Shown: one piece after another, positions 1-64,000 of the stretch
Layout of the letters: every line of letters begins with the position of its first letter
Position numbering within the stretch: position 1 is the stretch's first letter
Assembly: GCF_032191835.1 (NCBI RefSeq)
Contig: NC_083234.1
Coordinates: forward strand, 55,924,001 to 55,988,000
Reading direction: 5' to 3'
DNA length: 64,000 nucleotides
Origin: Heteronotia binoei
Lineage: Eukaryota
Program-made: the position numbers and the translations under genes
Notes under the pieces: generated by a model
Told to the model about the DNA's origin: nothing
Seen by the model: only the letters and a program-made list of their open reading frames with translations
Database searches by the model: none

Positions 1-41
1 TTTGGTAAACTGAGGAACCAAGCCAAAGATACTGGTCCACA

Positions 42-13364
<13,323 letters not shown>

Positions 13365-13371
13365 AAAGGCT

Positions 13372-13377
13372 TTTAAT
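13372..13377 (-). terminator. Likely TUBB4B poly(A) signal ATTAAA
   Basis: Plus-strand TTTAAT, ~130 nt past the TUBB4B stop. Confidence 0.55.
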
Positions 13378-13453
13378 GTCTGTACAGCATCAGACAGATG
13401 ACATCAGGAAGCTGGAAGTGCAGAACAAAGAAACCAAGAACAAGGTTGGAATG

Positions 13454-13459
13454 AATAAA
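13454..13459 (+). terminator. Likely CIMIP2A poly(A) signal AATAAA
   Basis: First AATAAA after the TGA at 13362-13364. Confidence 0.65.
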
Positions 13460-13508
13460 GTCCATACAAGCTTTGAACAAAATTTACAGGTGTTAACAGC
13501 CAGCGGTC

Positions 13509-17480
<3,972 letters not shown>

Positions 17481-18028
17481 ACATGACTTTTTTCTTGACA
17501 ACACTGCCACAAACGTGGCCTAGTAACATTTGTCAATTCATACGCATGCCACATTGCTGCACAGCGTTGAATATAAGTGACTGATACAGGAATGTTTATG
17601 TTGTCTAATGATTAGCCAACATAAAAAGATGTCTTCAACCTCACCTTCCCAAAACACTTTTAAAGAATAAACTATATGATTTATTTCCCCTCTCCCAGCA
17701 CTTAGAATTTTCCCATTAGGGTGGTGTCAGGCTAATCAGGCACACTCAGCCTGATCTATCTCCAGTGAGGATAAAATGAAAGGGAAGAATTATATAAATA
17801 ATTGTATTCTCACTGGGGAGTAAGGCAGGGTATTAAGTAAATACACAAGGATAGTTGGGAGCTTAAAGAAGACTATTCCACTGCATCTCCACAAGAGTCC
17901 GAGGGAGGGAGGGGACAGAAAAAACAAGACCTTACCAATCTATCAAAACCCAAACCCAGGTCTCTTCTCTTTCAAAACCTGGCTGAAATTATGCAAACGG
18001 GAATAGAATCATAGGGTTGGAAGGGACC

Positions 18029-18415
18029 TAGGGTTGCCAGGTCTGTATCTGAAGACTTTGCAAGTGGAGCAAGGAGAGGGCAAGGTTTGGGGTGAGGAGG
18101 GACCCCAGCATGTTACAATGCCATAGAGTCCACCCTTTAACAGGGCTGGATCTTGGGGGGGGGAGCAGAGGGGGGTGCTTGCCCCGGGCGCCGACAGGGG
18201 GGTGCCAAATTGGGTATGGAGCCCATAGTATTCTATGGGACCATAAAATATAATGGCCAATAAGGGGGGCCTTTTTATTTTGCCCCCCCCTCAAAAAACA
18301 TGTAGATCCGGTCCTGCCCTTTAAAGCAGCCATTTTCTCCAGGGGAGCTGATCGCTGCAGTGGAGATCAGTCATAAAAGCAGATCTCCAGGTCCTACCTG
18401 GAGGCTGGCAACTAG
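18029..18415. mobile_element. TAGGGTTGCCA-family MITE inside a CR1 3' tail, containing a nested MITE
   Basis: Starts TAGGGTTGCCAGG; CR1-tail sequence ATAGAATCATAGGGTTGGAAGGGACC precedes it and GGGTGATCTAATCCAACCCC follows it. Confidence 0.75.
18141..18316. mobile_element. Nested hAT-type MITE
   Basis: TIRs CAGGGCTGGATCT / AGATCCGGTCCTG, perfect 8-bp TSD CCCTTTAA. Confidence 0.85.
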
Positions 18416-18582
18416 CCAGGGTGATCTAATCCAACCCCCAGCACAATATAGGGAACTCAATACTTTTATTACAGCTCACAGGACTGAGAATGCATGAATA
18501 AAGAATTTTTAGGGTTTTTGCATGGTATACTCAACTTGTCAACAGCCACATCAGCACCATCAATCCATAAGAACATAAGATG

Positions 18583-18838
18583 ATGATGATATTGGATTTA
18601 TATCCCACCCTCCACTCCGAATCTCAGAGTGGCTCACAATCTCCTTTATCTCCCACCCCCACAACAGATATCCTGTGAGGTGGGTGGGGCTGAGAGGACT
18701 CCTTTCAAGGACAACCTCTGCCAGAGCTATGACTGACCTAAGGCCATTCCAACAAGTGTAAGTGGAGGAGTGGGGAATCAAACCCGGTTCTCCCAGAAAA
18801 AAGTCCGCACACTTAACCACTACACCAAACTGGCTCTC
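18583..18838 (-). mobile_element. Same SINE family, antisense
   Basis: Reverse complement of the family consensus, ends ACCACTACACCAAACTGGCTCTC. Confidence 0.8.
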
Positions 18839-19177
18839 TTAAGAGAAGACGTGTTGGATCAGGCCAGTAGTCCATCCCGTCCAACACTGTATCACACAAA
18901 GACAAAAACCCAGAGGCCATCCGAAGGTCTACCAGTAGCCCAAAACTCCAGCTCTCCCAGTTGCTCCCCCGCAAGCACCAAAAATATAAAGCATGACTGC
19001 CCCAAACATAGTATTTCATCTATACATTGTAGCTAACAGACACTGATGAACTTTTGCTCCATGTTTATCCAATCCCCTTTTGAAGTTGTCTATGCTTGTA
19101 GCTGCCACTTCCTGCACCAGTGAATTCCATGTGTTAATTACTCTTTGGGTAAAGAAGTACTTCTTTTTATCTCTTCG

Positions 19178-19385
19178 AGCACAGTCAATTCCGACTCTTT
19201 GTGGCCCCATGGAGAAAGTCACGCCAGGCCTTCCTGTCTTCCACCATCCTCTGAAGTCTGCTCAAATGCGTGTTTGTTACATCAGTAACACTGTCCAGAC
19301 ATCTCATCTTTTGCCGTCCCCTTCTTCTTTTGTCTTCTGTCTTTCCTAGCATCAGGATCTTATCCAGGGAGTGCTCCTTTTTCAT
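19178..19385 (-). mobile_element. BovB (RTE) LINE 3' fragment nested in a CR1 fragment (~18840-19560)
   Basis: Translation SLDKILMLGKTEDKRRRGRQKMRCLDSVTD...MVEDRKAWR..HGATKSR matches the recalled BovB ORF C-terminus (SLEKTLMLGKIEGRRRRGRQRMRWLDGITD...DREAWRAAVHGVAKSR). Confidence 0.85.
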
Positions 19386-19961
19386 TTAATTTCCTTGAGT
19401 GCCCATAAGAGTTTTGGTATTATGTGAAAAGTGAAAAAGTACTTTTTTCCTGTTTTCTCTATCCCATACATAATTTTGTAAACCCCTGTCATGTCACCCC
19501 TCCATTGTCATTTCTCCATGCCTGAAAGCACTAACCTCTTTAGCCTTTCTTTAGCCTTTAACTAAAGAAAGGCTTCACCCTCCAACTTGCATAGCAAAAG
19601 TTTTAAGCTGATGGTCACAGAACATGAGCCAAGACATAAAAAGTCAATTACCTGAACAGGCACCATTTCAAGTTTTGGTATGGAGAGAACAAAGATTTCA
19701 TAGTAGGGATGCAATTGAGCAAGTCCCAACCATCTGATCTCAGCCCTGAATGATAGATATACTGATGTTTCTGGCTTTTGTGTTGCAGTTGGCTGTTTTT
19801 AAAAACCTAATTAAAAACTTGGAAATATACATCTCATCTTCTCCACAATTTTTCATTTTAAAAAAGCATATTTTATGAAAATTTGTTGCAATCCTTTTAT
19901 AATATGACTATACTCATGATAGTATTGTTTATTTCTTTTCCCTCCAAGTGCATCTGGGAAA

Positions 19962-22900
19962 ATGAATAACAGGTATTTTGGAAAGTGCAGTTCCTAAAGG
20001 CACTTGGGGGGGCACACAGGCTACAGTTGTAAGCATTCTAGAAAAAATAAATCTTATGGGAGGAGTGTGTGTGAAACATCTGGGCCTAAATCAGGGGTGT
20101 CAAACATGAGGCCCAGGGGACAGAACCAGCCCATCCAGGGCTCTTGCACAGTCCACAAGCAACAGGTATGTATGGAAATGTATTCCCCCTTTTATGGTAT
20201 CCCTTGGGAAAAGCCTAGTCTTCCATATGCTTAAATACATTTATTGGGGCTTTTGTGGGTTCCCCAGTAAATCAATTGCTTTCACTGCTAGTAATGAATT
20301 GTTTTTGTTTGTATTTGAGTAAAAATTAATATTGCTAATTGGGTTTGCCTGCATCATTTATAAAGTTTATATCTCCGGTACCTGGCATTCCATTCCATGG
20401 CACATATGGCCTGGTCCAATGAAGTGACATTTATATAAGAACCAGCCCTTGAAACAAAGGAGCTTGAGACTCCTGGCCTAATTGGTTATCTGAAGCTGTA
20501 GCACTTTTGTCTTCAAAAGTATGCACATGTAGTCATAGCAACCCAAGAACTAGCACCGAGGGTACTTCCTCATTCATGGTCACTACAAAAACAGACAATC
20601 TGCTGTCCGTAAGAAATATGTAGCATTCTTACAGGGCTCTCAAATGTTCAAAGAACACCTAATACATACACTACCTTATTGCAATCCTTTAAACAGCTCT
20701 AATGCTTCAGTGGGGAGGGCGGGATATAAATTAAATAAATAATGGTCAGTATTATTATGTGCATCCCCTAAAACATTCCTCAAAGTCTGTTCACAACACA
20801 CAGGGGTTATACTCAAGACACACAGATGTTCCTTGAACACATGTACAAAGGATAACCTAAAGACAAAGTCTGAAAGGCACCTGCTTAAAGAGAAAATACA
20901 TAGTACTTTAATGTGAAGGGCTTCTTAAGCATTGTGCTTTAAAGTGAAGGGCTTCTCAGCTTGCTGGAGCTATTCCTTATACAAGAGTTTCCACAGCAAA
21001 CTTTTTGCAGCTTTGCTGGTTGTCTTTGTGGAAATTCCACTTAATTAATTTCTTCATAATGATGTTCTTCAGGTCTGTTGGAATGGGGGACAGGAAAAAA
21101 AATAAATGTGCATTCTTCACCTGCCAACTCCTGCAAGTCCCAAGGAGAAAGACTAATACTTTTCTTCATCACTGGGATTCATCATTAAAAGTGAAGCCAA
21201 GGAGACATACAATGCAGCCCTAGACAAAGTTCCTTCCACTAGAGGCAATGGAGTTAATTGGAGTAAATCTGCATAGGACCACACTATTAAATTCATGTAC
21301 GCTAAAGTGCAATGCTGTATATTCTAATCCATGCCACCCCACCCACCTTGTTCAGCAAACAAAGGTCCTCCAAAATTTGACAAATCAGGCTGCTGCCTAT
21401 CAAAGCTCATGCAGCGATTAATGAAATCGGAGAGTTCTTAGGTTCTGCCTTTTGCTGCTGACTATTCAAACAGGCAGTCTTTTAACTGCTTGGATTTAAC
21501 AATGCTGATCTTACTCTACTCGCAAAGGAACTACATATTTGGAAAAAACTGTGCTTGGGTCTGGCAGCTTTCTCAATCTCGCAAACTACTAACTTGGAAA
21601 AGTTAACAAGTGGGGGAAGGGAAAAGATCTGCTACAGCTCCCTCTCCCATCACTTATTTTCAAGCATTTTAAAGTCACCACGAGGGCTAGAAGCTTTATA
21701 AAAATTAACCTAGATCACACTCCAGATTCTGGGCAGTCAGTAAGACAGAATCTTATAAATGCATCATCCTTTATGATTTGATCTACCCAACTGTTCCTCA
21801 GTCTTGGGAATTGAAGGATCACTTGCTCCACTATGAGTGCACTTGCCAATTAAGATCTTCTTCAGAGGTCCTGCTCAGTATAACCCCAATTTCAGGACTA
21901 AGATGGGTTCCTACAGAGACAAAGACTCCTCTATGGTGGTACTTTGTCCCCAGACCTCTCCCCCCACAGCAATTCACTTGGCCCCTAGCCTATTCGGCTT
22001 TATGTTTCTCAGGTTCCTTTGTCTTCTTTTCCTTTCTTTGATTCTTGGCCTGTTTTTAATGATTATACTGGGTCTCCTTGGCTCCTTCCACACAGCAGTG
22101 ATGCTCTCTACAGTCTTCACTGCCTTTGTGAAGAGAGAGACATTTGCAGTGGCTACTGAATATCCATACAACAGTTTTTTCCACACTACCCCCTACCATC
22201 AGAATGCATTCTTGGACTTAAAAAAGAATAATCAGTAACTGCCATTGCTACTAAATTATAACCAATTGCTGCTTTTTAACCCCCCCCCCCCAAGCCCTCT
22301 GGTTGTGGGGAGGAAATTGGTAGCTGTGGGTTGAAGAAGGAAATGTTACCCACGAGTCGGACCTGAAAAACACACCTCTTCCCATCCACGTGACATACAG
22401 ACATGACCTTTTCCAAAAGTTTATACTAAACCAGGAGTGGCCAAACTGCAGCTCAGGAACCACATGTGGCTCTTTCACACATATTGTGTGCCTCTCAGAG
22501 GTTGAGGCTTATTCTTGAGTAAGTGTGCATAGCATTGAGACCTCAGTCAGCCTCTGAGCGCTGACCCATAGGCAGGCAACTATTTCCACCATATATGAAG
22601 CAGAGAAAGAGGGGGAAATAGGCTTGCAAGCTCTTCTCCTCCACCAGAGATCACCCAGACACCTAGAGTGGGGAAAGAGAATGCAAGAGCCATGGGAGAA
22701 AAGTGAGCACATAAGGTGGCTGTGCTACCAAGTCCACTATTGAGTTTTTAAAAAAAGTGTGTGTGGTATTTGTTCATGTCTTGTAGTTTCAGAAAAAACA
22801 TCTGAAGTTTATTCTTTGTGGCTCTTACATTAAGCAAGTTTGGCCACCCCTGTACTAAACCAAGTTTGAGAAACACTGCAGCAAAGCAGAGAGAAATATG

Positions 22901-23505
22901 GAAGGTGGACCATTAGAGGGGGACAGCATGAGGACACTGCAAAAAAACAAAAACTTGCTCCACTTTAGACACCAAAGTGGAGCAAGAACTCCATGTGGGT
23001 ACATAGCCTCAGAATATTCTTACTGTTGTGCTGGTTTATTGCTATATAAAACAAACCAACAAAGCCCTACAGTCCTGTGATACACTAACTCACCCTTCTG
23101 TTTGCTCCTCCATAGGAAGATTTGAATCAGCCCTAGGAAGTGAAAAAGTAGAGAAGCGTTAAAATAGGGAAAGGATGAGGCTTCTGTTCCTTCTGGCTCT
23201 AGCAGAGGTTTGATGTGACAGGCAGCAGAGATCTATTCCGGGGAGAGAAGAAAAGGTCATTGTGAAGACTCCAATGTGGAGGGTACTGCAATTTAACAAT
23301 CAGTAGAGGGTTCTTTCTCTAGTCTCTTTTCCCTGTCAGTCTTGAAAGCTGTAAAGAAGAGCTGGCAATTCTGCATACCCTTTCTGAACAGCTGGGTATG
23401 AAACATACGGTTGGATCCCACCACTCATCAATGGAACGTGTAGATGGTTGCGAATCTTCCTCCACAAAAATTTATTTCCAGGGTCATGGAATAAATGTGA
23501 CCTAA
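19962..23505 (+). CDS. Candidate small membrane protein with putative coiled coil, 3 exons, 181 aa
   Basis: Exons 19962-19972 (within 24-nt exon 19949-19972; TTTCTTTTCCCTCCAAG / CAG|GTATTT), 21866-22234 (ATCTTCTTCAG / CA|GTAACT), 23340-23505 (TTCTTTCTCTAGTCTCTTTTCCCTGTCAG); all joins phase 2; long hydrophobic stretch LFGFMFLRFLCLLFLSLILGLFLMIILGLLG; AATAAA at 23490-23495. No homolog recognised. Confidence 0.5.
20092..20475. mobile_element. hAT MITE
   Basis: CAGGGGTGTCAAAC ... TTGAGACTCCTG, 8-bp TSD GCCTAAAT / GCCTAATT. Confidence 0.8.
22432..22852. mobile_element. hAT MITE
   Basis: CAGGAGTGGCCAAAC ... GTTTGGCCACCCCTG, perfect 8-bp TSD TACTAAAC. Confidence 0.9.
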
Positions 23506-23513
23506 CAGATGCG

Positions 23514-23812
23514 CAAGAGAGCCCCATGGCGCAGAGTGGTAAAGCTGCAAAACTGCAGTCAAACTCTGCTCACAACCTGAGTTCAATTCCAGCGGAAGCT
23601 GGGTTTGGGTAGCCAGCTCCAGGTTGACTCAGCCTTCCATCCTTCCGAGTTCGGTAAAATGAGGACCTAGCTTGCTGGAGGGAAAGTGTAGATGACTGGG
23701 GAAGGCAATGGCAAACCACCCCGTAAAAAGTCTGCCGTGAAAACGTGAAAGCAACGTCACCCCAGAGTTGAAAATGACTGGTGCTTGCACAGGGGACTAC
23801 CTTTACCTTTTT
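23514..23812 (+). mobile_element. Sauria SINE (Squam1)
   Basis: Head GAGCCCCATGGCGCAGAGTGGTAAAGCTGCA, tail GGGGACTACCTTTACCTTTTT. Confidence 0.9.
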
Positions 23813-23894
23813 AAACAAATGCACTGGTCAGTGGCCTGCAGTGGGGAAGGGGAGAGTAGAACTGTGCTAATGACACTAATTTTATCCATTTCCC

Positions 23895-23955
23895 TCAATC
23901 ACAAGGCTGATAGACCATAGGGGTCTTGCTGTCGTTGGAATAAATTTTCTCATGG
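23895..23955 (-). CDS. Novel TM gene, terminal coding exon (HEKIYSNDSKTPMVYQPCD-stop)
   Basis: Long pyrimidine tract ending TTCTTCTCCAG, phase-2 start, EKIY motif like upstream exons. An AG 13 nt upstream would instead give ILLQP-stop. Confidence 0.65.
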
Positions 23956-26900
23956 CTGGAGAAGAATGCTGAGGAGACGGGAATGCAGGAAAGATCCATG
24001 TTCCTCATGCCTGCAGACCTTGGGATCCAACCACAGTATCATGCCATTATATATATATTTTCAGTTGCTTTGTGGGAATTGGTTAGGTGTAGGTTATGTG
24101 CGGGAAGTTTGCATGTGCACAAGCACACATACACGAAACACTCAGCCCCCAGCCTTGCCAGAAACCTGTGAGCCACTTCCCCACACAGCCTCCAGTTTGG
24201 CTGGACAGCAGAATTTCCACATGTTCACAATTGCCATCAGTCACAGTTTGCCAACTGTGCAAAAGGGCAAATTTTTGTCACTTAATGCCATCAGCCTCCC
24301 TAAGTTTCTGGTATCTACAGAGTCTTACTCTACAGATGGATTCCTAGGGCGAGAGAATCTCTTCTCTACAATCTTATTTCCCCTGCTTACATAGATTCAG
24401 ACTGTGGTCCACCAATATTTGCATATGAATGCTCAGGCTGGGACCTATCAATGCTTGCATACACATGCTCCGGAGAAGGGCTGGAACACAAGGACAGGGG
24501 GAAGGAGAAAGTCTCTCTCTCTCTCTTTTTAACAACAATGCCATCATTGTAAACATAGCAAATATTTAACTATCATCGTAGATATCCCACTACCTTTACA
24601 ACATACACTTCTACATACAAGGATACACAACTCGGTGGGTCTCCAGGTAAATTCCCATTTTGAACAATCCTTCAAAGGCTAGTTCCTAGGAGTTTTAAAG
24701 TTCCTAGTTCCAAAAAGCACTCCATTACAGCAATAGTGCAGAACAACTGTACGAAAACTGTAGCAATTGATAACTGTAGGATAACTTGCACTAGCTTTTT
24801 AAGAGGGCAATGCTCTAAATTTTTGAAGATATAACTCCACACACTCTGAATGTAGTGCAGCGGAGAAAAGATGGACACATGCCAAACAATCAAGCAACAG
24901 CTTTGACAAGCCATAAAATGGCCTATTAAAAAAGTCAGAAGGAAGCCAGCATCCTATAACCAAGCTGTGTCATTTTACTTACAACCCCACCCCCCTACAG
25001 GGTCTGAACAGTCGGTCTTCCACAAAATAATTACCAGGAACAATTATTCAGTCCAAAATCTTTTAAAAATGGGGCATAATTGCCTGAAGAATCCAGTGGT
25101 GAAACATGCAAGAAAGTTCCTGGTCCAGTTCCTGGTCTCTTCAGTAAAAACCACCTCAGGCAGCAGGTGTCTGGGTAAAAAACCCAAAAAACCCCTCTCA
25201 GCATGAGACCCTGGAAAGCCACTATTTGGAAAGACTGTGGCTCAGGGGTTTAGCACTTGCTTGACGTGTAGAAGGTCCTCAGTTCTCTCTTTGGCATCTC
25301 CACTTAAAATGAGGCCATAGCTAGACTCACCGGTTGATAGAAAGTGATCAGAACAGACAATATTGAGTGAGCTGCCCCAATAATGAAGTTTCATCTGAGT
25401 GCTTCTTTTTGCTGGTAGAATGCAACTTTTTGGAGCCCCAAATTACATGCACAGCTGTGCATGATCAAGCACGCAGTGAGATCTTGAGCAGGCTTCTTAA
25501 CAAGACTGCCCCTCATCTTGTTTGCTACACTCACATAGAAAAACGTGGTGACCGTTGCACATCAGCGTAGGCCTTCTCAGGAGTGGATCTGGAATGACAA
25601 GAAACCTATTTCAAGGGCTGAAGGAGCAAAACCCCACCAATGGCAGTCAGAAACAAGACTGGGCCAAGCAAGGTAGTGAGTGGGTGGACAGTGAATTGGG
25701 CATAAACCTGCACAAGAGGAGACTGGCATGTGCACAATGGAGTTTAGTTAAATTCATTACAAAAATCCAGTGGTGGAAGCTCAGCAGCAAAGAACTTGCT
25801 TGGTGTGCAAGAAGTCTCTCCACTAATGAGGCTGTCCAAGACAACAGAAAGCTGCTGGCTATCAGAACAGACAATACTGAGTTAGAGGACCCAATAATGA
25901 AATTTCAGCGGAGTGCTTCTTTTTGCTGGTAGAATGTTAATTTTTGGAGCCACAAATTACATGCACAGCTGTGCACAGCCAAGCAGGCAGTGCACAAGTT
26001 TCTTAGCAAGACTGCTCCTTCATCTTATTTGTCAGACTCACGTAGAAAAAGCTGGTGCTCCTTGCATACTGACATAGGACTTCTCAGGAGTGGATCTGGA
26101 ATGACAAGAAACCAATTTTAAGGGCTGCAGCAGCAAGGCCCCACCAATGGCAATCAGAGCAAGACTGGGTCAAGCAGGAAATTCGCAGACACAAAATTGG
26201 GCACAAATGTGCATGAGAGCACAGTGGCATGTCAATGCTGGAATTTCATTGGATCCATTACAAGAATATAGTGGTAAATACTCAGTGGTAGAGAACCTAT
26301 TTGGTACACAAGGAGGTTCCCAGCTCAGTTCCTGGAGTCTCCAATTAAAAGGATCTCAGGGACACTCCCTGGTATCTCTAATTAAAAAGATCTCAAGAAG
26401 CAAGTGTCTGTGCGTGGGGAAAAACCTCTCTCTCATGAGAACCTGGAAAGATGCTATTTGGAGAGGCTGAAGCTCAGTGGCAGAACGGTTGCTTGATATG
26501 CAGAAAATCCCTGCTTGATCTTTGGCATCTCAACTTAAAATGAGGCTGCAGCAAGACTCTCTGTCCAAGATAACAGAAAACTGCTGGCTATCAGAATAGA
26601 CAATACTGAGTTAGAAGATCCCAACAATGAATAGACAATATTGAGTTAGAAGATCCCAATAATGAAGTTTCAACTGAGTGCTTCTTTTTGCTGGTAGAAT
26701 GTTAATTTCTGGAGCCGCAAATTACATGCACAGTTGTGCACAGTCAAGCAGGCAGTGAACAAGTCTTTCTTAGCAAGACTGCTCCTTCATCTTATTTGTC
26801 ACACTCACGTAGAAAAAGGTGGTGCTGGCTGCATACTGACGTAGGGCTTTGGAGGAGAGGATCTGGAACGACAAGAAACCAATTTTAAGGGCCGCAGAAG

Positions 26901-29900
26901 CGAGGCCCCACCAACGGCAATCAGAAACAAGACTGGGTCAAGCAGGAAATTGGCAGACACAAAGTTGGGCATAAACTGCATCTGAGAGGACAGTGGCATT
27001 CAATGCTGGAATTTCATACGATTCATTACAAGAATATAGTGGTAGATACTCAGTGGTAGAGAACCTGTTTGGTACACTGGGAGGTTCCCAGTTCAGTCCC
27101 TGGAATCTCCAGTTAAAAGGATCTCAGGGACACTCCCTGGCATCTCTAATTAAAAAGATCTCAAGAAGCAAGTGCCTTGCGGGGGTGAAAAACCTCTCTC
27201 TCATGAGAACCTGGAGAGATGCTATTTGGAGAGGCTGAAGCTCAGAGCCAGAGCACTTGCTTGACATGCAGAAAATCCCTGTTCCATCTTTGACATCTTG
27301 ACTTAAAATGAGGCCACAGCAAGACCCGCTGTCCGAAACAACAGAAAGCTACTGGCTATCAGAATAGACAAAATTGAATTAGAAGACCCCAATAATGAAG
27401 TTTTAGCTTCTTTTTGCTGGTAGAATGCTAATTTTTTGAAGCCACAAATTACGTGCACAGCTGTACACAGTTGAGAAAGCAGTGAGTTCTTGAACAAGTT
27501 TCTTAGCAAGACTGCTCCTTCATCTTATTTGTCACACTCACGTAGAAAAAGGTGATGATGGAAGCACACTGATGTAGGACTTCTCAGCAGAGGATCTGGA
27601 ATGACAAGAAACCAATTTCAAGGGCTGCAGCAGCAAGGCCCCAACAGCCATCAGAAGCAAGACTGGGTCAAGCAGGAAATTGGCAGACACAGAGTTGGGC
27701 ATAACCATGCACAAGAAGACCCCAGGATGTTGACGCTGGAATGTCATTGGATTAATTACATGCTTTTGCTTTCTCACTTGCTGCTTTTGTGTTCACAACT
27801 CCTGCCAACTGTTTTACAACCACTGTAACCGTTTTATCATGGGGTGATGATTTTCAGCCTCATTTTAATGATATTCTTTGACTTAATTTGAATTCATCAT
27901 AATTTTTGGCAGGTCTCATTGCTACTGAAGTTTGGAAAATGCACCTAGAATTTTTATGATGGAATACACAATATAAATTATCTGAAATAAGTACACATAC
28001 TACATTTTATTTATCCTTCTAAGAAAGTCTCCTAAGCATACAAACAAAACTTCACACACCAGACAAGTTGGGAGGAGACAGATGTTCCGCATCTCCACCG
28101 ATGCTGAAAACCCTGTTTTCATAAATGTCTCCATCTAATGCCATCTCTTAGGACTCTAACTAGTCATTTCTACTTCTAAGATAAGCCCCCAAAATATCCT
28201 ATGGGTCATTATATACTGTCAAGAAATTTCTCTCCCTCCCTCCCCACCATGTCTTACGTCTGGACTTGATGAACCCCTCCAGAGGTATCGAACTCATTTG
28301 TTATGAGGGCCAGATCTGACACAAATGGGATTTTGTAGGGCCGGGCAACATATGTTAAAAATGTAATGTGAGATAGCAGTAATATAAACTTTATAAAGGA
28401 CTCGATAAACACATTTAAAGATGTTATTTTTAAACTTAAAATACAAATGTGTTTAAAACTCTTGTAATATTTTGTTTAAAATGAAAAGGTGGGGGGAATA
28501 GTGGGATCCAGCAATGCAATTTTTAAAACAAAATGTCAAGAAAAAGCACAAGGATCACAGCAGAAACTAAAAATATAAAATGCTCTGAGCCTGGGAAAAC
28601 AATGAAATGGCATTGCAAGCTTCTCTCTACCCCCCCACCCCCCGGGTATACTCAGATTGGCAATGGACCTCCAATGTAATATCCTCTTTTGACTGTGGAT
28701 TCCCAGGTTAGAGTACTCATTAGGTCAGGTCCATTGAGCAGAGACAAGCTGGGTCAAAGCATCAGCCCTTTATTTGCAAGGATACAACTCCAGGAAGCAT
28801 GAGCATCAGCTGGCTATGCCCCCACCTTTCCATTTTCAACCAAATATTTCAAGAGTTTTAAGCATTATTTCATTTTATGTTAAAAATAATATCTTCAATT
28901 GTGTTTGCCTGTGTCCTTTATAAAGTGTATATCTCTGCTCCCTCCCATTACATTTTATGGCACGCGTGGCCCAGCCCCATAAAGTTCCATTTGTGTCAGA
29001 CTTGGCCCTCCTAACAAATGAGTTCGACACCCCTGTCCTAATGCAAGCAGTTGGTGGCACTGTGCCAGAGGAGAAGCGACAGAGAAACCCCTCCAAGGGT
29101 TGGATGAGCAGCACTTCTTCATACGGAGACGAAGGATGGTTGCTGGGTGCCTAAACGCTTTAGAAAGCTGAAAGGAGTTGCTCTTCTGGGTCAACAGAAC
29201 CACTCCACCACACATGCAATCAATAAATAAAATAGGAAGCACAAAAGGTTTCTTTGTGACGGGCAACTGGTAAAGTCTGAAGTGAGATGAGAATGACTGT
29301 TGATCTTTCAAAGCCTTGCTGTAGAAACTCCGGCGACATATTAAGTGGCTAGACATGCTTTTCTGTGTTAGGCTGCCAGCACACAGCTGCCAAGAGACTG
29401 ATCATTAAGGCTATGTTGCCTGGCCTGCTACCCTCTCTAAGCCAGCTATTATTTAGTTTTTCATTGCTGTCTTGACAACATGCTGAACATGTTATTTCAA
29501 TAACTGGAAATTTCAAAGACTCTGATGCCTGGGTTGCAATAGCGTCAAGTCATTCCATCCTAATTTTACTACTTATATTCCAAATAGGCAAAATAGAAAC
29601 CACTTTCTCTCACTAATAATAATAATTATTGTATGGCAGTCTGTGTAGCACAGCCAGGAGATCCTACGATTGTCTGGCAGTCGGAAGTTCTAGCTTTTAG
29701 TGTTATGTACCACTAAGTGGCGAGCTAGACTTGTTTTTATGGCAAGAGATGTTTCAGAGGTGGTTTGCCTATGCATCCTGGCCCTGGTATTCCTTGGAGG
29801 TCACCCACCCAAATACTAGCCAGGACTGACCCTGTTTAGCTTCTGAGATCTGATGCAACTGGGGTAGCCTGGGCTATCCAGGTCAGGGCACATTCTCCCA

Positions 29901-32900
29901 CTCATATCCAAGGAGGGAATCAATGCAACTTAGAGCACCTGCTTTGCATGCAGAAGACCCCAGCTTCAGTCCTTGGCCACTCCAAGCGAATGGATCTCTG
30001 GCAGAGCATGTTGGAGAAGACTGTTCTTTGCCTGAGATCCTAGAGAGTCACTGCCAGCCAGAGAAGGAGTACTGAGCCAGAGAAGGAATACTAAGGGGAG
30101 GGATGGCAGCTCAGTGGTAGAGCATCTGCTTGGTAAGCAGAAGGTCCCAGGTTCAATCCCCAGCATCTCCAACTAAAAAAGGCAAGTAGGTGTAAAAAAC
30201 CTCAGCTGGAGACAAAACACATGATCCATCTGCCTTTTGGCAGGGAAATGTAGCACATAAAGATACAGCAACAATTCCAAAAGTATTATGCCCCCAAATT
30301 CACCCAGCACCTTAATGTTCTTTCAAGCTGCGGCGAAGTTTCCTTGATGTCCCACTCCCTCCACCACCCTCATGCAGCAGTGGGCAGCAAAAGAACCATC
30401 CTCTTGCTATTTCAACTTACTTGGCTGCTTCCCCTGCTCCATCAGAACTTGGATATTTGGTCTCTGAGCGGCGTCTGAAATCACAGAAAGCACATTTCAC
30501 TGCCACGTTGCCAAATGCAATAAACACTTCTCCATGCAACTCTTGCTACTACTGAGAAAGCAGAGGGCACTTGCAGAGGGCACCAAAAATCCATGGAGTT
30601 TCCCTTGCATTTTCCTTATGTTGCCTGCCACCTCAGCCATTTTCTCTCTCCACTATCATAGGGTATTTTCTTTTTGAACTGGGCAGAGATCTACTTTTTT
30701 TTTTTTTTTACAAAAATGAAAGCTGGGGATTCAGAGGTACTGCAGACCATGGCTAACTGTGCTGCAATAATCTTGCAAATGTTAACTTTTAAAACAGCCA
30801 CGAAAAAGTTGCCTGGTGTGCATATGTGAGTGTGGAGGGGGAATGCCAGCCATGGGGGGCAGAGGAAAGGAAAATGGTGCTTCAAAAATATGCACATTCC
30901 TATCCACCTAGCATGAAAAGGCACTACCTGCAGTCTCTCCAAAAAGTTCCTTATCAGATCAGGTCAAGGGAAGACTACAGCAAAAAAACAATAAAACCAG
31001 GTTTTACCCTGAATACACAACCTCCATGTGGAAGCTACCAAATTATGCTTTTATGTCTGAGGCTAACACTATCTAACCAACGTGGTGCAGCGGTTCATTG
31101 ACAAGGATCCAGGCGATCCAGGAGACCCATGTTTGAATCCTGACTGCTACAGATTCTTGGGTGACCTTGGGCCAGTAAATGTCTCTCAACCTAACCTATC
31201 TCTTTAGGTTGCTGTGAGGATAAAACAGGAGAGAAGGACAAGCTTGTAAACCACTTTGGATCCCCACTGGGAGAAAAAACAGGGCATAAGTATCTAAAAT
31301 AAAAATAAATTCTATAATTCCAACTTGGCAGAAGGGAAAAGGGACAGTTAAAAAGGAGGCCTCTGTGTAATTGACAATAACTAAGTACCAACACAAGCAA
31401 TTGTTACTTGGAATACGATTCAGCATCCAGAGAATCCCAGCTTTCATTTAAAAGAGAAATGCATTTCTAGTCCTCACAATCATGAAAAAGAAGTTTAGAA
31501 GCACACAAGCAATGCTTTTTATAGTATCCAGAGTCAGAAGAAAAGGCAAAGGTGGGGGTTTCAGTGGATTAGATAGGTTCATGGAAGACTAGTCTATCAA
31601 TGGTTACTAGCCACAGTGACTGAGGAGAACCCCCACATTCAGAGACACTAATTGTCTGAATCCCAGAGCCAGGAAGCAACATCAGAGGAAGGCCTCTGCC
31701 TCTTTGCCCTATTGTTGGTTGGCCACTGTATGAGACAGGATCCTGGACTAGATGGGGCACTGGTCTGATTCAGCAGGGCTCTTATCTTCTTCTGCTTGTC
31801 TCCCTCATAATTAGCAAAACTAAGGGCATGCAAATCTACTTAATGAATAGAGGTCACTTTTCTGGATGTGGGAGAACCAGATCAAGGAAACAGAACAGCA
31901 TGGTCTCTAGACAACCCACAGCAACACCAATAGTGCAGACATTGTGTAATTTAAGGAGAGCAACTTGCTGGATCACGCTCACGGTCTGATTCAGCACAAG
32001 GCAGTATTCGGTTTTCGGTACTGACCAAAAGTCTGTCCCACTTCCATACCATCTAGTCTTTCCAGCTCACCTAGGACCAGGGTGCAGGTCTTTAGGATCC
32101 ACGTATGAACTCTCTGCAGCCCTAGAATGACAGAAGGGAGTCTTCAGTGTGGAACTCACAGAGAAGATGCAAAAGACCGTGTAAAACAGCTTACGATGTC
32201 CCATTTCCTTCTCTATCACTGTATAAACTATGCAGATTATTCAAGGCATAGGCTTGTAAAGAAGTTACAGACCAGCTCTGCTTAGGTTAGCCCTAAACTG
32301 TACAGAGTTTACCTCAATTACCAATCATATGGTTGAACAGAAGAAACCAACCAGAGCTAGCAATGCACTGGCCATTAGAGTCACTGGGAAAAGTCCTGGA
32401 GGGGGGCAATGGCCTGCGGACTGCCCCCTCACCAGAGCCAACCCTAGCCCAAGTGAGGGATGGCTCTCACCCTACATGGCACGAGTGGCAGCTGCCACAA
32501 ACTGGTGACCATAACAAAACCCCAAAAAGCAAAATTTACAAATAGAATATAAAACTGACCTATTATGTTTAAAGTCGCCTACATAAGAGGAAAAAGTTGG
32601 CATAAGAAAACCAAAGGCTGCCCAGCAGATGGGCAAAACTAAAACAGGAATTGGGAAGTTGGAGGTAGAAACAGCAAGGATAAGAAATTCAGAATGACCC
32701 CTAAATAGTATTAGGCAGTCCTTTTGATAACTCTGGTCCCAAGCCATAAATGACAGATTTCATAATCATAGACAATTTGAGCATACAATGTTCAGAAGCT
32801 TCTTTAACCTTTATAACCATGGGGTCAGTCAGATTAGAGAGAGCCAGTTTGGTGTAGTGGTTAAGTGCGTGGACTCTTATCTGGGAGAACTGGGTTTGAT

Positions 32901-35900
32901 TCCCCACTCCTCCATTTGCACCTGCTGGAATGGCCTTGGGTCAGACATAGCTCTCGCAAGAGTTGTCCTTGAAAGAGCAGCTGCTGGGAGAGTCCTCTCA
33001 GCCCCACCCGCCTCACAGGGTGTCTGTTGTGGGGGAAGAAGATATAGGAGATTGTAAGCTGCTCTGAGTCTCTGATTCAGAGAGAAGGGCGGGGTATAAA
33101 TCTGCAATTCTTCTTCTTCTATTACACCAAACAGGTGGGGTTTTTTTCTTGGAAATATGCAAGCAATGCTAGTTAAAGATCAGAAAGCAGTCAGGCTTAA
33201 TTTAACAGTTACAAAGTGGGCCTTCAGCATCCCATAAGGCAGATCTATATGTCTCCTGTAACATTATTTATAATAAATGAAATTACTTTGTTTAATTTAA
33301 TTGATGCCCATTGCAGAAATTCTCTTTTATTGGCTCAGAGTTTTGGTAAATTATTATTTTAAAAACCCTAACTGAAAACAGACCTTTCCTTAAAATACAA
33401 CTGCTACTGATTATAAGTAGGGAGGGTAGAACAACTTGCTACTCACTCCTTCATTGATTTGTATTTAGATGATCTTGGGGCCAAATACACAGGCTCTGGA
33501 CGGCGTCTGAAATCACAAAAAGCTGGTCTAAGTATCTTGCCTTAAACAGCCTCCTCTGAGGCCACCGTGTGGATGTCAAACCAGAACTGCTAAAAAAGGA
33601 TATTCAGTTGACTCCCAGAAGCTGGATTCCATAGATCCAATCCACTAATGGTGGCATTTTTCTCCAGTTCAGGGAGCCATCCCCTAGCACAAGAGGTGCC
33701 TGAGTTGGGAAGGCTTCTTGCCTCAAAGGAAAGTGTCACTGTTAGCAACATGAGAAACCATGAAATTCAGCCACACACTTTTGTGAGAACTTGGGCAAGA
33801 GACTATCAGAGGGTTTTTCTTGACTTCTTTTGCCCCAGGCTTGTAATAAAGTAGGCAATACTCTTGGGAATGCAACTTTGCTTTCTCTTTCCACCAGGGC
33901 TTTTCTTGTAGAAAAAGACCAGCAGTAACTCATTTGCATATTAGGCCACACCCCTGATGTTACCATTGTTTCACATGGGGCTTTTTGTAGAAAAAGCCCT
34001 GCAACAATCTAACTAACAACTGTAATAACTATCTACAACTAACTACAACCTACAAATATAAGAGAAAAAAAGTTCACCGACCGAAGCAGAAAGATCGACT
34101 GATCAGCGCGGCGGTCAGAAGAGAACTGGCGGGATGACCGCGCCTGTCGCAGTGAGCATGCGGGGTGGGGCTCCTGGGCATGCGCACTGGGGCGTCGGCG
34201 CGGAAATCCGCAGCTTTTGAGTTTACCGATCGAGATCGGCGCAGGCGCCTTACTCCCATCAGTGTGATGCACAAAGACCACGAAGAAGATCTGCATTCCT
34301 GCTCAAAAAAAGCCCTGCTTTCCACTAGGCAAGGACAGACAATCGCCAGGCAATGCCATCATCAGAGTTATATAGTATATCTAGTAGTAAAGTGGGTTGG
34401 CTCAGACCAAAGTGACAAAAATCAGATGGCCACAGACAAAATAAGGAATTCAATGTATTTGGGATATTCTCCGACAATGTAGAAAATATCACCTTGTAAA
34501 TTAGGCAAAAGGGAAAATAAATGCCCCAACACTGACTGAGTACACTTCAGAAGGCACAGAATGTTCAGAGAGCCAGTTAAGGGGGGGTGGGATAAATGGC
34601 TTGCTTGAGTCGCTGGGATACAGAATCCTGGAAGGGATAGGAGTTTCCAAACTGATTATTCCTCCCAGCCCTACCACTTGCCAGAAGCATTTTGCTTCTC
34701 CTAAGTAGCAAGCTTGATGGCGAAATGCCTAAAAAGCTGCCCACATAATCAGAGTATACAGAAATATACTCACTTTCAAATTCAAGGTGGAGGAAAGGGG
34801 TGGAAATACCGAAAATGACCAGAAGAGGACTGAGCATGCTCATTGCCCTCCAGTAGGCATGAATTATCAGCAGTAGTTGGGTATTGGAAAAGCTCCACCT
34901 ACTTGAGTTCCTAACAGCTTAAAGTATCCCAGAAGCAGAGATTTAAGCTGGGGGGAGATTTTCCTCTGTCCTCCCCCTCCACTCTCCCTCAATTTGTTTC
35001 ACAGATTTCATAAATATATGCATGACATTTCTCTAATGATTCCTGCCACTAGAGCACATGACAGATCATAGCCCACATAAACTCACAAGCCAAAGAGATC
35101 TGTTCAGATTGCATAATTTTGCAACAAGTTTTTTTATGGTGCAAAATTCAGAATATTCTTCATCTGAATTACAGAAATAAATTGCTCAGAAGTATACAAA
35201 CTGCTACTGGTTTGGCACATGCAATTTACGGGATTGGCAGGAGGGGCCTTGTTGGAGGAGCCATTGACTAGACTCTGCCATGAGGCTACTGTGAACTGTG
35301 CTCCCTGGTGCCACCAACCCCAGAGACTGGAAGTGCCAATGGCTTCATTCCTAGATACATTCTGGACCAGCACATTAGACCCTAGGAATCTCTGACATTA
35401 ACACAGATCAGTTTTTAGACTTCATGGTTGCAAAGAAAGACTAGAAAGTGCATGGACACTGCCTTCTGTAATCTCAGAAGTTAGAGAAGCAGCTTAGCAA
35501 GGTTCCTAGCAGTCATAATACGACTTCAGCTCTGCACCATGTGCTCACCCTTGCCATCGCTCTGGTGTGACCTTTTGCATAATTCAGATTGTGTAATTTT
35601 GCAAGAAGTTTTTTATGGTGCAAAATTCAGAGTATCATTAGTCTGAATTACAGAAATAAATTGTTCAGGATTATACAAACTGCTACTGGTTTGTCACATG
35701 CAACTTACGGGATCGGCGGGAGGGCCCTTGTTGGAGGAAGTGAGTCTTTTCTATCTTTTTTCTCCTTTTTGTCTTTTTTCCTTGGACACAAGACAAAGAG
35801 ACCCCTTGTTAATACAGCTCTGCAGTAATGGGCTACCAAACAGGATCTTGCTGCCCTGACATATCTCTAGGCCCAAGATCAATATGCTTACTGCTCTAAA

Positions 35901-38900
35901 AGGGCTCCAATGTACATGAACAAAACAGGTAGGCATCCACAATGGTGTTACCCCAAAAAGTTCTGAGTAAACCAACTAATTCCCTGATCTGCCATCGTAA
36001 GAAAGGGAAAGGGAGGTTGCTACTTCTTTCTGTATGACTATCACTTGCAGTGACCACTAGTGCCCAGTCCTAGGGGCACACGTGAGACCACAGATGAACA
36101 TAGGAAGAGCCCTGCTGGATCCGAGCGCAGGCCCCTCTACTCCAGCATCCTGTTGCCAACGATGGCCATCAAGAGACGTCCAGGATAGCTTTGAAGCTGC
36201 CTCATAGCAATGGTGTTCTGTTAAGCTCCCTTTGAACACAGAGGCTTCATTCTGTCATCATGGTCTAATAGTTGTCAACACACTTCCGTTTAAATTGGTT
36301 AATTCCACTGTTAAAGGACACAGCAGTGTACTGAAAAAAAAAAATGTTAGCAGCAGATACTGTGAGCAGCAGAGTTACAGGGCCCACAGTTCAACAGCAG
36401 AGCTAATGCCTTTCATTCAGAAGGTTCCAGATTGAATCCAGTACCTTGGGTACAAAACATGGTGGGGGGGAGATGGGCCAATGGCCTGATTCTACATAAA
36501 GCAGAGTTATATGTTCAAGAGATGCTGGCAAAAGAAGGGTATAGTTAGGGGGTCTCATCAGGAATAGCAAGACTTACAACAGGCTTCCCTCGCTGAAGAA
36601 CAGGAACATGAGCCATGACTGCACTGGGGACCAGGCCTGTAGCTGCGAGGGCGCCTGTGGGGACACAGCCCCCCCAACTTCTGGGTGAGGCCCCCTGACT
36701 TGGGGCCCCCAAACAGCCTCCAGGGCCTCTGCTGCATCCTGGAGCATAGGACAGGGGGCAGAAGCAGTCCCCAGCCTCCCCCTCCAGTTAAAAGAGCTGC
36801 GGGCCGATCAGCTGATCAGCGGGCCCTTTAACCCAGCACTGGATTCAACTGCTCCATAGCTATTGGTGCTCCTGACTTGGCTGGTGACGATGAGTCAGGG
36901 TGCACTAGGACCCAGTAGAGCAGACCCTACCAGCTGCCTGTTGTCATGGGCTGCAACTCTCTCTGGAGGTGGCAGGGATCCTCTATAAATTTTAGCAGCA
37001 TTTTTACATCTAAAAGCTTCCCCGCCACAAGTAAATGTTCCATCTGACTGCAAAACTTCCCCCTTCTAATGCATATCTGAAGCTCTTAATGTTCTTTGTA
37101 ATTCACAAGGTAAAACTCGCTCCCTCCCCCACACACGCAGGGGAAGAGCATTTCCTCTTTTAAGCCCTCCCCCACCTTCCTCGATCTCTCTAGCAGGCCA
37201 TTTATTTAGCTTCAGCTCCACAAGGCTGGTTCCTACCAAGAGAATGACTCAATGTATTTTTAAATAACAAGACACCCCGTATGTGTGTTCACTATAACTT
37301 GTGAACAGGACTTGTGTGTGTGCATGTGTGTTTGTGGTGGAAGGGGGGGGAGGGGGAAGGCTGGCAATATGCTTTCATTACAGTTATCCTGGATTTGGGT
37401 AGCAGAACTGTGATATATGGGCTTTAATTCATAGAGTTAACAACTTTGGCTGGTAAATTCCTGGATATTTTTGGTGGATCCTGAGGAAGGCAGGGAGCTC
37501 AGTGGCATGTAAAGTCAACATCCCTCCCCCCCCCCCCCCAAAAAAAAGCCATTCTGTACTGGGGAAATTATCTCTGTAGTCCAGAGAACATTTGTAATTC
37601 TGGGTGATCTCCAGGCCCCACCAGGAGGTTGGAAGCCCAATACCTTGGGAGTAAACCCACTGAATAAGAGGACTAAAGGTAGTTCTGCTTTCCATTGCTT
37701 CAGGTGACCATCCTGTAGTTTGCTTTAATTTTCACACACCCCCGCCCTCCCAACTTTGTTATTCCAAGGAAGTTTCCCATCCAAATACTTGCCAGAGCAA
37801 TTTCAAGTTTTTGAAAATTGGTTATTTGGGGGGGTGGGGGCAGTAGGGAGTTTGAGTGTTCTGGGAACAGAAACAGATTTGGGTGGGTAGCAACGCTGGT
37901 CTGAAGTAATAGAACAAAATAGAACAAAATTTGAGTCCGGTGGCTCCTTTAAGGCCAACAAAGTTTAATCCTGGCACCAGCCAGTGTGATGGTAGGTCAG
38001 GGTGGCCATGAGAGCAGCTATGGATTGGGGCCCTTGAGTGCCCCCCCAAAAATCAAAGGCCCCCTGACCTTCCAAATTCTGGATACGTGGCTGCTGGGGA
38101 CCCACTACAGGGATGGAGGTGGGGTGGCGGCTGATGTAGCAAAACACAGGGAAAAGGAAGGCCCCTGATTTTGAGGCCTCCAATGACTCACCATTGTTTG
38201 TTCATCAAGCGCAGGATGACAACTGCCACCAGCAGCAGAACCAATGTGGAGAAGAAACCCAAGAAGGCCAAGGAGCCTATGATAGCCACCAGCGTACTCT
38301 TGCTCAACACCTCAGGGCAAATGCATGTTGTTTGTGTTGCTATGAAAGAAAGGGGAAGGCCACATGAGAAATCATTCTCCTGAATTCCCAAGCCTTTCCT
38401 TCCAGCAGGGAAGCCAGTTAAAACTCTTCAAGATTTTAGTCACTAATTTCCTGTCTCCACATGACTCCCAGGCAACATAGAGCATTTACCCCCAAATCAA
38501 CTTGCTCTCCTCTTAGCCACATCTCACGCCCACCCCCAGAACCCCACCTACCTCACCTCCATAGTCAAACGACTGATTCTGGAAATGAAAGATGTCTTAC
38601 TTGGTAGTAAGGCCTGCCGGTTCCCAACTGACACCTCGCCGGAATCTTCAGGGTACTATGGGTGATAAAACTGAGTAAGTTCATGATCTTGTTTTGGTTC
38701 CAAGCAACACATCTCCATGGCCAAACATGAATGACCAGTTCAAACTCTGGCATAATTTATTTAAAACATTTAAATGCCATCTTTTCACTCAGTACAGGGT
38801 CAAAACATTAAAACAAATTTTAAAATACTTATCTATAAAATGACAAGAACAGTGTAACAAAACACAAACGTGTAGACACATACACTTAAAGATGAAGGAC

Positions 38901-41184
38901 AGTCAAACAGAAATGTTCACTCACTTGCGGAAGCCAATGATAGAGGGAAATCAACAAAACCTTCTGGCAAGGGAATTCCACCGTTTCAGTGCCATGACTG
39001 AGAAGGCGCTTTCTGGGGTGCCACCTGTCTAAGCTCAGACGGCAGAGGCACCTGCAGCAGGGCCTCCAAGATGACTGTAGCTGATAGGTTCATATGGGAG
39101 CAAGTGGTTCTTAAAGGATAGCAGATGCAATGAAAATTCTTTCTTTGCCTTTGGAGATCTGCTGCCAGGCAAACTGAACAGCATTAGGCTAGAAGTTACA
39201 ACAGGCTGATGGGAAACAAAGCTGTTCCACATTTCTCCTCAGGAGATAATTCCTTTGTAAAGCCTCTGAGTGTCCATGCAGCATTTTTAAGTGTTCCAAG
39301 CATATTACGTTCATCGGCCACTATCATTATTCCTACAGCACACTGTAATCACAGCAGAAGCAAAATTCAAGCCCGGGGCCTCCTGCTTTGTACTTCAGTC
39401 TTTTGTATTCTGTGCTACACTAGCTTCCCAATCAAAATCTCTCCAGCCACAGTTCTTTCTTATTTACCTTGAACTATTAATTGCTCTACTGAACCCTCCT
39501 CTGTCCCTGCACAGAGGATTTAAGGTGACACTCATTCAGTGGCATTTCTGTACTCACCCTCCTTAACATCCTTATTGGTCTATGGACAATATTTTCACTA
39601 TCTTCTGATTCATCTGAAAGGGTACTCATTTGGTCTCCTTTTGCTGATAGTTCTTGGGAAGCAAAACTGCGTCCCTGCATTCTAGAGGTCTCTGCCCCAT
39701 TTGTTTTTGCTGGAAATCAAAGACAGAAGATTCACACTTGGTTAAAATCCAATAGGAGAAATGATCAAGTCCCTTCCATGGTTGAACATTGAGCCACTTG
39801 TACAAGACATGAGATACAGGGCTCCCCACAGATCAGTGTTCTCACCCAACACTTAATTAGATCATCTGGAATGCTGGAGTTGGGTGCCCTCAGTATAGTG
39901 AGAACACACAACCATATAGGTCTGTTCCTGAGTCTTCAAGAAGCTGCTGCCTCAGCTGTGAACCAGCGCTCAGTATTAAGTTGGATCCATTGCCCCATAC
40001 TTCCCTCTAAGTTACTGATCCCTCTTAAAAGAAAACTTTTACAATGTTCTGATGATGTTTAACAATGACACAAATAATTAGGATCAAACTACCTGCTGGA
40101 AAAGTGCCTAGAGAATTGTGGATAGTGCCCATCTGGTTACTCTGTTCCACTATTAAAAATATTGGGAACCTGCAAGTCATCTTCTTAAATATATTATGGG
40201 GAAGGAGCTTCCTTGGGGCGTCATATCTGTATCTTTGTAACTGATTTAAAGTGGAGGAACATGACATGGATTTATAGCCCTATTGGCTAGGATCCAAAGA
40301 AGCACTCAACTACTTCATGACATCCATGAGAGGTAGGCAGTGGTGGTATTTGGGGCTTTTCTTTGTACTACAGCATGCTCAAACATGTACCAACCCAAAG
40401 AACTTTTTAAAAACCCAACTGTGATAGGGCATGGAGAGGGACACTGCTGTTCAAAACAAAGGTAATCAAGAACCCCACTGGGCATATCCAAGCTCTTGGA
40501 TGCACCTAAAGTGGCTTGCTGGATCACAGTCATTATGAGTTTGCAAGAATAAGCAGTACAGCCACCTGGGAAAGGGCTACAATTACCTGAGCATAATCTG
40601 GCAAAAATCACTGAAACTATGCACTTATATTAGTGAAAGAAAAATCAGCAACTTAAAGGCAACTAACAACCCTAACAGGACAGTTTGTTCACAACTGGAG
40701 CACCACATTTCATTATCATTTGTGAACTTCTATTTCAACATATTTCTTCCTGGTTCTTGAGATCAGTTGAATAGGCCTTGCTTTTGTGTGTTTATATGAG
40801 AACCTTCTTTGATATGGCACCCACTTTGTGGAAACAAGATAGTGGGATTTCTCAGGATGTTATTTCTGCACCCCAAACAATTTTCTGAAGACTTTAGTAC
40901 TTACAATAGAATCAAGAATTACATGCCATTCTGCCCATTTCTATGGTCAATGCACCAAATCTAAACAGTGAAGAGCCAAAGGCTCCCCCACAAACCCAAA
41001 ATCTAGAGTGTGTGGAGGAAAACAATCCATGGTCATTTGCTAGAAAAATCATAAGCCTTTCAAGATCTCAACAACTACTGAGAAAGTTACCACAATCCAA
41101 ACAAACTCTAGAGTGGAACTCACATGAAGATGAGGCAATTACACTCATGGAGAATACCAAGCCACCCAGACATGCCAACAGCAT
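23895..41184 (-). CDS. Putative single-pass type I membrane protein with TMEM210-like TM module and long tyrosine-motif cytoplasmic tail (15-17 exons, ~344-363 aa)
   Basis: Exon chain 41124-41184, [40587-40610], 39558-39709, 38601-38655, 38192-38339, 36578-36592, 35709-35780, 33447-33506, 32071-32121, [31408-31440], 30421-30474, 27542-27595, 26809-26862, 26042-26095, 25535-25588, 24391-24480, 23895-23955. Every exon has AG/GT boundaries, phases match in series and the joined frame is open to a TGA at 23895-23897. Brackets mark optional symmetric exons. Confidence 0.8.
24391..24480 (-). CDS. Novel TM gene, double tyrosine-motif exon (PSPEHVYASIDRSQPEHSYANIGGPQSES)
   Basis: Very strong acceptor CTTTCTCCTTCCCCCTGTCCTTGTGTTCCAG, donor TAT|GTAAGC, 90 nt, phase 2 to 2; internal PEH-x-YA-x-I repeat. 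Confidence 0.85.
25535..25588 (-). CDS. Novel TM gene, repeat exon D (STPEKAYADVQRSPRFS)
   Basis: Acceptor GGTTTCTTGTCATTCCAG, donor TAT|GTGAGT, 54 nt, phase 2 to 2. Confidence 0.8.
26042..26095 (-). CDS. Novel TM gene, repeat exon C (STPEKSYVSMQGAPAFS)
   Basis: Acceptor GGTTTCTTGTCATTCCAG, donor TAC|GTGAGT, 54 nt, phase 2 to 2. Confidence 0.8.
26809..26862 (-). CDS. Novel TM gene, repeat exon B (SSPPKPYVSMQPAPPFS)
   Basis: Acceptor GGTTTCTTGTCGTTCCAG, donor TAC|GTGAGT, 54 nt, phase 2 to 2. Confidence 0.8.
27542..27595 (-). CDS. Novel TM gene, repeat exon A (SSAEKSYISVLPSSPFS)
   Basis: Acceptor GGTTTCTTGTCATTCCAG, donor TAC|GTGAGT, 54 nt, phase 2 to 2. Confidence 0.8.
28280..29035. mobile_element. 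hAT-type element ends (complementary termini) with AT-rich interior
   Basis: CAGAGGTATCGAACTCATTTGT ... ACAAATGAGTTCGACACCCCTG; no TSD found, may be two partial copies. Confidence 0.55.
29735..29890 (-). mobile_element. 5S rRNA-derived SINE fragment
   Basis: CCACCCAAATACTAGCCAGGACTGACCCTGTTTAGCTTCTGAGATCTGATG. Confidence 0.65.
29915..30215 (+). mobile_element. Two tandem Squam3-like SINE fragments
   Basis: Decayed copy ~29915-30095 followed by a younger head GCTCAGTGGTAGAGCATCTGCTTGG...GGTTCAATCCCC. Confidence 0.7.
30421..30474 (-). CDS. Novel TM gene, tyrosine-motif exon (RRSETKYPSSDGAGEAA)
   Basis: Acceptor GCTTTCTGTGATTTCAG (paralogous to the 33506 acceptor), donor CAA|GTAAGT, 54 nt, phase 2 to 2. 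Confidence 0.8.
31408..31440 (-). CDS. Novel TM gene, optional exon (WDSLDAESYS)
   Basis: 33 nt, phase 2 to 2, open, but moderate acceptor (TTTCTCTTTTAAATGAAAG) and donor (GTAACA). Confidence 0.4.
31565..31790 (+). mobile_element. CR1-type 3' UTR fragment
   Basis: ATGGAAGACTAGTCTATCAATGG...GGACTAGATGG...GTCTGATTCAGCAGGGCTCTTA; related pieces at ~36015-36260 and ~50790-51090 (minus). Confidence 0.6.
32071..32121 (-). CDS. Novel TM gene, tyrosine-motif exon (AAESSYVDPKDLHPGP)
   Basis: Acceptor CTCCCTTCTGTCATTCTAG, donor TAG|GTGAGC, 51 nt, phase 2 to 2. Confidence 0.8.
32837..33120 (+). mobile_element. Same SINE family, full length
   Basis: Near-identical to 6536-6830. Confidence 0.8.
33447..33506 (-). 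CDS. Novel TM gene, tyrosine-motif exon (RRPEPVYLAPRSSKYKSMK)
   Basis: Acceptor GCTTTTTGTGATTTCAG, donor GGA|GTGAGT, 60 nt, phase 2 to 2. Confidence 0.8.
33896..34001. mobile_element. Short MITE (CAGGGCTTTT...AAAAGCCCTG)
   Basis: Terminal inverted repeats; related sequence nested at ~7892-8000. Confidence 0.6.
34050..34315 (-). mobile_element. CpG-rich DIRS-like terminal repeat fragment
   Basis: Isolated CpG-dense block with TCTTCGTGGTCTTTGTGCATCACAC and TGCGCATGC motifs reminiscent of reptile DIRS1 termini; assignment from memory, no TSD seen. Confidence 0.5.
35101..35740. repeat. Two diverged ~160-bp copies (35101-35262, 35582-35740) containing the 3' half of the RALPPIP exon and its donor-side intron
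   Basis: Shared GGTGCAAAATTCAGA...CTGAATTACAGAAATAAATTG...TATACAAACTGCTACTGGTTTG...TTACGGGAT. Confidence 0.85.
35709..35780 (-). CDS. Novel TM gene, basic/proline-rich exon (KKDKKEKKDRKDSLPPTRALPPIP)
   Basis: Acceptor CTCTTTGTCTTGTGTCCAAG, donor CCC|GTAAGT, 72 nt, phase 2 to 2; RxLPPxP class I SH3 ligand. Confidence 0.8.
36578..36592 (-). CDS. Novel TM gene, 15-nt microexon (C-EGSL-L)
   Basis: Acceptor GTTCCTGTTCTTCAG, donor GTT|GTAAGT, phase 2 to 2. Confidence 0.65.
37429..37480 (-). CDS. Novel TM gene, possible alternative terminal exon (WIHQKYPGIYQPKLLTL-stop)
   Basis: Strong acceptor CCCTGCCTTCCTCAG, phase-2 start matching the TM exon donor, TGA followed immediately by ATTAAA. Confidence 0.45.
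38192..38339 (-). CDS. Novel TM gene, transmembrane exon (TQTTCICPEVLSKSTLVAIIGSLAFLGFFSTLVLLLVAVVILRLMNKQ), TMEM210-like
   Basis: Acceptor CTTTCATAG, donor ATG|GTGAGT; long hydrophobic helix preceded by CxC; resembles recalled human TMEM210 ([23 protein letters not shown]...); position next to the ANAPC2 3' end matches human TMEM210. Confidence 0.85.
38601..38655 (-). CDS. Novel TM gene, ectodomain exon (YPEDSGEVSVGNRQALLP)
   Basis: Acceptor TTTTATCACCCATAG, donor CAA|GTAAGA, 55 nt, phase 0 to 1, bridging the phases of its neighbours exactly. Confidence 0.7.
39558..39709 (-). CDS. Novel TM gene, ectodomain exon (KTNGAETSRMQGR...IVHRPIRMLRR)
   Basis: Acceptor TTTGATTTCCAG, donor AGG|GTGAGT, 152 nt, phase 1 to 0, open frame. 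Confidence 0.7.
40587..40610 (-). CDS. Novel TM gene, optional 24-nt microexon (LIFARLCSA)
   Basis: Branch-like CACTAAT, acceptor GTTTCAG, donor CAG|GTAATT; phase 1 to 1; would extend the signal peptide. Confidence 0.4.
41124..41184 (-). CDS. Novel TM gene, candidate exon 1 (signal peptide MLLACLGGLVFSMSVIASSS)
   Basis: ATG at 41184, 20 hydrophobic/small residues, phase-1 donor T|GTGAGT compatible with the next exon. The 5' end is the least certain part of the model. Confidence 0.65.
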
Positions 41185-41569
41185 AACTGTGTTATTAGAC
41201 CAATTCCCCCACACACCATAGAATTATGGTTAGAAGCAAGCTTGCAGGGCAGAGCTAGACAGGATCCCTCTGTGTGGATTCTGGGGCTAACTATGACAGC
41301 ACAATACCCTGGAACGTTTGCCAGCCAATGAGCTGAATTTGCCCACAATGCCTCTAGTATTCTCTCCCCAGGTTCTCATCATTAAATATGCATGTGTTCT
41401 TAAAAGCCTGTTGATGGGTAGTATTGCAGCTACAGGAGAATCCGATTTTTGCAGGCCAGTTCAAATGGATAGAGGATTGTAGGGATACCCGGCAACATAG
41501 GCAGTAGCAGGAATCTGACCCTGAATGCATCTTTGTTGGGAATACAACACTTCCTGCTATCATCCCTAG

Positions 41570-41874
41570 TAGGGGTGGGCAAACTGTGGCTCAGGAGCCA
41601 CATGTGGCTCTTTCACACATATTGTGAGGCTCTTGAAGCCCCACCACACTGTCAGCTGGCTCGGAATAGGCATTTGTCTCTTTAAATTACTTCCACCAGC
41701 CAGCAGATTGGAGAATGCATTTAAAGTTGCTTTCTTTTCACCTCTCTCTTCTGCCTCCCTCCCAATCTATTTTCCTTCCTTCCTTTGGGCTCTCAAACAT
41801 CTGATGCTTATGTCTTGGGGCTCTCAAACATCTGACATTTATTTTATGTGGATCTTACAAGTTTGGCCACCCCG
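41570..41874. mobile_element. hAT MITE, same family as 22432-22852
   Basis: TAGGGGTGGGCAAAC ... GTTTGGCCACCCCG; shared GGAGCCACATGTGGCTCTTTCACACATATTGTG; imperfect TSD. Confidence 0.8.
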
Positions 41875-42926
41875 GACCCTAGTGAGATACTGGGGTGAAA
41901 GGGACTTCAAGACACACTCCTTCCTCTTATCTGAATCCCTTTAAACAAAACTGTTTGTCCAGCAGTATCTTCAAAACACCCCCATCTTCTAATCAGCTGG
42001 TCACTCAACTTTAGAGCACCACAGAACTATACAAGCCCTAGCCAGCCTCACTTCAGCAGACTAGAGGCTGGCTACCAGATTTCCCTAGCTGAACTGAAGC
42101 AGAAGTAAGGCATTGCCTAAGTAGTTTTTGTCCTGAGCTTTGCAAAACCTGAAGTCTCCAAGGATTAAAGTTGGGCGTTTATACATGCAAAGCATGTACC
42201 TTACCTTTGAAATCTGATTCTGCTGAGCGTCTTAGCAGAGATAGGTGGAGCTGGGATACTTCCCATCATGCTTGTCACAAGTATGAACGCTAGAAACCTT
42301 TTATTTTAAAATTAGCAAATATTCAAGATTAAGATTTTGTATCAATGGCTGCAGCCTAAGCAACTCCAAAGCACAATCAAGGCTGTGAATAGGGCGTAAC
42401 TCTTAAACAGTACTCCATTTTATTAAGAACAGAACCTGTGGACAAGACAAGTCTGTCTACACACCGGAAAACTCAGTCTTGCCACAGCAGGGTACCCAAC
42501 TTGGCTAAGTTCTCCACCATATAATATTTTACCCAGGACTGGTAGAGGTGAAGGGAATAACACAGTCCTCAGGGCCTTAGCAGGCCTACTTCATCTCTCC
42601 AATGGAACTGACAGATTTGTCACACAGATCCCCCTCCCATATGACCACTGATTGCATACCTTTCTTTATTGCCTGCAATATGAGTGAAGGACCAATCCTA
42701 GCCACCATGTTCCCTGTGATATCACACATAAGGATCATAAAGAAAATACAGCAGTAGCAGCAGAAATAATGGTAGCAGAGAGGGCGGGAGGGCGGGATAC
42801 AAATAAAAAGTATTATTATTATTATATATCTTGGGAAAGGTGGTCTGGAGTGAGGAGGCCAGGTCAGCCATCTGCACAGTTCAACTGAGTAAGACACTGC
42901 AACACAGTCCATGTAACTGCAGCCAT

Positions 42927-42932
42927 TTTATT
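42927..42932 (-). terminator. Likely ANAPC2 poly(A) signal AATAAA
   Basis: Plus-strand TTTATT ~280 nt past the stop codon. Confidence 0.55.
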
Positions 42933-43208
42933 ATGAACAAGAGAGATGCACCAAAAGAATGCTTTGTCCATATCCCAAACCCTAGCTTGTTGGGAGGGTT
43001 TTCAAGGGACCCTGCACCGTCCTTGTATCTGTGCACAGCACACTTCCTTCCCAGCCTCAGAGAACAGGGCAGCACAGAGACTAATACCAGAAAATGAGAG
43101 CCTCTGACGACACCAAACACAGATGAGTACCACAGTGTACCCTCTAAGGGCAGGAGGCCATTGCAGCCAACCATAACTAAAAGGAGGAGCTGGGGTCTGG
43201 AACGAAGC

Positions 43209-46200
43209 TCAGCTGCAGCTCTTGGGCAGCCGGTAGACACCACCAGAGTAGATGAGCTGCTGATCTCGGACCTTCTTCTGGAGGAAACACTGCAGCTCCT
43301 GGATGTCAATCTCTGTCACCATGGGGCCTGTCATCACAAAGATCTTGAGCATGCTGTGGATGCGCTCCAGTGACAGACTCTCTAGATTCGTCAGCATTGC
43401 CTGGATGTAAGTCCAGAAAAGCTGCAGGGTACACCAAAGGAGAAATTAAAAAAAATAGATGCTGTAGATTATGGTGCATACACAAGAGGGCTGTGCAGTG
43501 CACCAATTATACCCTCTCACTTGGAATCCTAGCACCATTTATGAAACATACAATTTCCCTAAAAACATGCATACTGTGTATGCTCTGATATGCTATTATT
43601 ATTATAATATGCTATTATTAGACCAGCACTGAAAACAAGTTCTCAATCTCAACCATGGTTCAAATTAAACCTTGTTTAGAAAAAGAGACATCACATTCTG
43701 TCCCAAAAGCTCACTCTGGAAAGGCACCAGCATCTATAACTTCATTCAGCCAGAAAATCCTGAATGCTTATGTTTGGAATATGCTACCTGGGGAGGGACA
43801 GTGGCTCAGTGGTAGAGCATCTGCTTGGGAAGCAGACGGTCCCAGGTTCAATCCCTGGCATCTCCAAAAAAGGGTCCAGGCAAATAGGTGTGAAAAACCT
43901 CAGCTTGAGACCCTGGAGAGCCGCTGCCAGTCTGAGAAGACAATACTGACTTTGATGGACCAAGGGTCTGATTCAGTATAAGGCAGCTTCATATGTTCAT
44001 ATGTACCTTGAATAAATTATATATAAAGCAAGACATGAATGTCTGAGGCTTTGCAGAATGTATCCAAACTGAAGAATCTACCTTTACTTGGCATGCAACC
44101 AGATGGCATACTTGGCATGTAACTGGAAGGCGCAGGCTGCACGCCAGCTGAGCTTTAGAACCTGCCTGCAGTTGATTCAAGAAAGAAATCATCCCCTGCC
44201 CCACGTAACTACAGCTCTGAGAGCACAAGAGCAGTACCTGCAACTCCTCCTCCTTCTGGTCAGCTTGCGAGGCCATGGCTGAATCGCCTTCTTCATCGCT
44301 GTCAATCAGCACCACTTTCTCTGCCCGGTCCTTCTGTTCCTCTTCAATCACAGTGAATGTGCCTGGAGGCTCCTCCCGCAGCACACCTTGCTGCAGCCAC
44401 AGGGTCATCTTGCGCCGGAGGGATGTCACAGGAACCTTCAGCACCTCACTCAGCTCATCCAGAGTCCACGTGCCTGAGAAGAGTTCAAAGGCGAAAAGTG
44501 TTACAAGGAAAACAGTCAGGAGCAAGGAATATGTTTTGGGGGGAGGGGGAGATCAGAACAGGGCACAGCTCATCAGTGGTGAGGCACAGGTATGCCGGAA
44601 GGGTTGGGAAAAATCCTCTAGCTGAGATCATAGAGAGCAGTTGCTAGTAAGGATGGCTATAGAATAAAGGACCAGGCAGATCAAATGATCTGTGGAAAGC
44701 AATGACTTACAAACAAATCACAATATGTTTCACACTTTTATAGAACACCCTCTAAGTCTGGATCATCTACTCTCAATACACCCCACTCCCGTCCAAAGCC
44801 TTTTCCTAAATCAACAGAGCAGGGGTCCCCAAGATGCCCACCTACATGTTTCCTAGTGCTCATCAAGTGTTTCCAGAAGTGGGTGGGGCTAGGTGGGCCT
44901 TCTACCCAGCAGAGCTTCTGATTAGCTAATGGACATTTGATTGGATGTACAAAACATTTTTAAGATGTTGGTTTGACAGCAGCTGCCACCACAGCGCAAG
45001 AATTGTTGCCATGTGACTGAAAGTAAGCTACAGCATTTTGTGGCTGGCTACATTTCTTGTGACAACCCTTTTGTGATTGTGCCCACCACCCTGTGTCAGA
45101 ATTCCAAAACTGTCCACAGACTCAAAAAGACTGGAGACCCCTGCAGTAGAGTCTCTTCCATGTTGTGCCACAGGTAAACCCACTGCTGCGCAGCAACAGC
45201 TGCAACCACTTCCTCCCAGCAGAGGGCAGCAGTGTATAGCCGCTATAGAGAAGTGGACTCACTCTTGCTTTGGAAGTGCAAGATGATTGCTGCATGCACC
45301 GGGGAGACAGAGAGGGAAAGGGTGCGGTCTGCCAACTCCAAATCCAGTTTCACCAAGCCCAGATGGTGCTTCCAGTTCAGCGTCCTCATAGCCTAAGAAC
45401 AACCAGGCAGAAGGGGATACTCAGCAACCTGCCCCTCATGCTGCATCAACAGAAGAAAGGGAGGGAACTGGGAAAGGCAAAAGCAAGCGCAGCACCTGAT
45501 CTCTGCCCCCTTCCCAGAGACATCAGCTGCCTAGTGTAACAAAGTAATTGGTTCCCTAGTCCTTACTGCTATAGTCTTGAGCAAAGCAAAATTTCATGTG
45601 CATGTGCAATTACCATTGGGAAATATGATGCCAAGGAACTGAGAGTTGGTAGCTACTGCAAGTAGCAGAGGAAGATGTAGGCAGTGTAAACGGAAGATGG
45701 CCAGTTGGAAAATTTGTGACTTCAATATGTCCTGCAGACTGCCTATCTATCTGATACAACATCATCCTGGCTTTCCTTCCAAGAACTCAGGGCAGTGTAC
45801 ATGATCCTCCCCCCACCCTGCTCCATATTATCCCCATGACAAGCTTGTGAGGTAAGTTAGACTGAGAATGGGCCCAAGGTCATCCAGCAAGCTTCAAAGG
45901 TGAACAGGGAATAAGAACCTGTATCTCCTCATTCACTCTGAGAGCTACATCAACCTGGCCTCTATCAGTACACCATCTATTTATTGAAGAACAGAGGTCC
46001 ACAGCAAAACAGGGACAGCTAAGTCTCCATCACATCTCAGGACCACAAGGCAAAGACCCCAAATCAACATTTCAAGGGGAGATTTTTGAGCATTAAGCCT
46101 GGCTATTCAATTAAAAACTTCTACCCAACCCCCGATGGATTTAGAGGCTACAGACAGTGAGCCTACTGCCCCCTCCAGACTGCCTCGCTGACCTTTAGTT

Positions 46201-49200
46201 TCTCATATTTCTTGGAGTAGGCCTCCATGGCCTCCTTGATTTGTTCAGGCAGCTCCAGCTTCTCTTCCTTCAGTGGTGGCCAGAACTCACTGGATAAGAT
46301 AACAGCAACAAGACTAAACGGGGGTCTCTCTTCTTCTGGGAGTTTCTGCTCCTCATCACGAATATTAGTGTTAATGCGACGAGAGTCTGCCATGTCCTAA
46401 GCAGAGAGAAAGGGGGGGGAAACAGAACTACTTTACTGCCAGGCTACAGAGAGAACAAAAGAAAAAAATAGTTATGGAGTGCTTCCAACCAGCCAGCTGT
46501 GTTTCATCTTGGAGATATAATCCCACTGCTTTCTGTAAAAGGTACTAGGAGATAAATCAGATGTACCTTTCACTACATGACAAGCACCTGCCCTAGGATG
46601 AGCTACAAGTCTTCAGCTTGCTTATCTTTTCATTTTAATTAGTTTGTTAAAACCTTGACAGTTCAGAATTAAAGCTTTTAGCTTACTTGCCTTAGTCAAA
46701 ACAAAAAAGACTTCCTAGGTATGCAATATCCTTCAATCATCAATAAAATTCTTTTGGACATCTTTTAAAAAGTATGAAATATCCCTTTGTGGGCAACTTT
46801 TGCTCAGTTTCTCAGTCAGACATTAACTTATTTTTTTGATGTCCAAATTATGAATACATCATAACAGACAAAACAATAACCTGATGACCAGACCAGATGA
46901 CAAGAAAGCTTATTAAGGCATTCCAGCTGGGTGGTGAATATTCCAGTTTCCAGGGAGAATGATCTTCTCTGGCCAAAAGACTAATGCTTGCTTTTGAGTC
47001 TGGGTTAAGGTAAAAGCAAAATTTAAACTTGGCTAGTAAGTGGGCGGGGGGCGGATTGGGGGAAAGGTCTGAATGAGTCTTTTACCCCACCCTTCCACCT
47101 TATTATAGCTTTCCTGTTTCTAATTTACCTTCTGAAGAATACTGGGTTAGTGGTTCATATTAATGATGGTTAAATGAACTTACTTTTAACATGACTTCAC
47201 AGTAATGCATCTGAGCTTCCCCAAAACGCAGCTTCAGCAGTTCTACATTCCGGATTTCCCTAAGGCAGAAAAGCAAAGGAAGGAAAGCCCAAGATGTGAG
47301 CACACGATGAATCAGAGGTGACAAAAAGCAAACACAGAAGTAGCAGCCAGGATGGGCTGAAGGTATTTTGCCATTCCAAGCAAGAACCATATGCCATCTG
47401 CTGCAGGTATAACTGGAACTCCAGCAGCACTACAGGTCCAGGCAGGCGGAATGGCTCTGAAAGGCACTGACTGATTTGCGTCACCCTCCTATGCTACTAG
47501 GGGCCAGGAGAAAGGGTTTTGGAGACATTGTCAGTGGCAGCACTGGTGCTCTTGCTTAATTATGGAGCCTCAAGCGATTGCTTGGATGGTAAACAAGCTC
47601 TGAGAGCACCTGAAGGAAGAACAGTCATCATCGCGCACTGGTGCTCTTGCTTAATTATGGAGCCTCAAGCGATTGCTTGGATGGTAAACAAGCTCTGAGA
47701 GCACCTGAAGGAAGAACAGTCATCATCGCTGCAGCAAAGAAAATCTGCCACCTTGTACTAGCAAATTTAAACTAAGGGCTGGAGCCTCACTAGGTAGATT
47801 CTTTAATTGCTACCACATCAAGCAGGACCTGTGGCTAGTGTCAGGAACTGAAATGCCCCTTGTCTTTCTCCTCCAAATGTAGGCTCAGTAGTGCTTTGAG
47901 ACATGGTGAGGAAGACAAAGTGAAAATAATTCTTCACACAATGCACAACACATAGTGATAGCTATCAGCTATCAGGTGATGAACTATGGAGATCTATTAG
48001 CCAGAATGTTGTTCAGAGACTGCACCTTCTGAACACCAGTGGCAGGGAGGGTGGGAACCAGGAGGAAACTGGCTGTTGCCTTAATTCTCTGCTTGTGAGT
48101 TTCCTGAAAATATCTAGCCAGTATGGAAATAGGGCCTTTTGTCTGAACTTGCACAGAGAGTCTTGAGTTGTCATGACTCAATGGTCATTAGCCATGATAC
48201 CTGAGACTTTACATTCAAATACAGTATACCTTTGAGTACAAAATACTACAGAAAAACAGGAGGCTGGCATTGTCCTTCATGATTTGCTCAGGAGCAACTA
48301 AAAATATCAAGCTGGCCACTGTAGGAAACAGAAGGCTCGCCCAGATAGGTCGTCAGTTCGATCCAACTGCAAAGCTTTTGTATTCCTATGGTGAGGTATA
48401 GACTCTGAGGTATTTGCTGGCTGACCCCTGGGCCTCCCACCTTGTGTTTTTGCCACAACTTCTAGGGCCAAGGAAAGGCAAAGACTTACAACTCAGGCAG
48501 CAAGGCCAGCCCTTACCTCTCTGCACTGTAGCTGAACTGGTGTAGCAGCCGGTCAGCCAGGAGTGTGCGATACTCATTGATGAACAGGTCCTTGCTACCA
48601 TAGATGCTCACCAGCAGACTGATGATATCTGAAGAGCGGCGCTTTGAACTCGATTTCCCTGGCAAGACATGGAGACCATGAGCAGCCAAAGAAAGGGATT
48701 AGGGTACAATGCAATGGGGCAACATGATGGAAACCATCAAATTTCTGGGAAAGCCAACTTCTTATTCTGCACCAATGCTGAAGAAAGCTAAAAATTCCAC
48801 AAACTAAGTTATGAAAATCTGTTGTGCTCCAAATACTGCTCCTGCTAATCATGGAGAGCAAGAAAGACGCCTGCAGAACATTAAACCCAAGACCACTAAC
48901 AGTGGTCCTTAGATGCTGCCCATATGGTTTAAAACTTAATCTGGTTCAGAATTCAACATTCTAAAGAAGTATTTTAATAAAGTACGGTAATTTTAATACA
49001 TTTGAAGAAGTTCCTAAAAGACTGCTAGCTCTTATGGGTGTGAAGATTAATCTATCACATAAATATATCTAGCACATTATTATTTTGCACTTCCTTGAAG
49101 GAATTCATGATAGAGTATACGGCTCCCCCTTTCCCATCTTCATAGGGACTTCTTCAGCATAAAAATTAAAACTGAGATTTTCCAATATTTGTTAAACATT

Positions 49201-52200
49201 TATTACAACATCTGAGATGCTGGACTGAGGCCCAAATAACAAACTATATATTTGCTGAAGAACAGAACATATAGCAACAAGGCTGTTGTGATGTTTGCTG
49301 TTTGTTACAAACTGGGGGGGGGGGGGGGGGGGAGGGAGGGAGCCACTTGTCAGAAAACAATCAGACATAGCTTTTTGGAAAATAAATACAACCTACTTAC
49401 TTTATGGAAACGAATTAAGTTGTCTGGCTAACAAACAAATGCTCTTTTTAGGCAATTTATCTGGGCTGAAAAATTCTCTTTGCAAAACTTCTCAACAAGC
49501 CCAGCAATTAGAACTGCATGATTTTGCAAGGTCAACCCCTGCTTTCTGAGGAGAATAAAAATAAATAAATAAAGGAGGAAAGGGAAACCAAACTTCAAGA
49601 GGGACAAGAGTGAATACTCCTGTCACATTTACTAACCTGGGTCAGCATCAACGGGATCAGGCACCCAGTCTTCTGGCTGAGAGACGTCGTCATCACTCTC
49701 TTGGCCATTCTCCAATGTTACTGGATCAGCTTTGGAGAGCTCGTTTGCCAAGTCACCGGATCCTTCAGCATCACCTGTTAGACCGGCCACAATCTGCCGC
49801 ACTGTATCCTCCCTGGTTCTGTGAAGAGGAGGTAACCAGCTTGAAGCCCAAGAGCTATGGTATGAGCCTACACAGGTGTTTCTGCCAGTACTATGCCAGC
49901 ACCTACACCCACCTGCACCATCCCTTGCAAGAACTGTGACAATTATAGTTTGGGAAACGGGCTGTGGACCTCTAACAATTCTCAGCATCCTCCAAAAGCT
50001 ACAGTTCCCAATATTCCTTGAGGGGAAGGCAGGCCTATGTTTTAAACAGCTCCTGCTCACCTCAAGTATTTCCTGATGGGCTCACAGGCCACCTCCAAGA
50101 TGACCATGGAAGGGTCCAGCTCTCGCAGGGCTTTGATAGCTGAGATGTAGAGGGTAATGATATCCGATGTATTCACTCCTAAAACAAACATGTATGGAGA
50201 TGCAGAAACTATAGGTTCTGCCCCCTTGGAAAATGCAAATGCCAAAAAGCTCACCAACTGCTCTTCAGGTTGGTGTAGCCCTGTATAACCCACAAAAAAA
50301 TATTGTAAAGGGAATAGTTGATCCCTTCTGCCACAGACAAAGGCAAGAAGAAAGCCTTAAACAGCTCATATCAGGCTTCATCCAGTGGATTAAATTCAAC
50401 ACATCACATACATTAAGCCATTTGAGCTGGAATCTGTGTGAGGTCTTTGGCTACCACCAGTTTCAAAGCACCTCTGATTTTTCTTTGTCATCTTTCCTAG
50501 TCATACAACTTCCCTATGAGGCTGGTCAGAGTTATTTCGATTTCACGAAATGGGTAACTGTAGCTAAGTGGCAGAGCTTTGCTCAAGGGACAGCCCACAG
50601 CAGAGATGAGCTCTGAAGCCACATCTCCCAGATCCATGTCCAATGTTTTATTCAGAGCTACCCTGTTGACTCTTGCCTTCCATCTTAACTGACTACTGCC
50701 AAGGAAGAGGAGAACAGAACTAGTCCCAGATTAGGTCAGGAGGCAACTTACAGCAGCAACTGGGAAAAGAGGGATGCAAGCCACTGACCTACGTTTAGTA
50801 GCCTCATGTACTGTGCTGTATTCTTTTCTCATGTATAAACATAAGAAGAGCCTTGTGCAACTGGAAGTCCAGAATTCTGTTTTCAGCTGCAGCCAGACAG
50901 ATGCTTCTGGGCATGAAGCCAACAGCCCTCCCCTGTTGCTTGTCCCCAGAATCTGGTATTCAGAGGTAGATTCTTAGAGCACGGAAGATCTATTTAGCTG
51001 TTGCTAGACACATCCTCCTCCATGAATTTGTCTGATTTAAATCCATTTAAGCCTGTGGCTAGCAACATGCTTTGTGCAAATTTCATAAATTAACTACCTC
51101 CCTTGTGTCTGCCCAGAATCTACAGCTCATGAGTTTCAGAGGATGATTTGAGCTCCAATATAGTGAGAAAAGAGACAACACAACAGAAAGTTTGGAAAGC
51201 ACATGATGTGACAACCTTGATGAAGCTAAGCAGGTCTGGGTTTGGTCAACACCAGGACAGGAGGCCCACTGGGAACATCATGTTTTCAGTTTTGATGAGT
51301 TCCATGAGGAAGGAAAGGCAAATTATAAACAAACACTGCTATCTACTTCCTCCATGTGAATTATCTTTTGTAAATCTCTATCATAGATTGCAGCCACAGG
51401 AAAGGTGCAGGGTTAAAAGTACCCACCAGGATGAAGAAGCCGCATTTCTAAGGCACTCTTCAGAGAGCGCAGAAGCTGCTGTCGTTGATTGGTCCGTTCT
51501 AGACAGTACTTCAGATCATCCACTGCTGGCTTTGACTCTGGGAAATCTGCAGGCCAAAAAATGGGAAAGGAAGCACTGCACAATCATGGCATATGAACAG
51601 AATGGCAAGACAGTTATTTATTGATGAGATGAAAATAATAATGAGCATTTACATAGTGCATTCCAAGTCTACAAAATGCCTCGTTTACATGACTTCAATA
51701 ATCCCTACAACAACTGATTAAGTAATATTTTCATCCAAAGTGTTATTATCCCTGTATCATAGATGGAGGTCAAAGAATCGATAGCTTAAATCTTAACTGG
51801 GCAAAATTTAACTCTGTGAGTTTCCAACTCCAAGTCTTAGCCTCTATGACATAGTAATTTGACAATAAAAATTCACTCTAAATTGTACCTCACAAAATAA
51901 GGAGATGACTTGGTGGGTTTTTGTTTCTTTTGTTTCTTCTTGAAGGCTGACTGATAAGCGGTATTCAGCATCAGGATCACAGAGAAAGATATCTGCAGGC
52001 AACCCCTTCTGCAGTGATTTGCCTACTGGGGGGACCCTGTGTATCATCTGGGTCTGAACCATTGCAGAAGATTGAGGCATCTTCTAGTGCTCATTTTATG
52101 CAGGGTGCTGGACAGACTTGGTAGGCCTCATGTAAAATAAACCCTAAACATGTGCAACACTCTCCTGCAGGTTCACATAGCAGGGGGACCACATGACATT

Positions 52201-55200
52201 GTCTTACAGAATGAAAGGTTCCAGATGGAGAAAGGTCTTTCCCAACACTTGCTAATTGAAATTGTTTTAACTACAGATGATGGGGGTAGAACCTGGGATC
52301 TTCTGCTTACAAAACAGCTGCTTTATCACTGAACCACCAAGTCAGAGTTCAGTAGTTGAGACAAGGCTGCCTTTCAGGCAACACGAGCATGCCATTACCA
52401 ATCTTCTCATTAAGCAACCCCTGGCAAACTAGTCTTGCACAGGGGCTGAAGTTTCAGGCACAAAACCCCACTCTGCAGTAAAGCTTACAAGTGACCTTGG
52501 AATACTCTCTTGGTGTAACCTACCACACAGAACTGATGTAATATAAAACGGGGAAGGAACAACCAAGTCCATCACCCTAAATTTCTTGAATGAAGGGTAG
52601 GATAAAAACTGGAGATAGACAGAGCTTCAAAAAACCCTACTGGGGCTCTCTAGAGAATAGTTTGAAAGATATTGATGTTTACTCTTTGGTTGGTTTCCTA
52701 GCTAGAAACATTTGCCCTGCAAGCATCTATTCTGCAGACACCTGTCCTCTGCTTGTGGAACTCTATAATAGTCTGTGACATCCTGTGCAACTGTAGAGGG
52801 AGAGCTGGACCAATCCAGGATTGATAGGCCCCATTTATGCAGGGTGAAAGGAACCTTTTAAACAGTCATTCAAACTCTTGAGAAAAGGAGGAGGAAGGAG
52901 AAACAACTTGCAAGGCTAGAGCATGCATGCCTTTACCTCGAATGATGCTGAACAGTTCTTCAATGCGCATGCTAGCATATAGGCGGTAGAAGAATCTTTG
53001 GACATGGCATCGCCAACGCTTCAGACTGCTGTTGGCTTCAGGGTTGGGATGGGTAGCAGCCCCTCCTTGCAGAAACACTCTGCTAAGCCAGCCAATCACC
53101 TTTTCAATCCACTGCATGACGAGAGAGAGAGAGAATGAATATGAAAATCACCATCAGAGACTCCACAAGGCTTCCAAAATGCAAACCCATTTACCAATTT
53201 CTGTCTCATTCATCCACAGAGAAAGGTCTATTTTATGTTCTTCTTATGGAGAAGGAATGCAGGTTGAGACAGAATGGGTTTCTTACAGCCACTCAGTGAG
53301 CTTTATGCCTGAGACTGGTACTCACAGCTCCCACATCAAATTACCAAGAGATATTTATCCTTTTCTGGAAGAGTCCTGTTGCTCCACCTTTCATAAAGCC
53401 AGATGAAGACACACAATACTACTTTATACTGAAGCAAACCACTGGTCAATCAAACTAATTACTGTCTACTCAGACCGATAGCAACTCTCTTCTGTCTCAG
53501 GCTAAGGTCTGTAAAGAATTGCTACAAGAAAACACCAAGACAACCAGAAAGGTAGAAGGAGGACCCAACTTTTTTTCCAGCTCACAGAACTTTTGCTGCT
53601 TGGTAGCTTAGAGGTGATCTTTATTTACCAAACGCAACAGGGCTACTTCCAAACTACTCACAATTTGCCTGTAGTGTGAATCAGAGAGACATGGGTTCAA
53701 GTCTCCCCTCTATGTGGCAAAAGAGAGTCTCTTGCTTCTGAATAAATAGTTTTACATCCTCATTGGTTGGAGTGAGGTGGGGTTTGCAAGGCTGAGCCTT
53801 AAGAATGTAAACCAGTTTACAAGAAATATAGAGGGACTGGCCACTAAGGTAATTGTTTCCCAAAATCTTGCTTTAGGCCACTGGTTTTCAAACTGTGTTA
53901 CAGGGAACCCAGAGTTCTCAAGAAGCTTGTTAGTCCTTCCTCAGTTTGCTAGTTGTTTCCTGAGAGCTTTACAACAGCTGTTGAACTTTTCCTGCAACCA
54001 GCAGTCACAGGGGAGAGCCAAATTGTGCTCCATGGCATGATCAGTTTATGGTAACCAATGATGAGGTACAACAATCAGAACAGCATCCTATGAGAACCTA
54101 CCCTGAGCTCCAGACTCTTTTGCAATGCATGGGGTTCCCAAATCAAATCTATGCAGGAAGATCTAAGGCCACCAGTTGAAGCACCACATTTCAAGGGAAC
54201 ACCTCACAAAAAGTGAAGATAAGCAAGAACTATGGCTGGGTTTTTAAAGTTCATATACAAAACATACCTAGTTTTGAATATAAACGCATATACACAAAGC
54301 TGTCTTATAACGTAAAACATCAGTTCACATAACTTGCTTATCATCCACTCCAACTCACAGCAACTAAGTCTTTCTGCACACATACAATATAAGACATAAG
54401 TGGCAATGCGAGGGAGTCAACCTGGGACCTGCTGTATTCAAGACACATGCTCTGCCACTGAGTCATGGCCTTAGCTACCAAAACCCCACTCACCTCTTGG
54501 AATTCGTTCAGAAAGGAGCGTTCATATTCCCCCCGGCATCTCCACTCCATCCGCTCCTCGATCATTCTGTGCAGGATGTTGGTGACGGCATCAGCGCTTA
54601 CGCGTTCCAGCAGATTGAGCCTGCGACTGAAGGGACAAATGGTTGTTCCTCAGTAATCAGTACAAAAATAAAAACCCCTAAATCAACTCCAGGTGGTCTG
54701 GAGAAGAAGTATTTAAAAACAAAAACTGGAAAAATATTTGAGCAACTCTAGCTCCCTTTAATGAGCATTTTGTTTCATGATTACTTAGCAGTGTGTCCCC
54801 ATTAAAATGATCTCTCTGTTCTGCCGGCCACCTTGGAATATTATGATTATTAGTTACAGATACACTTGGGTGGATATGCATGCAAGTCTAGGGGGAAGTT
54901 AGAGTGCTCTTGCATTATAACATTTACTGTTTTCTTTTTGCTGACAGAAGCAACTGTATCAGTAGGTTATATTTTCAATTAAAGGTAAAGGTAGTCCTCT
55001 GTGCAAGCACCAGTCGTTTTCGACTCTGGGGTGATGTTGCTTTCACAACATTTTCACGACAGACTTTTTACGGGGTGGTTTGCCATTGCCTTCCCCAGTC
55101 ATCTACACTTTCCCCCCAGCAAGCTGGGTACTCATTTTACTGACCTCGGAAGGATGGAAGGCTGAGTCTACCTGGAGCCAGCTACCTGAACCAGCTTTTG

Positions 55201-58200
55201 CTGGGATTGAACTCAGGTCGTGAGCAGAGGGCTCCAACTGCAGTACTGCAGCTTTACCACTCTGTGCCACGGGGCTCTTCATATATTTTTTTCAATTAGA
55301 GCAAAGTATATAATAAAGTAGGAGTGAGGAGCTAAGCCTTACACTGCACAAACTCCTCATCCTGACTTCCAAGGTCATCTTACTTCTCTACCTTTTTATT
55401 CTCATTACCTTGACCATGACCATCACCCAGATCCACCATGCTCAGCTGCCCAAAGGTCTTCTGATCCTTTAAATAACACTGAACTCCTCCAACCCCATGG
55501 ACCTTTCTTCCTGAAGCCCACTTGTAAAATATTTACATGAGTCTGCCTCTCCTTTTTCTTTCAGATCCTCTCCCATAACCCACCTTTTCTATCAAACCTT
55601 TGGCACATTAATACCCACCAACAACTGAAACAAAGCTCAAGAATGTGTAACAAGACTAACACTGCAATCCTCTACAGAGTTACTCCAGTCTAAGCCCATG
55701 GATTTCAATGAACTTAGACTCAAGTAACTTTGCACAGGATTGTGTTGTAAACATTCGTCCCTTGCTATCTTCCTCCTGCCTTTTAAAGTGTAGCTGCCTG
55801 GAACAGGGTGCTGTCTTCTTGCTTGTGTTACTCTGTCAAGCACCCTGACAGGACTACAACAAATAATAATAAACTAAAAGGTATTAGACAAGTCAATCCC
55901 CCTCACCCTCATTTTGCAATGTGTGGATAATAATGCTGGCATACCTTACAAGGCAATGACTATTCTCTGAACATTCTGAAGCTCTACAAAAATGTGAAAT
56001 ATTGTTACAAACTACTCAAAAGTCATATTGTTATCTCCATACTGCAATAGGGCAGGGAGGAAACTAAAAGGGCACAGCTTGCCCAAGTCTCCTTACTGAT
56101 CACGGCTGAGGTGATGTTTCAGTCGGGGCTGCCCTGGCTATGATTTATTTAATTCATTTTTACCCCATTTTTCTCCTCAGTGGGGACCCAAAACGGTTTA
56201 CGTCATTCTCCTCTATCCTCACAACCACCCTGTGAGGTGGGCTAGGCTGAGAGTGTGTGACTGATCCAAGATCACCCACTTAGCTTCCATGGCATGAGTG
56301 GGTATTTGAACCTGTGCCTCCCAGATATCATCCCAACATTCTTAACCACTACGCCACATGGGGGTCTCATTACTTCCCTAATTCCTGTGTCCTGTGCACT
56401 GAATTGGTTCGCAACTAGCAGCAAGAGCCTTCACAATTATGTTTCATGTCTGTTTTCAAGCCCTAAAAAGTGCTTACAGAATGTCGTTGAGCTGCTGAAA
56501 CTGTTCCATGGCTGTTGGGCACCAACACTGTGCCTTCTTACAGTTGCAGCCTGCACACTGCAGGCCTCCTCCTCCAGGTTCACCCTCCTCTACTTCACTC
56601 TCTTGCTCATTGTCACTCATGCTGTTCTCTCCTTCATTTGCCTTGTCTTCGCTTCTCTTCCATTGCTTCATGTAGATATTGAAACTGCGGCTGTAAAACT
56701 GTTGGATCATCTCCTGGAAGTTTTTTGTGGTGGAGAAGAAGAGGATGGCTCTGAACATGGTGTAGACTTTCTCCTGCAACCCCTGGGATCCAGTCCCAAG
56801 CAGCAAGCCTGCTTTGGTCCATTTCTCCAGAAGCTCCATGCTGTGCAGGTAAGGGTCCAGGCGACATTTCAGCAGACAAAAGGCATCCAGGAGCAGGAGA
56901 GAGCACTGGGGCTCTTCGGCTGTATTTTCGTACTGTGCAATACAATTCCAGAACTCTGGAGCAATGTTTGCCTGAAGGTCAGTCTGTAGAACTTCCAAAA
57001 ACCATTCCTCCACAACTGAGTTTAAGTTATACCGCTGCAATACCTCTACGGCAACCTGCAAGTCATAATCCTTTGGTGGCCCTGCCACGCTTGATCGAGG
57101 TGCTGCCTAAAAAGCAAAACCACCAAATGAAATAAAGGAGATCTAGAGAAGGCAGATAGAAAGCAAATTGTGTGCCACTCTCAGGCTGTCAAACAGAAGA
57201 CTACTTCAGTTGCAATCTTTAACTGAAGATGACCAAAGCACATGCTCTGAGACCAGGCTACACTTCAGTGCACCAGACAGCAAATGACTTCCAAGGCAGT
57301 TCCTGTCTACAGTCAGACATACCTCTAAGCAAACCAAAATAAAAGTCCATGAATGTAAATAAGTAATGCACTGTAATATTGTTTCAAAACTAAATCATCC
57401 AAATGATATTATACAACAAACTTGTCAATAGCTCCTTAAGTCCTTATCTGTTTAAGTCCTTATCGTAACAAATCCAATGAAGACATACAACTTCAAAACT
57501 CTAAGACTGGTAGATACAAAAGTGTTTATGCTGATCCTGCAAAGTTCCAATAAAGTGCTGCAAGTTGTCTGTTCTTAATCACTTCCTCATATTTTTCTCA
57601 GAAATGATGATTCCTAGGTGGATTGTACATATTCAAGCCTCTAACAAATACCATTGATTTGTGAAGTCATTTCCATGTAACCAGGCCTCATTTTCAGCAG
57701 AAGCTCACAGGATCAGAGCTCCAGAACCTCTAAATTTTATTGTGCTTTCTTTCTTACCCGCCCCCCCCCCCTAGTTGCTTCTGGGCTCCATTGTTCAAAC
57801 CCCCTGTGAGAATTTTGCTGAACTCTTAAGATTTGACAAATTTTCTAATATTTTCCCCCACAAAAATGGGAAAATAACCAAAACATATAAAGCAGACAGA
57901 TGGAAATCCTCATCCTGTCACTGTGGCCACATAGGAGAAAGTAATTTAAAAAGTATGATGGGAGCAGTGTTCCCTCTAAGCTGAGTTAGTGTGAGCTACC
58001 TCAGTTTTTTAGCCTCTGGCTCACAAAAAATGGCCCCAGGGCAAACTAATTTATGCAGTAGCTTGCAACTTTATTGCTACAAGCTCACAACTTTAATGCT
58101 AGTAGCTCACAAAGTAGAATTTTGCTCACAAAACTCCACAGCTTAGAGGGAGCATTGGATGGGAGTAAGGTTTTATCATGACAATTATAATTCAAGAAGC

Positions 58201-59220
58201 ATTTTAAGGTAGATGCTGAGTGATATAATTTAGTACACCTTCTGGTGATGTCAGGGGTGTGTGGCATATGCAAATAAGTTGTGCTATTGAGCTTCAGCAC
58301 CTCTTTTTCTATGAAATGACTCCTGCATTATCTTCAGAGAGGCATAATCCATATCATTCCAAAGTGGACAGCAAAGTCTCAAGCACCTGTCTTCTGGAGA
58401 AGAAATAAGGACTTAAACATTTTTGAATAGCCTTACACTTTACATGGACTCTATTCTCTCTGTGCTACTGACAAGTTTGTTATATAATATTATTAGGATG
58501 ATTTAGTTTTGAAATATTAGTACAGTGCTTTAGTTATTTACATTCAATGACTTTTGTTTTATTATAATCTCTACACCATGAATCTCTCTTTGTTTGATAC
58601 CTCTAGACACTACAAAGCCTCTCACCTCAAAAGGCTCTGGGGTACCAGTGAAGGGGAGCAACTTGCTAATTATTTCATTTTGTTACTGTTCAGACTTTTA
58701 TATTTATAACTATGGAGCCTCATTTGTGCTTCTTCACTACTAGTACAATTGCGGCCTGTTTTACTTACCACCAACCAGAAACATCATGTGCTAATTGCAT
58801 CAAATACAGAGACGTCCCTTCTATCCCACCACCTTAAAAATATGAATCCCATGACCCCACCACCACCACCACCTTTTCTGGGTCAACAGACTTCACCTGG
58901 TAAGTAAATTTCCCTCGCCCTCCACGCCCCCAATTGTCCTGCCGAAAGCCACTCCCTGCTCATTCCAGGGAGGTCCTGTCTGCCCCTATCCCGAGTTGAC
59001 CCGCCCCCATCGGGTTGCCTTCTTTGTCTTTTGGACCCTATTTGTGCGTCCCCTTAACTCTCCCCCAAATACACCTGGAGGCCCCCTCCCCTCCATATGC
59101 GAACTGCAACCCCCTAACCCGCTTCCCCCGTTTTGTGCCCCGTTCTCCACCTACCAGACCGAGGGCAGCGGGCGGTACTAGGCCGGTGCTAAGCGTGTGC
59201 CAGGCGGCCGAGAGCTCCAT
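43209..59220 (-). CDS. ANAPC2: Anaphase-promoting complex subunit 2, 13 exons, 807 aa
   Basis: Exons 59155-59220, 56478-57106, 54494-54626, 52937-53111, 51427-51546, 50061-50178, 49637-49818, 48517-48658, 47184-47259, 46193-46396, 45263-45392, 44238-44473, 43209-43421; sum 2424 nt, all GT-AG. Cullin-homology sequences (RLLHPGVNTSDIITLYISAIKALRELDPS; DIISLLVSIYGSKDLFINEYR; LLKLRFGEAQMHYCEVMLK) and winged-helix C-terminus (LESLSLERIHSMLKIFV). Confidence 0.97.
43790..44003 (+). mobile_element. Squam3-like tRNA-derived SINE, near full length, antisense in ANAPC2 intron 12
   Basis: A/B boxes in GGCTCAGTGGTAGAGCATCTGC...GGTTCAATCCCTGGCATCTCC, body GAGACCCTGGAGAGCCGCTGCCAGTC, tail GGCAGCTTCATATGTTCATATG. 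Confidence 0.85.
44820..45143. mobile_element. hAT MITE in ANAPC2 intron 11
   Basis: CAGGGGTCCCCAA ... TGGAGACCCCTG, TSD CAACAGAG / CAGTAGAG (6 of 8). Confidence 0.75.
47540..47729. repeat. Perfect 2 x 95-bp tandem duplication in ANAPC2 intron 8
   Basis: GCACTGGTGCTCTTGC...CAGTCATCATCGC at 47540-47634 and 47635-47729, no mismatch seen. Confidence 0.9.
54980..55280 (-). mobile_element. Sauria SINE (Squam1) in ANAPC2 intron 2
   Basis: AAAGGTAAAGGTAGTCC...CCACTCTGTGCCACGGGGCTCTT. Confidence 0.9.
57965..58157. mobile_element. hAT MITE (TIR CAGTGTTCCCTCTAAGCTG)
   Basis: TIRs and perfect 8-bp TSD GATGGGAG. Confidence 0.9.
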
Positions 59221-59800
59221 GACTGGCTCTCCAAAGAGGCCAAGCCAGGCGCTCGGCGAGGACCGTTGGAGGAGGAGCAAAGAAACGGAACGGAAGGAAA
59301 GGAAAGGAAAGGCCGAGAGCGGAAAGGAAGGAGACGGACAGCAGCTGCCGCCGCCGCCGCGGTCCTGAGCTCGGCGATGACCCAGCAAGGGGCGGCACTG
59401 CAGAGCTACAATAACGAGCTGGTCAAATGTGAGGAGAGGGTGAACAGACAGGCTCGCAGGGAAGACTAGGCCGCGGGTTACTATGGCGACGAGGACATGT
59501 TTGGGCGGAAGAGAAGGAAGTTTAACCGCTTTGGGGTATTAGGAAAGTTAAGAGCACGAGGGCGGCGGCGAGTCTGTGGCGAAAGGGTGGAGGGAGGTGT
59601 CTGTAGGACCACCCCGTCGGGATAAAAGACGACCGTGTATGGTAGGACATTGCGTAAGACTTCCCAGGACGCCGATACAGAGGGGGTTAGTTGCTAACTC
59701 CGGGTTGTTTCTGTTAATTTATACCCCGCTCCTCCCATGAACGACTCGGAGCGGTTAGGAAATTCCTGGGGATTTGGGGACGGGGTGCTTCCTGGGCAGT
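58900..59800. promoter_or_regulatory. ANAPC2/SSNA1 bidirectional CpG-island promoter
   Basis: Divergent ATGs at 59220 and 59377 (156 bp apart); CGGAA(G/A) ETS-like motifs and GGAAA run at ~59286-59330; CpG-rich. Confidence 0.85.
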
Positions 59801-62800
59801 GGCAGACTGAGTCTGAAAATATTGGTTACCAGGAGACAAAGGGGGCCTACCCAGAACTATGAGGCTATCATTTAATTTTTATAAGAAATAAATAAAATAT
59901 TCAAAAATACATCAGTGGAAAAAAGGTACAATTTAAACTTTTGCAAAATAAATTTTATTAATTTTTTTCATTAAAATTGTAATACAAAATAAATTTTAGT
60001 TGCATTACAGTAATAATATTGGAACTTCTATTATATTTTCAAGCTACTAAAAGGTTATTAACATTTTTAACATATTGCCTAATATTTAAGGGGGGCCACT
60101 TCATCAGGGGTCCAGTAGCCATTGGCCAAGCTGACACCCTGGCCAGTCCGCTACTGATCCTGGGGAAGGTGAGGTTGGGTTCCAAGTCCAATTCAAGAAA
60201 TATCTGGGGACTTTGGGGGTGGAGCCAGGAGACATTGGGGGTGGAACCAGAAGTAAGGTTATGACAAGCATAATTGAACTCCAAAGGGAATGCTGGCCAT
60301 CCCTTTTAAAGGAACTGTGCGCCTTTCCTCCATTAGAAATAATGAAGGATAGGGGTGCCTTCTTTGGGGGCTGATAGAATTGGACCCCCTGGTCCAATCT
60401 TTTTGAAACTTGGAGGGTCTTTTGAGGAGAGGCATTGAATGCTATGCTGCAAAGTTGGTGCCTCTACCTCAAAACACAGCTCCCCCCCACAGCCCCAGAT
60501 ACCTGCTGATCAGTTTTCCATTATACCTTATGGGGATTGGCCTCCATAGGGAATAATAGTGCCCAGCAGACAGTCCCCCCCCCCCTGCTTTCTGATGACC
60601 CTGGAACAGGGGGAGGGCCTCCAAACTGGGGGATCCCCTGCCCCTACCTGGGGATTGGCAACCCTCTTTGGGGAGGAGAGGGACGGGACCTCAGCAGAGT
60701 ATAATGCCATGGAGTTCATCCTTCAAATCAGTCGTTTTCTCCAACTGATCTCTGTGGTTTGGATATTAGTTGTAATTCTGAGAAATCTCCAAGCCCCACC
60801 TGGTGGCTGGCAACCCTAGACTGAGGTGTTTTGATGAATGAGAGGAGCCTGTGGAGTGCAATCCCAGAAGTTAGCATGGAGGTAAAGGGGTAGGACTGGC
60901 CATACTTGAGAATGTGAGATTTCTGTGGGCTCTAGGAGAGGTAGTCTTATTTTGCCTGCAAGAGGAAACAGATAACTCCTTCTGGTACTCTGTGGACAAA
61001 GGTATCTGAGCGTCTTATGATCAGGCATGGGCCTACTGCGTTTGAAGACTGTGGTCAGAGTCCTGAAAGCAAGATTGAGGGATAGTTGAGGTGTTAACCA
61101 AGGTCCTCGGGAAGTGGAAGATGTTACAGAAAAGAGATTTTTGAAAGCAGTCCTATCAAGTTTACTCAGAAGTAAGTCTAGTTTTATTAAGTGGGGCTTA
61201 CTTCCAGGAAACTATTCTTAAGATTGCAGCCTTTGTGTAGTGTACAATGGAGAAAGAGGGCTATAGGCTTGTCCAGTGTGCCATGGAGTTTAAATATCTG
61301 GGTAAATAATCTCCTCTAAGGAAACATGGTGCCTGGAGTGCTAACAGCCATTGCAAACTACTCGTGTGTAGGTTATAACACCCAATGTGTTGGCTCTCCC
61401 CATTTTATTCTTATGTAAGTTATTTATAGTCTGCCTTCCTCCCTGAGACTCAAGGCGAATTATACAGTGTAAATCAAATACAATCAGCAGGATTTATCAA
61501 ATAAATAATAATTGAATAATAACACTACCATACGGTGTCACGTGAGCTGAAATAGCCACTAGCTTGTGGTTTTTTAGATCTGTGAAAGAAAGTGCATACA
61601 GTTGCATGGTATGGGAAGAGTTGTGGCTTGGAAGTGCTGCTGTGTTGGGCAAAGGTGTATATATTGGGAGCAATGTTCCCTCTAAGCTGCAGAGTCTTGT
61701 GAGCAAAAATTCTACTTTATGAGCTGCTGGCATTAAAGTTGTGAGCTACTGCATAAATTAGTGTGCTCTGGGGTCATCCTTCCTGAGCTAAGACAAAAAT
61801 GTGTGAACTGGAGGCTAAAAATCTGTGAGTTAGCTCATGCTAACTCAGCTTAGAGGGAACACTGATTGGGAGCACTCAGAATCTTCCCATAATACAGTTC
61901 TTCCTTTTCAGGTATTGAAGATCTCTGTGTAAAAAGGGATGAACTAAACAAACAGATAAAGCTAGAGGAAGAGGAGAAGGTTAAGCTGCAGAATGAAATC
62001 CGCCTTTTGACGGAGAAGCTGGCCCGTATCAATGAGAACCTGGCCCGTAAGATGGCATCCCGGAATGAGTTTGATAAAACCATTGCTGAGACTGAAGCTG
62101 CTTATATGAAGGTAATTGGTTGTGAAACACCCATAACCTGGTTTGTTTGCTTCAAGGTAACTGGACAGAAGTTGTAGTGGTGGAAAATGCCAACCCATTG
62201 GAGCTGACTTATGGTGACCCTATAGGGTTGCCAAGACAAGAAATGTTCAGAAGTCATTTGCCATTGCCTGCCTCTGCATAGTGACCCTGGACTTCCTTGG
62301 TGGTTTCTTATCCAAATATGAACGAGGATTGACCTCGCTTAGCTTCTGAAATCTGATGAGATCGGGCTAGCCTGAGCCATCCTGGCCAGGGCAGCAGAAG
62401 CTGTATGTTTATATTAAGTGCAAGATTCTTGTCAGTTACCTACAATGCCATTATACTTCAGAAACTTGATTCCAAATCAGTGCAACTGAAATCTTGCTGA
62501 GCCTTGTTAATTGCTGCCATACATTTTCTGATGCATGGTGCTTGGAAGGTCCCTTCCCAAGGAAATATGGCATCAAGTAATTTTTTGGGGTGCAGAGGAA
62601 TTCTGTTACAAAGTACAACGAGCTGCAGAATTCTTCAGGTAAAAGATCACCTCGGTAGCCATTGGAAATTGAGTTGAAGTACTTCCAGGATGGCTGCAAG
62701 TTGTGCTTGGTTCTTTCATCTTTGCTGGTGAACAAGGCTAGGCAAATAAGAAAGTACCAATGCCCATAGCAGTCTCCTTCAGTGCAAAGCAAATACCAAC

Positions 62801-63941
62801 ACTTCTGGAAGCAGCTGCTTTTTCTTTTCACACAGATTGTTTGTTCCTGGCCACTTTGTCTTTCATTTTATGTGTACTGAGGAACTGGTGGTGTTTCAGC
62901 TTCCAGGAGCATCTAGCCTTCCTATATACATTTTCCTAGATTTCTTCACTTTCTCTCACTTTGTCCATCATCAGAGCCAGAGCATTTTCAGTAATAGCCC
63001 CTGCTCTGTGGAATGCCCTCCCTGAAAACATCAGGGACTTGCCACAGTTTCGCAGGGCCTGTAAAACTGAATTATTCAAATTCGCTTTTAACAGCTGAAG
63101 GGAGATAGCTATTACTCCACACCGATAATCCCACTGAAGCATTATAACTGAATTAAGAACATCAAAGTACTCAGAAACACACATCTTGTTGATTGTAAAT
63201 TGTATGATTGTTTTTATTGTATAACTTGTTTTTAACGTTCTATGTGGTTTAATTTGTTGTTAGTCACCCTGAGCCCACCAGGGGAGGCCGGGATATAAAT
63301 GTGATAAATTAAATAAAACTATTTTAAGACCCAATTGAACCTTCCTTCCTTTCAGCGAATTCTTATTCTTCTAACTGAGCACCCAAAACTTTTACGCTAT
63401 GTTGATCAGACTGGGGGGTTTTATGCAGCTGAGTAGTAGATCTTGAATGTGCTTATATTTTTGTGTTGTGAAGTACTGCTGGTTCTTAAATCACAGGCAG
63501 ATCATGTCCATATATAAATCTCAGTCCTTAATTAAATATTAGTTATATACCAGTAACATTTAGATCCTGTGAATTTAGGGGGAAGTATTTATGAATTTCC
63601 TGCATTATGCAGGGGTTGGACTAGGTGACCCTGGAGGTCCCTTCCAACTCTATGATTCTATAATGTGCAAAAAACCCTACATTTTTAAAGAGAAAAATCT
63701 GCTTTGGGAGGGGAGAGGGTTAAATATTGACTAAACCTGCTCTTAATTCAGGTACTTTAAAAACCACTTTGCATCTCATGTTCTAAAGTTGAATAAATAT
63801 AGGAGTGTCCTAACTTTATTTTTACTTTTTGCTTTACAGATCTTGGAAAGTTCACAGACATTATTAAATGTCCTGAAAAAGGAAGCAGGGAATCTCACCA
63901 AAGCCACAGATCTAAAAAGCTCTGTGACTAAAGAAAGCTGA
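59377..63941 (+). CDS. SSNA1: SS nuclear autoantigen 1 (NA14, microtubule nucleation factor), 3 exons, 117 aa
   Basis: Exons 59377-59428, 61912-62111, 63840-63941; [33 protein letters not shown]...[39 protein letters not shown]; head-to-head with ANAPC2 as in human. Confidence 0.97.
59477..59490 (-). promoter_or_regulatory. RFX X-box in SSNA1 intron 1
   Basis: GTTACTATGGCGAC, reverse complement GTCGCCATAGTAAC, fits GTNRCC-AT-RGYAAC exactly. Confidence 0.65.
60172..60818. mobile_element. Two fused TAGGGTTGCCA-family MITEs in SSNA1 intron 1
   Basis: 60172-60664 closely resembles 2160-2693; 60665-60818 resembles 1936-2141 and ends GGCAACCCTA. Confidence 0.8.
61671..61864. mobile_element. hAT MITE, same family as 57965-58157, opposite orientation
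   Basis: TIRs CAATGTTCCCTCTAAGCTG / CAGCTTAGAGGGAACACTG, perfect 8-bp TSD ATTGGGAG. Confidence 0.9.
62205..62395 (-). mobile_element. 5S rRNA-derived SINE fragment in SSNA1 intron 2
   Basis: CTTAGCTTCTGAAATCTGATGAGATCGGGC, similar to 1640-1787. Confidence 0.65.
63598..63662 (+). mobile_element. CR1 3' tail
   Basis: GGGGTTGGACTAGGTGACCCTGGAGGTCCCTTCCAACTCTATGATTCTAT. Confidence 0.75.
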
Positions 63942-64000
63942 ACATTTGCTTGAATTGATCTGAAAAAGGTCTTTAAGAGAAAGTTCCAGGCTCACTGGAG

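What the first reader, a model, noticed from the sequence alone, without database searches (positions are those of the whole stretch)
23895..41184. Hidden 15-17-exon gene: receptor-like transmembrane adaptor with a modular phosphotyrosine tail
Seen in sequence: a chain of short minus-strand exons with canonical splice sites and perfectly compatible phases that the ORF track cannot show. Joined (core model, 344 aa): MLLACLGGLVFSMSVIASSSSKTNGAETSRMQGRSFASQELSAKGDQMSTLSDESEDSENIVHRPIRMLRRYPEDSGEVSVGNRQALLPTTQTTCICPEVLSKSTLVAIIGSLAFLGFFSTLVLLLVAVVILRLMNKQCEGSLLKKDKKEKKDRKDSLPPTRALPPIPRRPEPVYLAPRSSKYKSMKEAAESSYVDPKDLHPGPRRRSETKYPSSDGAGEAAKSSAEKSYISVLPSSPFSTSSPPKPYVSMQPAPPFSTSTPEKSYVSMQGAPAFSTSTPEKAYADVQRSPRFSIPSPEHVYASIDRSQPEHSYANIGGPQSESIHEKIYSNDSKTPMVYQPCD. 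All internal tail exons are 3n long and phase 2 to 2, and almost every one carries a tyrosine, which is unlikely by chance. Established knowledge: a single TM helix plus a disordered tail of many Tyr motifs on small exons is the architecture of transmembrane adaptors such as LAT, LAT2, PAG1 and SCIMP. Inference: this is a lineage-specific signalling scaffold, but unlike those it has a signal peptide and a short ectodomain.
Basis: partly seen in the sequence, partly recalled or inferred. Interest (0 to 1): 0.95.

Follow-up and report, generated by a model that had tools for sequence, protein, structure and literature searches.

The report
Squamate membrane adaptor gene, 3' end corrected

Summary
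All have AG/GT sites and compatible phases, and all are conserved as intact exons in Sphaerodactylus townsendi. Those that could be checked in Gekko kuhli (exons 1-4 and 6-9) are intact there too.

Two parts of the model fail:
- The 15-nt micro-exon (36593-36579) is used by no orthologue.
- The terminal exon (23955-23895) lies inside a ~525-nt SINE-bearing insertion that S. townsendi lacks.

The conserved 3' end is two exons outside the interval, at 23132-23094 and 21074-21041. The second ends in HHYEEIN-stop. The corrected protein has 343 aa.

It belongs to a squamate-wide family annotated only as "uncharacterized protein LOC..." in more than 15 species. These share the exon design and the gene order SSNA1 / ANAPC2 / this gene / TUBB4B. 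So the gene is not gecko-specific, and it is hidden only in some gecko annotations.

The architecture is a signal peptide, an acidic ectodomain, a membrane-proximal Cys, a TM helix, an R-x-x-P-P-x-P motif, about seven conserved Tyr motifs and a C-terminal Y-E-E-I/V. A Src-family-kinase-docking transmembrane adaptor is therefore the best reading, but it rests on motifs alone.

TMEM210 orthology is plausible from position and recurrent sub-threshold Pfam hits, but unproven. No RNA runs were listed for this species. The scan's other notes on this gene are all on this same window.

The parts
41124..41184 (-). Exon 1: ATG plus a 20-aa hydrophobic signal peptide (MLLACLGG...SSS), phase 0 to 1
   Evidence: Intact with a GTGAGT donor in Gekko kuhli and S. 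townsendi. Matches the N-termini of the Hemicordylus, Phrynocephalus and Sceloporus proteins. KD19 hydropathy is 1.94.
39558..39709 (-). Exon 2: ectodomain, ending in the conserved basic motif (HRPIRMLRR; RRAVRR in other squamates)
38601..38655 (-). Exon 3: YPEDSGE...GNRQ ectodomain block
38192..38339 (-). Exon 4: C-x-C-P-E-V-L motif plus the transmembrane helix
   Evidence: phmmer gave 13 squamate hits, E 7e-18 to 4e-6. dN/dS is 0.10 against G. kuhli. Single copy in this genome. Weak Pfam TMEM210 hit, 13.2 bits.
36579..36593 (-).
   Evidence: It has AG and GTAAGT sites, but no orthologous protein contains it.
35709..35780 (-). Exon 6: basic juxtamembrane stretch plus the class I SH3-type motif RALPPIP
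   Evidence: R, P, P and P columns are 94-100% conserved.
33447..33506 (-). Exon 7: RRPEPVY and SKY motifs
32071..32121 (-). Exon 8: SSYVDPKDLHPGPR motif. Its orthologue is a cassette exon in Crotalus isoforms.
30421..30474 (-). Exon 9: TKY motif, orthologous to the YQNV exon. It is a cassette exon in S. townsendi (isoform X1 versus X2).
25535..27595 (-). Exons 10-13 (27595-27542, 26862-26809, 26095-26042, 25588-25535). These are four tandem copies of the E-x-x-Y exon (YISV, YVSM, YVSM, YADV). S. townsendi has a single copy.
24391..24480 (-). Exon 14: EHVYASI and EHSYANI motifs
23433..23960 (-). Lineage-specific ~525-nt insertion carrying a SINE.
23094..23132 (-). True penultimate exon (39 nt, phase 2 to 2): ADSNLPMEEQTE
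   Evidence: Aligns to the S. townsendi RefSeq exon ANVSGSLEEQPKG with conserved AG and GTGAGT sites.
21041..21074 (-). True terminal coding exon: (G)PEEHHYEEIN plus stop
   Evidence: Same 10-aa terminal-exon design in Sceloporus, Varanus and Sphaerodactylus.

Best explanation
This is the gecko orthologue of a squamate-wide, uncharacterised protein-coding gene that lies immediately 3' of ANAPC2 and 5' of TUBB4B.

The corrected model has 15 coding exons (41184 to 21041, minus strand) and encodes 343 aa. In order, the protein has:
- a cleavable signal peptide;
- an acidic ectodomain of about 85 aa with a conserved R-x-x-R basic site;
- a membrane-proximal invariant Cys;
- one TM helix;
- a lysine-rich stop-transfer stretch;
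- a class I SH3-type motif (R-x-L-P-P-x-P);
- a disordered tail in which tyrosine is the best-conserved residue;
- a C-terminal H-x-Y-E-E-I/V.

Proposed mechanism (inferred, not shown). The protein acts as a transmembrane adaptor or scaffold. A Src-family kinase docks on the proline motif through its SH3 domain and phosphorylates the tail tyrosines. Its SH2 domain then engages the phosphorylated C-terminal YEEI/V. The other phosphotyrosines (Y-x-N, Y-x-x-M, Y-[AS]-x-[IV]) recruit further SH2 proteins.

Each motif sits on its own 3n, phase 2-2 exon. This allows exon duplication, seen here as four tandem copies. It also allows cassette skipping, seen in the RefSeq isoforms of other species. Both retune the docking code without breaking the reading frame.
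For: Gene reality:
- Consensus splice sites and one open frame.
- Exon-by-exon conservation with intact AG/GT sites in two other geckos.
- dN/dS is 0.46-0.47 overall and 0.10-0.35 for the TM exon.
- End-to-end collinearity with 15 squamate proteins.
- Identical exon design in Sceloporus and Varanus.
- A 1051-nt spliced transcript contig of an orthologue exists.
- Conserved gene order SSNA1 / ANAPC2 / this gene / TUBB4B / CIMIP2A-like.

Topology:
- Two hydrophobic peaks, an acidic ectodomain and 11 K+R in the 30 residues after the TM.

Adaptor reading:
- Tyr is the most conserved residue type in the tail: 8 columns, mean 0.85, against 0.68 or less for all others.
- [RK]xxPxxP is present in all 16 sequences, and a C-terminal Y[ED][EQ][IVL] in 14 of 16.
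- The Src SH2 domain binds pYEEI (IC50 0.5 uM) and pYEEV (1.1 uM) with high affinity (PMC2888578).
- RPLPPLP is the type I SH3 consensus (PMC11842026).
- Crotalus and Sphaerodactylus isoforms differ by whole Tyr exons.
Against: - There is no expression, phosphorylation or binding evidence in any species. No sequencing runs were listed for this genome.
- No significant similarity to any named adaptor family. The only hit was SIT at E 0.21 in 1 of 21 members.
- Y-x-x-hydrophobic motifs can equally serve as AP-complex sorting signals.
- The gecko tail evolves fast: dN/dS is 0.85 for exons 6-9 against G. kuhli.
- Some conserved motifs are degenerate in geckos. The YQNV exon reads TKYPSS here and has no Tyr in S. 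townsendi.
- ESM Atlas embedding neighbours (LIME1, SCIMP) scored only 0.82-0.84, which is chance level.
Confidence: 0.6

Rival explanations
1. It is the squamate orthologue of mammalian TMEM210, a small testis-enriched type I membrane protein. It may share that protein's unknown, non-essential germ-cell role, with the tyrosine tail being a squamate elaboration or a mammalian loss. This is compatible with the best explanation as to gene identity. It is a rival only in implying that the function may not be immune-type adaptor signalling.
For: - The gene sits immediately 3' of ANAPC2 on the same strand in four squamates. From my own knowledge this is the position of TMEM210 in human and mouse.
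- A cattle study lists TMEM210 in the same 500-kb block as SSNA1, TUBB4B, LRRC26 and GRIN1 (PMC6304683).
- PF15195 is the most recurrent Pfam hit: 9 of 21 members, best E 0.0035. It always aligns profile positions 1-50 to the C-x-C plus TM segment. No other family hits more than 3 members.
- No other PF15195 match was found in this genome.
Against: - Every Pfam score (12-17.5 bits) is below the 27-bit gathering cut-off, and only the TM-containing part aligns.
- Mouse Tmem210 has 4 exons in about 1 kb (PMC9226692), against 15 exons in 20 kb here.
- No non-squamate protein was recovered in four searches.
- ESM Atlas neighbours did not include TMEM210.
- I could not obtain a TMEM210 sequence to run a profile-profile comparison.
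Confidence: 0.55
2. The tyrosine motifs are mainly Y-x-x-hydrophobic sorting or endocytosis signals. On this reading the protein is a trafficking or cell-surface protein, possibly releasing an acidic N-terminal peptide at the conserved R-x-x-R site, rather than a phosphotyrosine scaffold.
For: - Eight of the 11 tail tyrosines in the window fit Y-x-x-[ILVMF].
- A conserved R-x-x-R basic site lies at the exon 2/3 boundary.
- No kinase or SH2 evidence exists.
Against: - An invariant class I SH3-type proline motif next to the membrane is not explained by sorting, nor is a C-terminal motif matching the optimal Src SH2 ligand rather than merely Y-x-x-hydrophobic.
- Repeated Y-x-N motifs are also unexplained by sorting.
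- Seven or more separately conserved Tyr modules are more than sorting needs.
Confidence: 0.15
3. The locus is decaying or non-functional in this gecko, a conserved-looking relic no longer expressed.
For: - Tail dN/dS is 0.85 against G. kuhli for exons 6-9.
- TE insertions lie in the introns.
- No RNA data could be obtained.
Against: - All 15 exons keep an open frame, AG/GT sites and 3n lengths across three gecko genera separated by dS 0.33-0.45.
- Overall dN/dS is 0.47, and 0.10-0.35 in the TM exon.
- The four duplicated exons all keep the Tyr codon and their splice sites.
Confidence: 0.03

Closest known systems
Squamate 'uncharacterized protein LOC...' family (e.g. Sphaerodactylus townsendi LOC125441491, Anolis carolinensis LOC103281776, Pogona vitticeps LOC110087478, Varanus komodoensis LOC123028202)
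   Same: Orthologous. It shows significant similarity, the same exon-by-exon architecture, the same neighbours (ANAPC2 upstream, TUBB4B downstream) and the same H-x-Y-E-E-[IV] end.
   Different: This gecko has four tandem copies of one Tyr exon where S. townsendi has one. Its introns are much longer (20 kb against 5-7 kb in Sceloporus and Varanus). Several motifs have diverged, for example RRPEPVY instead of PPRPEHTY.
TMEM210 (Pfam PF15195)
   Same: Type I single-pass protein with a C-x-C just before the TM. The position 3' of ANAPC2 is the same (mammalian adjacency from my own knowledge; same 500-kb block in cattle). It is the most recurrent weak Pfam hit.
   Different: Scores are below the Pfam cut-off. 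The mouse gene has 4 exons, and its knockout is fertile with a testis-enriched pattern. No long tyrosine tail is described for the mammalian protein.
SIT1 (SHP2-interacting transmembrane adaptor)
   Same: From my own knowledge, SIT1 is a type I adaptor with a very short ectodomain. It forms a disulfide-linked dimer through an extracellular Cys and has several Tyr motifs, including Y-x-N and Y-[AS]-x-V. Here an invariant membrane-proximal Cys is the only Cys in the mature snake ectodomain.
   Different: No significant sequence similarity: PF15330 scored E 0.21 in 1 of 21 members. The ectodomain here is longer and acidic. A homodimer prediction gave no answer.
PAG1/Cbp, SCIMP, LIME1, LAT, LAT2 (palmitoylated transmembrane adaptors)
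   Same: A single TM plus a disordered tail of SH2-docking tyrosines. A proline-rich SH3 ligand next to Tyr motifs, as in PAG1 and SCIMP (from my own knowledge).
   Different: Those are type III proteins with no signal peptide and a juxtamembrane C-x-x-C palmitoylation motif. The window protein has a signal peptide and no cytoplasmic Cys. There are no Pfam hits to these families.

Membership tests
Squamate uncharacterised LOC family (ANAPC2-TUBB4B interval gene) | Significant sequence similarity over the C-x-C plus TM exon and collinearity over the whole protein | tested here: met
   phmmer E 7e-18 to 4e-6. Profile searches recover only this family. End-to-end alignment.
Squamate uncharacterised LOC family (ANAPC2-TUBB4B interval gene) | Same exon architecture (phase 2-2, 3n tail exons; 10-aa terminal exon) | tested here: met
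Squamate uncharacterised LOC family (ANAPC2-TUBB4B interval gene) | Synteny: directly 3' of ANAPC2 and 5' of TUBB4B, same strand | tested here: met
   Window. Gekko kuhli, Sceloporus, Varanus and Sphaerodactylus.
Squamate uncharacterised LOC family (ANAPC2-TUBB4B interval gene) | C-terminal H-x-Y-E-E-[IV] motif | tested here: met
Met only with the corrected terminal exon 21074-21041.
TMEM210 (PF15195) | Score at or above the Pfam gathering cut-off (27 bits) | tested here: not met
   Window TM exon 13.2 bits, E 0.13. Best family member 17.5 bits.
TMEM210 (PF15195) | Genomic position adjacent to ANAPC2 | tested here: inconclusive
   Squamate position shown. Mammalian adjacency rests on my own knowledge. 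A cattle paper only places TMEM210 in the same 500-kb block.
TMEM210 (PF15195) | Profile-profile homology to mammalian TMEM210 sequences | not testable with these tools
Named transmembrane adaptor families (LAT, LAT2, PAG1, SCIMP, LIME1, SIT1, LAX1) | Sequence membership in the family's Pfam model | tested here: not met
   No hits at E <= 1, except SIT PF15330 at E 0.21 in 1 of 21 members.
Named transmembrane adaptor families (LAT, LAT2, PAG1, SCIMP, LIME1, SIT1, LAX1) | Single TM plus a cytoplasmic tail with multiple conserved Tyr-based motifs and no enzymatic domain | tested here: met
   No Pfam domain in the tail.
Named transmembrane adaptor families (LAT, LAT2, PAG1, SCIMP, LIME1, SIT1, LAX1) | Juxtamembrane cytoplasmic Cys (C-x-x-C) for palmitoylation, which defines the raft-type subgroup | tested here: not met
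   The window tail has no Cys after the TM. Many non-gecko members have one Cys at the inner TM end (AVCILR), but geckos have Val there.
Named transmembrane adaptor families (LAT, LAT2, PAG1, SCIMP, LIME1, SIT1, LAX1) | Inducible tyrosine phosphorylation and SH2/SH3 partner binding | not testable with these tools
   Requires experiments.

The most novel reading that the evidence does not exclude
The squamate gene is the long, ancestral-type form of TMEM210. On this reading it is a disulfide-linked type I adaptor that docks Src-family kinases through an SH3 ligand and a C-terminal pYEEI/V, and mammals have reduced it to a short testis protein. Its one-motif-per-exon, phase-symmetric design lets tandem exon duplication and cassette splicing generate lineage- and tissue-specific SH2 docking codes. 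In this gecko that would include two extra Y-V-S-M (PI3K p85-type) sites.
Probability: 0.3. Interest if true: 0.6.

Novelty: new member of a known kind. Interest (0 to 1): 0.45.

Why it matters
If the adaptor reading holds, squamates carry a transmembrane signalling scaffold that has never been studied. It would combine a near-optimal Src SH3 ligand with a near-optimal Src SH2 ligand.

It would also be a clear natural example of exon-level modularity. Each docking motif is a separate phase-symmetric exon that is duplicated in one lineage and alternatively spliced in others.

A link to TMEM210 would give a first functional lead for an obscure mammalian gene.

In practical terms, the work shows that gecko annotations of this gene are truncated. 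The signal-peptide exon is missing in both the S. townsendi and G. kuhli models, and the tail is also missing in G. kuhli. It also corrects the first-stage model.

Tried and rejected
- RNA evidence. Two run searches (a 5.6-kb stretch, then exon 2 alone) listed no runs, so read laying could not be used.
- Crude splice-candidate count on both strands. The filter was too strict to be informative.
- PF15195 search of the whole genome. No match anywhere, and nothing in the controls either, so it is uninformative.
- ESM Atlas look-alikes for an orthologue's core and for the window TM exon. Only scores of 0.84 or below were returned (LIME1, opalin, SCIMP; influenza M2, SMIM3), which is chance level.
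- Homodimer prediction for the S. townsendi ectodomain-stub plus TM segment (2 copies). The result was 'no answer' (score 0.02), which is evidence neither for nor against.
- Literature searches for the LOC identifiers and for the SRA run ids. Nothing found.
- Exons 10-15 in Gekko kuhli. The fetched locus ends about 140 nt before the exon 10 orthologue.
No meaningful alignment was found.
Its sequence is conserved at the level of the surrounding intron, but no protein model uses it, so it is rejected from the core model.

Full report
**Setting.** The window is G000 contig 12:55924001-55988000 of a 2.63-Gb genome. On the minus strand it carries ANAPC2. The first coding exon of ANAPC2 is near 57088, its stop is near 43209, and a poly(A) signal lies near 42930. 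It also carries TUBB4B, with its ATG at 16727, its last exon at 14585-13509, and a CpG-rich promoter at about 16500-17500. The finding lies between these two genes on the same strand.

**Checking the observation.**
- Each block is bounded by a pyrimidine tract plus AG and by a GTGAGT- or GTAAGT-type donor.
- Joining exons 41184-41124, 39709-39558, 38655-38601, 38339-38192, 35780-35709, 33506-33447, 32121-32071, 30474-30421, 27595-27542, 26862-26809, 26095-26042, 25588-25535, 24480-24391 and 23955-23895 gives one open frame of 339 aa.
- Every exon from 35780 onward is 3n long and phase 2 to 2.
- The four 54-nt exons at 27595-25535 sit in a four-copy tandem array with a 507-768 bp unit.

**Independent support from relatives.**
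- An exhaustive phmmer search with the 48-aa TM exon found 13 proteins (E 7e-18 to 4e-6), and every named one is from a squamate. Three profile searches added more, again only squamates.
- The species covered are Sphaerodactylus townsendi, Gekko kuhli, Hemicordylus, Rhineura, Podarcis, Zootoca, Varanus, Sceloporus, Phrynosoma, Phrynocephalus, Pogona, Anolis, Python, Pantherophis, Thamnophis, Erythrolamprus, Notechis, Naja, Vipera and Crotalus. All are named only 'uncharacterized' or 'hypothetical' protein, apart from one Hemicordylus isoform labelled 'proline-rich protein 36-like'.
- The window model aligns collinearly with them, block by block.
- In Gekko kuhli, the orthologues of exons 1-4 and 6-9 keep their AG/GT sites, show only 3n or compensating indels, and give an open frame.
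- In S. townsendi the same holds for exons 1-4 and 6-9, a single exon-10-type copy, and exon 14.
- dN/dS against G. kuhli is 0.46 overall: 0.10 for the C-x-C plus TM exon, 0.52 for the ectodomain, and 0.85 for exons 6-9. Against S. townsendi it is 0.47 overall.
- A 1051-nt Logan contig (SRR6291270) holds a full spliced coding sequence of an orthologue, so at least one member is transcribed and spliced as modelled.
- No sequencing runs were listed for this genome, so expression here is untested.

1. The 15-nt micro-exon at 36593-36579 has good splice sites, but no orthologue uses it. Both gecko proteins read K-Q/H-W-K across the direct junction from exon 4 to exon 6.

   - Every orthologue ends in H-x-Y-E-E-[IV]-x.
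   - A scan for that motif found ...PEEHHYEEIN-stop at 21074-21041, behind a long pyrimidine tract and an AG, in phase 2.
   - A phase 2-2 exon at 23132-23094 (ADSNLPMEEQTE) matches the S. townsendi RefSeq penultimate exon ANVSGSLEEQPKG.
   - With these two exons the protein has 343 aa and aligns end-to-end with the S. townsendi protein.
   - That exon could at most be a lineage-specific alternative terminal exon. An AATAAA lies near 23476.
   - The gene therefore extends 2.85 kb beyond the reported interval.

3. The corrected 3' end reaches into the stretch that another first-stage note (s1-328494) read as a separate gene. In Sceloporus, Varanus and Sphaerodactylus no gene is called between this gene and TUBB4B.

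**What the protein looks like.**
- There are two hydrophobic peaks: residues 1-20 (signal peptide, V-I-A before S-S-S) and about 100-140 (TM).
- The ectodomain is acidic and has no N-glycosylation sequon. It carries a conserved basic R-x-x-R site at the exon 2/3 boundary (RRAVRR in most species, RMLRR here). It also carries a C-x-C-P-E-V-L motif just before the TM.
- The second Cys of that motif is invariant. In snakes it is the only Cys of the mature ectodomain. This suggests, as inference only, an inter-chain disulfide.
- After the TM come 11 K+R in 30 residues and then R-A-L-P-P-I-P.
- Across 16 sequences, tyrosine is the best-conserved residue type in the tail: 8 columns with mean conservation 0.85, against 0.68 for Pro.
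- The conserved modules are PPRPE-x-T-Y, G-Y-E-R-L, A-Y-L-x-x-x-E-L-H-P-G-P-R, Y-Q-N-V, E-N-E-Y-I, P-L-x-K-x-Y-x-N and H-I-Y-E-E-V.
- Each module occupies its own small exon, in Sceloporus and Varanus as well.
- RefSeq isoforms differ by whole modules. S. townsendi X1 and X2 differ by exon 9. Crotalus isoforms lack the exon 8 orthologue, the two exons before the last, or both.
- The ESM Atlas model of the Sceloporus protein has mean pLDDT 0.47, consistent with disorder.

**Mechanism.** The proline motif matches the type I SH3 consensus RPLPPLP (PMC11842026). Podarcis has exactly that sequence. The C-terminal motif matches the high-affinity Src SH2 ligands pYEEI and pYEEV (PMC2888578). Y-x-N and Y-x-x-M are the Grb2-type and PI3K p85-type SH2 motifs, from established knowledge. 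The most economical reading is a transmembrane adaptor that docks and is phosphorylated by a Src-family kinase and then recruits SH2 proteins. Every step of this is inferred from motifs, and none is shown. The main functional rival is that the Y-x-x-hydrophobic motifs are sorting signals.

**Relation to known families.**
- No named adaptor family matches by sequence, so this is 'works like', not 'is a member of'.
- TMEM210 (PF15195) is the only recurrent Pfam hit: 9 of 21 members, best E 0.0035. It always aligns profile positions 1-50 to the C-x-C plus TM segment, but always below the 27-bit cut-off.
- The gene occupies the slot directly 3' of ANAPC2 on the same strand. From my own knowledge, that is where TMEM210 lies in human and mouse.
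- A cattle study places TMEM210 in the same 500-kb block as SSNA1, TUBB4B, LRRC26 and GRIN1 (PMC6304683).
- Mouse Tmem210 has 4 exons, is testis-enriched, and is dispensable for male fertility (PMC9226692).
- I rate orthology at about 0.55. It could not be tested by profile-profile comparison because no TMEM210 sequence was obtainable.

**Novelty and verdict.** The gene is real, but it is neither gecko-specific nor unannotated elsewhere. Gene models exist in many squamates, and no paper in the library mentions the six locus identifiers searched. In geckos the public models are truncated. The G. kuhli model covers only exons 2-6. The S. townsendi RefSeq model lacks the conserved signal-peptide exon. 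The transmembrane-adaptor reading is new for this family and plausible, but untested. Interest is moderate.

Noticed in passing
window 23433-23960: A ~525-nt insertion relative to S. townsendi. It contains a SINE (about 23815-23540) and supplies a strong AG acceptor, a 20-codon open frame and a downstream AATAAA (about 23476). This is a possible case of a TE-borne alternative terminal exon.
   Followed up: partly
window 25492-27658: Within the four-copy array, the 54-nt exons are less alike (70-81%) than their flanking intron. The downstream 43 nt are 98-100% identical among three copies. The changes cluster at residues +1 to +8 after the Tyr. This suggests diversification of motif specificity, or gene conversion of the flanks. 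The sample is small.
   Followed up: partly
window 19949-23505: Another first-stage note reads this interval as a separate gene. It contains the true last two coding exons (23132-23094, 21074-21041) and probably the 3' UTR of the gene studied here. Poly(A)-like signals lie at 20912, 20245 and 19933.
   Followed up: partly
window 39558-39580 and 38655 (exon 2/3 boundary): A conserved basic R-x-x-R(R/K) site lies just before Y-P-E-D/E in all family members. It fits the minimal proprotein-convertase motif and could release the acidic N-terminal part of the ectodomain.
   Followed up: no
window 36632-38094: About 1.46 kb in the intron after the TM exon has no counterpart in S. townsendi. In G. kuhli the micro-exon-like sequence lies only about 60 nt after the TM exon.
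   Followed up: no
L009:7639-7699 and L002:8272-8332: The signal-peptide exon is intact in S. townsendi and G. kuhli but is missing from their public protein models, which start at an internal Met of exon 2.
   Followed up: yes
L003:895-935: In the Logan transcript contig the conserved D-E-H-I-Y-E-E-V-N-stop is present but lies one frame off the called ORF. The ORF runs through a G-S-P repeat. This is either an assembly collapse or a real frameshift in that species.
   Followed up: no
L008 (Varanus): An NDOR1-like gene model (flavodoxin, FAD-binding and NAD-binding domains) is annotated across the whole SSNA1-ANAPC2-TUBB4B block on the opposite strand. This hints at a rearrangement relative to the mammalian gene order, or at a mis-joined model.
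   Followed up: no

Follow-up and report, generated by a model that had tools for sequence, protein, structure and literature searches.

A predicted 14-exon gene lies directly 3' of ANAPC2

We analyzed a stretch of 64,000 nucleotides from Heteronotia binoei (contig NC_083234.1, positions 55,924,001 to 55,988,000; hereafter the window) and found a gene immediately 3' of ANAPC2, in the same orientation, that is followed by a beta-tubulin gene. The ANAPC2 of the window was identified by its match to PDB 5g04_N (E 4e-68), and the order ANAPC2, gene, tubulin gene is shared by Gekko kuhli, Sceloporus, and Varanus. The gene spans 23895-41184 on the minus strand, with tail exons 5-14 within 23895-35780. 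Adding four upstream exons (1-4) to the exons that hold the motifs of the original prediction completed a predicted gene of 14 minus-strand exons, all with AG/GT borders, which join into one open frame of 339 aa without a stop or frameshift. The predicted product is a single-pass type I membrane protein in which a signal peptide and an acidic ectodomain of ~75 aa precede the transmembrane (TM) segment, and in which exons 5-14 encode a cytoplasmic tail of 201 aa with 12 tyrosines. The predicted cytoplasmic placement is supported by the succession of signal peptide, TM segment, and Lys-rich stretch. All tail exons are in one splice phase (1 base, codons, 2 bases). The exons and the positions of the tyrosine motifs are:

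41124..41184, minus strand: exon 1, start codon (ATG) and signal peptide (20 aa + 1 base) with a hydrophobic stretch and a GTGAGT donor; matches the Hemicordylus N-terminus and is kept in Gekko kuhli (L001, 8272-8332)
39558..39709, minus strand: exon 2, acidic ectodomain ending IVHRPIRMLRR; AG/GT borders; tblastn match to P0001 (67% identity, E 3e-16)
38601..38655, minus strand: exon 3, YPEDSGE..GNRQALLP; AG/GT borders; tblastn matches from seven homologues
38192..38339, minus strand: exon 4, CxC motif and TM segment, ending NKQ+TG; HMMER relatives
35709..35780, minus strand: exon 5, W, Lys/Asp/Glu-rich stretch, and RALPPIP; in-frame indel versus Gekko kuhli
33447..33506, minus strand: exon 6, RRPEPV-YLAP (YLAP 33476-33487) and K-YKSM (YKSM 33452-33463), modules Y1 and Y2; Gekko kuhli has YVVP and YTTM, with indels all multiples of 3, and other squamates PEHTYxxV and GYERL
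32071..32121, minus strand: exon 7, AAESS-YVDP-KDLHPGP (YVDP 32094-32105), module Y3; tblastn match to RAARGIYLSASELHPGPR of Sceloporus and others; Gekko kuhli YLDP
30421..30474, minus strand: exon 8, RRSETK-YPSS, module Y4; AG/GTAAGT borders; frame and Tyr kept in Gekko kuhli (YASV); aligns with the YQNV module of other squamates
27542..27595, minus strand: exon 9, array copy A, YISV (27565-27576), module Y5; 54 nt, within a ~750 bp repeat unit; homologous to the single PE(N/S)EYIxP exon of other squamates
26809..26862, minus strand: exon 10, array copy B, YVSM (26832-26843)
26042..26095, minus strand: exon 11, array copy C, YVSM (26065-26076)
25535..25588, minus strand: exon 12, array copy D, YADV (25558-25569)
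24391..24480, minus strand: exon 13, PEHV-YASI (YASI 24450-24461) and PEHS-YANI (YANI 24414-24425), module Y6, doubled; tblastn match to the Rhineura double module (E 0.004)
23895..23955, minus strand: exon 14, terminal, HEKI-YSND...MVYQPCD (YSND 23931-23942) and then a TGA stop, module Y7; acceptor in phase; same position as the (R/H)(D/E)xHIYEEV terminal exon of other squamates

The proline core is conserved and the residue next to the membrane is tryptophan

Both the class I SH3-type core and the Lys-rich cluster just after the TM segment that had been described in the original prediction are found in exon 5, which has AG/GT borders, with RALPPIP at 35708-35728 on the minus strand. By its sequence RALPPIP is a candidate ligand, as it fits RxxPxxP and is identical at seven of nine positions to RLP2 (RALPPLPRY), the class I Src SH3 ligand of PDB 1RLP (PMC4877006). 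PPIPRR in the same exon also fits class II PxxPxR. The RxxPPxP core following the Lys-rich stretch is kept in 16 out of 17 tabulated squamate sequences, and the exception (RRPPIPP in Erythrolamprus) still fits RxxPxxP. A single RxxPxxP is not unusual for the composition of this tail (shuffle, P 0.21); the core thus carries weight because it is conserved, not because of composition.

The juxtamembrane Cys that had been read in NKQC is a Trp: the TM exon closes with AAC AAA CAA TG, the first base of the Lys-rich exon, G, completes the codon to give NKQW, and the Gekko kuhli protein reads DKQW-KKEKK at the same junction. To obtain a Cys, the mini-exon at 38104-38069 would be required, in DNA that Gekko kuhli does not have. 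We found no Cys in or after the cytosolic end of the TM segment of the window protein and no juxtamembrane CxxC, and the idea of raft placement through a palmitoylated Cys falls with this residue, which the predicted protein does not contain. Most non-gecko members of the family described below carry one Cys inside the TM segment, which is missing from the window gene.

Tyrosine motifs of the tail

Every tyrosine motif listed earlier was recovered in short minus-strand exons bounded by AG and GT, and the exon at 30474-30421 (YPSS) and the last Tyr (MVYQP) are additions to that list. The gene does not include another YISV, at 34757, whose ORF has no splice sites. When the 201-aa tail was compared with 20,000 shuffles, the recurrence of Glu at -3 held up well, being present at 9 out of 12 tyrosines (shuffle mean 0.77; reached by 0/20,000). 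The three YxxM sites likewise exceed the shuffles (P 0.0006, or P 0.009 when the array is counted as a single exon), as do the two YxN sites (P 0.003). Two YxxP sites are indeed present, but their enrichment is no more than expected by chance (P 0.56) in a tail with 15% Pro. The statement that none of the motifs is a strict ITAM does not hold for the pattern itself (YxxL/I-x6-8-YxxL/I), as YASIDRSQPEHSYANI (exon 13, YASI-x8-YANI) fits YxxI-x8-YxxI; the homologous modules elsewhere in squamates (YSNA/YVNA, YSGA, and others) do not fit the ITAM pattern. Yxx[LIVM] is found at 7 of the 12 tail tyrosines.

The exon of module Y5, a single copy in other squamates, is present here in four tandem copies, in each of which the AG and GTGAGT borders, the open frame, the length of 54 nt, and the Tyr are preserved. 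Across the copies pN roughly matches or exceeds pS, and two of the three YxxM sites arose through recent copying of a single exon. Annotated isoforms that differ by whole tyrosine cassettes were observed in Podarcis, Rhineura, Pantherophis, Notechis, and Hemicordylus.

An unnamed squamate family with conserved tyrosines and changing flanks

An exhaustive HMMER search with the CxC and TM segment returned 13 squamate relatives (E 5.8e-18 to 3e-6), tblastn gave matches of 50-88% identity (51-88% for the exon with the CxC and TM segment), and a profile search found 23 homologous proteins, all from squamates and all annotated as 'uncharacterized', which share the CxC and TM segment, the RxxPPxP core, and the order of the tyrosine modules. 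Members include Sceloporus undulatus LOC121936330, Varanus komodoensis LOC123028202, Anolis carolinensis LOC103281776, and Gekko kuhli K2H54_041004. These proteins form an unnamed family that sequence searches have so far detected solely in squamates (lizards and snakes), and no paper in the literature library that we searched mentions it. The window gene has the family signature, CxCPE(V)L and a TM segment ending (K/R)Q(R/K/W)K, and the ordered modules Y1-Y7, one per phase-symmetric exon; Sceloporus and Varanus show the same correspondence of one module to one exon. Intact splice sites and reading frame mark exons 1-8 in Gekko kuhli, where the annotated model has just 142 aa, gecko annotation of this gene being truncated or missing. 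Compared with other squamate members, the window gene carries four copies of module Y5, a module Y6 that has doubled to form an ITAM-like pair, and YxxM at Y2 and Y5. It also differs at its C-terminus, where HIYEEV/I followed by a stop, which is near-invariant in the family, is replaced by HEKIYSND and 10 further residues; no YEEV-type exon was found anywhere in the 64-kb window.

Strongly conserved parts are the TM segment (omega 0.06 versus Gekko kuhli), the RxxPPxP core, and the tyrosines; the rest of the tail is near-neutral, the tail having an omega of 0.86 in the same comparison. Conservation of motif positions in orthologues, on which the original prediction depended, was found in part: the Tyr columns are kept, but the residues at +1 to +3 turn over. 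Among 13 non-gecko tails, the seven Tyr columns are the best-kept tail positions (92% identity vs 61% in other columns, P 3e-4), and Glu at -3 recurs at the tyrosines of the family. In other squamates the counterpart of YKSM is YERL, that of YVDP is YLSA, that of YPSS is YQNV, and the array of YISV, YVSM, and YADV corresponds to a single YI[ST][VP]. YxxP, YxxM, and YxDP (modules 1-3) are kept just within geckos, and in many squamates modules 4 and 6 again have YxN. A partner-by-partner SH2 code is therefore not supported, as the specificity residues differ at homologous tyrosines outside geckos, and the turnover at +1 to +3 makes the assignments to p85, Crk, and Grb2 at best gecko-specific.

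A candidate adaptor whose partners would be lineage-specific

We propose that the product of the gene is an adaptor-like scaffold, not described before, to which a Src-family kinase docks and whose tyrosine cassettes duplicate (four copies here) and are skipped in annotated isoforms, a reading that we consider rather probable. The tail would form a disordered scaffold of the transmembrane-adaptor type, with the Lys-rich stretch lying against the inner membrane leaflet; the proline core would dock the SH3 domain of a Src-family kinase, the docked kinase would phosphorylate the E-x-x-Y sites, and the phosphotyrosines would recruit SH2 proteins. A Src-family kinase that docks by SH3 and then phosphorylates processively, as had been suggested before, would be a reasonable reading of the sequence. 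In most squamates the C-terminal HIYEEV may add a Src-family SH2 anchor and thereby a two-point dock, in place of which the window gene has YSND, and the set of SH2 partners would be specific to a lineage and not readable as a fixed code. More tentatively, we suggest that this is a squamate-wide adaptor built for Src-family docking (RPLPPxP and YEEV), with SH2 partners rewired as cassettes are duplicated, skipped, or changed at single positions; such rewiring would be visible in the gecko lineage (four cassette copies, new YxxM and ITAM-like sites, YEEV changed to YxN), and mammalian TMEM210 would be a reduced positional counterpart.

Several observations speak against this reading: the near-neutral tail between the two geckos (omega 0.86), the loss here of the SH2-type motif that is best conserved in the family (YEEV), the lack of a CxxC or other juxtamembrane Cys, and the presence of a signal peptide and a ~75-aa ectodomain, in which the protein is unlike classical adaptors.

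We regard it as improbable that the tail carries a fixed, conserved code in which YxxM recruits PI3K p85, YxN recruits Grb2, YxxP recruits Crk/Nck/Abl, and a palmitoylated Cys places the protein in rafts. The motifs are present, YxxM and YxN exceed the shuffles, modules 1-3 keep YxxP, YxxM, and YxDP within geckos, and many squamates have YxN at modules 4 and 6; yet the +1 to +3 residues are not conserved outside geckos, YxxP is at chance level, two of three YxxM sites stem from recent copying of a single exon, and the supposed Cys is a Trp. The tyrosines might instead act mainly without phosphorylation, as YxxΦ sorting or endocytosis signals for clathrin adaptors or through other contacts, with the proline core binding a non-kinase SH3, WW, or EVH1 protein. 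This fits the 7 out of 12 tyrosines in Yxx[LIVM] and a disordered tail, as predicted by the Atlas model of the Sceloporus homologue (pLDDT 0.47), but we give it a low probability, since seven conserved tyrosines, recurrent Glu at -3, and YEEV in most species exceed what sorting needs, and the homologues, in which many sites read YxxA, YxxP, or YxxS, do not conserve the Φ position. Glu at -3 is a feature of tyrosine-kinase substrates.

The size of the tail is a further point, as one or more array exons, perhaps also exon 8, may be pseudo-exons or rarely included, leaving fewer than 12 tyrosines. Exon use in Heteronotia binoei is predicted, including the splicing-in of all four array exons, other squamates have a single copy, annotated isoforms skip cassettes, and pN in the array roughly matches or exceeds pS; against this, all four copies have kept their splice sites, frame, length, and Tyr, and exon 8 is conserved in Gekko kuhli, so that we find a smaller tail possible, though doubtful. 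Decay of the gene in geckos, with relaxed constraint and function being lost, could be read from the tail omega of 0.86, the replacement of YEEV by YSND and an extension, and the Gekko kuhli model of only 142 aa. It is very unlikely given 14 exons without a stop or frameshift, intact splice sites of exons 1-8 in both geckos, indels in multiples of 3, a TM omega of 0.06, and the retention of the tyrosines and the SH3 core.

If the proposed docking of a Src-family kinase holds, squamates carry a transmembrane adaptor so far annotated merely as 'uncharacterized', and the gene would be a clean natural example of the evolution of a signalling tail, in which the anchoring positions (Tyr, Glu at -3, the proline core) stay in place, specificity residues drift, and whole motifs are gained or lost as exons. 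It is a concrete candidate for expression studies in reptile immunology and in cell signalling, and shows that motif-to-partner assignments from a single species are not to be trusted.

Comparison with known systems

We take human TMEM210 to lie directly 3' of ANAPC2. Weak collinear Pfam matches of the CxC and TM part to positions 1-50 of the TMEM210 profile (PF15195) were found for the window and seven out of nine homologues (E 0.006-0.2); the TM exon of the window scored 13.1 bits (E 0.14) and the best homologue 17.5 bits, all below the gathering cut-off of 27 bits. No mammalian TMEM210 was recovered by our homologue searches (HMMER, profile), and the possible link to TMEM210 is drawn solely from gene position and these sub-threshold matches. 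In cattle, TMEM210 is located in a 500-kb block with TUBB4B, SSNA1, and LRRC26 (PMC6304683), and mouse Tmem210 has four exons, is testis-enriched, and its knockout is fertile (PMC9226692).

For leukocyte proteins we follow the published definition of a transmembrane adaptor, with pYEEI as the Src-family SH2 motif and pYxN for Grb2 (PMC2194117, PMC2888578). LAT, PAG/Cbp, LIME, NTAL/LAB, SIT, TRIM, and SCIMP likewise have a single TM segment and a long disordered multi-tyrosine tail, and mouse LIME likewise has an RxxPxxP SH3 motif (PMC2194117). The tails of the leukocyte adaptors also include sites of the pYxN type and of the Src-family SH2 type, and no sequence similarity between them and the window protein was found. 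Unlike the leukocyte adaptors, whose ectodomain is very short and leaderless, the window protein has a signal peptide and an acidic ectodomain, and it is without the juxtamembrane CxxC of raft-type adaptors. Another comparable system among scaffold proteins is p130Cas, which docks Src at two points, through the SH3 site RPLPSPP and the SH2 site pYDYV. The window protein differs from p130Cas in being membrane-anchored and in missing the YEEV half, whereas most squamate members, like p130Cas, pair both elements, RPLPP(V/L/I)P and a C-terminal YEEV/I, in one disordered chain.

Results

Gene model, neighbours and homologues

On the minus strand of the window, which is free of N runs, we identified three genes, with the gene studied here lying between a beta-tubulin gene and ANAPC2. 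The features discussed are the following:

13509-14585 (-): last exon of the beta-tubulin gene (Pfam)
23895-41184 (-): studied gene, 14 predicted exons, TGA stop at 23895-23897
25.2-27.8 kb (-): array of four 54-nt exons (exons 9-12, copies A-D)
30099-30171 (+): tRNA-Thr(GGT)-like sequence in the exon 8-9 intron (ARAGORN)
30474-30421 (-): exon 8, encoding YPSS
35130-35259 (-): partial copy of exon 5
38131-36632 (-): about 1.5 kb within the intron following the transmembrane (TM) exon
39558-39709 and 38601-38655 (-): ectodomain with a conserved basic motif
about 44-57 kb (-): ANAPC2 (match to PDB 5g04_N, E 4e-68)

The model reads as a single open frame of 339 amino acids (aa). Its four upstream exons, placed with homologue guidance, encode a signal peptide, an acidic ectodomain, a YPED exon and a CxC+TM exon, and exons 5-14 encode the predicted cytoplasmic tail. 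The motif exons are short, each bounded by an AG acceptor and a GT(A/G)AG donor, and a single phase (one base, then whole codons, then two bases) is common to all tail exons, so that any subset of them joins in frame. In Sceloporus and Varanus every tail module has a separate exon, the gene order is SSNA1, ANAPC2, studied gene, tubulin and a CMI2B-like gene, and the beta-tubulin gene has the same downstream arrangement as in the window (region 13509-17500). Neither species has a called gene where the window has 19949-23505. In Gekko kuhli, the closest public relative of the window (introns ~78-84% nucleotide identity), the gene likewise follows ANAPC2. In the Gekko kuhli comparison locus (L001; GCA_051903775.1, CM122947.1), the AG/GT borders of exons 1-8 are intact and the frame stays open, including exon 1 (8272-8332) and exons 6-8 (13256-18033), and all indels are multiples of three; this sequence stops about 140 nt short of array exon A, leaving modules Y5-Y7 (the last of the seven ordered tyrosine modules of the tail) outside it. 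The product annotated there, KAL8174255.1, a 142-aa fragment flagged UNVERIFIED_CONTAM, is a truncated model that starts inside exon 2 and ends at the SH3-core exon. The gene is of unusual architecture, and these sequence comparisons make it very probable that the gene and its tail are real.

Searched exhaustively with HMMER, the 49-aa TM exon matched 13 cluster representatives (E values between 5.8e-18 and 3e-6), a family profile search recovered 23 proteins, and homologue proteins matched the predicted exons (tblastn on the window). All homologues with a source name come, without exception, from lizards, snakes or an amphisbaenian; they are called 'uncharacterized' or 'hypothetical', apart from one 'proline-rich protein 36-like', and we found no mention of the family's squamate LOC identifiers in the literature searched. 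A 78-aa read-through of the TM exon, used as the query of a word-index search, gave no match. The Sceloporus homologue (Atlas model, pLDDT 0.47) gave no meaningful structure match in an ESM Atlas search (every score ≤0.83), its matches being meaningless because the protein is disordered.

In the ectodomain, the window and homologues P0003-P0013 carry the basic motif IV(R/H)R(A/P)(V/I)R(R/K/M)..(Y/F)PE(D/E)S...GHRQ just before the CxC and the membrane. A convertase might cleave at its paired arginines, and the two cysteines might link the protein into a dimer by disulphide bonding. Within ~1.5 kb missing from Gekko kuhli, 479 bp downstream of exon 5, lies a 90% copy of the 3' half of that exon and the start of its intron, which looks dead because it has no acceptor, a GTAAAT donor and a 1-nt deletion. 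A second YISV at 34757 has no splice sites and was set aside as open reading frame noise.

Tyrosine and proline motifs of the tail

All motifs that the original prediction had assembled into an SH2/SH3 docking code were found in place on the minus strand; it had missed exon 8, which aligns with a YQNV module elsewhere. Nine of the 12 tyrosines of the 201-aa tail have Glu at -3, a number that none of 20,000 shuffles reached (shuffle mean 0.77), and PExxY occurs 5 times against a shuffle mean of 0.12. Among the docking motifs, YxxM (3 observed; P 0.0006, or 0.009 with the array collapsed) and YxN (2; P 0.003) rise above the shuffles and the other two do not: YxxP (2; P 0.56, in a tail with 15% Pro) is therefore at chance level, and the lone RxxPxxP (P 0.21) is ordinary by composition and owes its significance to conservation. 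The RxxPPxP core (RALPPIP in exon 5) is kept in 16 of 17 tabulated squamate sequences; only Erythrolamprus departs from it, with RRPPIPP, which nonetheless conforms to RxxPxxP.

In 13 tails from squamates other than geckos, identity is 92% at the seven consensus Tyr columns and 61% at the remaining 135 (Mann-Whitney P 3e-4), and the 25 columns with at least 85% identity include 9 that are Pro, 5 that are Tyr, and 3 each of Arg and Glu. Of the orthologue conservation that a docking code presupposes, the tyrosines thus hold up, whereas the +1 to +3 residues that follow them are not conserved.

Tyrosine modules of the tail (module; window; Gekko kuhli, where covered; other squamates)
Y1; YLAP; YVVP; Y(M/T/L)xV
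Y2; YKSM; YTTM; YERL (Tyr missing in 4 of 5 colubroid snakes seen)
Y3; YVDP; YLDP; YLSA, YLNA, YLSV
Y4; YPSS; YASV; YQNV, YQNL, YGNV or YQSA
Y5; YISV, YVSM, YVSM, YADV; outside the sequence; one YI(S/T/G)(P/V)
Y6; YASI and YANI; outside the sequence; many Y(A/V/S)N(I/V/M/A), others YTSA or YSGA
Y7; YSND and 10 residues; outside the sequence; nearly all HIYEEV/I, then stop

Two kinds of motif alone recur across squamates: the YEEV at the C terminus and, in modules Y4 and Y6, sites of the pYxN type. By its sequence, YEEV is a Src-family SH2-type motif, of the kind exemplified by pYEEI (PMC2194117, PMC2888578), and it is lost in Heteronotia binoei: we found no YEEV-type terminal exon on either strand of the window. 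Exon 13 contains an ITAM-pattern match (YASI-x8-YANI), contrary to the claim that the tail has none; this match is not kept in other squamates.

The juxtamembrane cysteine proposed as a palmitoylation site turned out to be a tryptophan, as the TM exon ends in ...CAA TG and the Lys-rich exon starts with G. Gekko kuhli reads DKQW-KKEKK at this junction, and other squamates have R or K. A cysteine here needs a mini-exon at 38104-38069 (which would yield NKQC), in sequence absent from Gekko kuhli; we rejected it for its weak sites and its absence from Gekko kuhli and every homologue. The intron that contains this spurious exon includes ~1.5 kb without a Gekko kuhli counterpart.

Rates of change, array and isoforms

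Nei-Gojobori omega between the window and Gekko kuhli differs across the protein.

Omega by region
CxC+TM; 0.06
signal peptide and ectodomain; 0.54
tail exons 5-8; 0.86

Although the tail exons of the two geckos differ at 25% of aligned columns compared to 12.5% in the 60-nt flanks (P 4e-5), this does not establish positive selection on the tail: because intron divergence between these geckos is 16-22% overall and omega is 0.86, we read the tail as drifting near-neutrally around fixed anchors.

The four array exons, which encode module Y5 and are single copy in other squamates, lie in tandem units whose starts are 507-767 bp apart. Acceptor, GTGAGT donor, length, frame and Tyr are preserved in every copy. 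The exon body is more variable than the flanks (23 of 54 vs 59 of 220 variable columns, P 0.02), with pN roughly matching or exceeding pS. The unit was not found elsewhere in the window, and this confinement to the array led us to reject it as a dispersed repeat. The tRNA-Thr(GGT)-like sequence upstream of the array is probably the head of a tRNA-derived SINE, and similar tRNA-like pieces are present in the array units (repeat family D5).

Exons 8 and 6 are older duplicates of each other, since they have the acceptor region and first codons in common. Anolis has Y4 twice, Rhineura three Y3/Y4-like modules and Podarcis three Y6 modules; duplication is therefore recurrent in the family and not special to the Heteronotia binoei genome. 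In five squamates (Podarcis, Rhineura, Pantherophis, Notechis and Hemicordylus), what distinguishes the annotated isoforms is precisely one tyrosine module or a few of them (15-38 aa), as phase-symmetric exons permit.

Discussion

The gene encodes a predicted type I membrane protein whose tail, predicted to be disordered, has a Lys-rich stretch followed by a proline core and a series of E-x-x-Y sites. The proline core is identical at 7 of 9 positions to RLP2 (RALPPLPRY), the class I ligand whose structure with Src SH3 has been solved (PDB 1RLP; PMC4877006), and a class II PxxPxR reading fits as well. We propose that this core would dock a Src-family kinase, which would phosphorylate the tail tyrosines, with SH2 proteins following; in most squamates, YEEV would provide a second, SH2-mediated contact. 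A stricter version, in which the tail spells out a fixed p85/Grb2/Crk/raft code, draws on the excess of YxxM and YxN over the shuffles, but with YxxP at chance level, drifting +1 to +3 residues and a tryptophan in place of the cysteine, we consider it quite unlikely. The adaptor reading, in which the tyrosines and not their specificities are the constant element, is the one we lean towards, with some reservation, from motif content and conservation.

TMEM210 is a candidate relative on two supports, collinear Pfam matches that stay sub-threshold (13-17.5 bits vs the 27-bit cut-off) and gene position. In human, we assume, TMEM210 directly follows ANAPC2 on its 3' side. Neither the HMMER search with the TM exon nor the family profile searches recovered a mammalian TMEM210, and a trimmed profile of the family, restricted to the size range of TMEM210, returned known squamate pieces only. 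In cattle, TMEM210, TUBB4B, SSNA1 and LRRC26 lie in one 500-kb block (PMC6304683), and mouse Tmem210 has 4 exons, is testis-enriched and leaves the knockout fertile (PMC9226692). In function, the protein putatively resembles the transmembrane adaptors LAT, PAG, LIME, NTAL, SIT and TRIM (as defined in PMC2194117), although it has neither sequence similarity to them nor a CxxC and differs from these adaptors in having a signal peptide and an ectodomain, the latter about 75 aa long.

What the first reader, a model, noticed from the sequence alone, without database searches (positions are those of the whole stretch)
25200..27780. Tandem array in which each SINE-bearing repeat unit contributes one 54-nt tyrosine exon
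Seen in sequence: four diverged units (periods 507, 767, 733 bp). Their intronic parts have indels (1-nt frameshifts just upstream of the acceptor, a 35-bp internal duplication, a large deletion), yet each keeps the acceptor GGTTTCTTGTC(A/G)TTCCAG, an exon of exactly 54 nt, the Tyr codon and a GTGAGT donor. The residues around the Tyr diverge: YISV, YVSM, YVSM, YADV. Each unit also contains plus-strand decayed Squam3-like SINE pieces. Inference: unequal crossover, possibly seeded by SINE homology, is multiplying signalling motifs, with frame and Tyr preserved while SH2 specificity diversifies. Copy number may be polymorphic, and because the exons are symmetric any subset can be skipped, allowing a combinatorial splicing code.
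Basis: partly seen in the sequence, partly recalled or inferred. Interest (0 to 1): 0.88.

Follow-up and report, generated by a model that had tools for sequence, protein, structure and literature searches.

The report
Expressed four-copy tyrosine exon array
A gecko gene for an uncharacterised membrane protein carries one 54-base tyrosine-coding exon copied four times in a row, and RNA reads show all four copies spliced into the message; it is a clean, real case of exon duplication, which is a well-known process.

Summary
Four minus-strand 54-nt exons (27595-27542, 26862-26809, 26095-26042, 25588-25535) sit in a 4-unit tandem array (about 25085-27760; periods 507/767/733). This unit occurs nowhere else in the 2.63-Gb genome.

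RNA-seq reads of one run splice E0-E1-E2-E3-E4 exactly at the predicted GT..AG sites (352, 124 and 94 junction reads). So the exons are real and the array is not an assembly artefact.

The gene is a squamate-only family of "uncharacterized LOC" single-pass membrane proteins. It lies next to ANAPC2 and is only weakly TMEM210-like. Its tail is built of short phase-1 tyrosine exons and ends in HxYEE(V/I).

E1-E4 are paralogues of one ancestral exon ("exon A"), which is single-copy and 54 nt in Podarcis, Pantherophis and Sceloporus. Podarcis has independently amplified the neighbouring exon B.

- The SINEs are Squam2, not Squam3.
- The founding junction is not a SINE-SINE crossover.
- The exons are no more conserved than their introns; only the splice flanks are.
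- Units are 9-24% diverged, so a copy-number polymorphism is unlikely.
- The only skipping shown is en-bloc skipping of E2-E4, not combinatorial skipping.

The phosphotyrosine function is inferred.

The parts
25085..27760 (-). Tandem array of four units (U4, U3, U2, U1 from low to high coordinate). Each unit holds one 54-nt exon plus intron with Squam2 SINE pieces.
   Evidence: Self-BLAST, alignment A1, edges. Only 4 copies in the genome.
27542..27595 (-). Exon E1, 54 nt, phase 1-1, SSAEKSYISVLPSSPFS
   Evidence: Joined to E2 by 352 reads and to upstream exon E0 by 256 loose-end reads.
26809..26862 (-). Exon E2, 54 nt, SSPPKPYVSMQPAPPFS
   Evidence: Joints 26862>27542 (352 reads) and 26095>26809 (124 reads).
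26042..26095 (-). Exon E3, 54 nt, STPEKSYVSMQGAPAFS. The RNA animal carries 26060 C>G (Gly to Ala).
   Evidence: 166 of 166 reads carry the variant.
25535..25588 (-). Exon E4, 54 nt, STPEKAYADVQRSPRFS
   Evidence: Joint 25588>26042 (94 reads). Joined onward to 23132 (73 reads) or 24480 (7 reads).
30421..30474 (-). Upstream exon E0, 54 nt, RRSETKYPSSDGAGEAA. Orthologous to the 'YQ' exon of the family, not a member of the array.
   Evidence: Loose-end consensus maps here with 1 mismatch. Only 2-3 of 17 residues identical to exon A.
24391..24480 (-). Minor cassette exon, 90 nt, two motifs (HVYASI, HSYANI). Equivalent to 'exon B' of the family.
   Evidence: Joint 24480>25535, 7 reads. Sequence. 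Compared with alignment A4.
23094..23132 (-). Major downstream exon d1, 39 nt, ADSNLPMEEQTE
   Evidence: Loose-end consensus of 73 reads (from E4) and 26 reads (from E1) maps here exactly.
21041..21074 (-). Predicted last coding exon, PEEHHYEEIN followed by a stop. This is the family's conserved C-terminus.
   Evidence: In frame with d1. Not covered by the reads laid.
38192..38339 (-). Transmembrane exon (CICPEVLSK + TM helix) of the same gene
   Evidence: HMMER hits to 13 squamate proteins, E 7e-18 to 4e-6.
26281..26690 (+). Squam2 partial copy (head plus about one third of the body, with an internal repeat), directly followed by a full Squam2. Antisense to the gene. Contains the 35-bp duplication at 26594-26666.
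27049..27410 (+). The same Squam2 pair in the next unit
25085..25400 (+). The same Squam2 pair at the low-coordinate edge of the array
25765..25891 (+). A single hybrid Squam2 (start of copy a fused to copy b) at the U4|U3 junction. This is the roughly 255-bp 'large deletion'.

Best explanation
This is an expressed tandem exon amplification. A segment of about 0.75 kb was duplicated to four copies. It holds one 54-nt, phase 1-1 exon ('exon A' of a squamate-specific single-pass membrane protein gene lying downstream of ANAPC2), its flanking intron and a pair of antisense Squam2 SINEs.

Shown:
- All four copies kept their splice sites and frame.
- They are spliced consecutively (E0-E1-E2-E3-E4-d1) into the mRNA, adding three extra 18-residue modules, each with one tyrosine, to the tail.
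- A minority of transcripts skip E2-E4 as a block.

Inferred history:
- The first duplication was a non-homologous event with one breakpoint at the 5' edge of a SINE.
- Later copies arose by unequal crossing-over between whole units. The order of origin by intron divergence is U4 first, then U1, then U2/U3.
- One unit later lost about 255 bp by recombination between its two adjacent SINE heads.

Inferred function:
- The tail is cytoplasmic, and the tail is a phosphotyrosine/SH3 docking scaffold. It carries PPxP-rich, YxxM, YxN and C-terminal YEE(V/I) motifs.
- More exon-A copies would therefore mean more docking sites, and these have drifted apart (YISV, YVSM, YVSM, YADV).
For: Array anatomy. 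The unit is unique to this locus.

RNA (run X23): GT..AG joints 26862>27542 (352 reads), 26095>26809 (124), 25588>26042 (94) and 24480>25535 (7). Loose ends from E4 (73 reads) and E1 (26 reads) map to 23132, and those from E1 upstream (256 reads) map to 30421-30474. Intron bins have a depth of about 0-1.

Gene family: the TM exon hits 13 squamate proteins, all 'uncharacterized'. In Gekko kuhli the homologue also lies downstream of ANAPC2. The C-terminal HHYEEIN matches the family's HIYEEVE.

E1-E4 share 7-8 of 17 residues with exon A of Rhineura and Podarcis, against 2-3 of 17 for E0. Exon A is one 54-nt phase-1 exon in Podarcis, Pantherophis and Sceloporus.

Splice flanks (30 nt up plus 40 nt down) diverge by 0.068, against 0.20 for the rest of the intron, P=1.6e-4.

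Founding junction and SINE deletion. Divergence order.
Against: At nucleotide level the exons are no more conserved than the introns (0.238 versus 0.176). dN/dS is about 1 on very small counts. The absence of indels in 54 columns is not significant by itself (expected about 1.3). Within-array selection on the peptide is therefore not demonstrated.

Read depth falls across the array. Bin means are 138, 93, 48 and 36 for E1 to E4, and the listed alternative joints do not explain this.

Expression was seen in one of two transcriptome runs of a coded organism whose tissue is unknown. No protein, phosphorylation or binding data exist. The link to a named family (TMEM210) is below Pfam's threshold. 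The array could not be examined in a second gecko genome, because L005 stops at its edge.
Confidence: 0.85

Rival explanations
1. Neutral exon stutter. The exons are spliced and translated, but the extra copies are selectively neutral padding of a disordered tail. Only the splice signals and the reading frame are maintained (a frame-breaking copy would be harmful), and there is no gain or diversification of signalling.
For: Exon divergence is equal to or greater than intron divergence, and dN/dS is about 1. Podarcis carries a frame-broken fourth copy of its own amplified exon, which is left out of the gene models. This suggests turnover by birth and death.
Against: Tyr, the residue after it and the C-terminal F-S of exon A are kept in the four copies and across squamates. 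Exon A has stayed 54 nt in four distant lineages. Tyrosine exons were amplified independently in at least two lineages, and probably three.
Confidence: 0.3
2. Unequal crossover seeded by SINE homology, a copy number that is polymorphic today, and free combinatorial skipping of any subset of the four exons.
For: SINEs lie in every unit, and one unit's length change is a SINE-SINE recombination. All exons are phase 1-1, so any subset would stay in frame. E2-E4 are skipped together in about a quarter of the reads that enter d1. Three reads join the E3 donor back to the E2 acceptor.
Against: The high-coordinate edge of the array has no SINE, and the junction shows at most 1-2 nt of microhomology. 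Units are 9-24% diverged with identical runs of at most 55 bp, which is a poor substrate for recurrent crossover. No E1-E3, E1-E4 or E2-E4 joint reached 3 reads. No variant at 10% or more was seen in E1 or E2 that would betray extra copies.
Confidence: 0.12
3. Assembly artefact or unexpressed pseudo-exons. The array is a mis-assembled repeat, or the open frames are chance features of a repeat.
For: Two of three frames are open in all four copies, so an open frame alone is weak evidence.
Against: Hundreds of RNA reads from an independent animal cross each exon-exon junction in the assembled order. The four exons differ by 18-30%, so they cannot be collapsed or expanded copies of one.
Confidence: 0.02

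Closest known systems
Tandem exon duplication in animal genes (the general phenomenon; established knowledge, e.g. surveys by Letunic, Copley & Bork 2002 and Kondrashov & Koonin 2001)
   Same: Adjacent exons of identical length and phase with recognisable sequence similarity, produced by local segmental duplication that includes intron sequence.
   Different: Many described cases are spliced in a mutually exclusive way. Here all four copies are included consecutively, lengthening the protein. The introns are still alignable and carry SINEs.
Squamate 'uncharacterized protein LOC...' family (e.g. Varanus XP_044295684, Sceloporus XP_042334433, Pantherophis LOC117676649, Podarcis CAI5794566, Gekko kuhli KAL8174255)
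   Same: The CxCPEVL(A/S)KGTL + TM exon (54-89% identity). The position next to ANAPC2. The same order of short tyrosine exons and the HxYEE(V/I) C-terminus.
   Different: The other species examined have one exon A, while this gecko has four. Podarcis (3-4 copies) and Rhineura (2 motifs) amplified exon B instead. In this window's gecko the gene seems unannotated, and the G. kuhli model is truncated at 142 aa.
TMEM210 (Pfam PF15195; a testis-enriched mouse gene, dispensable for fertility, PMC9226692)
   Same: A weak but repeated match of the CxC + TM segment to profile positions 3-50 in 8 of 10 family members. From memory, human TMEM210 also neighbours ANAPC2; this was not tested here.
   Different: All scores are below the gathering cut-off (best 17.5 bits against 27; the window exon scores 11.5 bits, E 0.45). 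A profile search found no bridging sequences. The long tyrosine tail has no counterpart in the Pfam model.
Receptor and adaptor tails encoded by strings of short exons with one Tyr motif each, e.g. PECAM-1 exons 9-16 or CD3-zeta ITAM exons, and transmembrane adaptors such as LAT, PAG and SIT (established knowledge)
   Same: A modular tail in which short symmetric exons each carry one tyrosine motif. Cassette skipping changes the motif set: snake and Vipera isoforms differ by exactly 18 aa.
   Different: There is no sequence homology. E1-E4 do not fit the ITIM consensus, because position -2 is Lys. The function is untested.
Squam2 SINE and Squam2-derived tandem repeats (sSat2) of geckos (PMC10702118)
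   Same: The intronic SINEs match Squam2. The 'head plus one third of the body' copy placed directly before a full copy resembles the 139-nt sSat2 monomer arrangement.
   Different: The repeat unit here is about 0.75 kb of mostly non-SINE intron plus an exon. It is not a SINE-derived satellite.

Membership tests
Tandem exon duplication | Adjacent exons of equal length and phase with significant sequence similarity | tested here: met
   Four exons of 54 nt, phase 1-1, 70-82% identical, in units alignable at E=0.
Tandem exon duplication | The copies are used as exons in mRNA | tested here: met
   Junction reads: 352, 124 and 94.
Tandem exon duplication, mutually exclusive subtype | Only one copy is included per transcript | tested here: not met
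   Reads join E1-E2, E2-E3 and E3-E4 consecutively.
Squamate uncharacterized TM-protein family (LOC123028202-like) | Homologous CxCPEVL + transmembrane exon | tested here: met
   phmmer E 7e-18 to 4e-6 against 13 representatives, all squamate.
Squamate uncharacterized TM-protein family (LOC123028202-like) | C-terminal HxYEE(V/I) and the same order of tail exons, including a 54-nt exon A | tested here: met
Squamate uncharacterized TM-protein family (LOC123028202-like) | Position immediately downstream of ANAPC2 | tested here: met
   In the window, ANAPC2 ends near 43.2 kb. In G. kuhli locus L005, ANAPC2 lies upstream. Other species were not checked.
TMEM210 (PF15195) | Score at or above Pfam's gathering cut-off (27 bits) | tested here: not met
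   11.5 bits for the window exon. Best family member 17.5 bits; 8 of 10 members match weakly.
Squam3 SINE | Similarity to the Squam3 consensus | tested here: not met
   The array pieces do not match the in-window Squam3 copies, and the consensus differs.
Squam2 SINE | Similarity to the Squam2 consensus (tRNA-like head plus body) | tested here: met
   The consensus text was compared by eye. Alignment to the in-window Squam2-type copies gives hits of 60-77% identity over 80-166 nt.
ITIM/ITSM motifs | (S/I/V/L/T)xYxx(I/V/L) | tested here: not met
   Position -2 is Lys in all four exons.
Phosphotyrosine docking adaptor (works like LAT, PAG or SIT) | Tail tyrosines are phosphorylated and bind SH2 proteins | not testable with these tools
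   Only motif resemblance: YVSM (YxxM type), YANI (YxN type), YEEI (Src SH2 type). This is inference.

The most novel reading that the evidence does not exclude
The tail of this squamate-only membrane protein is a hot spot of recurrent, lineage-specific tyrosine-exon amplification: exon A x4 in this gecko, exon B x3-4 in Podarcis and x2 in Rhineura. On this reading, selection for more and different docking sites drives the amplification, for example in a fast-evolving reproductive or immune signalling pathway. Exon copy number would then act as an evolutionary dial on signalling strength.
Probability: 0.2. Interest if true: 0.65.

Novelty: new member of a known kind. Interest (0 to 1): 0.5.

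Why it matters
This is a well-resolved natural example of how a signalling-type tail grows. A whole intron-exon-intron unit is duplicated, the splice flanks are held constant, and the coding part drifts. The result is visibly used in mRNA.

It also exposes a gene family, restricted to squamates as far as these searches reach, that is annotated only as "uncharacterized". The family is missing or truncated in gecko annotations, and its tyrosine exons have been amplified independently in different lineages. That makes it a good system for asking whether motif number in adaptor tails is adaptive.

It does not reveal a new mechanism.

Tried and rejected
- A direct search for RNA runs holding the array listed none. 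Runs were found through the neighbouring tubulin gene instead.
- Pfam on ten minus-strand ORFs gave only sub-threshold hits.
- Squam3 identity of the SINEs was rejected.
- I tested for remnant nucleotide homology between the units and the other tail exons (E0, 32121, 33506, the 90-nt exon, d1). Scores were within or barely above shuffles. In-register similarity at the acceptor of E0 and of 32121 is suggestive only.
- dN/dS among the four exons is uninformative, with 1.5-4 synonymous changes per pair.
- Looking for the array in Gekko kuhli failed. The fetched locus ends at the position matching window ~27690, the array's upstream edge. No other gecko protein was found to anchor a further locus.
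- The Rhineura isoform is not on record for DNA.
- A profile search meant to bridge to TMEM210 found nothing new.
- A literature search for tandem exon duplication combined with tyrosine tails found nothing relevant.
- I did not search with the spliced E0-E4 peptide, because it has no reference and would have had to be typed.
Full report
**1. The observation**

The sites are 25589, 26096, 26863 and 27596, which gives periods of 507, 767 and 733 bp. The gene is therefore on the minus strand.

Each site is followed by 54 nt that are open in phase 1 and by a GTGAGT donor. The exons are:
- E1, 27595-27542, SSAEKSYISVLPSSPFS
- E2, 26862-26809, SSPPKPYVSMQPAPPFS
- E3, 26095-26042, STPEKSYVSMQGAPAFS
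- E4, 25588-25535, STPEKAYADVQRSPRFS

Self-BLAST and a MAFFT alignment show four homologous units over about 25187-27760. The alignment contains the reported indels. These include a 35-bp tandem duplication at 26594-26666 and a block of about 255 bp missing at the U4|U3 junction. A search of the whole 2.63-Gb assembly with the exon plus about 120 bp on either side finds only these four copies.

**2. Are they exons?**

No RNA run was listed for the array itself. I therefore found runs through the neighbouring beta-tubulin gene and laid four of them on window 23800-29799.

One transcriptome run, X23 (raw reads), gives sharp exon-sized peaks and joints with CT..AC ends, which read GT..AG on the minus strand, exactly at the predicted borders:
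- 26862>27542: 352 reads
- 26095>26809: 124 reads
- 25588>26042: 94 reads
- 24480>25535: 7 reads

Intron bins have a depth of about 0-1. The second transcriptome run, X24, is almost silent here.

The loose ends could be placed in the window:
- Those upstream of E1 (256 reads) map to another 54-nt phase-1 exon, E0, at 30474-30421.
- Those downstream of E4 (73 reads) map to a 39-nt exon, d1, at 23132-23094.
- The same downstream sequence is also attached directly to E1 in 26 reads, so E2-E4 can be skipped together.

The four exons differ from each other by 18-30%, and an independent animal's reads cross every junction in the assembled order. The array is therefore not an assembly artefact.

**3. 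Pattern of conservation**

They are not.
- Mean pairwise divergence is 0.238 in the exon and 0.176 in the aligned intron.
- 23% of intronic 54-column windows are at least as diverged as the exon.
- The stretch around and after the Tyr codon is among the most variable parts of the unit.
- dN/dS ranges from 0.7 to 2.6 on 1.5-4 synonymous changes per pair, so it is uninformative.
- The lack of indels in 54 columns is not significant by itself, given about 17 internal gap runs in about 730 columns.

What is conserved is the splice neighbourhood. The 30 nt before the acceptor and the 40 nt after the donor diverge by 0.068, against 0.20 for the rest of the intron (P=1.6e-4).

At protein level the four copies keep S1, K5, Y7, P14, F16 and S17.

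**4. The SINEs and the origin of the array**

The plus-strand SINE pieces are real, but they are Squam2. They align to better-preserved copies at 43790 and 30095. They also match the Squam2 consensus printed in supplement file 6 of PMC10702118. The Squam3 consensus (PMC7983390 supplement) is different, and genuine Squam3 copies lie elsewhere in the window.

Each long unit carries a partial Squam2 (head plus about a third of the body) directly followed by a full Squam2, both antisense to the gene.

The unit-to-unit junction reads ATTACA|AGAAT. The low-coordinate edge of the array starts at the 5' end of the first SINE. The high-coordinate edge runs from ATTACA into unrelated sequence with no SINE. 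The founding duplication was therefore not a SINE-SINE crossover. It looks non-homologous, with at most 1-2 nt of microhomology.

The short unit (507 bp) has a single hybrid SINE in which the start of copy a is fused to copy b. That is a deletion by recombination between the two adjacent SINE heads.

Intron Jukes-Cantor distances are:
- U2-U3: 0.10
- U1 to U2 or U3: 0.16-0.17
- U4 to the others: 0.27-0.29

The longest identical runs are 23-55 bp. Orthologous non-coding DNA of Gekko kuhli is 74-88% identical to the window. The first duplication is thus about as old as that species split, and the later ones are younger. Units this diverged are poor substrates for ongoing unequal crossover.

**5. 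The gene**

The window holds a beta-tubulin gene (13.5-16.8 kb, minus strand), ANAPC2 (43.2-59 kb, minus strand) and SSNA1 (about 62 kb, plus strand).

The transmembrane exon at 38339-38192 finds 13 cluster representatives, with E from 7e-18 to 4e-6. Twelve are squamate proteins named 'uncharacterized' or 'hypothetical'; the remaining one, P0002, is an unnamed transcript-assembly sequence. One of the twelve is a truncated Gekko kuhli model that also lies just downstream of ANAPC2.

Pfam TMEM210 matches 8 of 10 family members at the same segment, but below threshold (best 17.5 bits against a cut-off of 27). A profile search found no bridging sequences.

Family members share an ordered tail:
- PPRPEHTY
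- YLSASELHPGPR
- a 'YQ' exon
- exon A, with the pattern P-E-x-E-Y-I ... F-S
- exon B, with the pattern PPLxKxYxNxD
- a 39-nt exon
- ...HIYEEVE at the C-terminus

In the window, E0 is the YQ exon. The 90-nt minor exon at 24480-24391 is exon B and carries two motifs. d1 is the 39-nt exon. A last exon at 21074-21041 encodes PEEHHYEEIN followed by a stop.

E1-E4 share 7-8 of 17 residues with exon A of Rhineura and Podarcis, whereas E0 shares 2-3. Exon A is a single 54-nt phase 1-1 exon in Podarcis (L006 23406-23459), Pantherophis and Sceloporus. The gecko array is therefore a four-fold amplification of an exon whose length has been stable across squamates.

**6. Parallels in relatives**

Podarcis lilfordi has its own tandem array, but of exon B. 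It holds 45-nt exons at L006 27469, 27758 and 28937, plus a 44-nt frame-broken copy at 28011. The introns are AT-rich, and one annotated isoform lacks one copy.

Snake isoforms differ by exactly 18 residues, which is exon B as a cassette. A Vipera isoform lacks the 18-residue YLSVNE exon. Modular cassette use of tail exons is thus a property of the family. In this gecko's sample, however, only block skipping of E2-E4 was seen. No E1-E3, E1-E4 or E2-E4 joint reached three reads.

**7. What remains open**

- Depth falls from E1 to E4 (bin means 138, 93, 48, 36), and the joint counts fall in parallel. The listed alternative junctions do not account for this. Ambiguous placement of reads among similar exon ends may contribute, since E3 and E4 share their first 16 nt.
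- Three reads join the E3 donor back to the E2 acceptor. This could be a back-splice, a template switch or a rare extra copy.
- The tissue of X23 is unknown.
- The docking function is inference from sequence only. It rests on YVSM as a YxxM-type motif, YANI as a YxN-type motif, YEEI as an Src-SH2-type motif and the proline-rich stretch.

**8. Verdict**

This is a real, expressed and fairly old tandem amplification of one tyrosine exon in an uncharacterised squamate membrane-protein gene. The evolutionary and splicing extrapolations are mostly not borne out. It is a new member of a known kind. The main added value is the gene family and its recurrent exon amplification.

Noticed in passing
window 19949-23505 and 21041-21074 (-): The stretch noted earlier as a separate 'second gene' is the 3' end of the same gene. 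E4 and E1 splice to 23132, and the family's conserved C-terminus (PEEHHYEEIN followed by a stop) lies at 21074-21041.
   Followed up: partly
L006 (Podarcis lilfordi) 27400-29100: An independent tandem array of the neighbouring tail exon (45 nt, SSPV(L/P)PKTYSGAGGI). There are four genomic copies, one with a 1-nt deletion that breaks the frame. The introns are AT-rich simple sequence, and one annotated isoform lacks one copy.
   Followed up: partly
proteins P0017/P0021, P0020/P0023, P0016/P0012: Snake isoforms of the family differ by exactly 18 residues, i.e. one 54-nt tyrosine exon used as a cassette.
   Followed up: partly
window 26060, 24430, 24444, about 30436: All RNA reads differ from the assembly at these exon positions. 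26060 changes Gly to Ala in E3, 24430 changes His to Arg in the 90-nt exon, and 24444 is silent. The RNA animal is therefore not the assembled individual, and coding differences are frequent.
   Followed up: no
window 26042 / 26862: Three reads join the E3 donor back to the E2 acceptor ('goes back 821'), and five reads join 26067 to 26809 on opposite strands. This could be a back-splice, a template switch between similar exons or a rare extra unit.
   Followed up: no
window 28200-29200: An inverted pair (28280-28495 and 29035-28819, 81% identical) of a very abundant repeat. Word depths of 10^3-10^4 in two metatranscriptome contig sets, and many variant letters.
   Followed up: no
window 6539(+), 18833(-), 32844(+): Genuine Squam3 SINE copies. 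Better-preserved Squam2 copies lie at 30095-30300 and 43790-44010.
   Followed up: partly
window 13512-16805 (-), 43212-59500 (-), 61893-62174 (+): A beta-tubulin (TUBB4B-like) gene, ANAPC2 and SSNA1 flank the gene. In this gecko the uncharacterised gene fills the 17-43 kb interval.
   Followed up: no
L007 (Pantherophis) about 5069-5100, versus window donors of E1-E4: The intron just after exon A starts GTGAGTGTGA ... AGATGAAG in both the snake and the gecko units. This may be a conserved splicing element, or it may be chance.
   Followed up: no

What the first reader, a model, noticed from the sequence alone, without database searches (positions are those of the whole stretch)
38192..38339. 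The transmembrane exon looks like TMEM210, suggesting a radically different reptile version of an obscure mammalian gene
Seen in sequence: TTCICPEVLSKSTLVAIIGSLAFLG after a phase-1 acceptor, on the same strand as and directly downstream of ANAPC2. Recalled knowledge: human TMEM210 lies beside ANAPC2 on the same strand, is testis-enriched, ~147 aa, with [23 protein letters not shown] at the start of its TM exon. Inference: orthologue or paralogue of TMEM210 with a longer ectodomain and a much larger Tyr-rich tail, either gained in squamates or lost in mammals.
Basis: partly seen in the sequence, partly recalled or inferred. Interest (0 to 1): 0.7.

Follow-up and report, generated by a model that had tools for sequence, protein, structure and literature searches.

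The report
Lizard counterpart of mammalian TMEM210
The exon is real and encodes the membrane-spanning segment of an unnamed lizard and snake membrane protein that is very probably the positional counterpart of the small mammalian gene TMEM210, although only this one exon is still recognisably alike.

Summary
A 148-nt minus-strand exon (38339..38192, phase 1 in, phase 2 out) encodes a juxtamembrane Cys-x-Cys, one TM helix and a basic stop-transfer. It belongs to a multi-exon gene starting 2 kb downstream of ANAPC2 on the same strand.

The exon is conserved (52-89% identity) in "uncharacterized" proteins of lizards, snakes and an amphisbaenian. In three other squamates the gene also sits between ANAPC2 and a beta-tubulin gene.

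I fetched three non-human mammal loci. TMEM210 (Pfam PF15195) is there the first gene downstream of ANAPC2 on the same strand. Both genes have a signal-peptide exon ending in phase 1 and a TM exon of phase 1 to 2 that starts 3-4 codons before CxC, followed by phase-2 exons.

Sequence similarity is weak but specific:
- PF15195 is the top Pfam family for most lizard TM exons, always in the same register, but below the gathering score (13-18 vs 27 bits).
- hhalign gives 75-77% probability over 41-43 ungapped columns.
- Column-shuffle nulls give p=0.003 and 0/400.

Ectodomain and tail show no similarity. Verdict: probable positional orthologue of TMEM210, radically remodelled, and not a Pfam-defined member. 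Which form is ancestral is unresolved. Other scan notes concern this same gene on this window, not other DNA.

The parts
41124..41184 (-). Exon 1: ATG (41184) and signal peptide MLLACLGGLVFSMSVIASSS, donor T|GTGAGT in phase 1
   Evidence: Read from the sequence. tblastn match to the N-terminus of Hemicordylus P0007. Same N-terminus in the cDNA-like protein P0027.
39558..39709 (-). Exon 2 (152 nt, phase 1->0): Ser/Glu-rich ectodomain ending in the basic motif IVHRPIRMLRR
   Evidence: Splice sites read. 67% identical to Gekko kuhli P0001. The motif IVRRAVRR is conserved in the family. No counterpart in mammalian TMEM210.
38601..38655 (-). Exon 3 (55 nt, phase 0->1): YPEDSGEVSVGNRQALLP, membrane-proximal ectodomain
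   Evidence: Splice sites read. tblastn match to P0001. YPE(D/E) is conserved in the family. No counterpart in mammalian TMEM210.
38192..38339 (-). The finding: TM exon (148 nt, phase 1->2) encoding CxC, a TM helix and a basic stop-transfer. It is the only part alignable with mammalian TMEM210.
35709..35780 (-). Exon 5 (72 nt, phase 2->2): Lys-rich stretch and proline motif (W)KKDKKEKKDRKDSLPPTRALPPIP
   Evidence: Matches the P0001 C-terminus KKEKKERKDKKDTDGGPNRSLPPIP.
24391..32121 (-). Span holding the predicted phase 2->2 tyrosine-motif tail exons: 32121-32071, 30474-30421, 27595-27542, 26862-26809, 26095-26042, 25588-25535, 24480-24391
   Evidence: Splice-site and phase scan. Weak tblastn support for 32120-32004 and 24500-24390. 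Earlier scan notes report RNA reads for the 54-nt array, which I did not re-test.
23895..23955 (-). Last exon (phase-2 acceptor): HEKIYSNDSKTPMVYQPCD, stop TGA ending at 23895
   Evidence: It takes the place of the family's C-terminal ...H(I/L)YEEV(E) motif.
43209..43445 (-). Last coding exon and stop of ANAPC2, the upstream neighbour on the same strand (context)
   Evidence: The preceding exon is 94% identical to Varanus ANAPC2.

Best explanation
The exon is the transmembrane exon of a type-I single-pass membrane protein gene (about 16 exons, 41184..23895, minus strand). This gene is the squamate positional orthologue of mammalian TMEM210.

Shown: both genes are the first gene downstream of ANAPC2 on the same strand. 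Both have a signal-peptide exon ending in phase 1. Both have a TM exon of phase 1->2 that starts 3-4 codons before a juxtamembrane Cys-x-Cys, and 38 residues separate the first Cys from the stop-transfer Arg in each. In both, the exons after the TM exon are in phase 2.

The squamate gene differs by two extra ectodomain exons (phase 1->0 and 0->1, so the frame is kept) and by a long tail of phase-2 symmetric mini-exons. Neither is alignable with the mammalian protein.

Inferred function: the signal peptide is removed. The acidic ectodomain, possibly trimmed at the conserved basic RR|YPE motif, leaves the CxC just outside the membrane, where it could form an interchain disulfide. The helix anchors a disordered cytoplasmic tail. 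Its proline motif and tyrosine motifs (YxN types; ...HIYEEV at the C-terminus in most species, YSND in this gecko) would recruit SH3 and SH2 proteins after phosphorylation, i.e. a transmembrane adaptor. The mammalian protein keeps only the anchor module and has a different short acidic, proline-ended tail.
For: Synteny: the gecko window, Sceloporus L001, Varanus L008 and Pantherophis L009 all show SSNA1(-) ANAPC2(+) X(+) tubulin(+) CMI2B-like(-). Three non-human mammal contigs show ANAPC2 -> TMEM210 -> LRR gene on one strand. In L002 and L006 the ORF carries a precomputed PF15195 hit. In L004 the TMEM210 exons were located by tblastn and confirmed by Pfam. L002 is Pteropus by 100% identity to P0101.

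Exon plan: gecko, Sceloporus TM exon 148 nt, phase 1->2, mammal TM exon 136 nt, phase 1->2, then a 30-nt phase 2->2 exon.

Sequence:
- PF15195 hits 8 of 13 family members, against at most 2 for any other family.
- It is the top family for 5 of 7 squamate TM segments at E 0.0055-0.31, with the first Cys always on profile position 3.
- Mammal TM exons hit the same profile positions 1-43 at E 1e-20 to 1e-23.
- hhalign gives 75.5-76.7% probability, E 2e-5, 41-43 ungapped columns and 33-34% identity.
- Within-block column shuffles: profile score 36.7 against 11.0+-7.3, p=0.003; hhalign score 30.3 against 12.8+-3.0, maximum 23.3, 0 of 400.
- A squamate-only HMM puts the TMEM210 TM-exon ORF at the top of the six-frame ORFs in each of the three mammal loci (tied for first in L006).

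No sauropsid protein turned up when the mammalian tail was used as query.
Against: The Pfam gathering score is not met (13.2 bits for the gecko, at most 17.6, against 27). For the gecko exon alone, DUF3742 scores slightly better and ECSCR equally. Snake segments and P0002 give no PF15195 hit, and snakes lack the first Cys. hhalign probabilities for single TM helices are known to be over-optimistic, and shuffled columns are not the same as real unrelated TM proteins. No similarity was found in the signal peptide, ectodomain or tail. The downstream neighbour differs (tubulin against the LRR gene), so one breakpoint of a rearrangement lies next to the gene. A phase-1 signal-peptide exon is common in secreted and membrane proteins (general knowledge), so the phase agreement is only mild support. 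The adaptor function is inferred from motifs only. One bird contig shows no such exon within 8.3 kb downstream of ANAPC2.
Confidence: 0.75

Rival explanations
1. Gene X is unrelated to TMEM210. It is a lineage-specific single-pass membrane adaptor that happens to lie downstream of ANAPC2 (for example, brought there with the tubulin block by the rearrangement). The TM-exon likeness is generic type-I anchor similarity plus a chance CxC.
For: All HMMER scores are below family thresholds. Other TM families reach similar E-values for single members (DUF3742, ECSCR, DUF7269). Tails and ectodomains are unalignable. Synteny is broken on the 3' side. Snakes lack the first Cys.
Against: Out of 24,736 Pfam families, the one that keeps coming first is the one whose gene holds the same position in mammals. 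The alignment is ungapped from CxC to the stop-transfer Arg and beats 400 of 400 composition-matched shuffles (also p=0.003). Intron positions and phases around the exon agree.
Confidence: 0.15
2. X is a paralogue, not the orthologue. An ancestral duplication gave a short TMEM210 and a long adaptor; mammals kept one and squamates kept the other, or squamates still have a true TMEM210 elsewhere.
For: The architecture differs greatly outside one exon. I could not scan the whole gecko genome.
Against: There is one family gene per squamate species in the protein searches. No sauropsid protein was retrieved with the mammalian TMEM210 tail (limited to proteins sharing words). Only one gene lies between ANAPC2 and tubulin in three annotated squamates. 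Only TMEM210 lies between ANAPC2 and the LRR gene in mammals.
Confidence: 0.07

Closest known systems
TMEM210 (Pfam PF15195), placental mammals; testis-enriched and dispensable for male fertility in mice (PMC9226692)
   Same: First gene downstream of ANAPC2 on the same strand. Signal-peptide exon in phase 1. TM exon in phase 1->2 starting 3-4 codons before CxC. Shared pattern T-x-C-x-C...L-S-(K/R)...L-x-A...L-A...V-A-V...R without gaps (14 of 44 identical between gecko and Pteropus). Following exons in phase 2.
   Different: The mammalian protein is 145-160 aa from 4 exons within about 1 kb, and its mature ectodomain is only about 4 residues before the first Cys. Its tail (VQED.MDL..V.VES...EEPPPPP) has no tyrosine motifs in most species. 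The gecko gene spans 17 kb, has two extra ectodomain exons, and carries a long Lys/Pro/Tyr tail with an amplified 54-nt exon. Pfam score is 13-18 bits against the cut-off of 27. The downstream neighbour is tubulin, not LRRC26.
Transmembrane adaptor proteins of leukocytes (SIT1, TRAT1, PAG1, LAT, LIME1); comparison from general knowledge
   Same: Single TM helix, no enzymatic or folded domain found by Pfam, and a cytoplasmic tail with a proline motif and several tyrosine motifs of SH2-docking type. The extracellular juxtamembrane Cys resembles the disulfide-linked dimers SIT1 and TRAT1.
   Different: No significant sequence match (PF15330 SIT: 1 of 13 members at E 0.21). There is no cytoplasmic CxxC palmitoylation motif. 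The ectodomain is longer (about 75 residues before processing). The genomic location is different.
ECSCR (PF15820)
   Same: Sub-threshold Pfam hit of the gecko exon (E 0.14). Also a type-I protein with a Ser/Thr-rich ectodomain.
   Different: Only 1 of 13 family members hits it, and there is no synteny. Treated as generic TM similarity.

Membership tests
TMEM210 (PF15195) | Score at or above the Pfam gathering threshold (27 bits) | tested here: not met
   Gecko exon 13.2 bits, E 0.13. Best squamate segment 17.6 bits, E 0.0055. 8 of 13 members hit below threshold. Mammal TM exons score 73-82 bits.
TMEM210 (PF15195) | Gene immediately downstream of ANAPC2 on the same strand | tested here: met
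   Gecko window: ANAPC2 stop about 43209, ATG of X at 41184. Squamate loci L001, L008, L009. Mammal loci L002, L004, L006.
TMEM210 (PF15195) | Exon plan: signal-peptide exon with phase-1 donor, TM exon phase 1->2 beginning just before CxC, later exons phase 2 | tested here: met
   Gecko; Sceloporus; mammals. The squamate gene has two extra exons (1->0, 0->1) between the signal-peptide and TM exons.
TMEM210 (PF15195) | Juxtamembrane T-x-C-x-C, L-S-(R/K), TM helix and Arg in fixed spacing | tested here: met
   Ungapped alignment over 41-43 columns at 33-34% identity. Shuffle nulls p=0.003 and 0 of 400. Snakes have Gly in place of the first Cys.
TMEM210 (PF15195) | Conserved cytoplasmic tail (GVQED.MDL..V.VES...LE..L; proline-rich C-terminus) and total length of about 150 aa | tested here: not met
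   hhalign of squamate tails against mammal tails: probability 0.3%, only a poly-Pro overlap. Full-length comparison aligns the TM region only. Squamate proteins are 260-350 aa.
TMEM210 (PF15195) | LRRC26 as the next gene downstream | tested here: not met
   In squamates a beta-tubulin gene follows, then a CMI2B-like gene. Mammals have an LRR gene there.
TMEM210 (PF15195) | Testis-enriched expression | not testable with these tools
The mouse data come from PMC9226692.
Transmembrane adaptor proteins (SIT1/PAG1/LAT type) | Single TM helix, no folded domain, several tyrosine docking motifs in the tail | tested here: met
   No Pfam domain on any family member. Tyr-motif exons and the PxxP exon. 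This is a resemblance in architecture only.
Transmembrane adaptor proteins (SIT1/PAG1/LAT type) | Sequence membership in a named adaptor family | tested here: not met
   PF15330 SIT: 1 of 13 members at E 0.21. No other adaptor family was listed.
Transmembrane adaptor proteins (SIT1/PAG1/LAT type) | Tyrosine phosphorylation and SH2/SH3 partner binding | not testable with these tools
   Needs biochemistry.

The most novel reading that the evidence does not exclude
Mammalian TMEM210 and the squamate gene descend from one ancestral amniote gene, and the 3' half of that gene was exchanged or lost through the chromosomal rearrangement whose breakpoint lies directly behind it (LRR gene in mammals, tubulin block in squamates). 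On this reading the obscure, dispensable mammalian testis gene is the stump of a phosphotyrosine transmembrane adaptor that lizards and snakes still use. The alternative is that squamates built a new signalling tail by exonisation and exon amplification on a minimal anchor gene.
Probability: 0.25. Interest if true: 0.6.

Novelty: new variant of a known kind. Interest (0 to 1): 0.45.

Why it matters
Every named TMEM210 protein retrieved here comes from a placental mammal (limited to proteins sharing words). The squamate proteins are all annotated "uncharacterized" or "hypothetical" (one isoform as "proline-rich protein 36-like") and have no Pfam domain.

Linking the two gives the squamate family a name and an evolutionary anchor. 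It also extends TMEM210 beyond mammals. And it offers a compact example of how a gene can keep only its membrane-anchor exon while its ectodomain and signalling tail are gained, lost or replaced, possibly in connection with a nearby inversion.

The link also suggests a hypothesis for the mammalian protein: a juxtamembrane CxC dimerising anchor. It further suggests that the squamate protein is a tyrosine-phosphorylated adaptor worth testing. It does not bear on a long-standing open question.

Tried and rejected
- **RNA evidence.** Transcription rests instead on the cDNA-like contig L007, on the NCBI models, and on earlier scan notes that I did not re-test.
- **P0007 lookup.** The look-up of encoding contigs found nothing on record, because it is a minor isoform.
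- **Other Pfam leads.** The gecko exon hits DUF3742 at E 0.053 and ECSCR at E 0.14. Single members hit SIT, DUF1180 and Cadherin_C_2. I rejected these as generic TM or low-complexity matches, because at most 2 of 13 members share any one of them.
- **Family profile search.** The full-length squamate profile found squamates only, among the 8000 candidates scored. This says little about distant relatives.
- **Mammalian tail search.** It found 41 proteins; every one that carries a species name is a placental mammal.
- **Bird contig L003.** tblastn, an HMM search, a hydropathy scan and a Pfam scan of the 8.3 kb downstream of ANAPC2 found no TM exon of this kind and no named domain. This is inconclusive because the contig ends there.
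- **Other regions.** hhalign of tails, ectodomain and signal peptides found nothing.
- **Uncorrected tblastn.** With composition correction off, tblastn gave Pro-rich low-complexity hits of similar E-value. I therefore did not use it as evidence.
- **Literature.** The second search was badly framed and showed nothing that links TMEM210 to reptiles. The first listed 15 of the 22 papers naming TMEM210, none on reptiles by title.
- **Possibly human sequences.** The ANAPC2 fragment P0082 is identical, over the compared stretch, to the human chain shown, so I took it as possibly human and did not fetch its contig. P0063 (one difference) and the Pan cluster P0134 were likewise left unused.
Full report
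**1. Observation.**
On the minus strand, 38339..38192 is a 148-nt open stretch bounded by tttcatAG| and |GTGAGT. Its 48 whole codons read TQTTCICPEVLSKSTLVAIIGSLAFLGFFSTLVLLLVAVVILRLMNKQ.

ANAPC2 is on the same strand upstream. Its last coding exon ends ...YRLPKSCS* at about 43209. The exon before it is 94% identical to Varanus ANAPC2. A beta-tubulin gene lies further downstream at 13.5-16.8 kb.

**2. The gene around the exon.**
Reading upstream gives three exons:
- ATG at 41184 with a signal peptide (MLLACLGGLVFSMSVIASSS) and a phase-1 donor at 41124.
- A 152-nt exon, 39709..39558 (phase 1->0), encoding a Ser/Glu-rich stretch that ends IVHRPIRMLRR.
- A 55-nt exon, 38655..38601 (phase 0->1), encoding YPEDSGEVSVGNRQALLP.

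These join the TM exon in frame. Downstream come:
- A 72-nt phase 2->2 exon, 35780..35709, with a Lys-rich stretch and LPPTRALPPIP.
- A series of 51-90-nt phase 2->2 tyrosine-motif exons.
- A last exon, 23955..23895, reading HEKIYSNDSKTPMVYQPCD*.

tblastn with relatives supports exons 1-3, the TM exon and two tail exons. Earlier scan notes report spliced reads for the tail array, which I did not re-test.

**3. Relatives.**
An exhaustive phmmer search of the 48 residues against 1.84 billion representatives gave 13 hits at E<=1e-3. Those that carry a species name are "uncharacterized" or "hypothetical" proteins of Gekko kuhli (89% identical), Hemicordylus, Sceloporus, Phrynocephalus, Podarcis, Varanus, Rhineura and Naja. 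A profile of full-length members found 20 proteins; all that carry a name are squamate (now also Pantherophis, Thamnophis, Notechis, Vipera, Python, Pogona, Zootoca, Erythrolamprus), and none has a precomputed Pfam domain.

The family shares the following features:
- a signal peptide and an acidic ectodomain;
- the motif IVRRAVRR|YPE(D/E);
- (C/G)xCPEVL(A/S/T)KGTL followed by a TM helix and LR..(E/D)KQ(R/K)K;
- RPLPPVPPPRPEHTY and several Tyr motifs;
- a C-terminal HIYEEVE.

A 1051-bp Logan contig (L007) carries an uninterrupted 843-nt family ORF (P0027), i.e. a spliced message running through all these exons.

**4. Synteny.**
In Sceloporus (L001), Varanus (L008) and Pantherophis (L009) the order is SSNA1(-), ANAPC2(+), X(+), tubulin(+), CMI2B-like(-). 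This matches the gecko window.

To reach mammals, I searched with a C-terminal ANAPC2 exon from the window. I chose fragments that differ from the human chain in the PDB and fetched their contigs.
- L002 has the ANAPC2 last exon at 10609-10839, a PF15195 ORF at 13839-14141 and an LRR gene at 15079-16548, all on the plus strand.
- L006 shows the same order.
- L004 does too, once the TMEM210 exons were placed by tblastn.
- L002 is a Pteropus: its last exon is 100% identical to "transmembrane protein 210 [Pteropus medius]".

So X and TMEM210 are each the first gene downstream of ANAPC2 on its strand, 1.1-3 kb away. The next neighbour differs. From memory of the human map (not tested here), a single inversion with breakpoints at TMEM210|LRRC26 and TUBB4B|SLC34A3 would turn one order into the other.

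**5. Exon plan.**
In L002:
- The signal-peptide exon (ATG at 13136) ends ...CCTGCTGCAG|GT, in phase 1.
- The TM exon 13379-13514 (136 nt) starts CT GGA ACC TAC TGC GAA TGC and ends AAG GG|GT, in phase 2.
- A 30-nt exon (13735-13764) is phase 2->2.
- The last exon runs from 13943 to the stop at 14141.

L004 and L006 have the same junctions. [quoted passage not shown] Sceloporus has a 148-nt phase 1->2 TM exon, like the gecko. The squamate gene therefore equals the mammalian plan plus two frame-neutral ectodomain exons and a much longer run of phase-2 tail exons.

**6. Sequence tests.**
*Pfam.*
- The gecko exon hits PF15195 at E 0.13 (13.2 bits, exon residues 3-45 on profile positions 1-43), next to DUF3742 (E 0.053) and ECSCR (E 0.14).
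- Across 13 family members, PF15195 is hit by 8 (best E 0.0061). No other family is hit by more than 2.
- On the excised TM segments it is the first family for 5 of 7 (E 0.0055-0.31), always with the first Cys on profile position 3. Two segments (a snake and P0002) give nothing.
- Mammal TM exons hit the same profile positions at E 1e-20 to 1e-23.
- All squamate scores lie below the gathering score of 27 bits.

*hhalign.*
- Squamate TM exon (19 sequences) against mammal TM exon (3): probability 75.5%, E 2.4e-5, 41 ungapped columns.
- Against 16 full-length non-human TMEM210 proteins: probability 76.7%, E 2.1e-5, 43 columns.
- Full length against full length: only this region aligns, at probability 55%.

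*Own nulls.* Mammalian columns were shuffled within the ecto, TM and post-TM blocks.
- Ungapped BLOSUM62 profile score: 36.7 at offset +1 against 11.0+-7.3 (best of 17 offsets), p=0.003. The ecto block alone gives p=0.006 and the TM block alone p=0.03.
- hhalign score: 30.3 against 12.8+-3.0, maximum 23.3, 0 of 400 shuffles.

*Other measures.*
- A squamate-only HMM ranks the TMEM210 TM-exon ORF at the top of the six-frame ORFs of each mammal locus, tied for first in L006 (E 0.009, 0.47, 0.28).
- Gecko against Pteropus is 14 of 44 identical without gaps. CxC, LS(K/R), L.A, LA, VAV and the stop-transfer Arg are all in register.
- Tails, ectodomain and signal peptides show nothing beyond poly-Pro and a hydrophobic core.

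**7. Reading.**
Three partly independent lines point the same way: position, intron positions and phases, and position-specific similarity, with the syntenic family ranked first out of 24,736. I put orthology at about 0.75. The exon alone would not carry that claim; the a-priori positional candidate does.

It is not a Pfam-defined member: the gathering score, the tail and the length criteria fail. I therefore file it as a remodelled variant.

The direction of change is open. The one outgroup contig, a bird (L003), shows no such exon and no Pfam domain within 8.3 kb after ANAPC2, and the contig ends there.

**8. Function (inferred).**
The gene encodes a type-I anchor with an extracellular juxtamembrane CxC. 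The second Cys is invariant; the first is Gly in snakes. This suits an interchain disulfide, as in SIT1 or TRAT1 (general knowledge).

The basic motif sits exactly at the exon 2/3 junction (RR|YPE) and is conserved. It could be a processing site that leaves a short stub.

The tail has an SH3-type proline motif and SH2-type tyrosine motifs, which fits a transmembrane adaptor. None of this was tested. Mouse Tmem210 is testis-enriched and dispensable for fertility.

**9. Limits and omissions.**
All searches were exon by exon or used database proteins.
- I did not fetch contigs of ANAPC2 fragments that could be human (P0082, P0063), nor use the Pan cluster P0134.
- The whole gecko genome could not be scanned for a second TMEM210.
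- The word-based searches cannot show absence of relatives.

Noticed in passing
window 16800-23895 (minus strand), compared with L001 15419-17785, L008 16801-19263, L009 15592-17709: The gap between gene X and the tubulin gene is about 7 kb in the gecko but only 2-2.5 kb in Sceloporus, Varanus and Pantherophis, where no gene is annotated. An earlier scan note places a second unannotated-looking gene at 19949-23505.
   Followed up: no
P0006, P0009, P0012, P0016-P0018, P0020-P0023 (snake-type sequences; P0006 carries no species name): All these snake-type sequences have Gly in place of the first Cys of the juxtamembrane CxC (EGSCPEVL); Python P0024 reads EANCPEVL, with Asn there. Lizards keep both Cys. 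Only the second Cys is invariant in the family.
   Followed up: partly
P0008 (Sceloporus) and P0010, between the RRAVR and YPE(D/E) motifs: Two predicted proteins share an extra segment (...SPAQLSCGCRP.GGA.NSQ.SDY..Q) that the other family members lack. It may be a lineage-specific extra ectodomain exon, or retained intron sequence in the gene models.
   Followed up: no
window 23895-23955 (minus strand): The gecko C-terminus reads HEKIYSNDSKTPMVYQPCD*. Most other family members with a complete C-terminus end ...H(I/L)YE(E/Q)V(E/N/Q). The terminal tyrosine motif has therefore changed from the YEEV type to a YxN type in this lineage.
   Followed up: partly
L003 13060-13160 (plus strand): The only hydrophobic stretch downstream of ANAPC2 on the bird contig (MPSLLLFVLLAVTAGLG) looks like a signal peptide of an unidentified next gene. 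The ORFs behind it have no Pfam match.
   Followed up: partly
L008, whole locus, minus strand: The Varanus annotation has a 639-residue flavodoxin/FAD/NAD-binding (NDOR1-like) gene model that spans the whole ANAPC2-X-tubulin locus on the opposite strand. This is probably an over-extended gene model.
   Followed up: no
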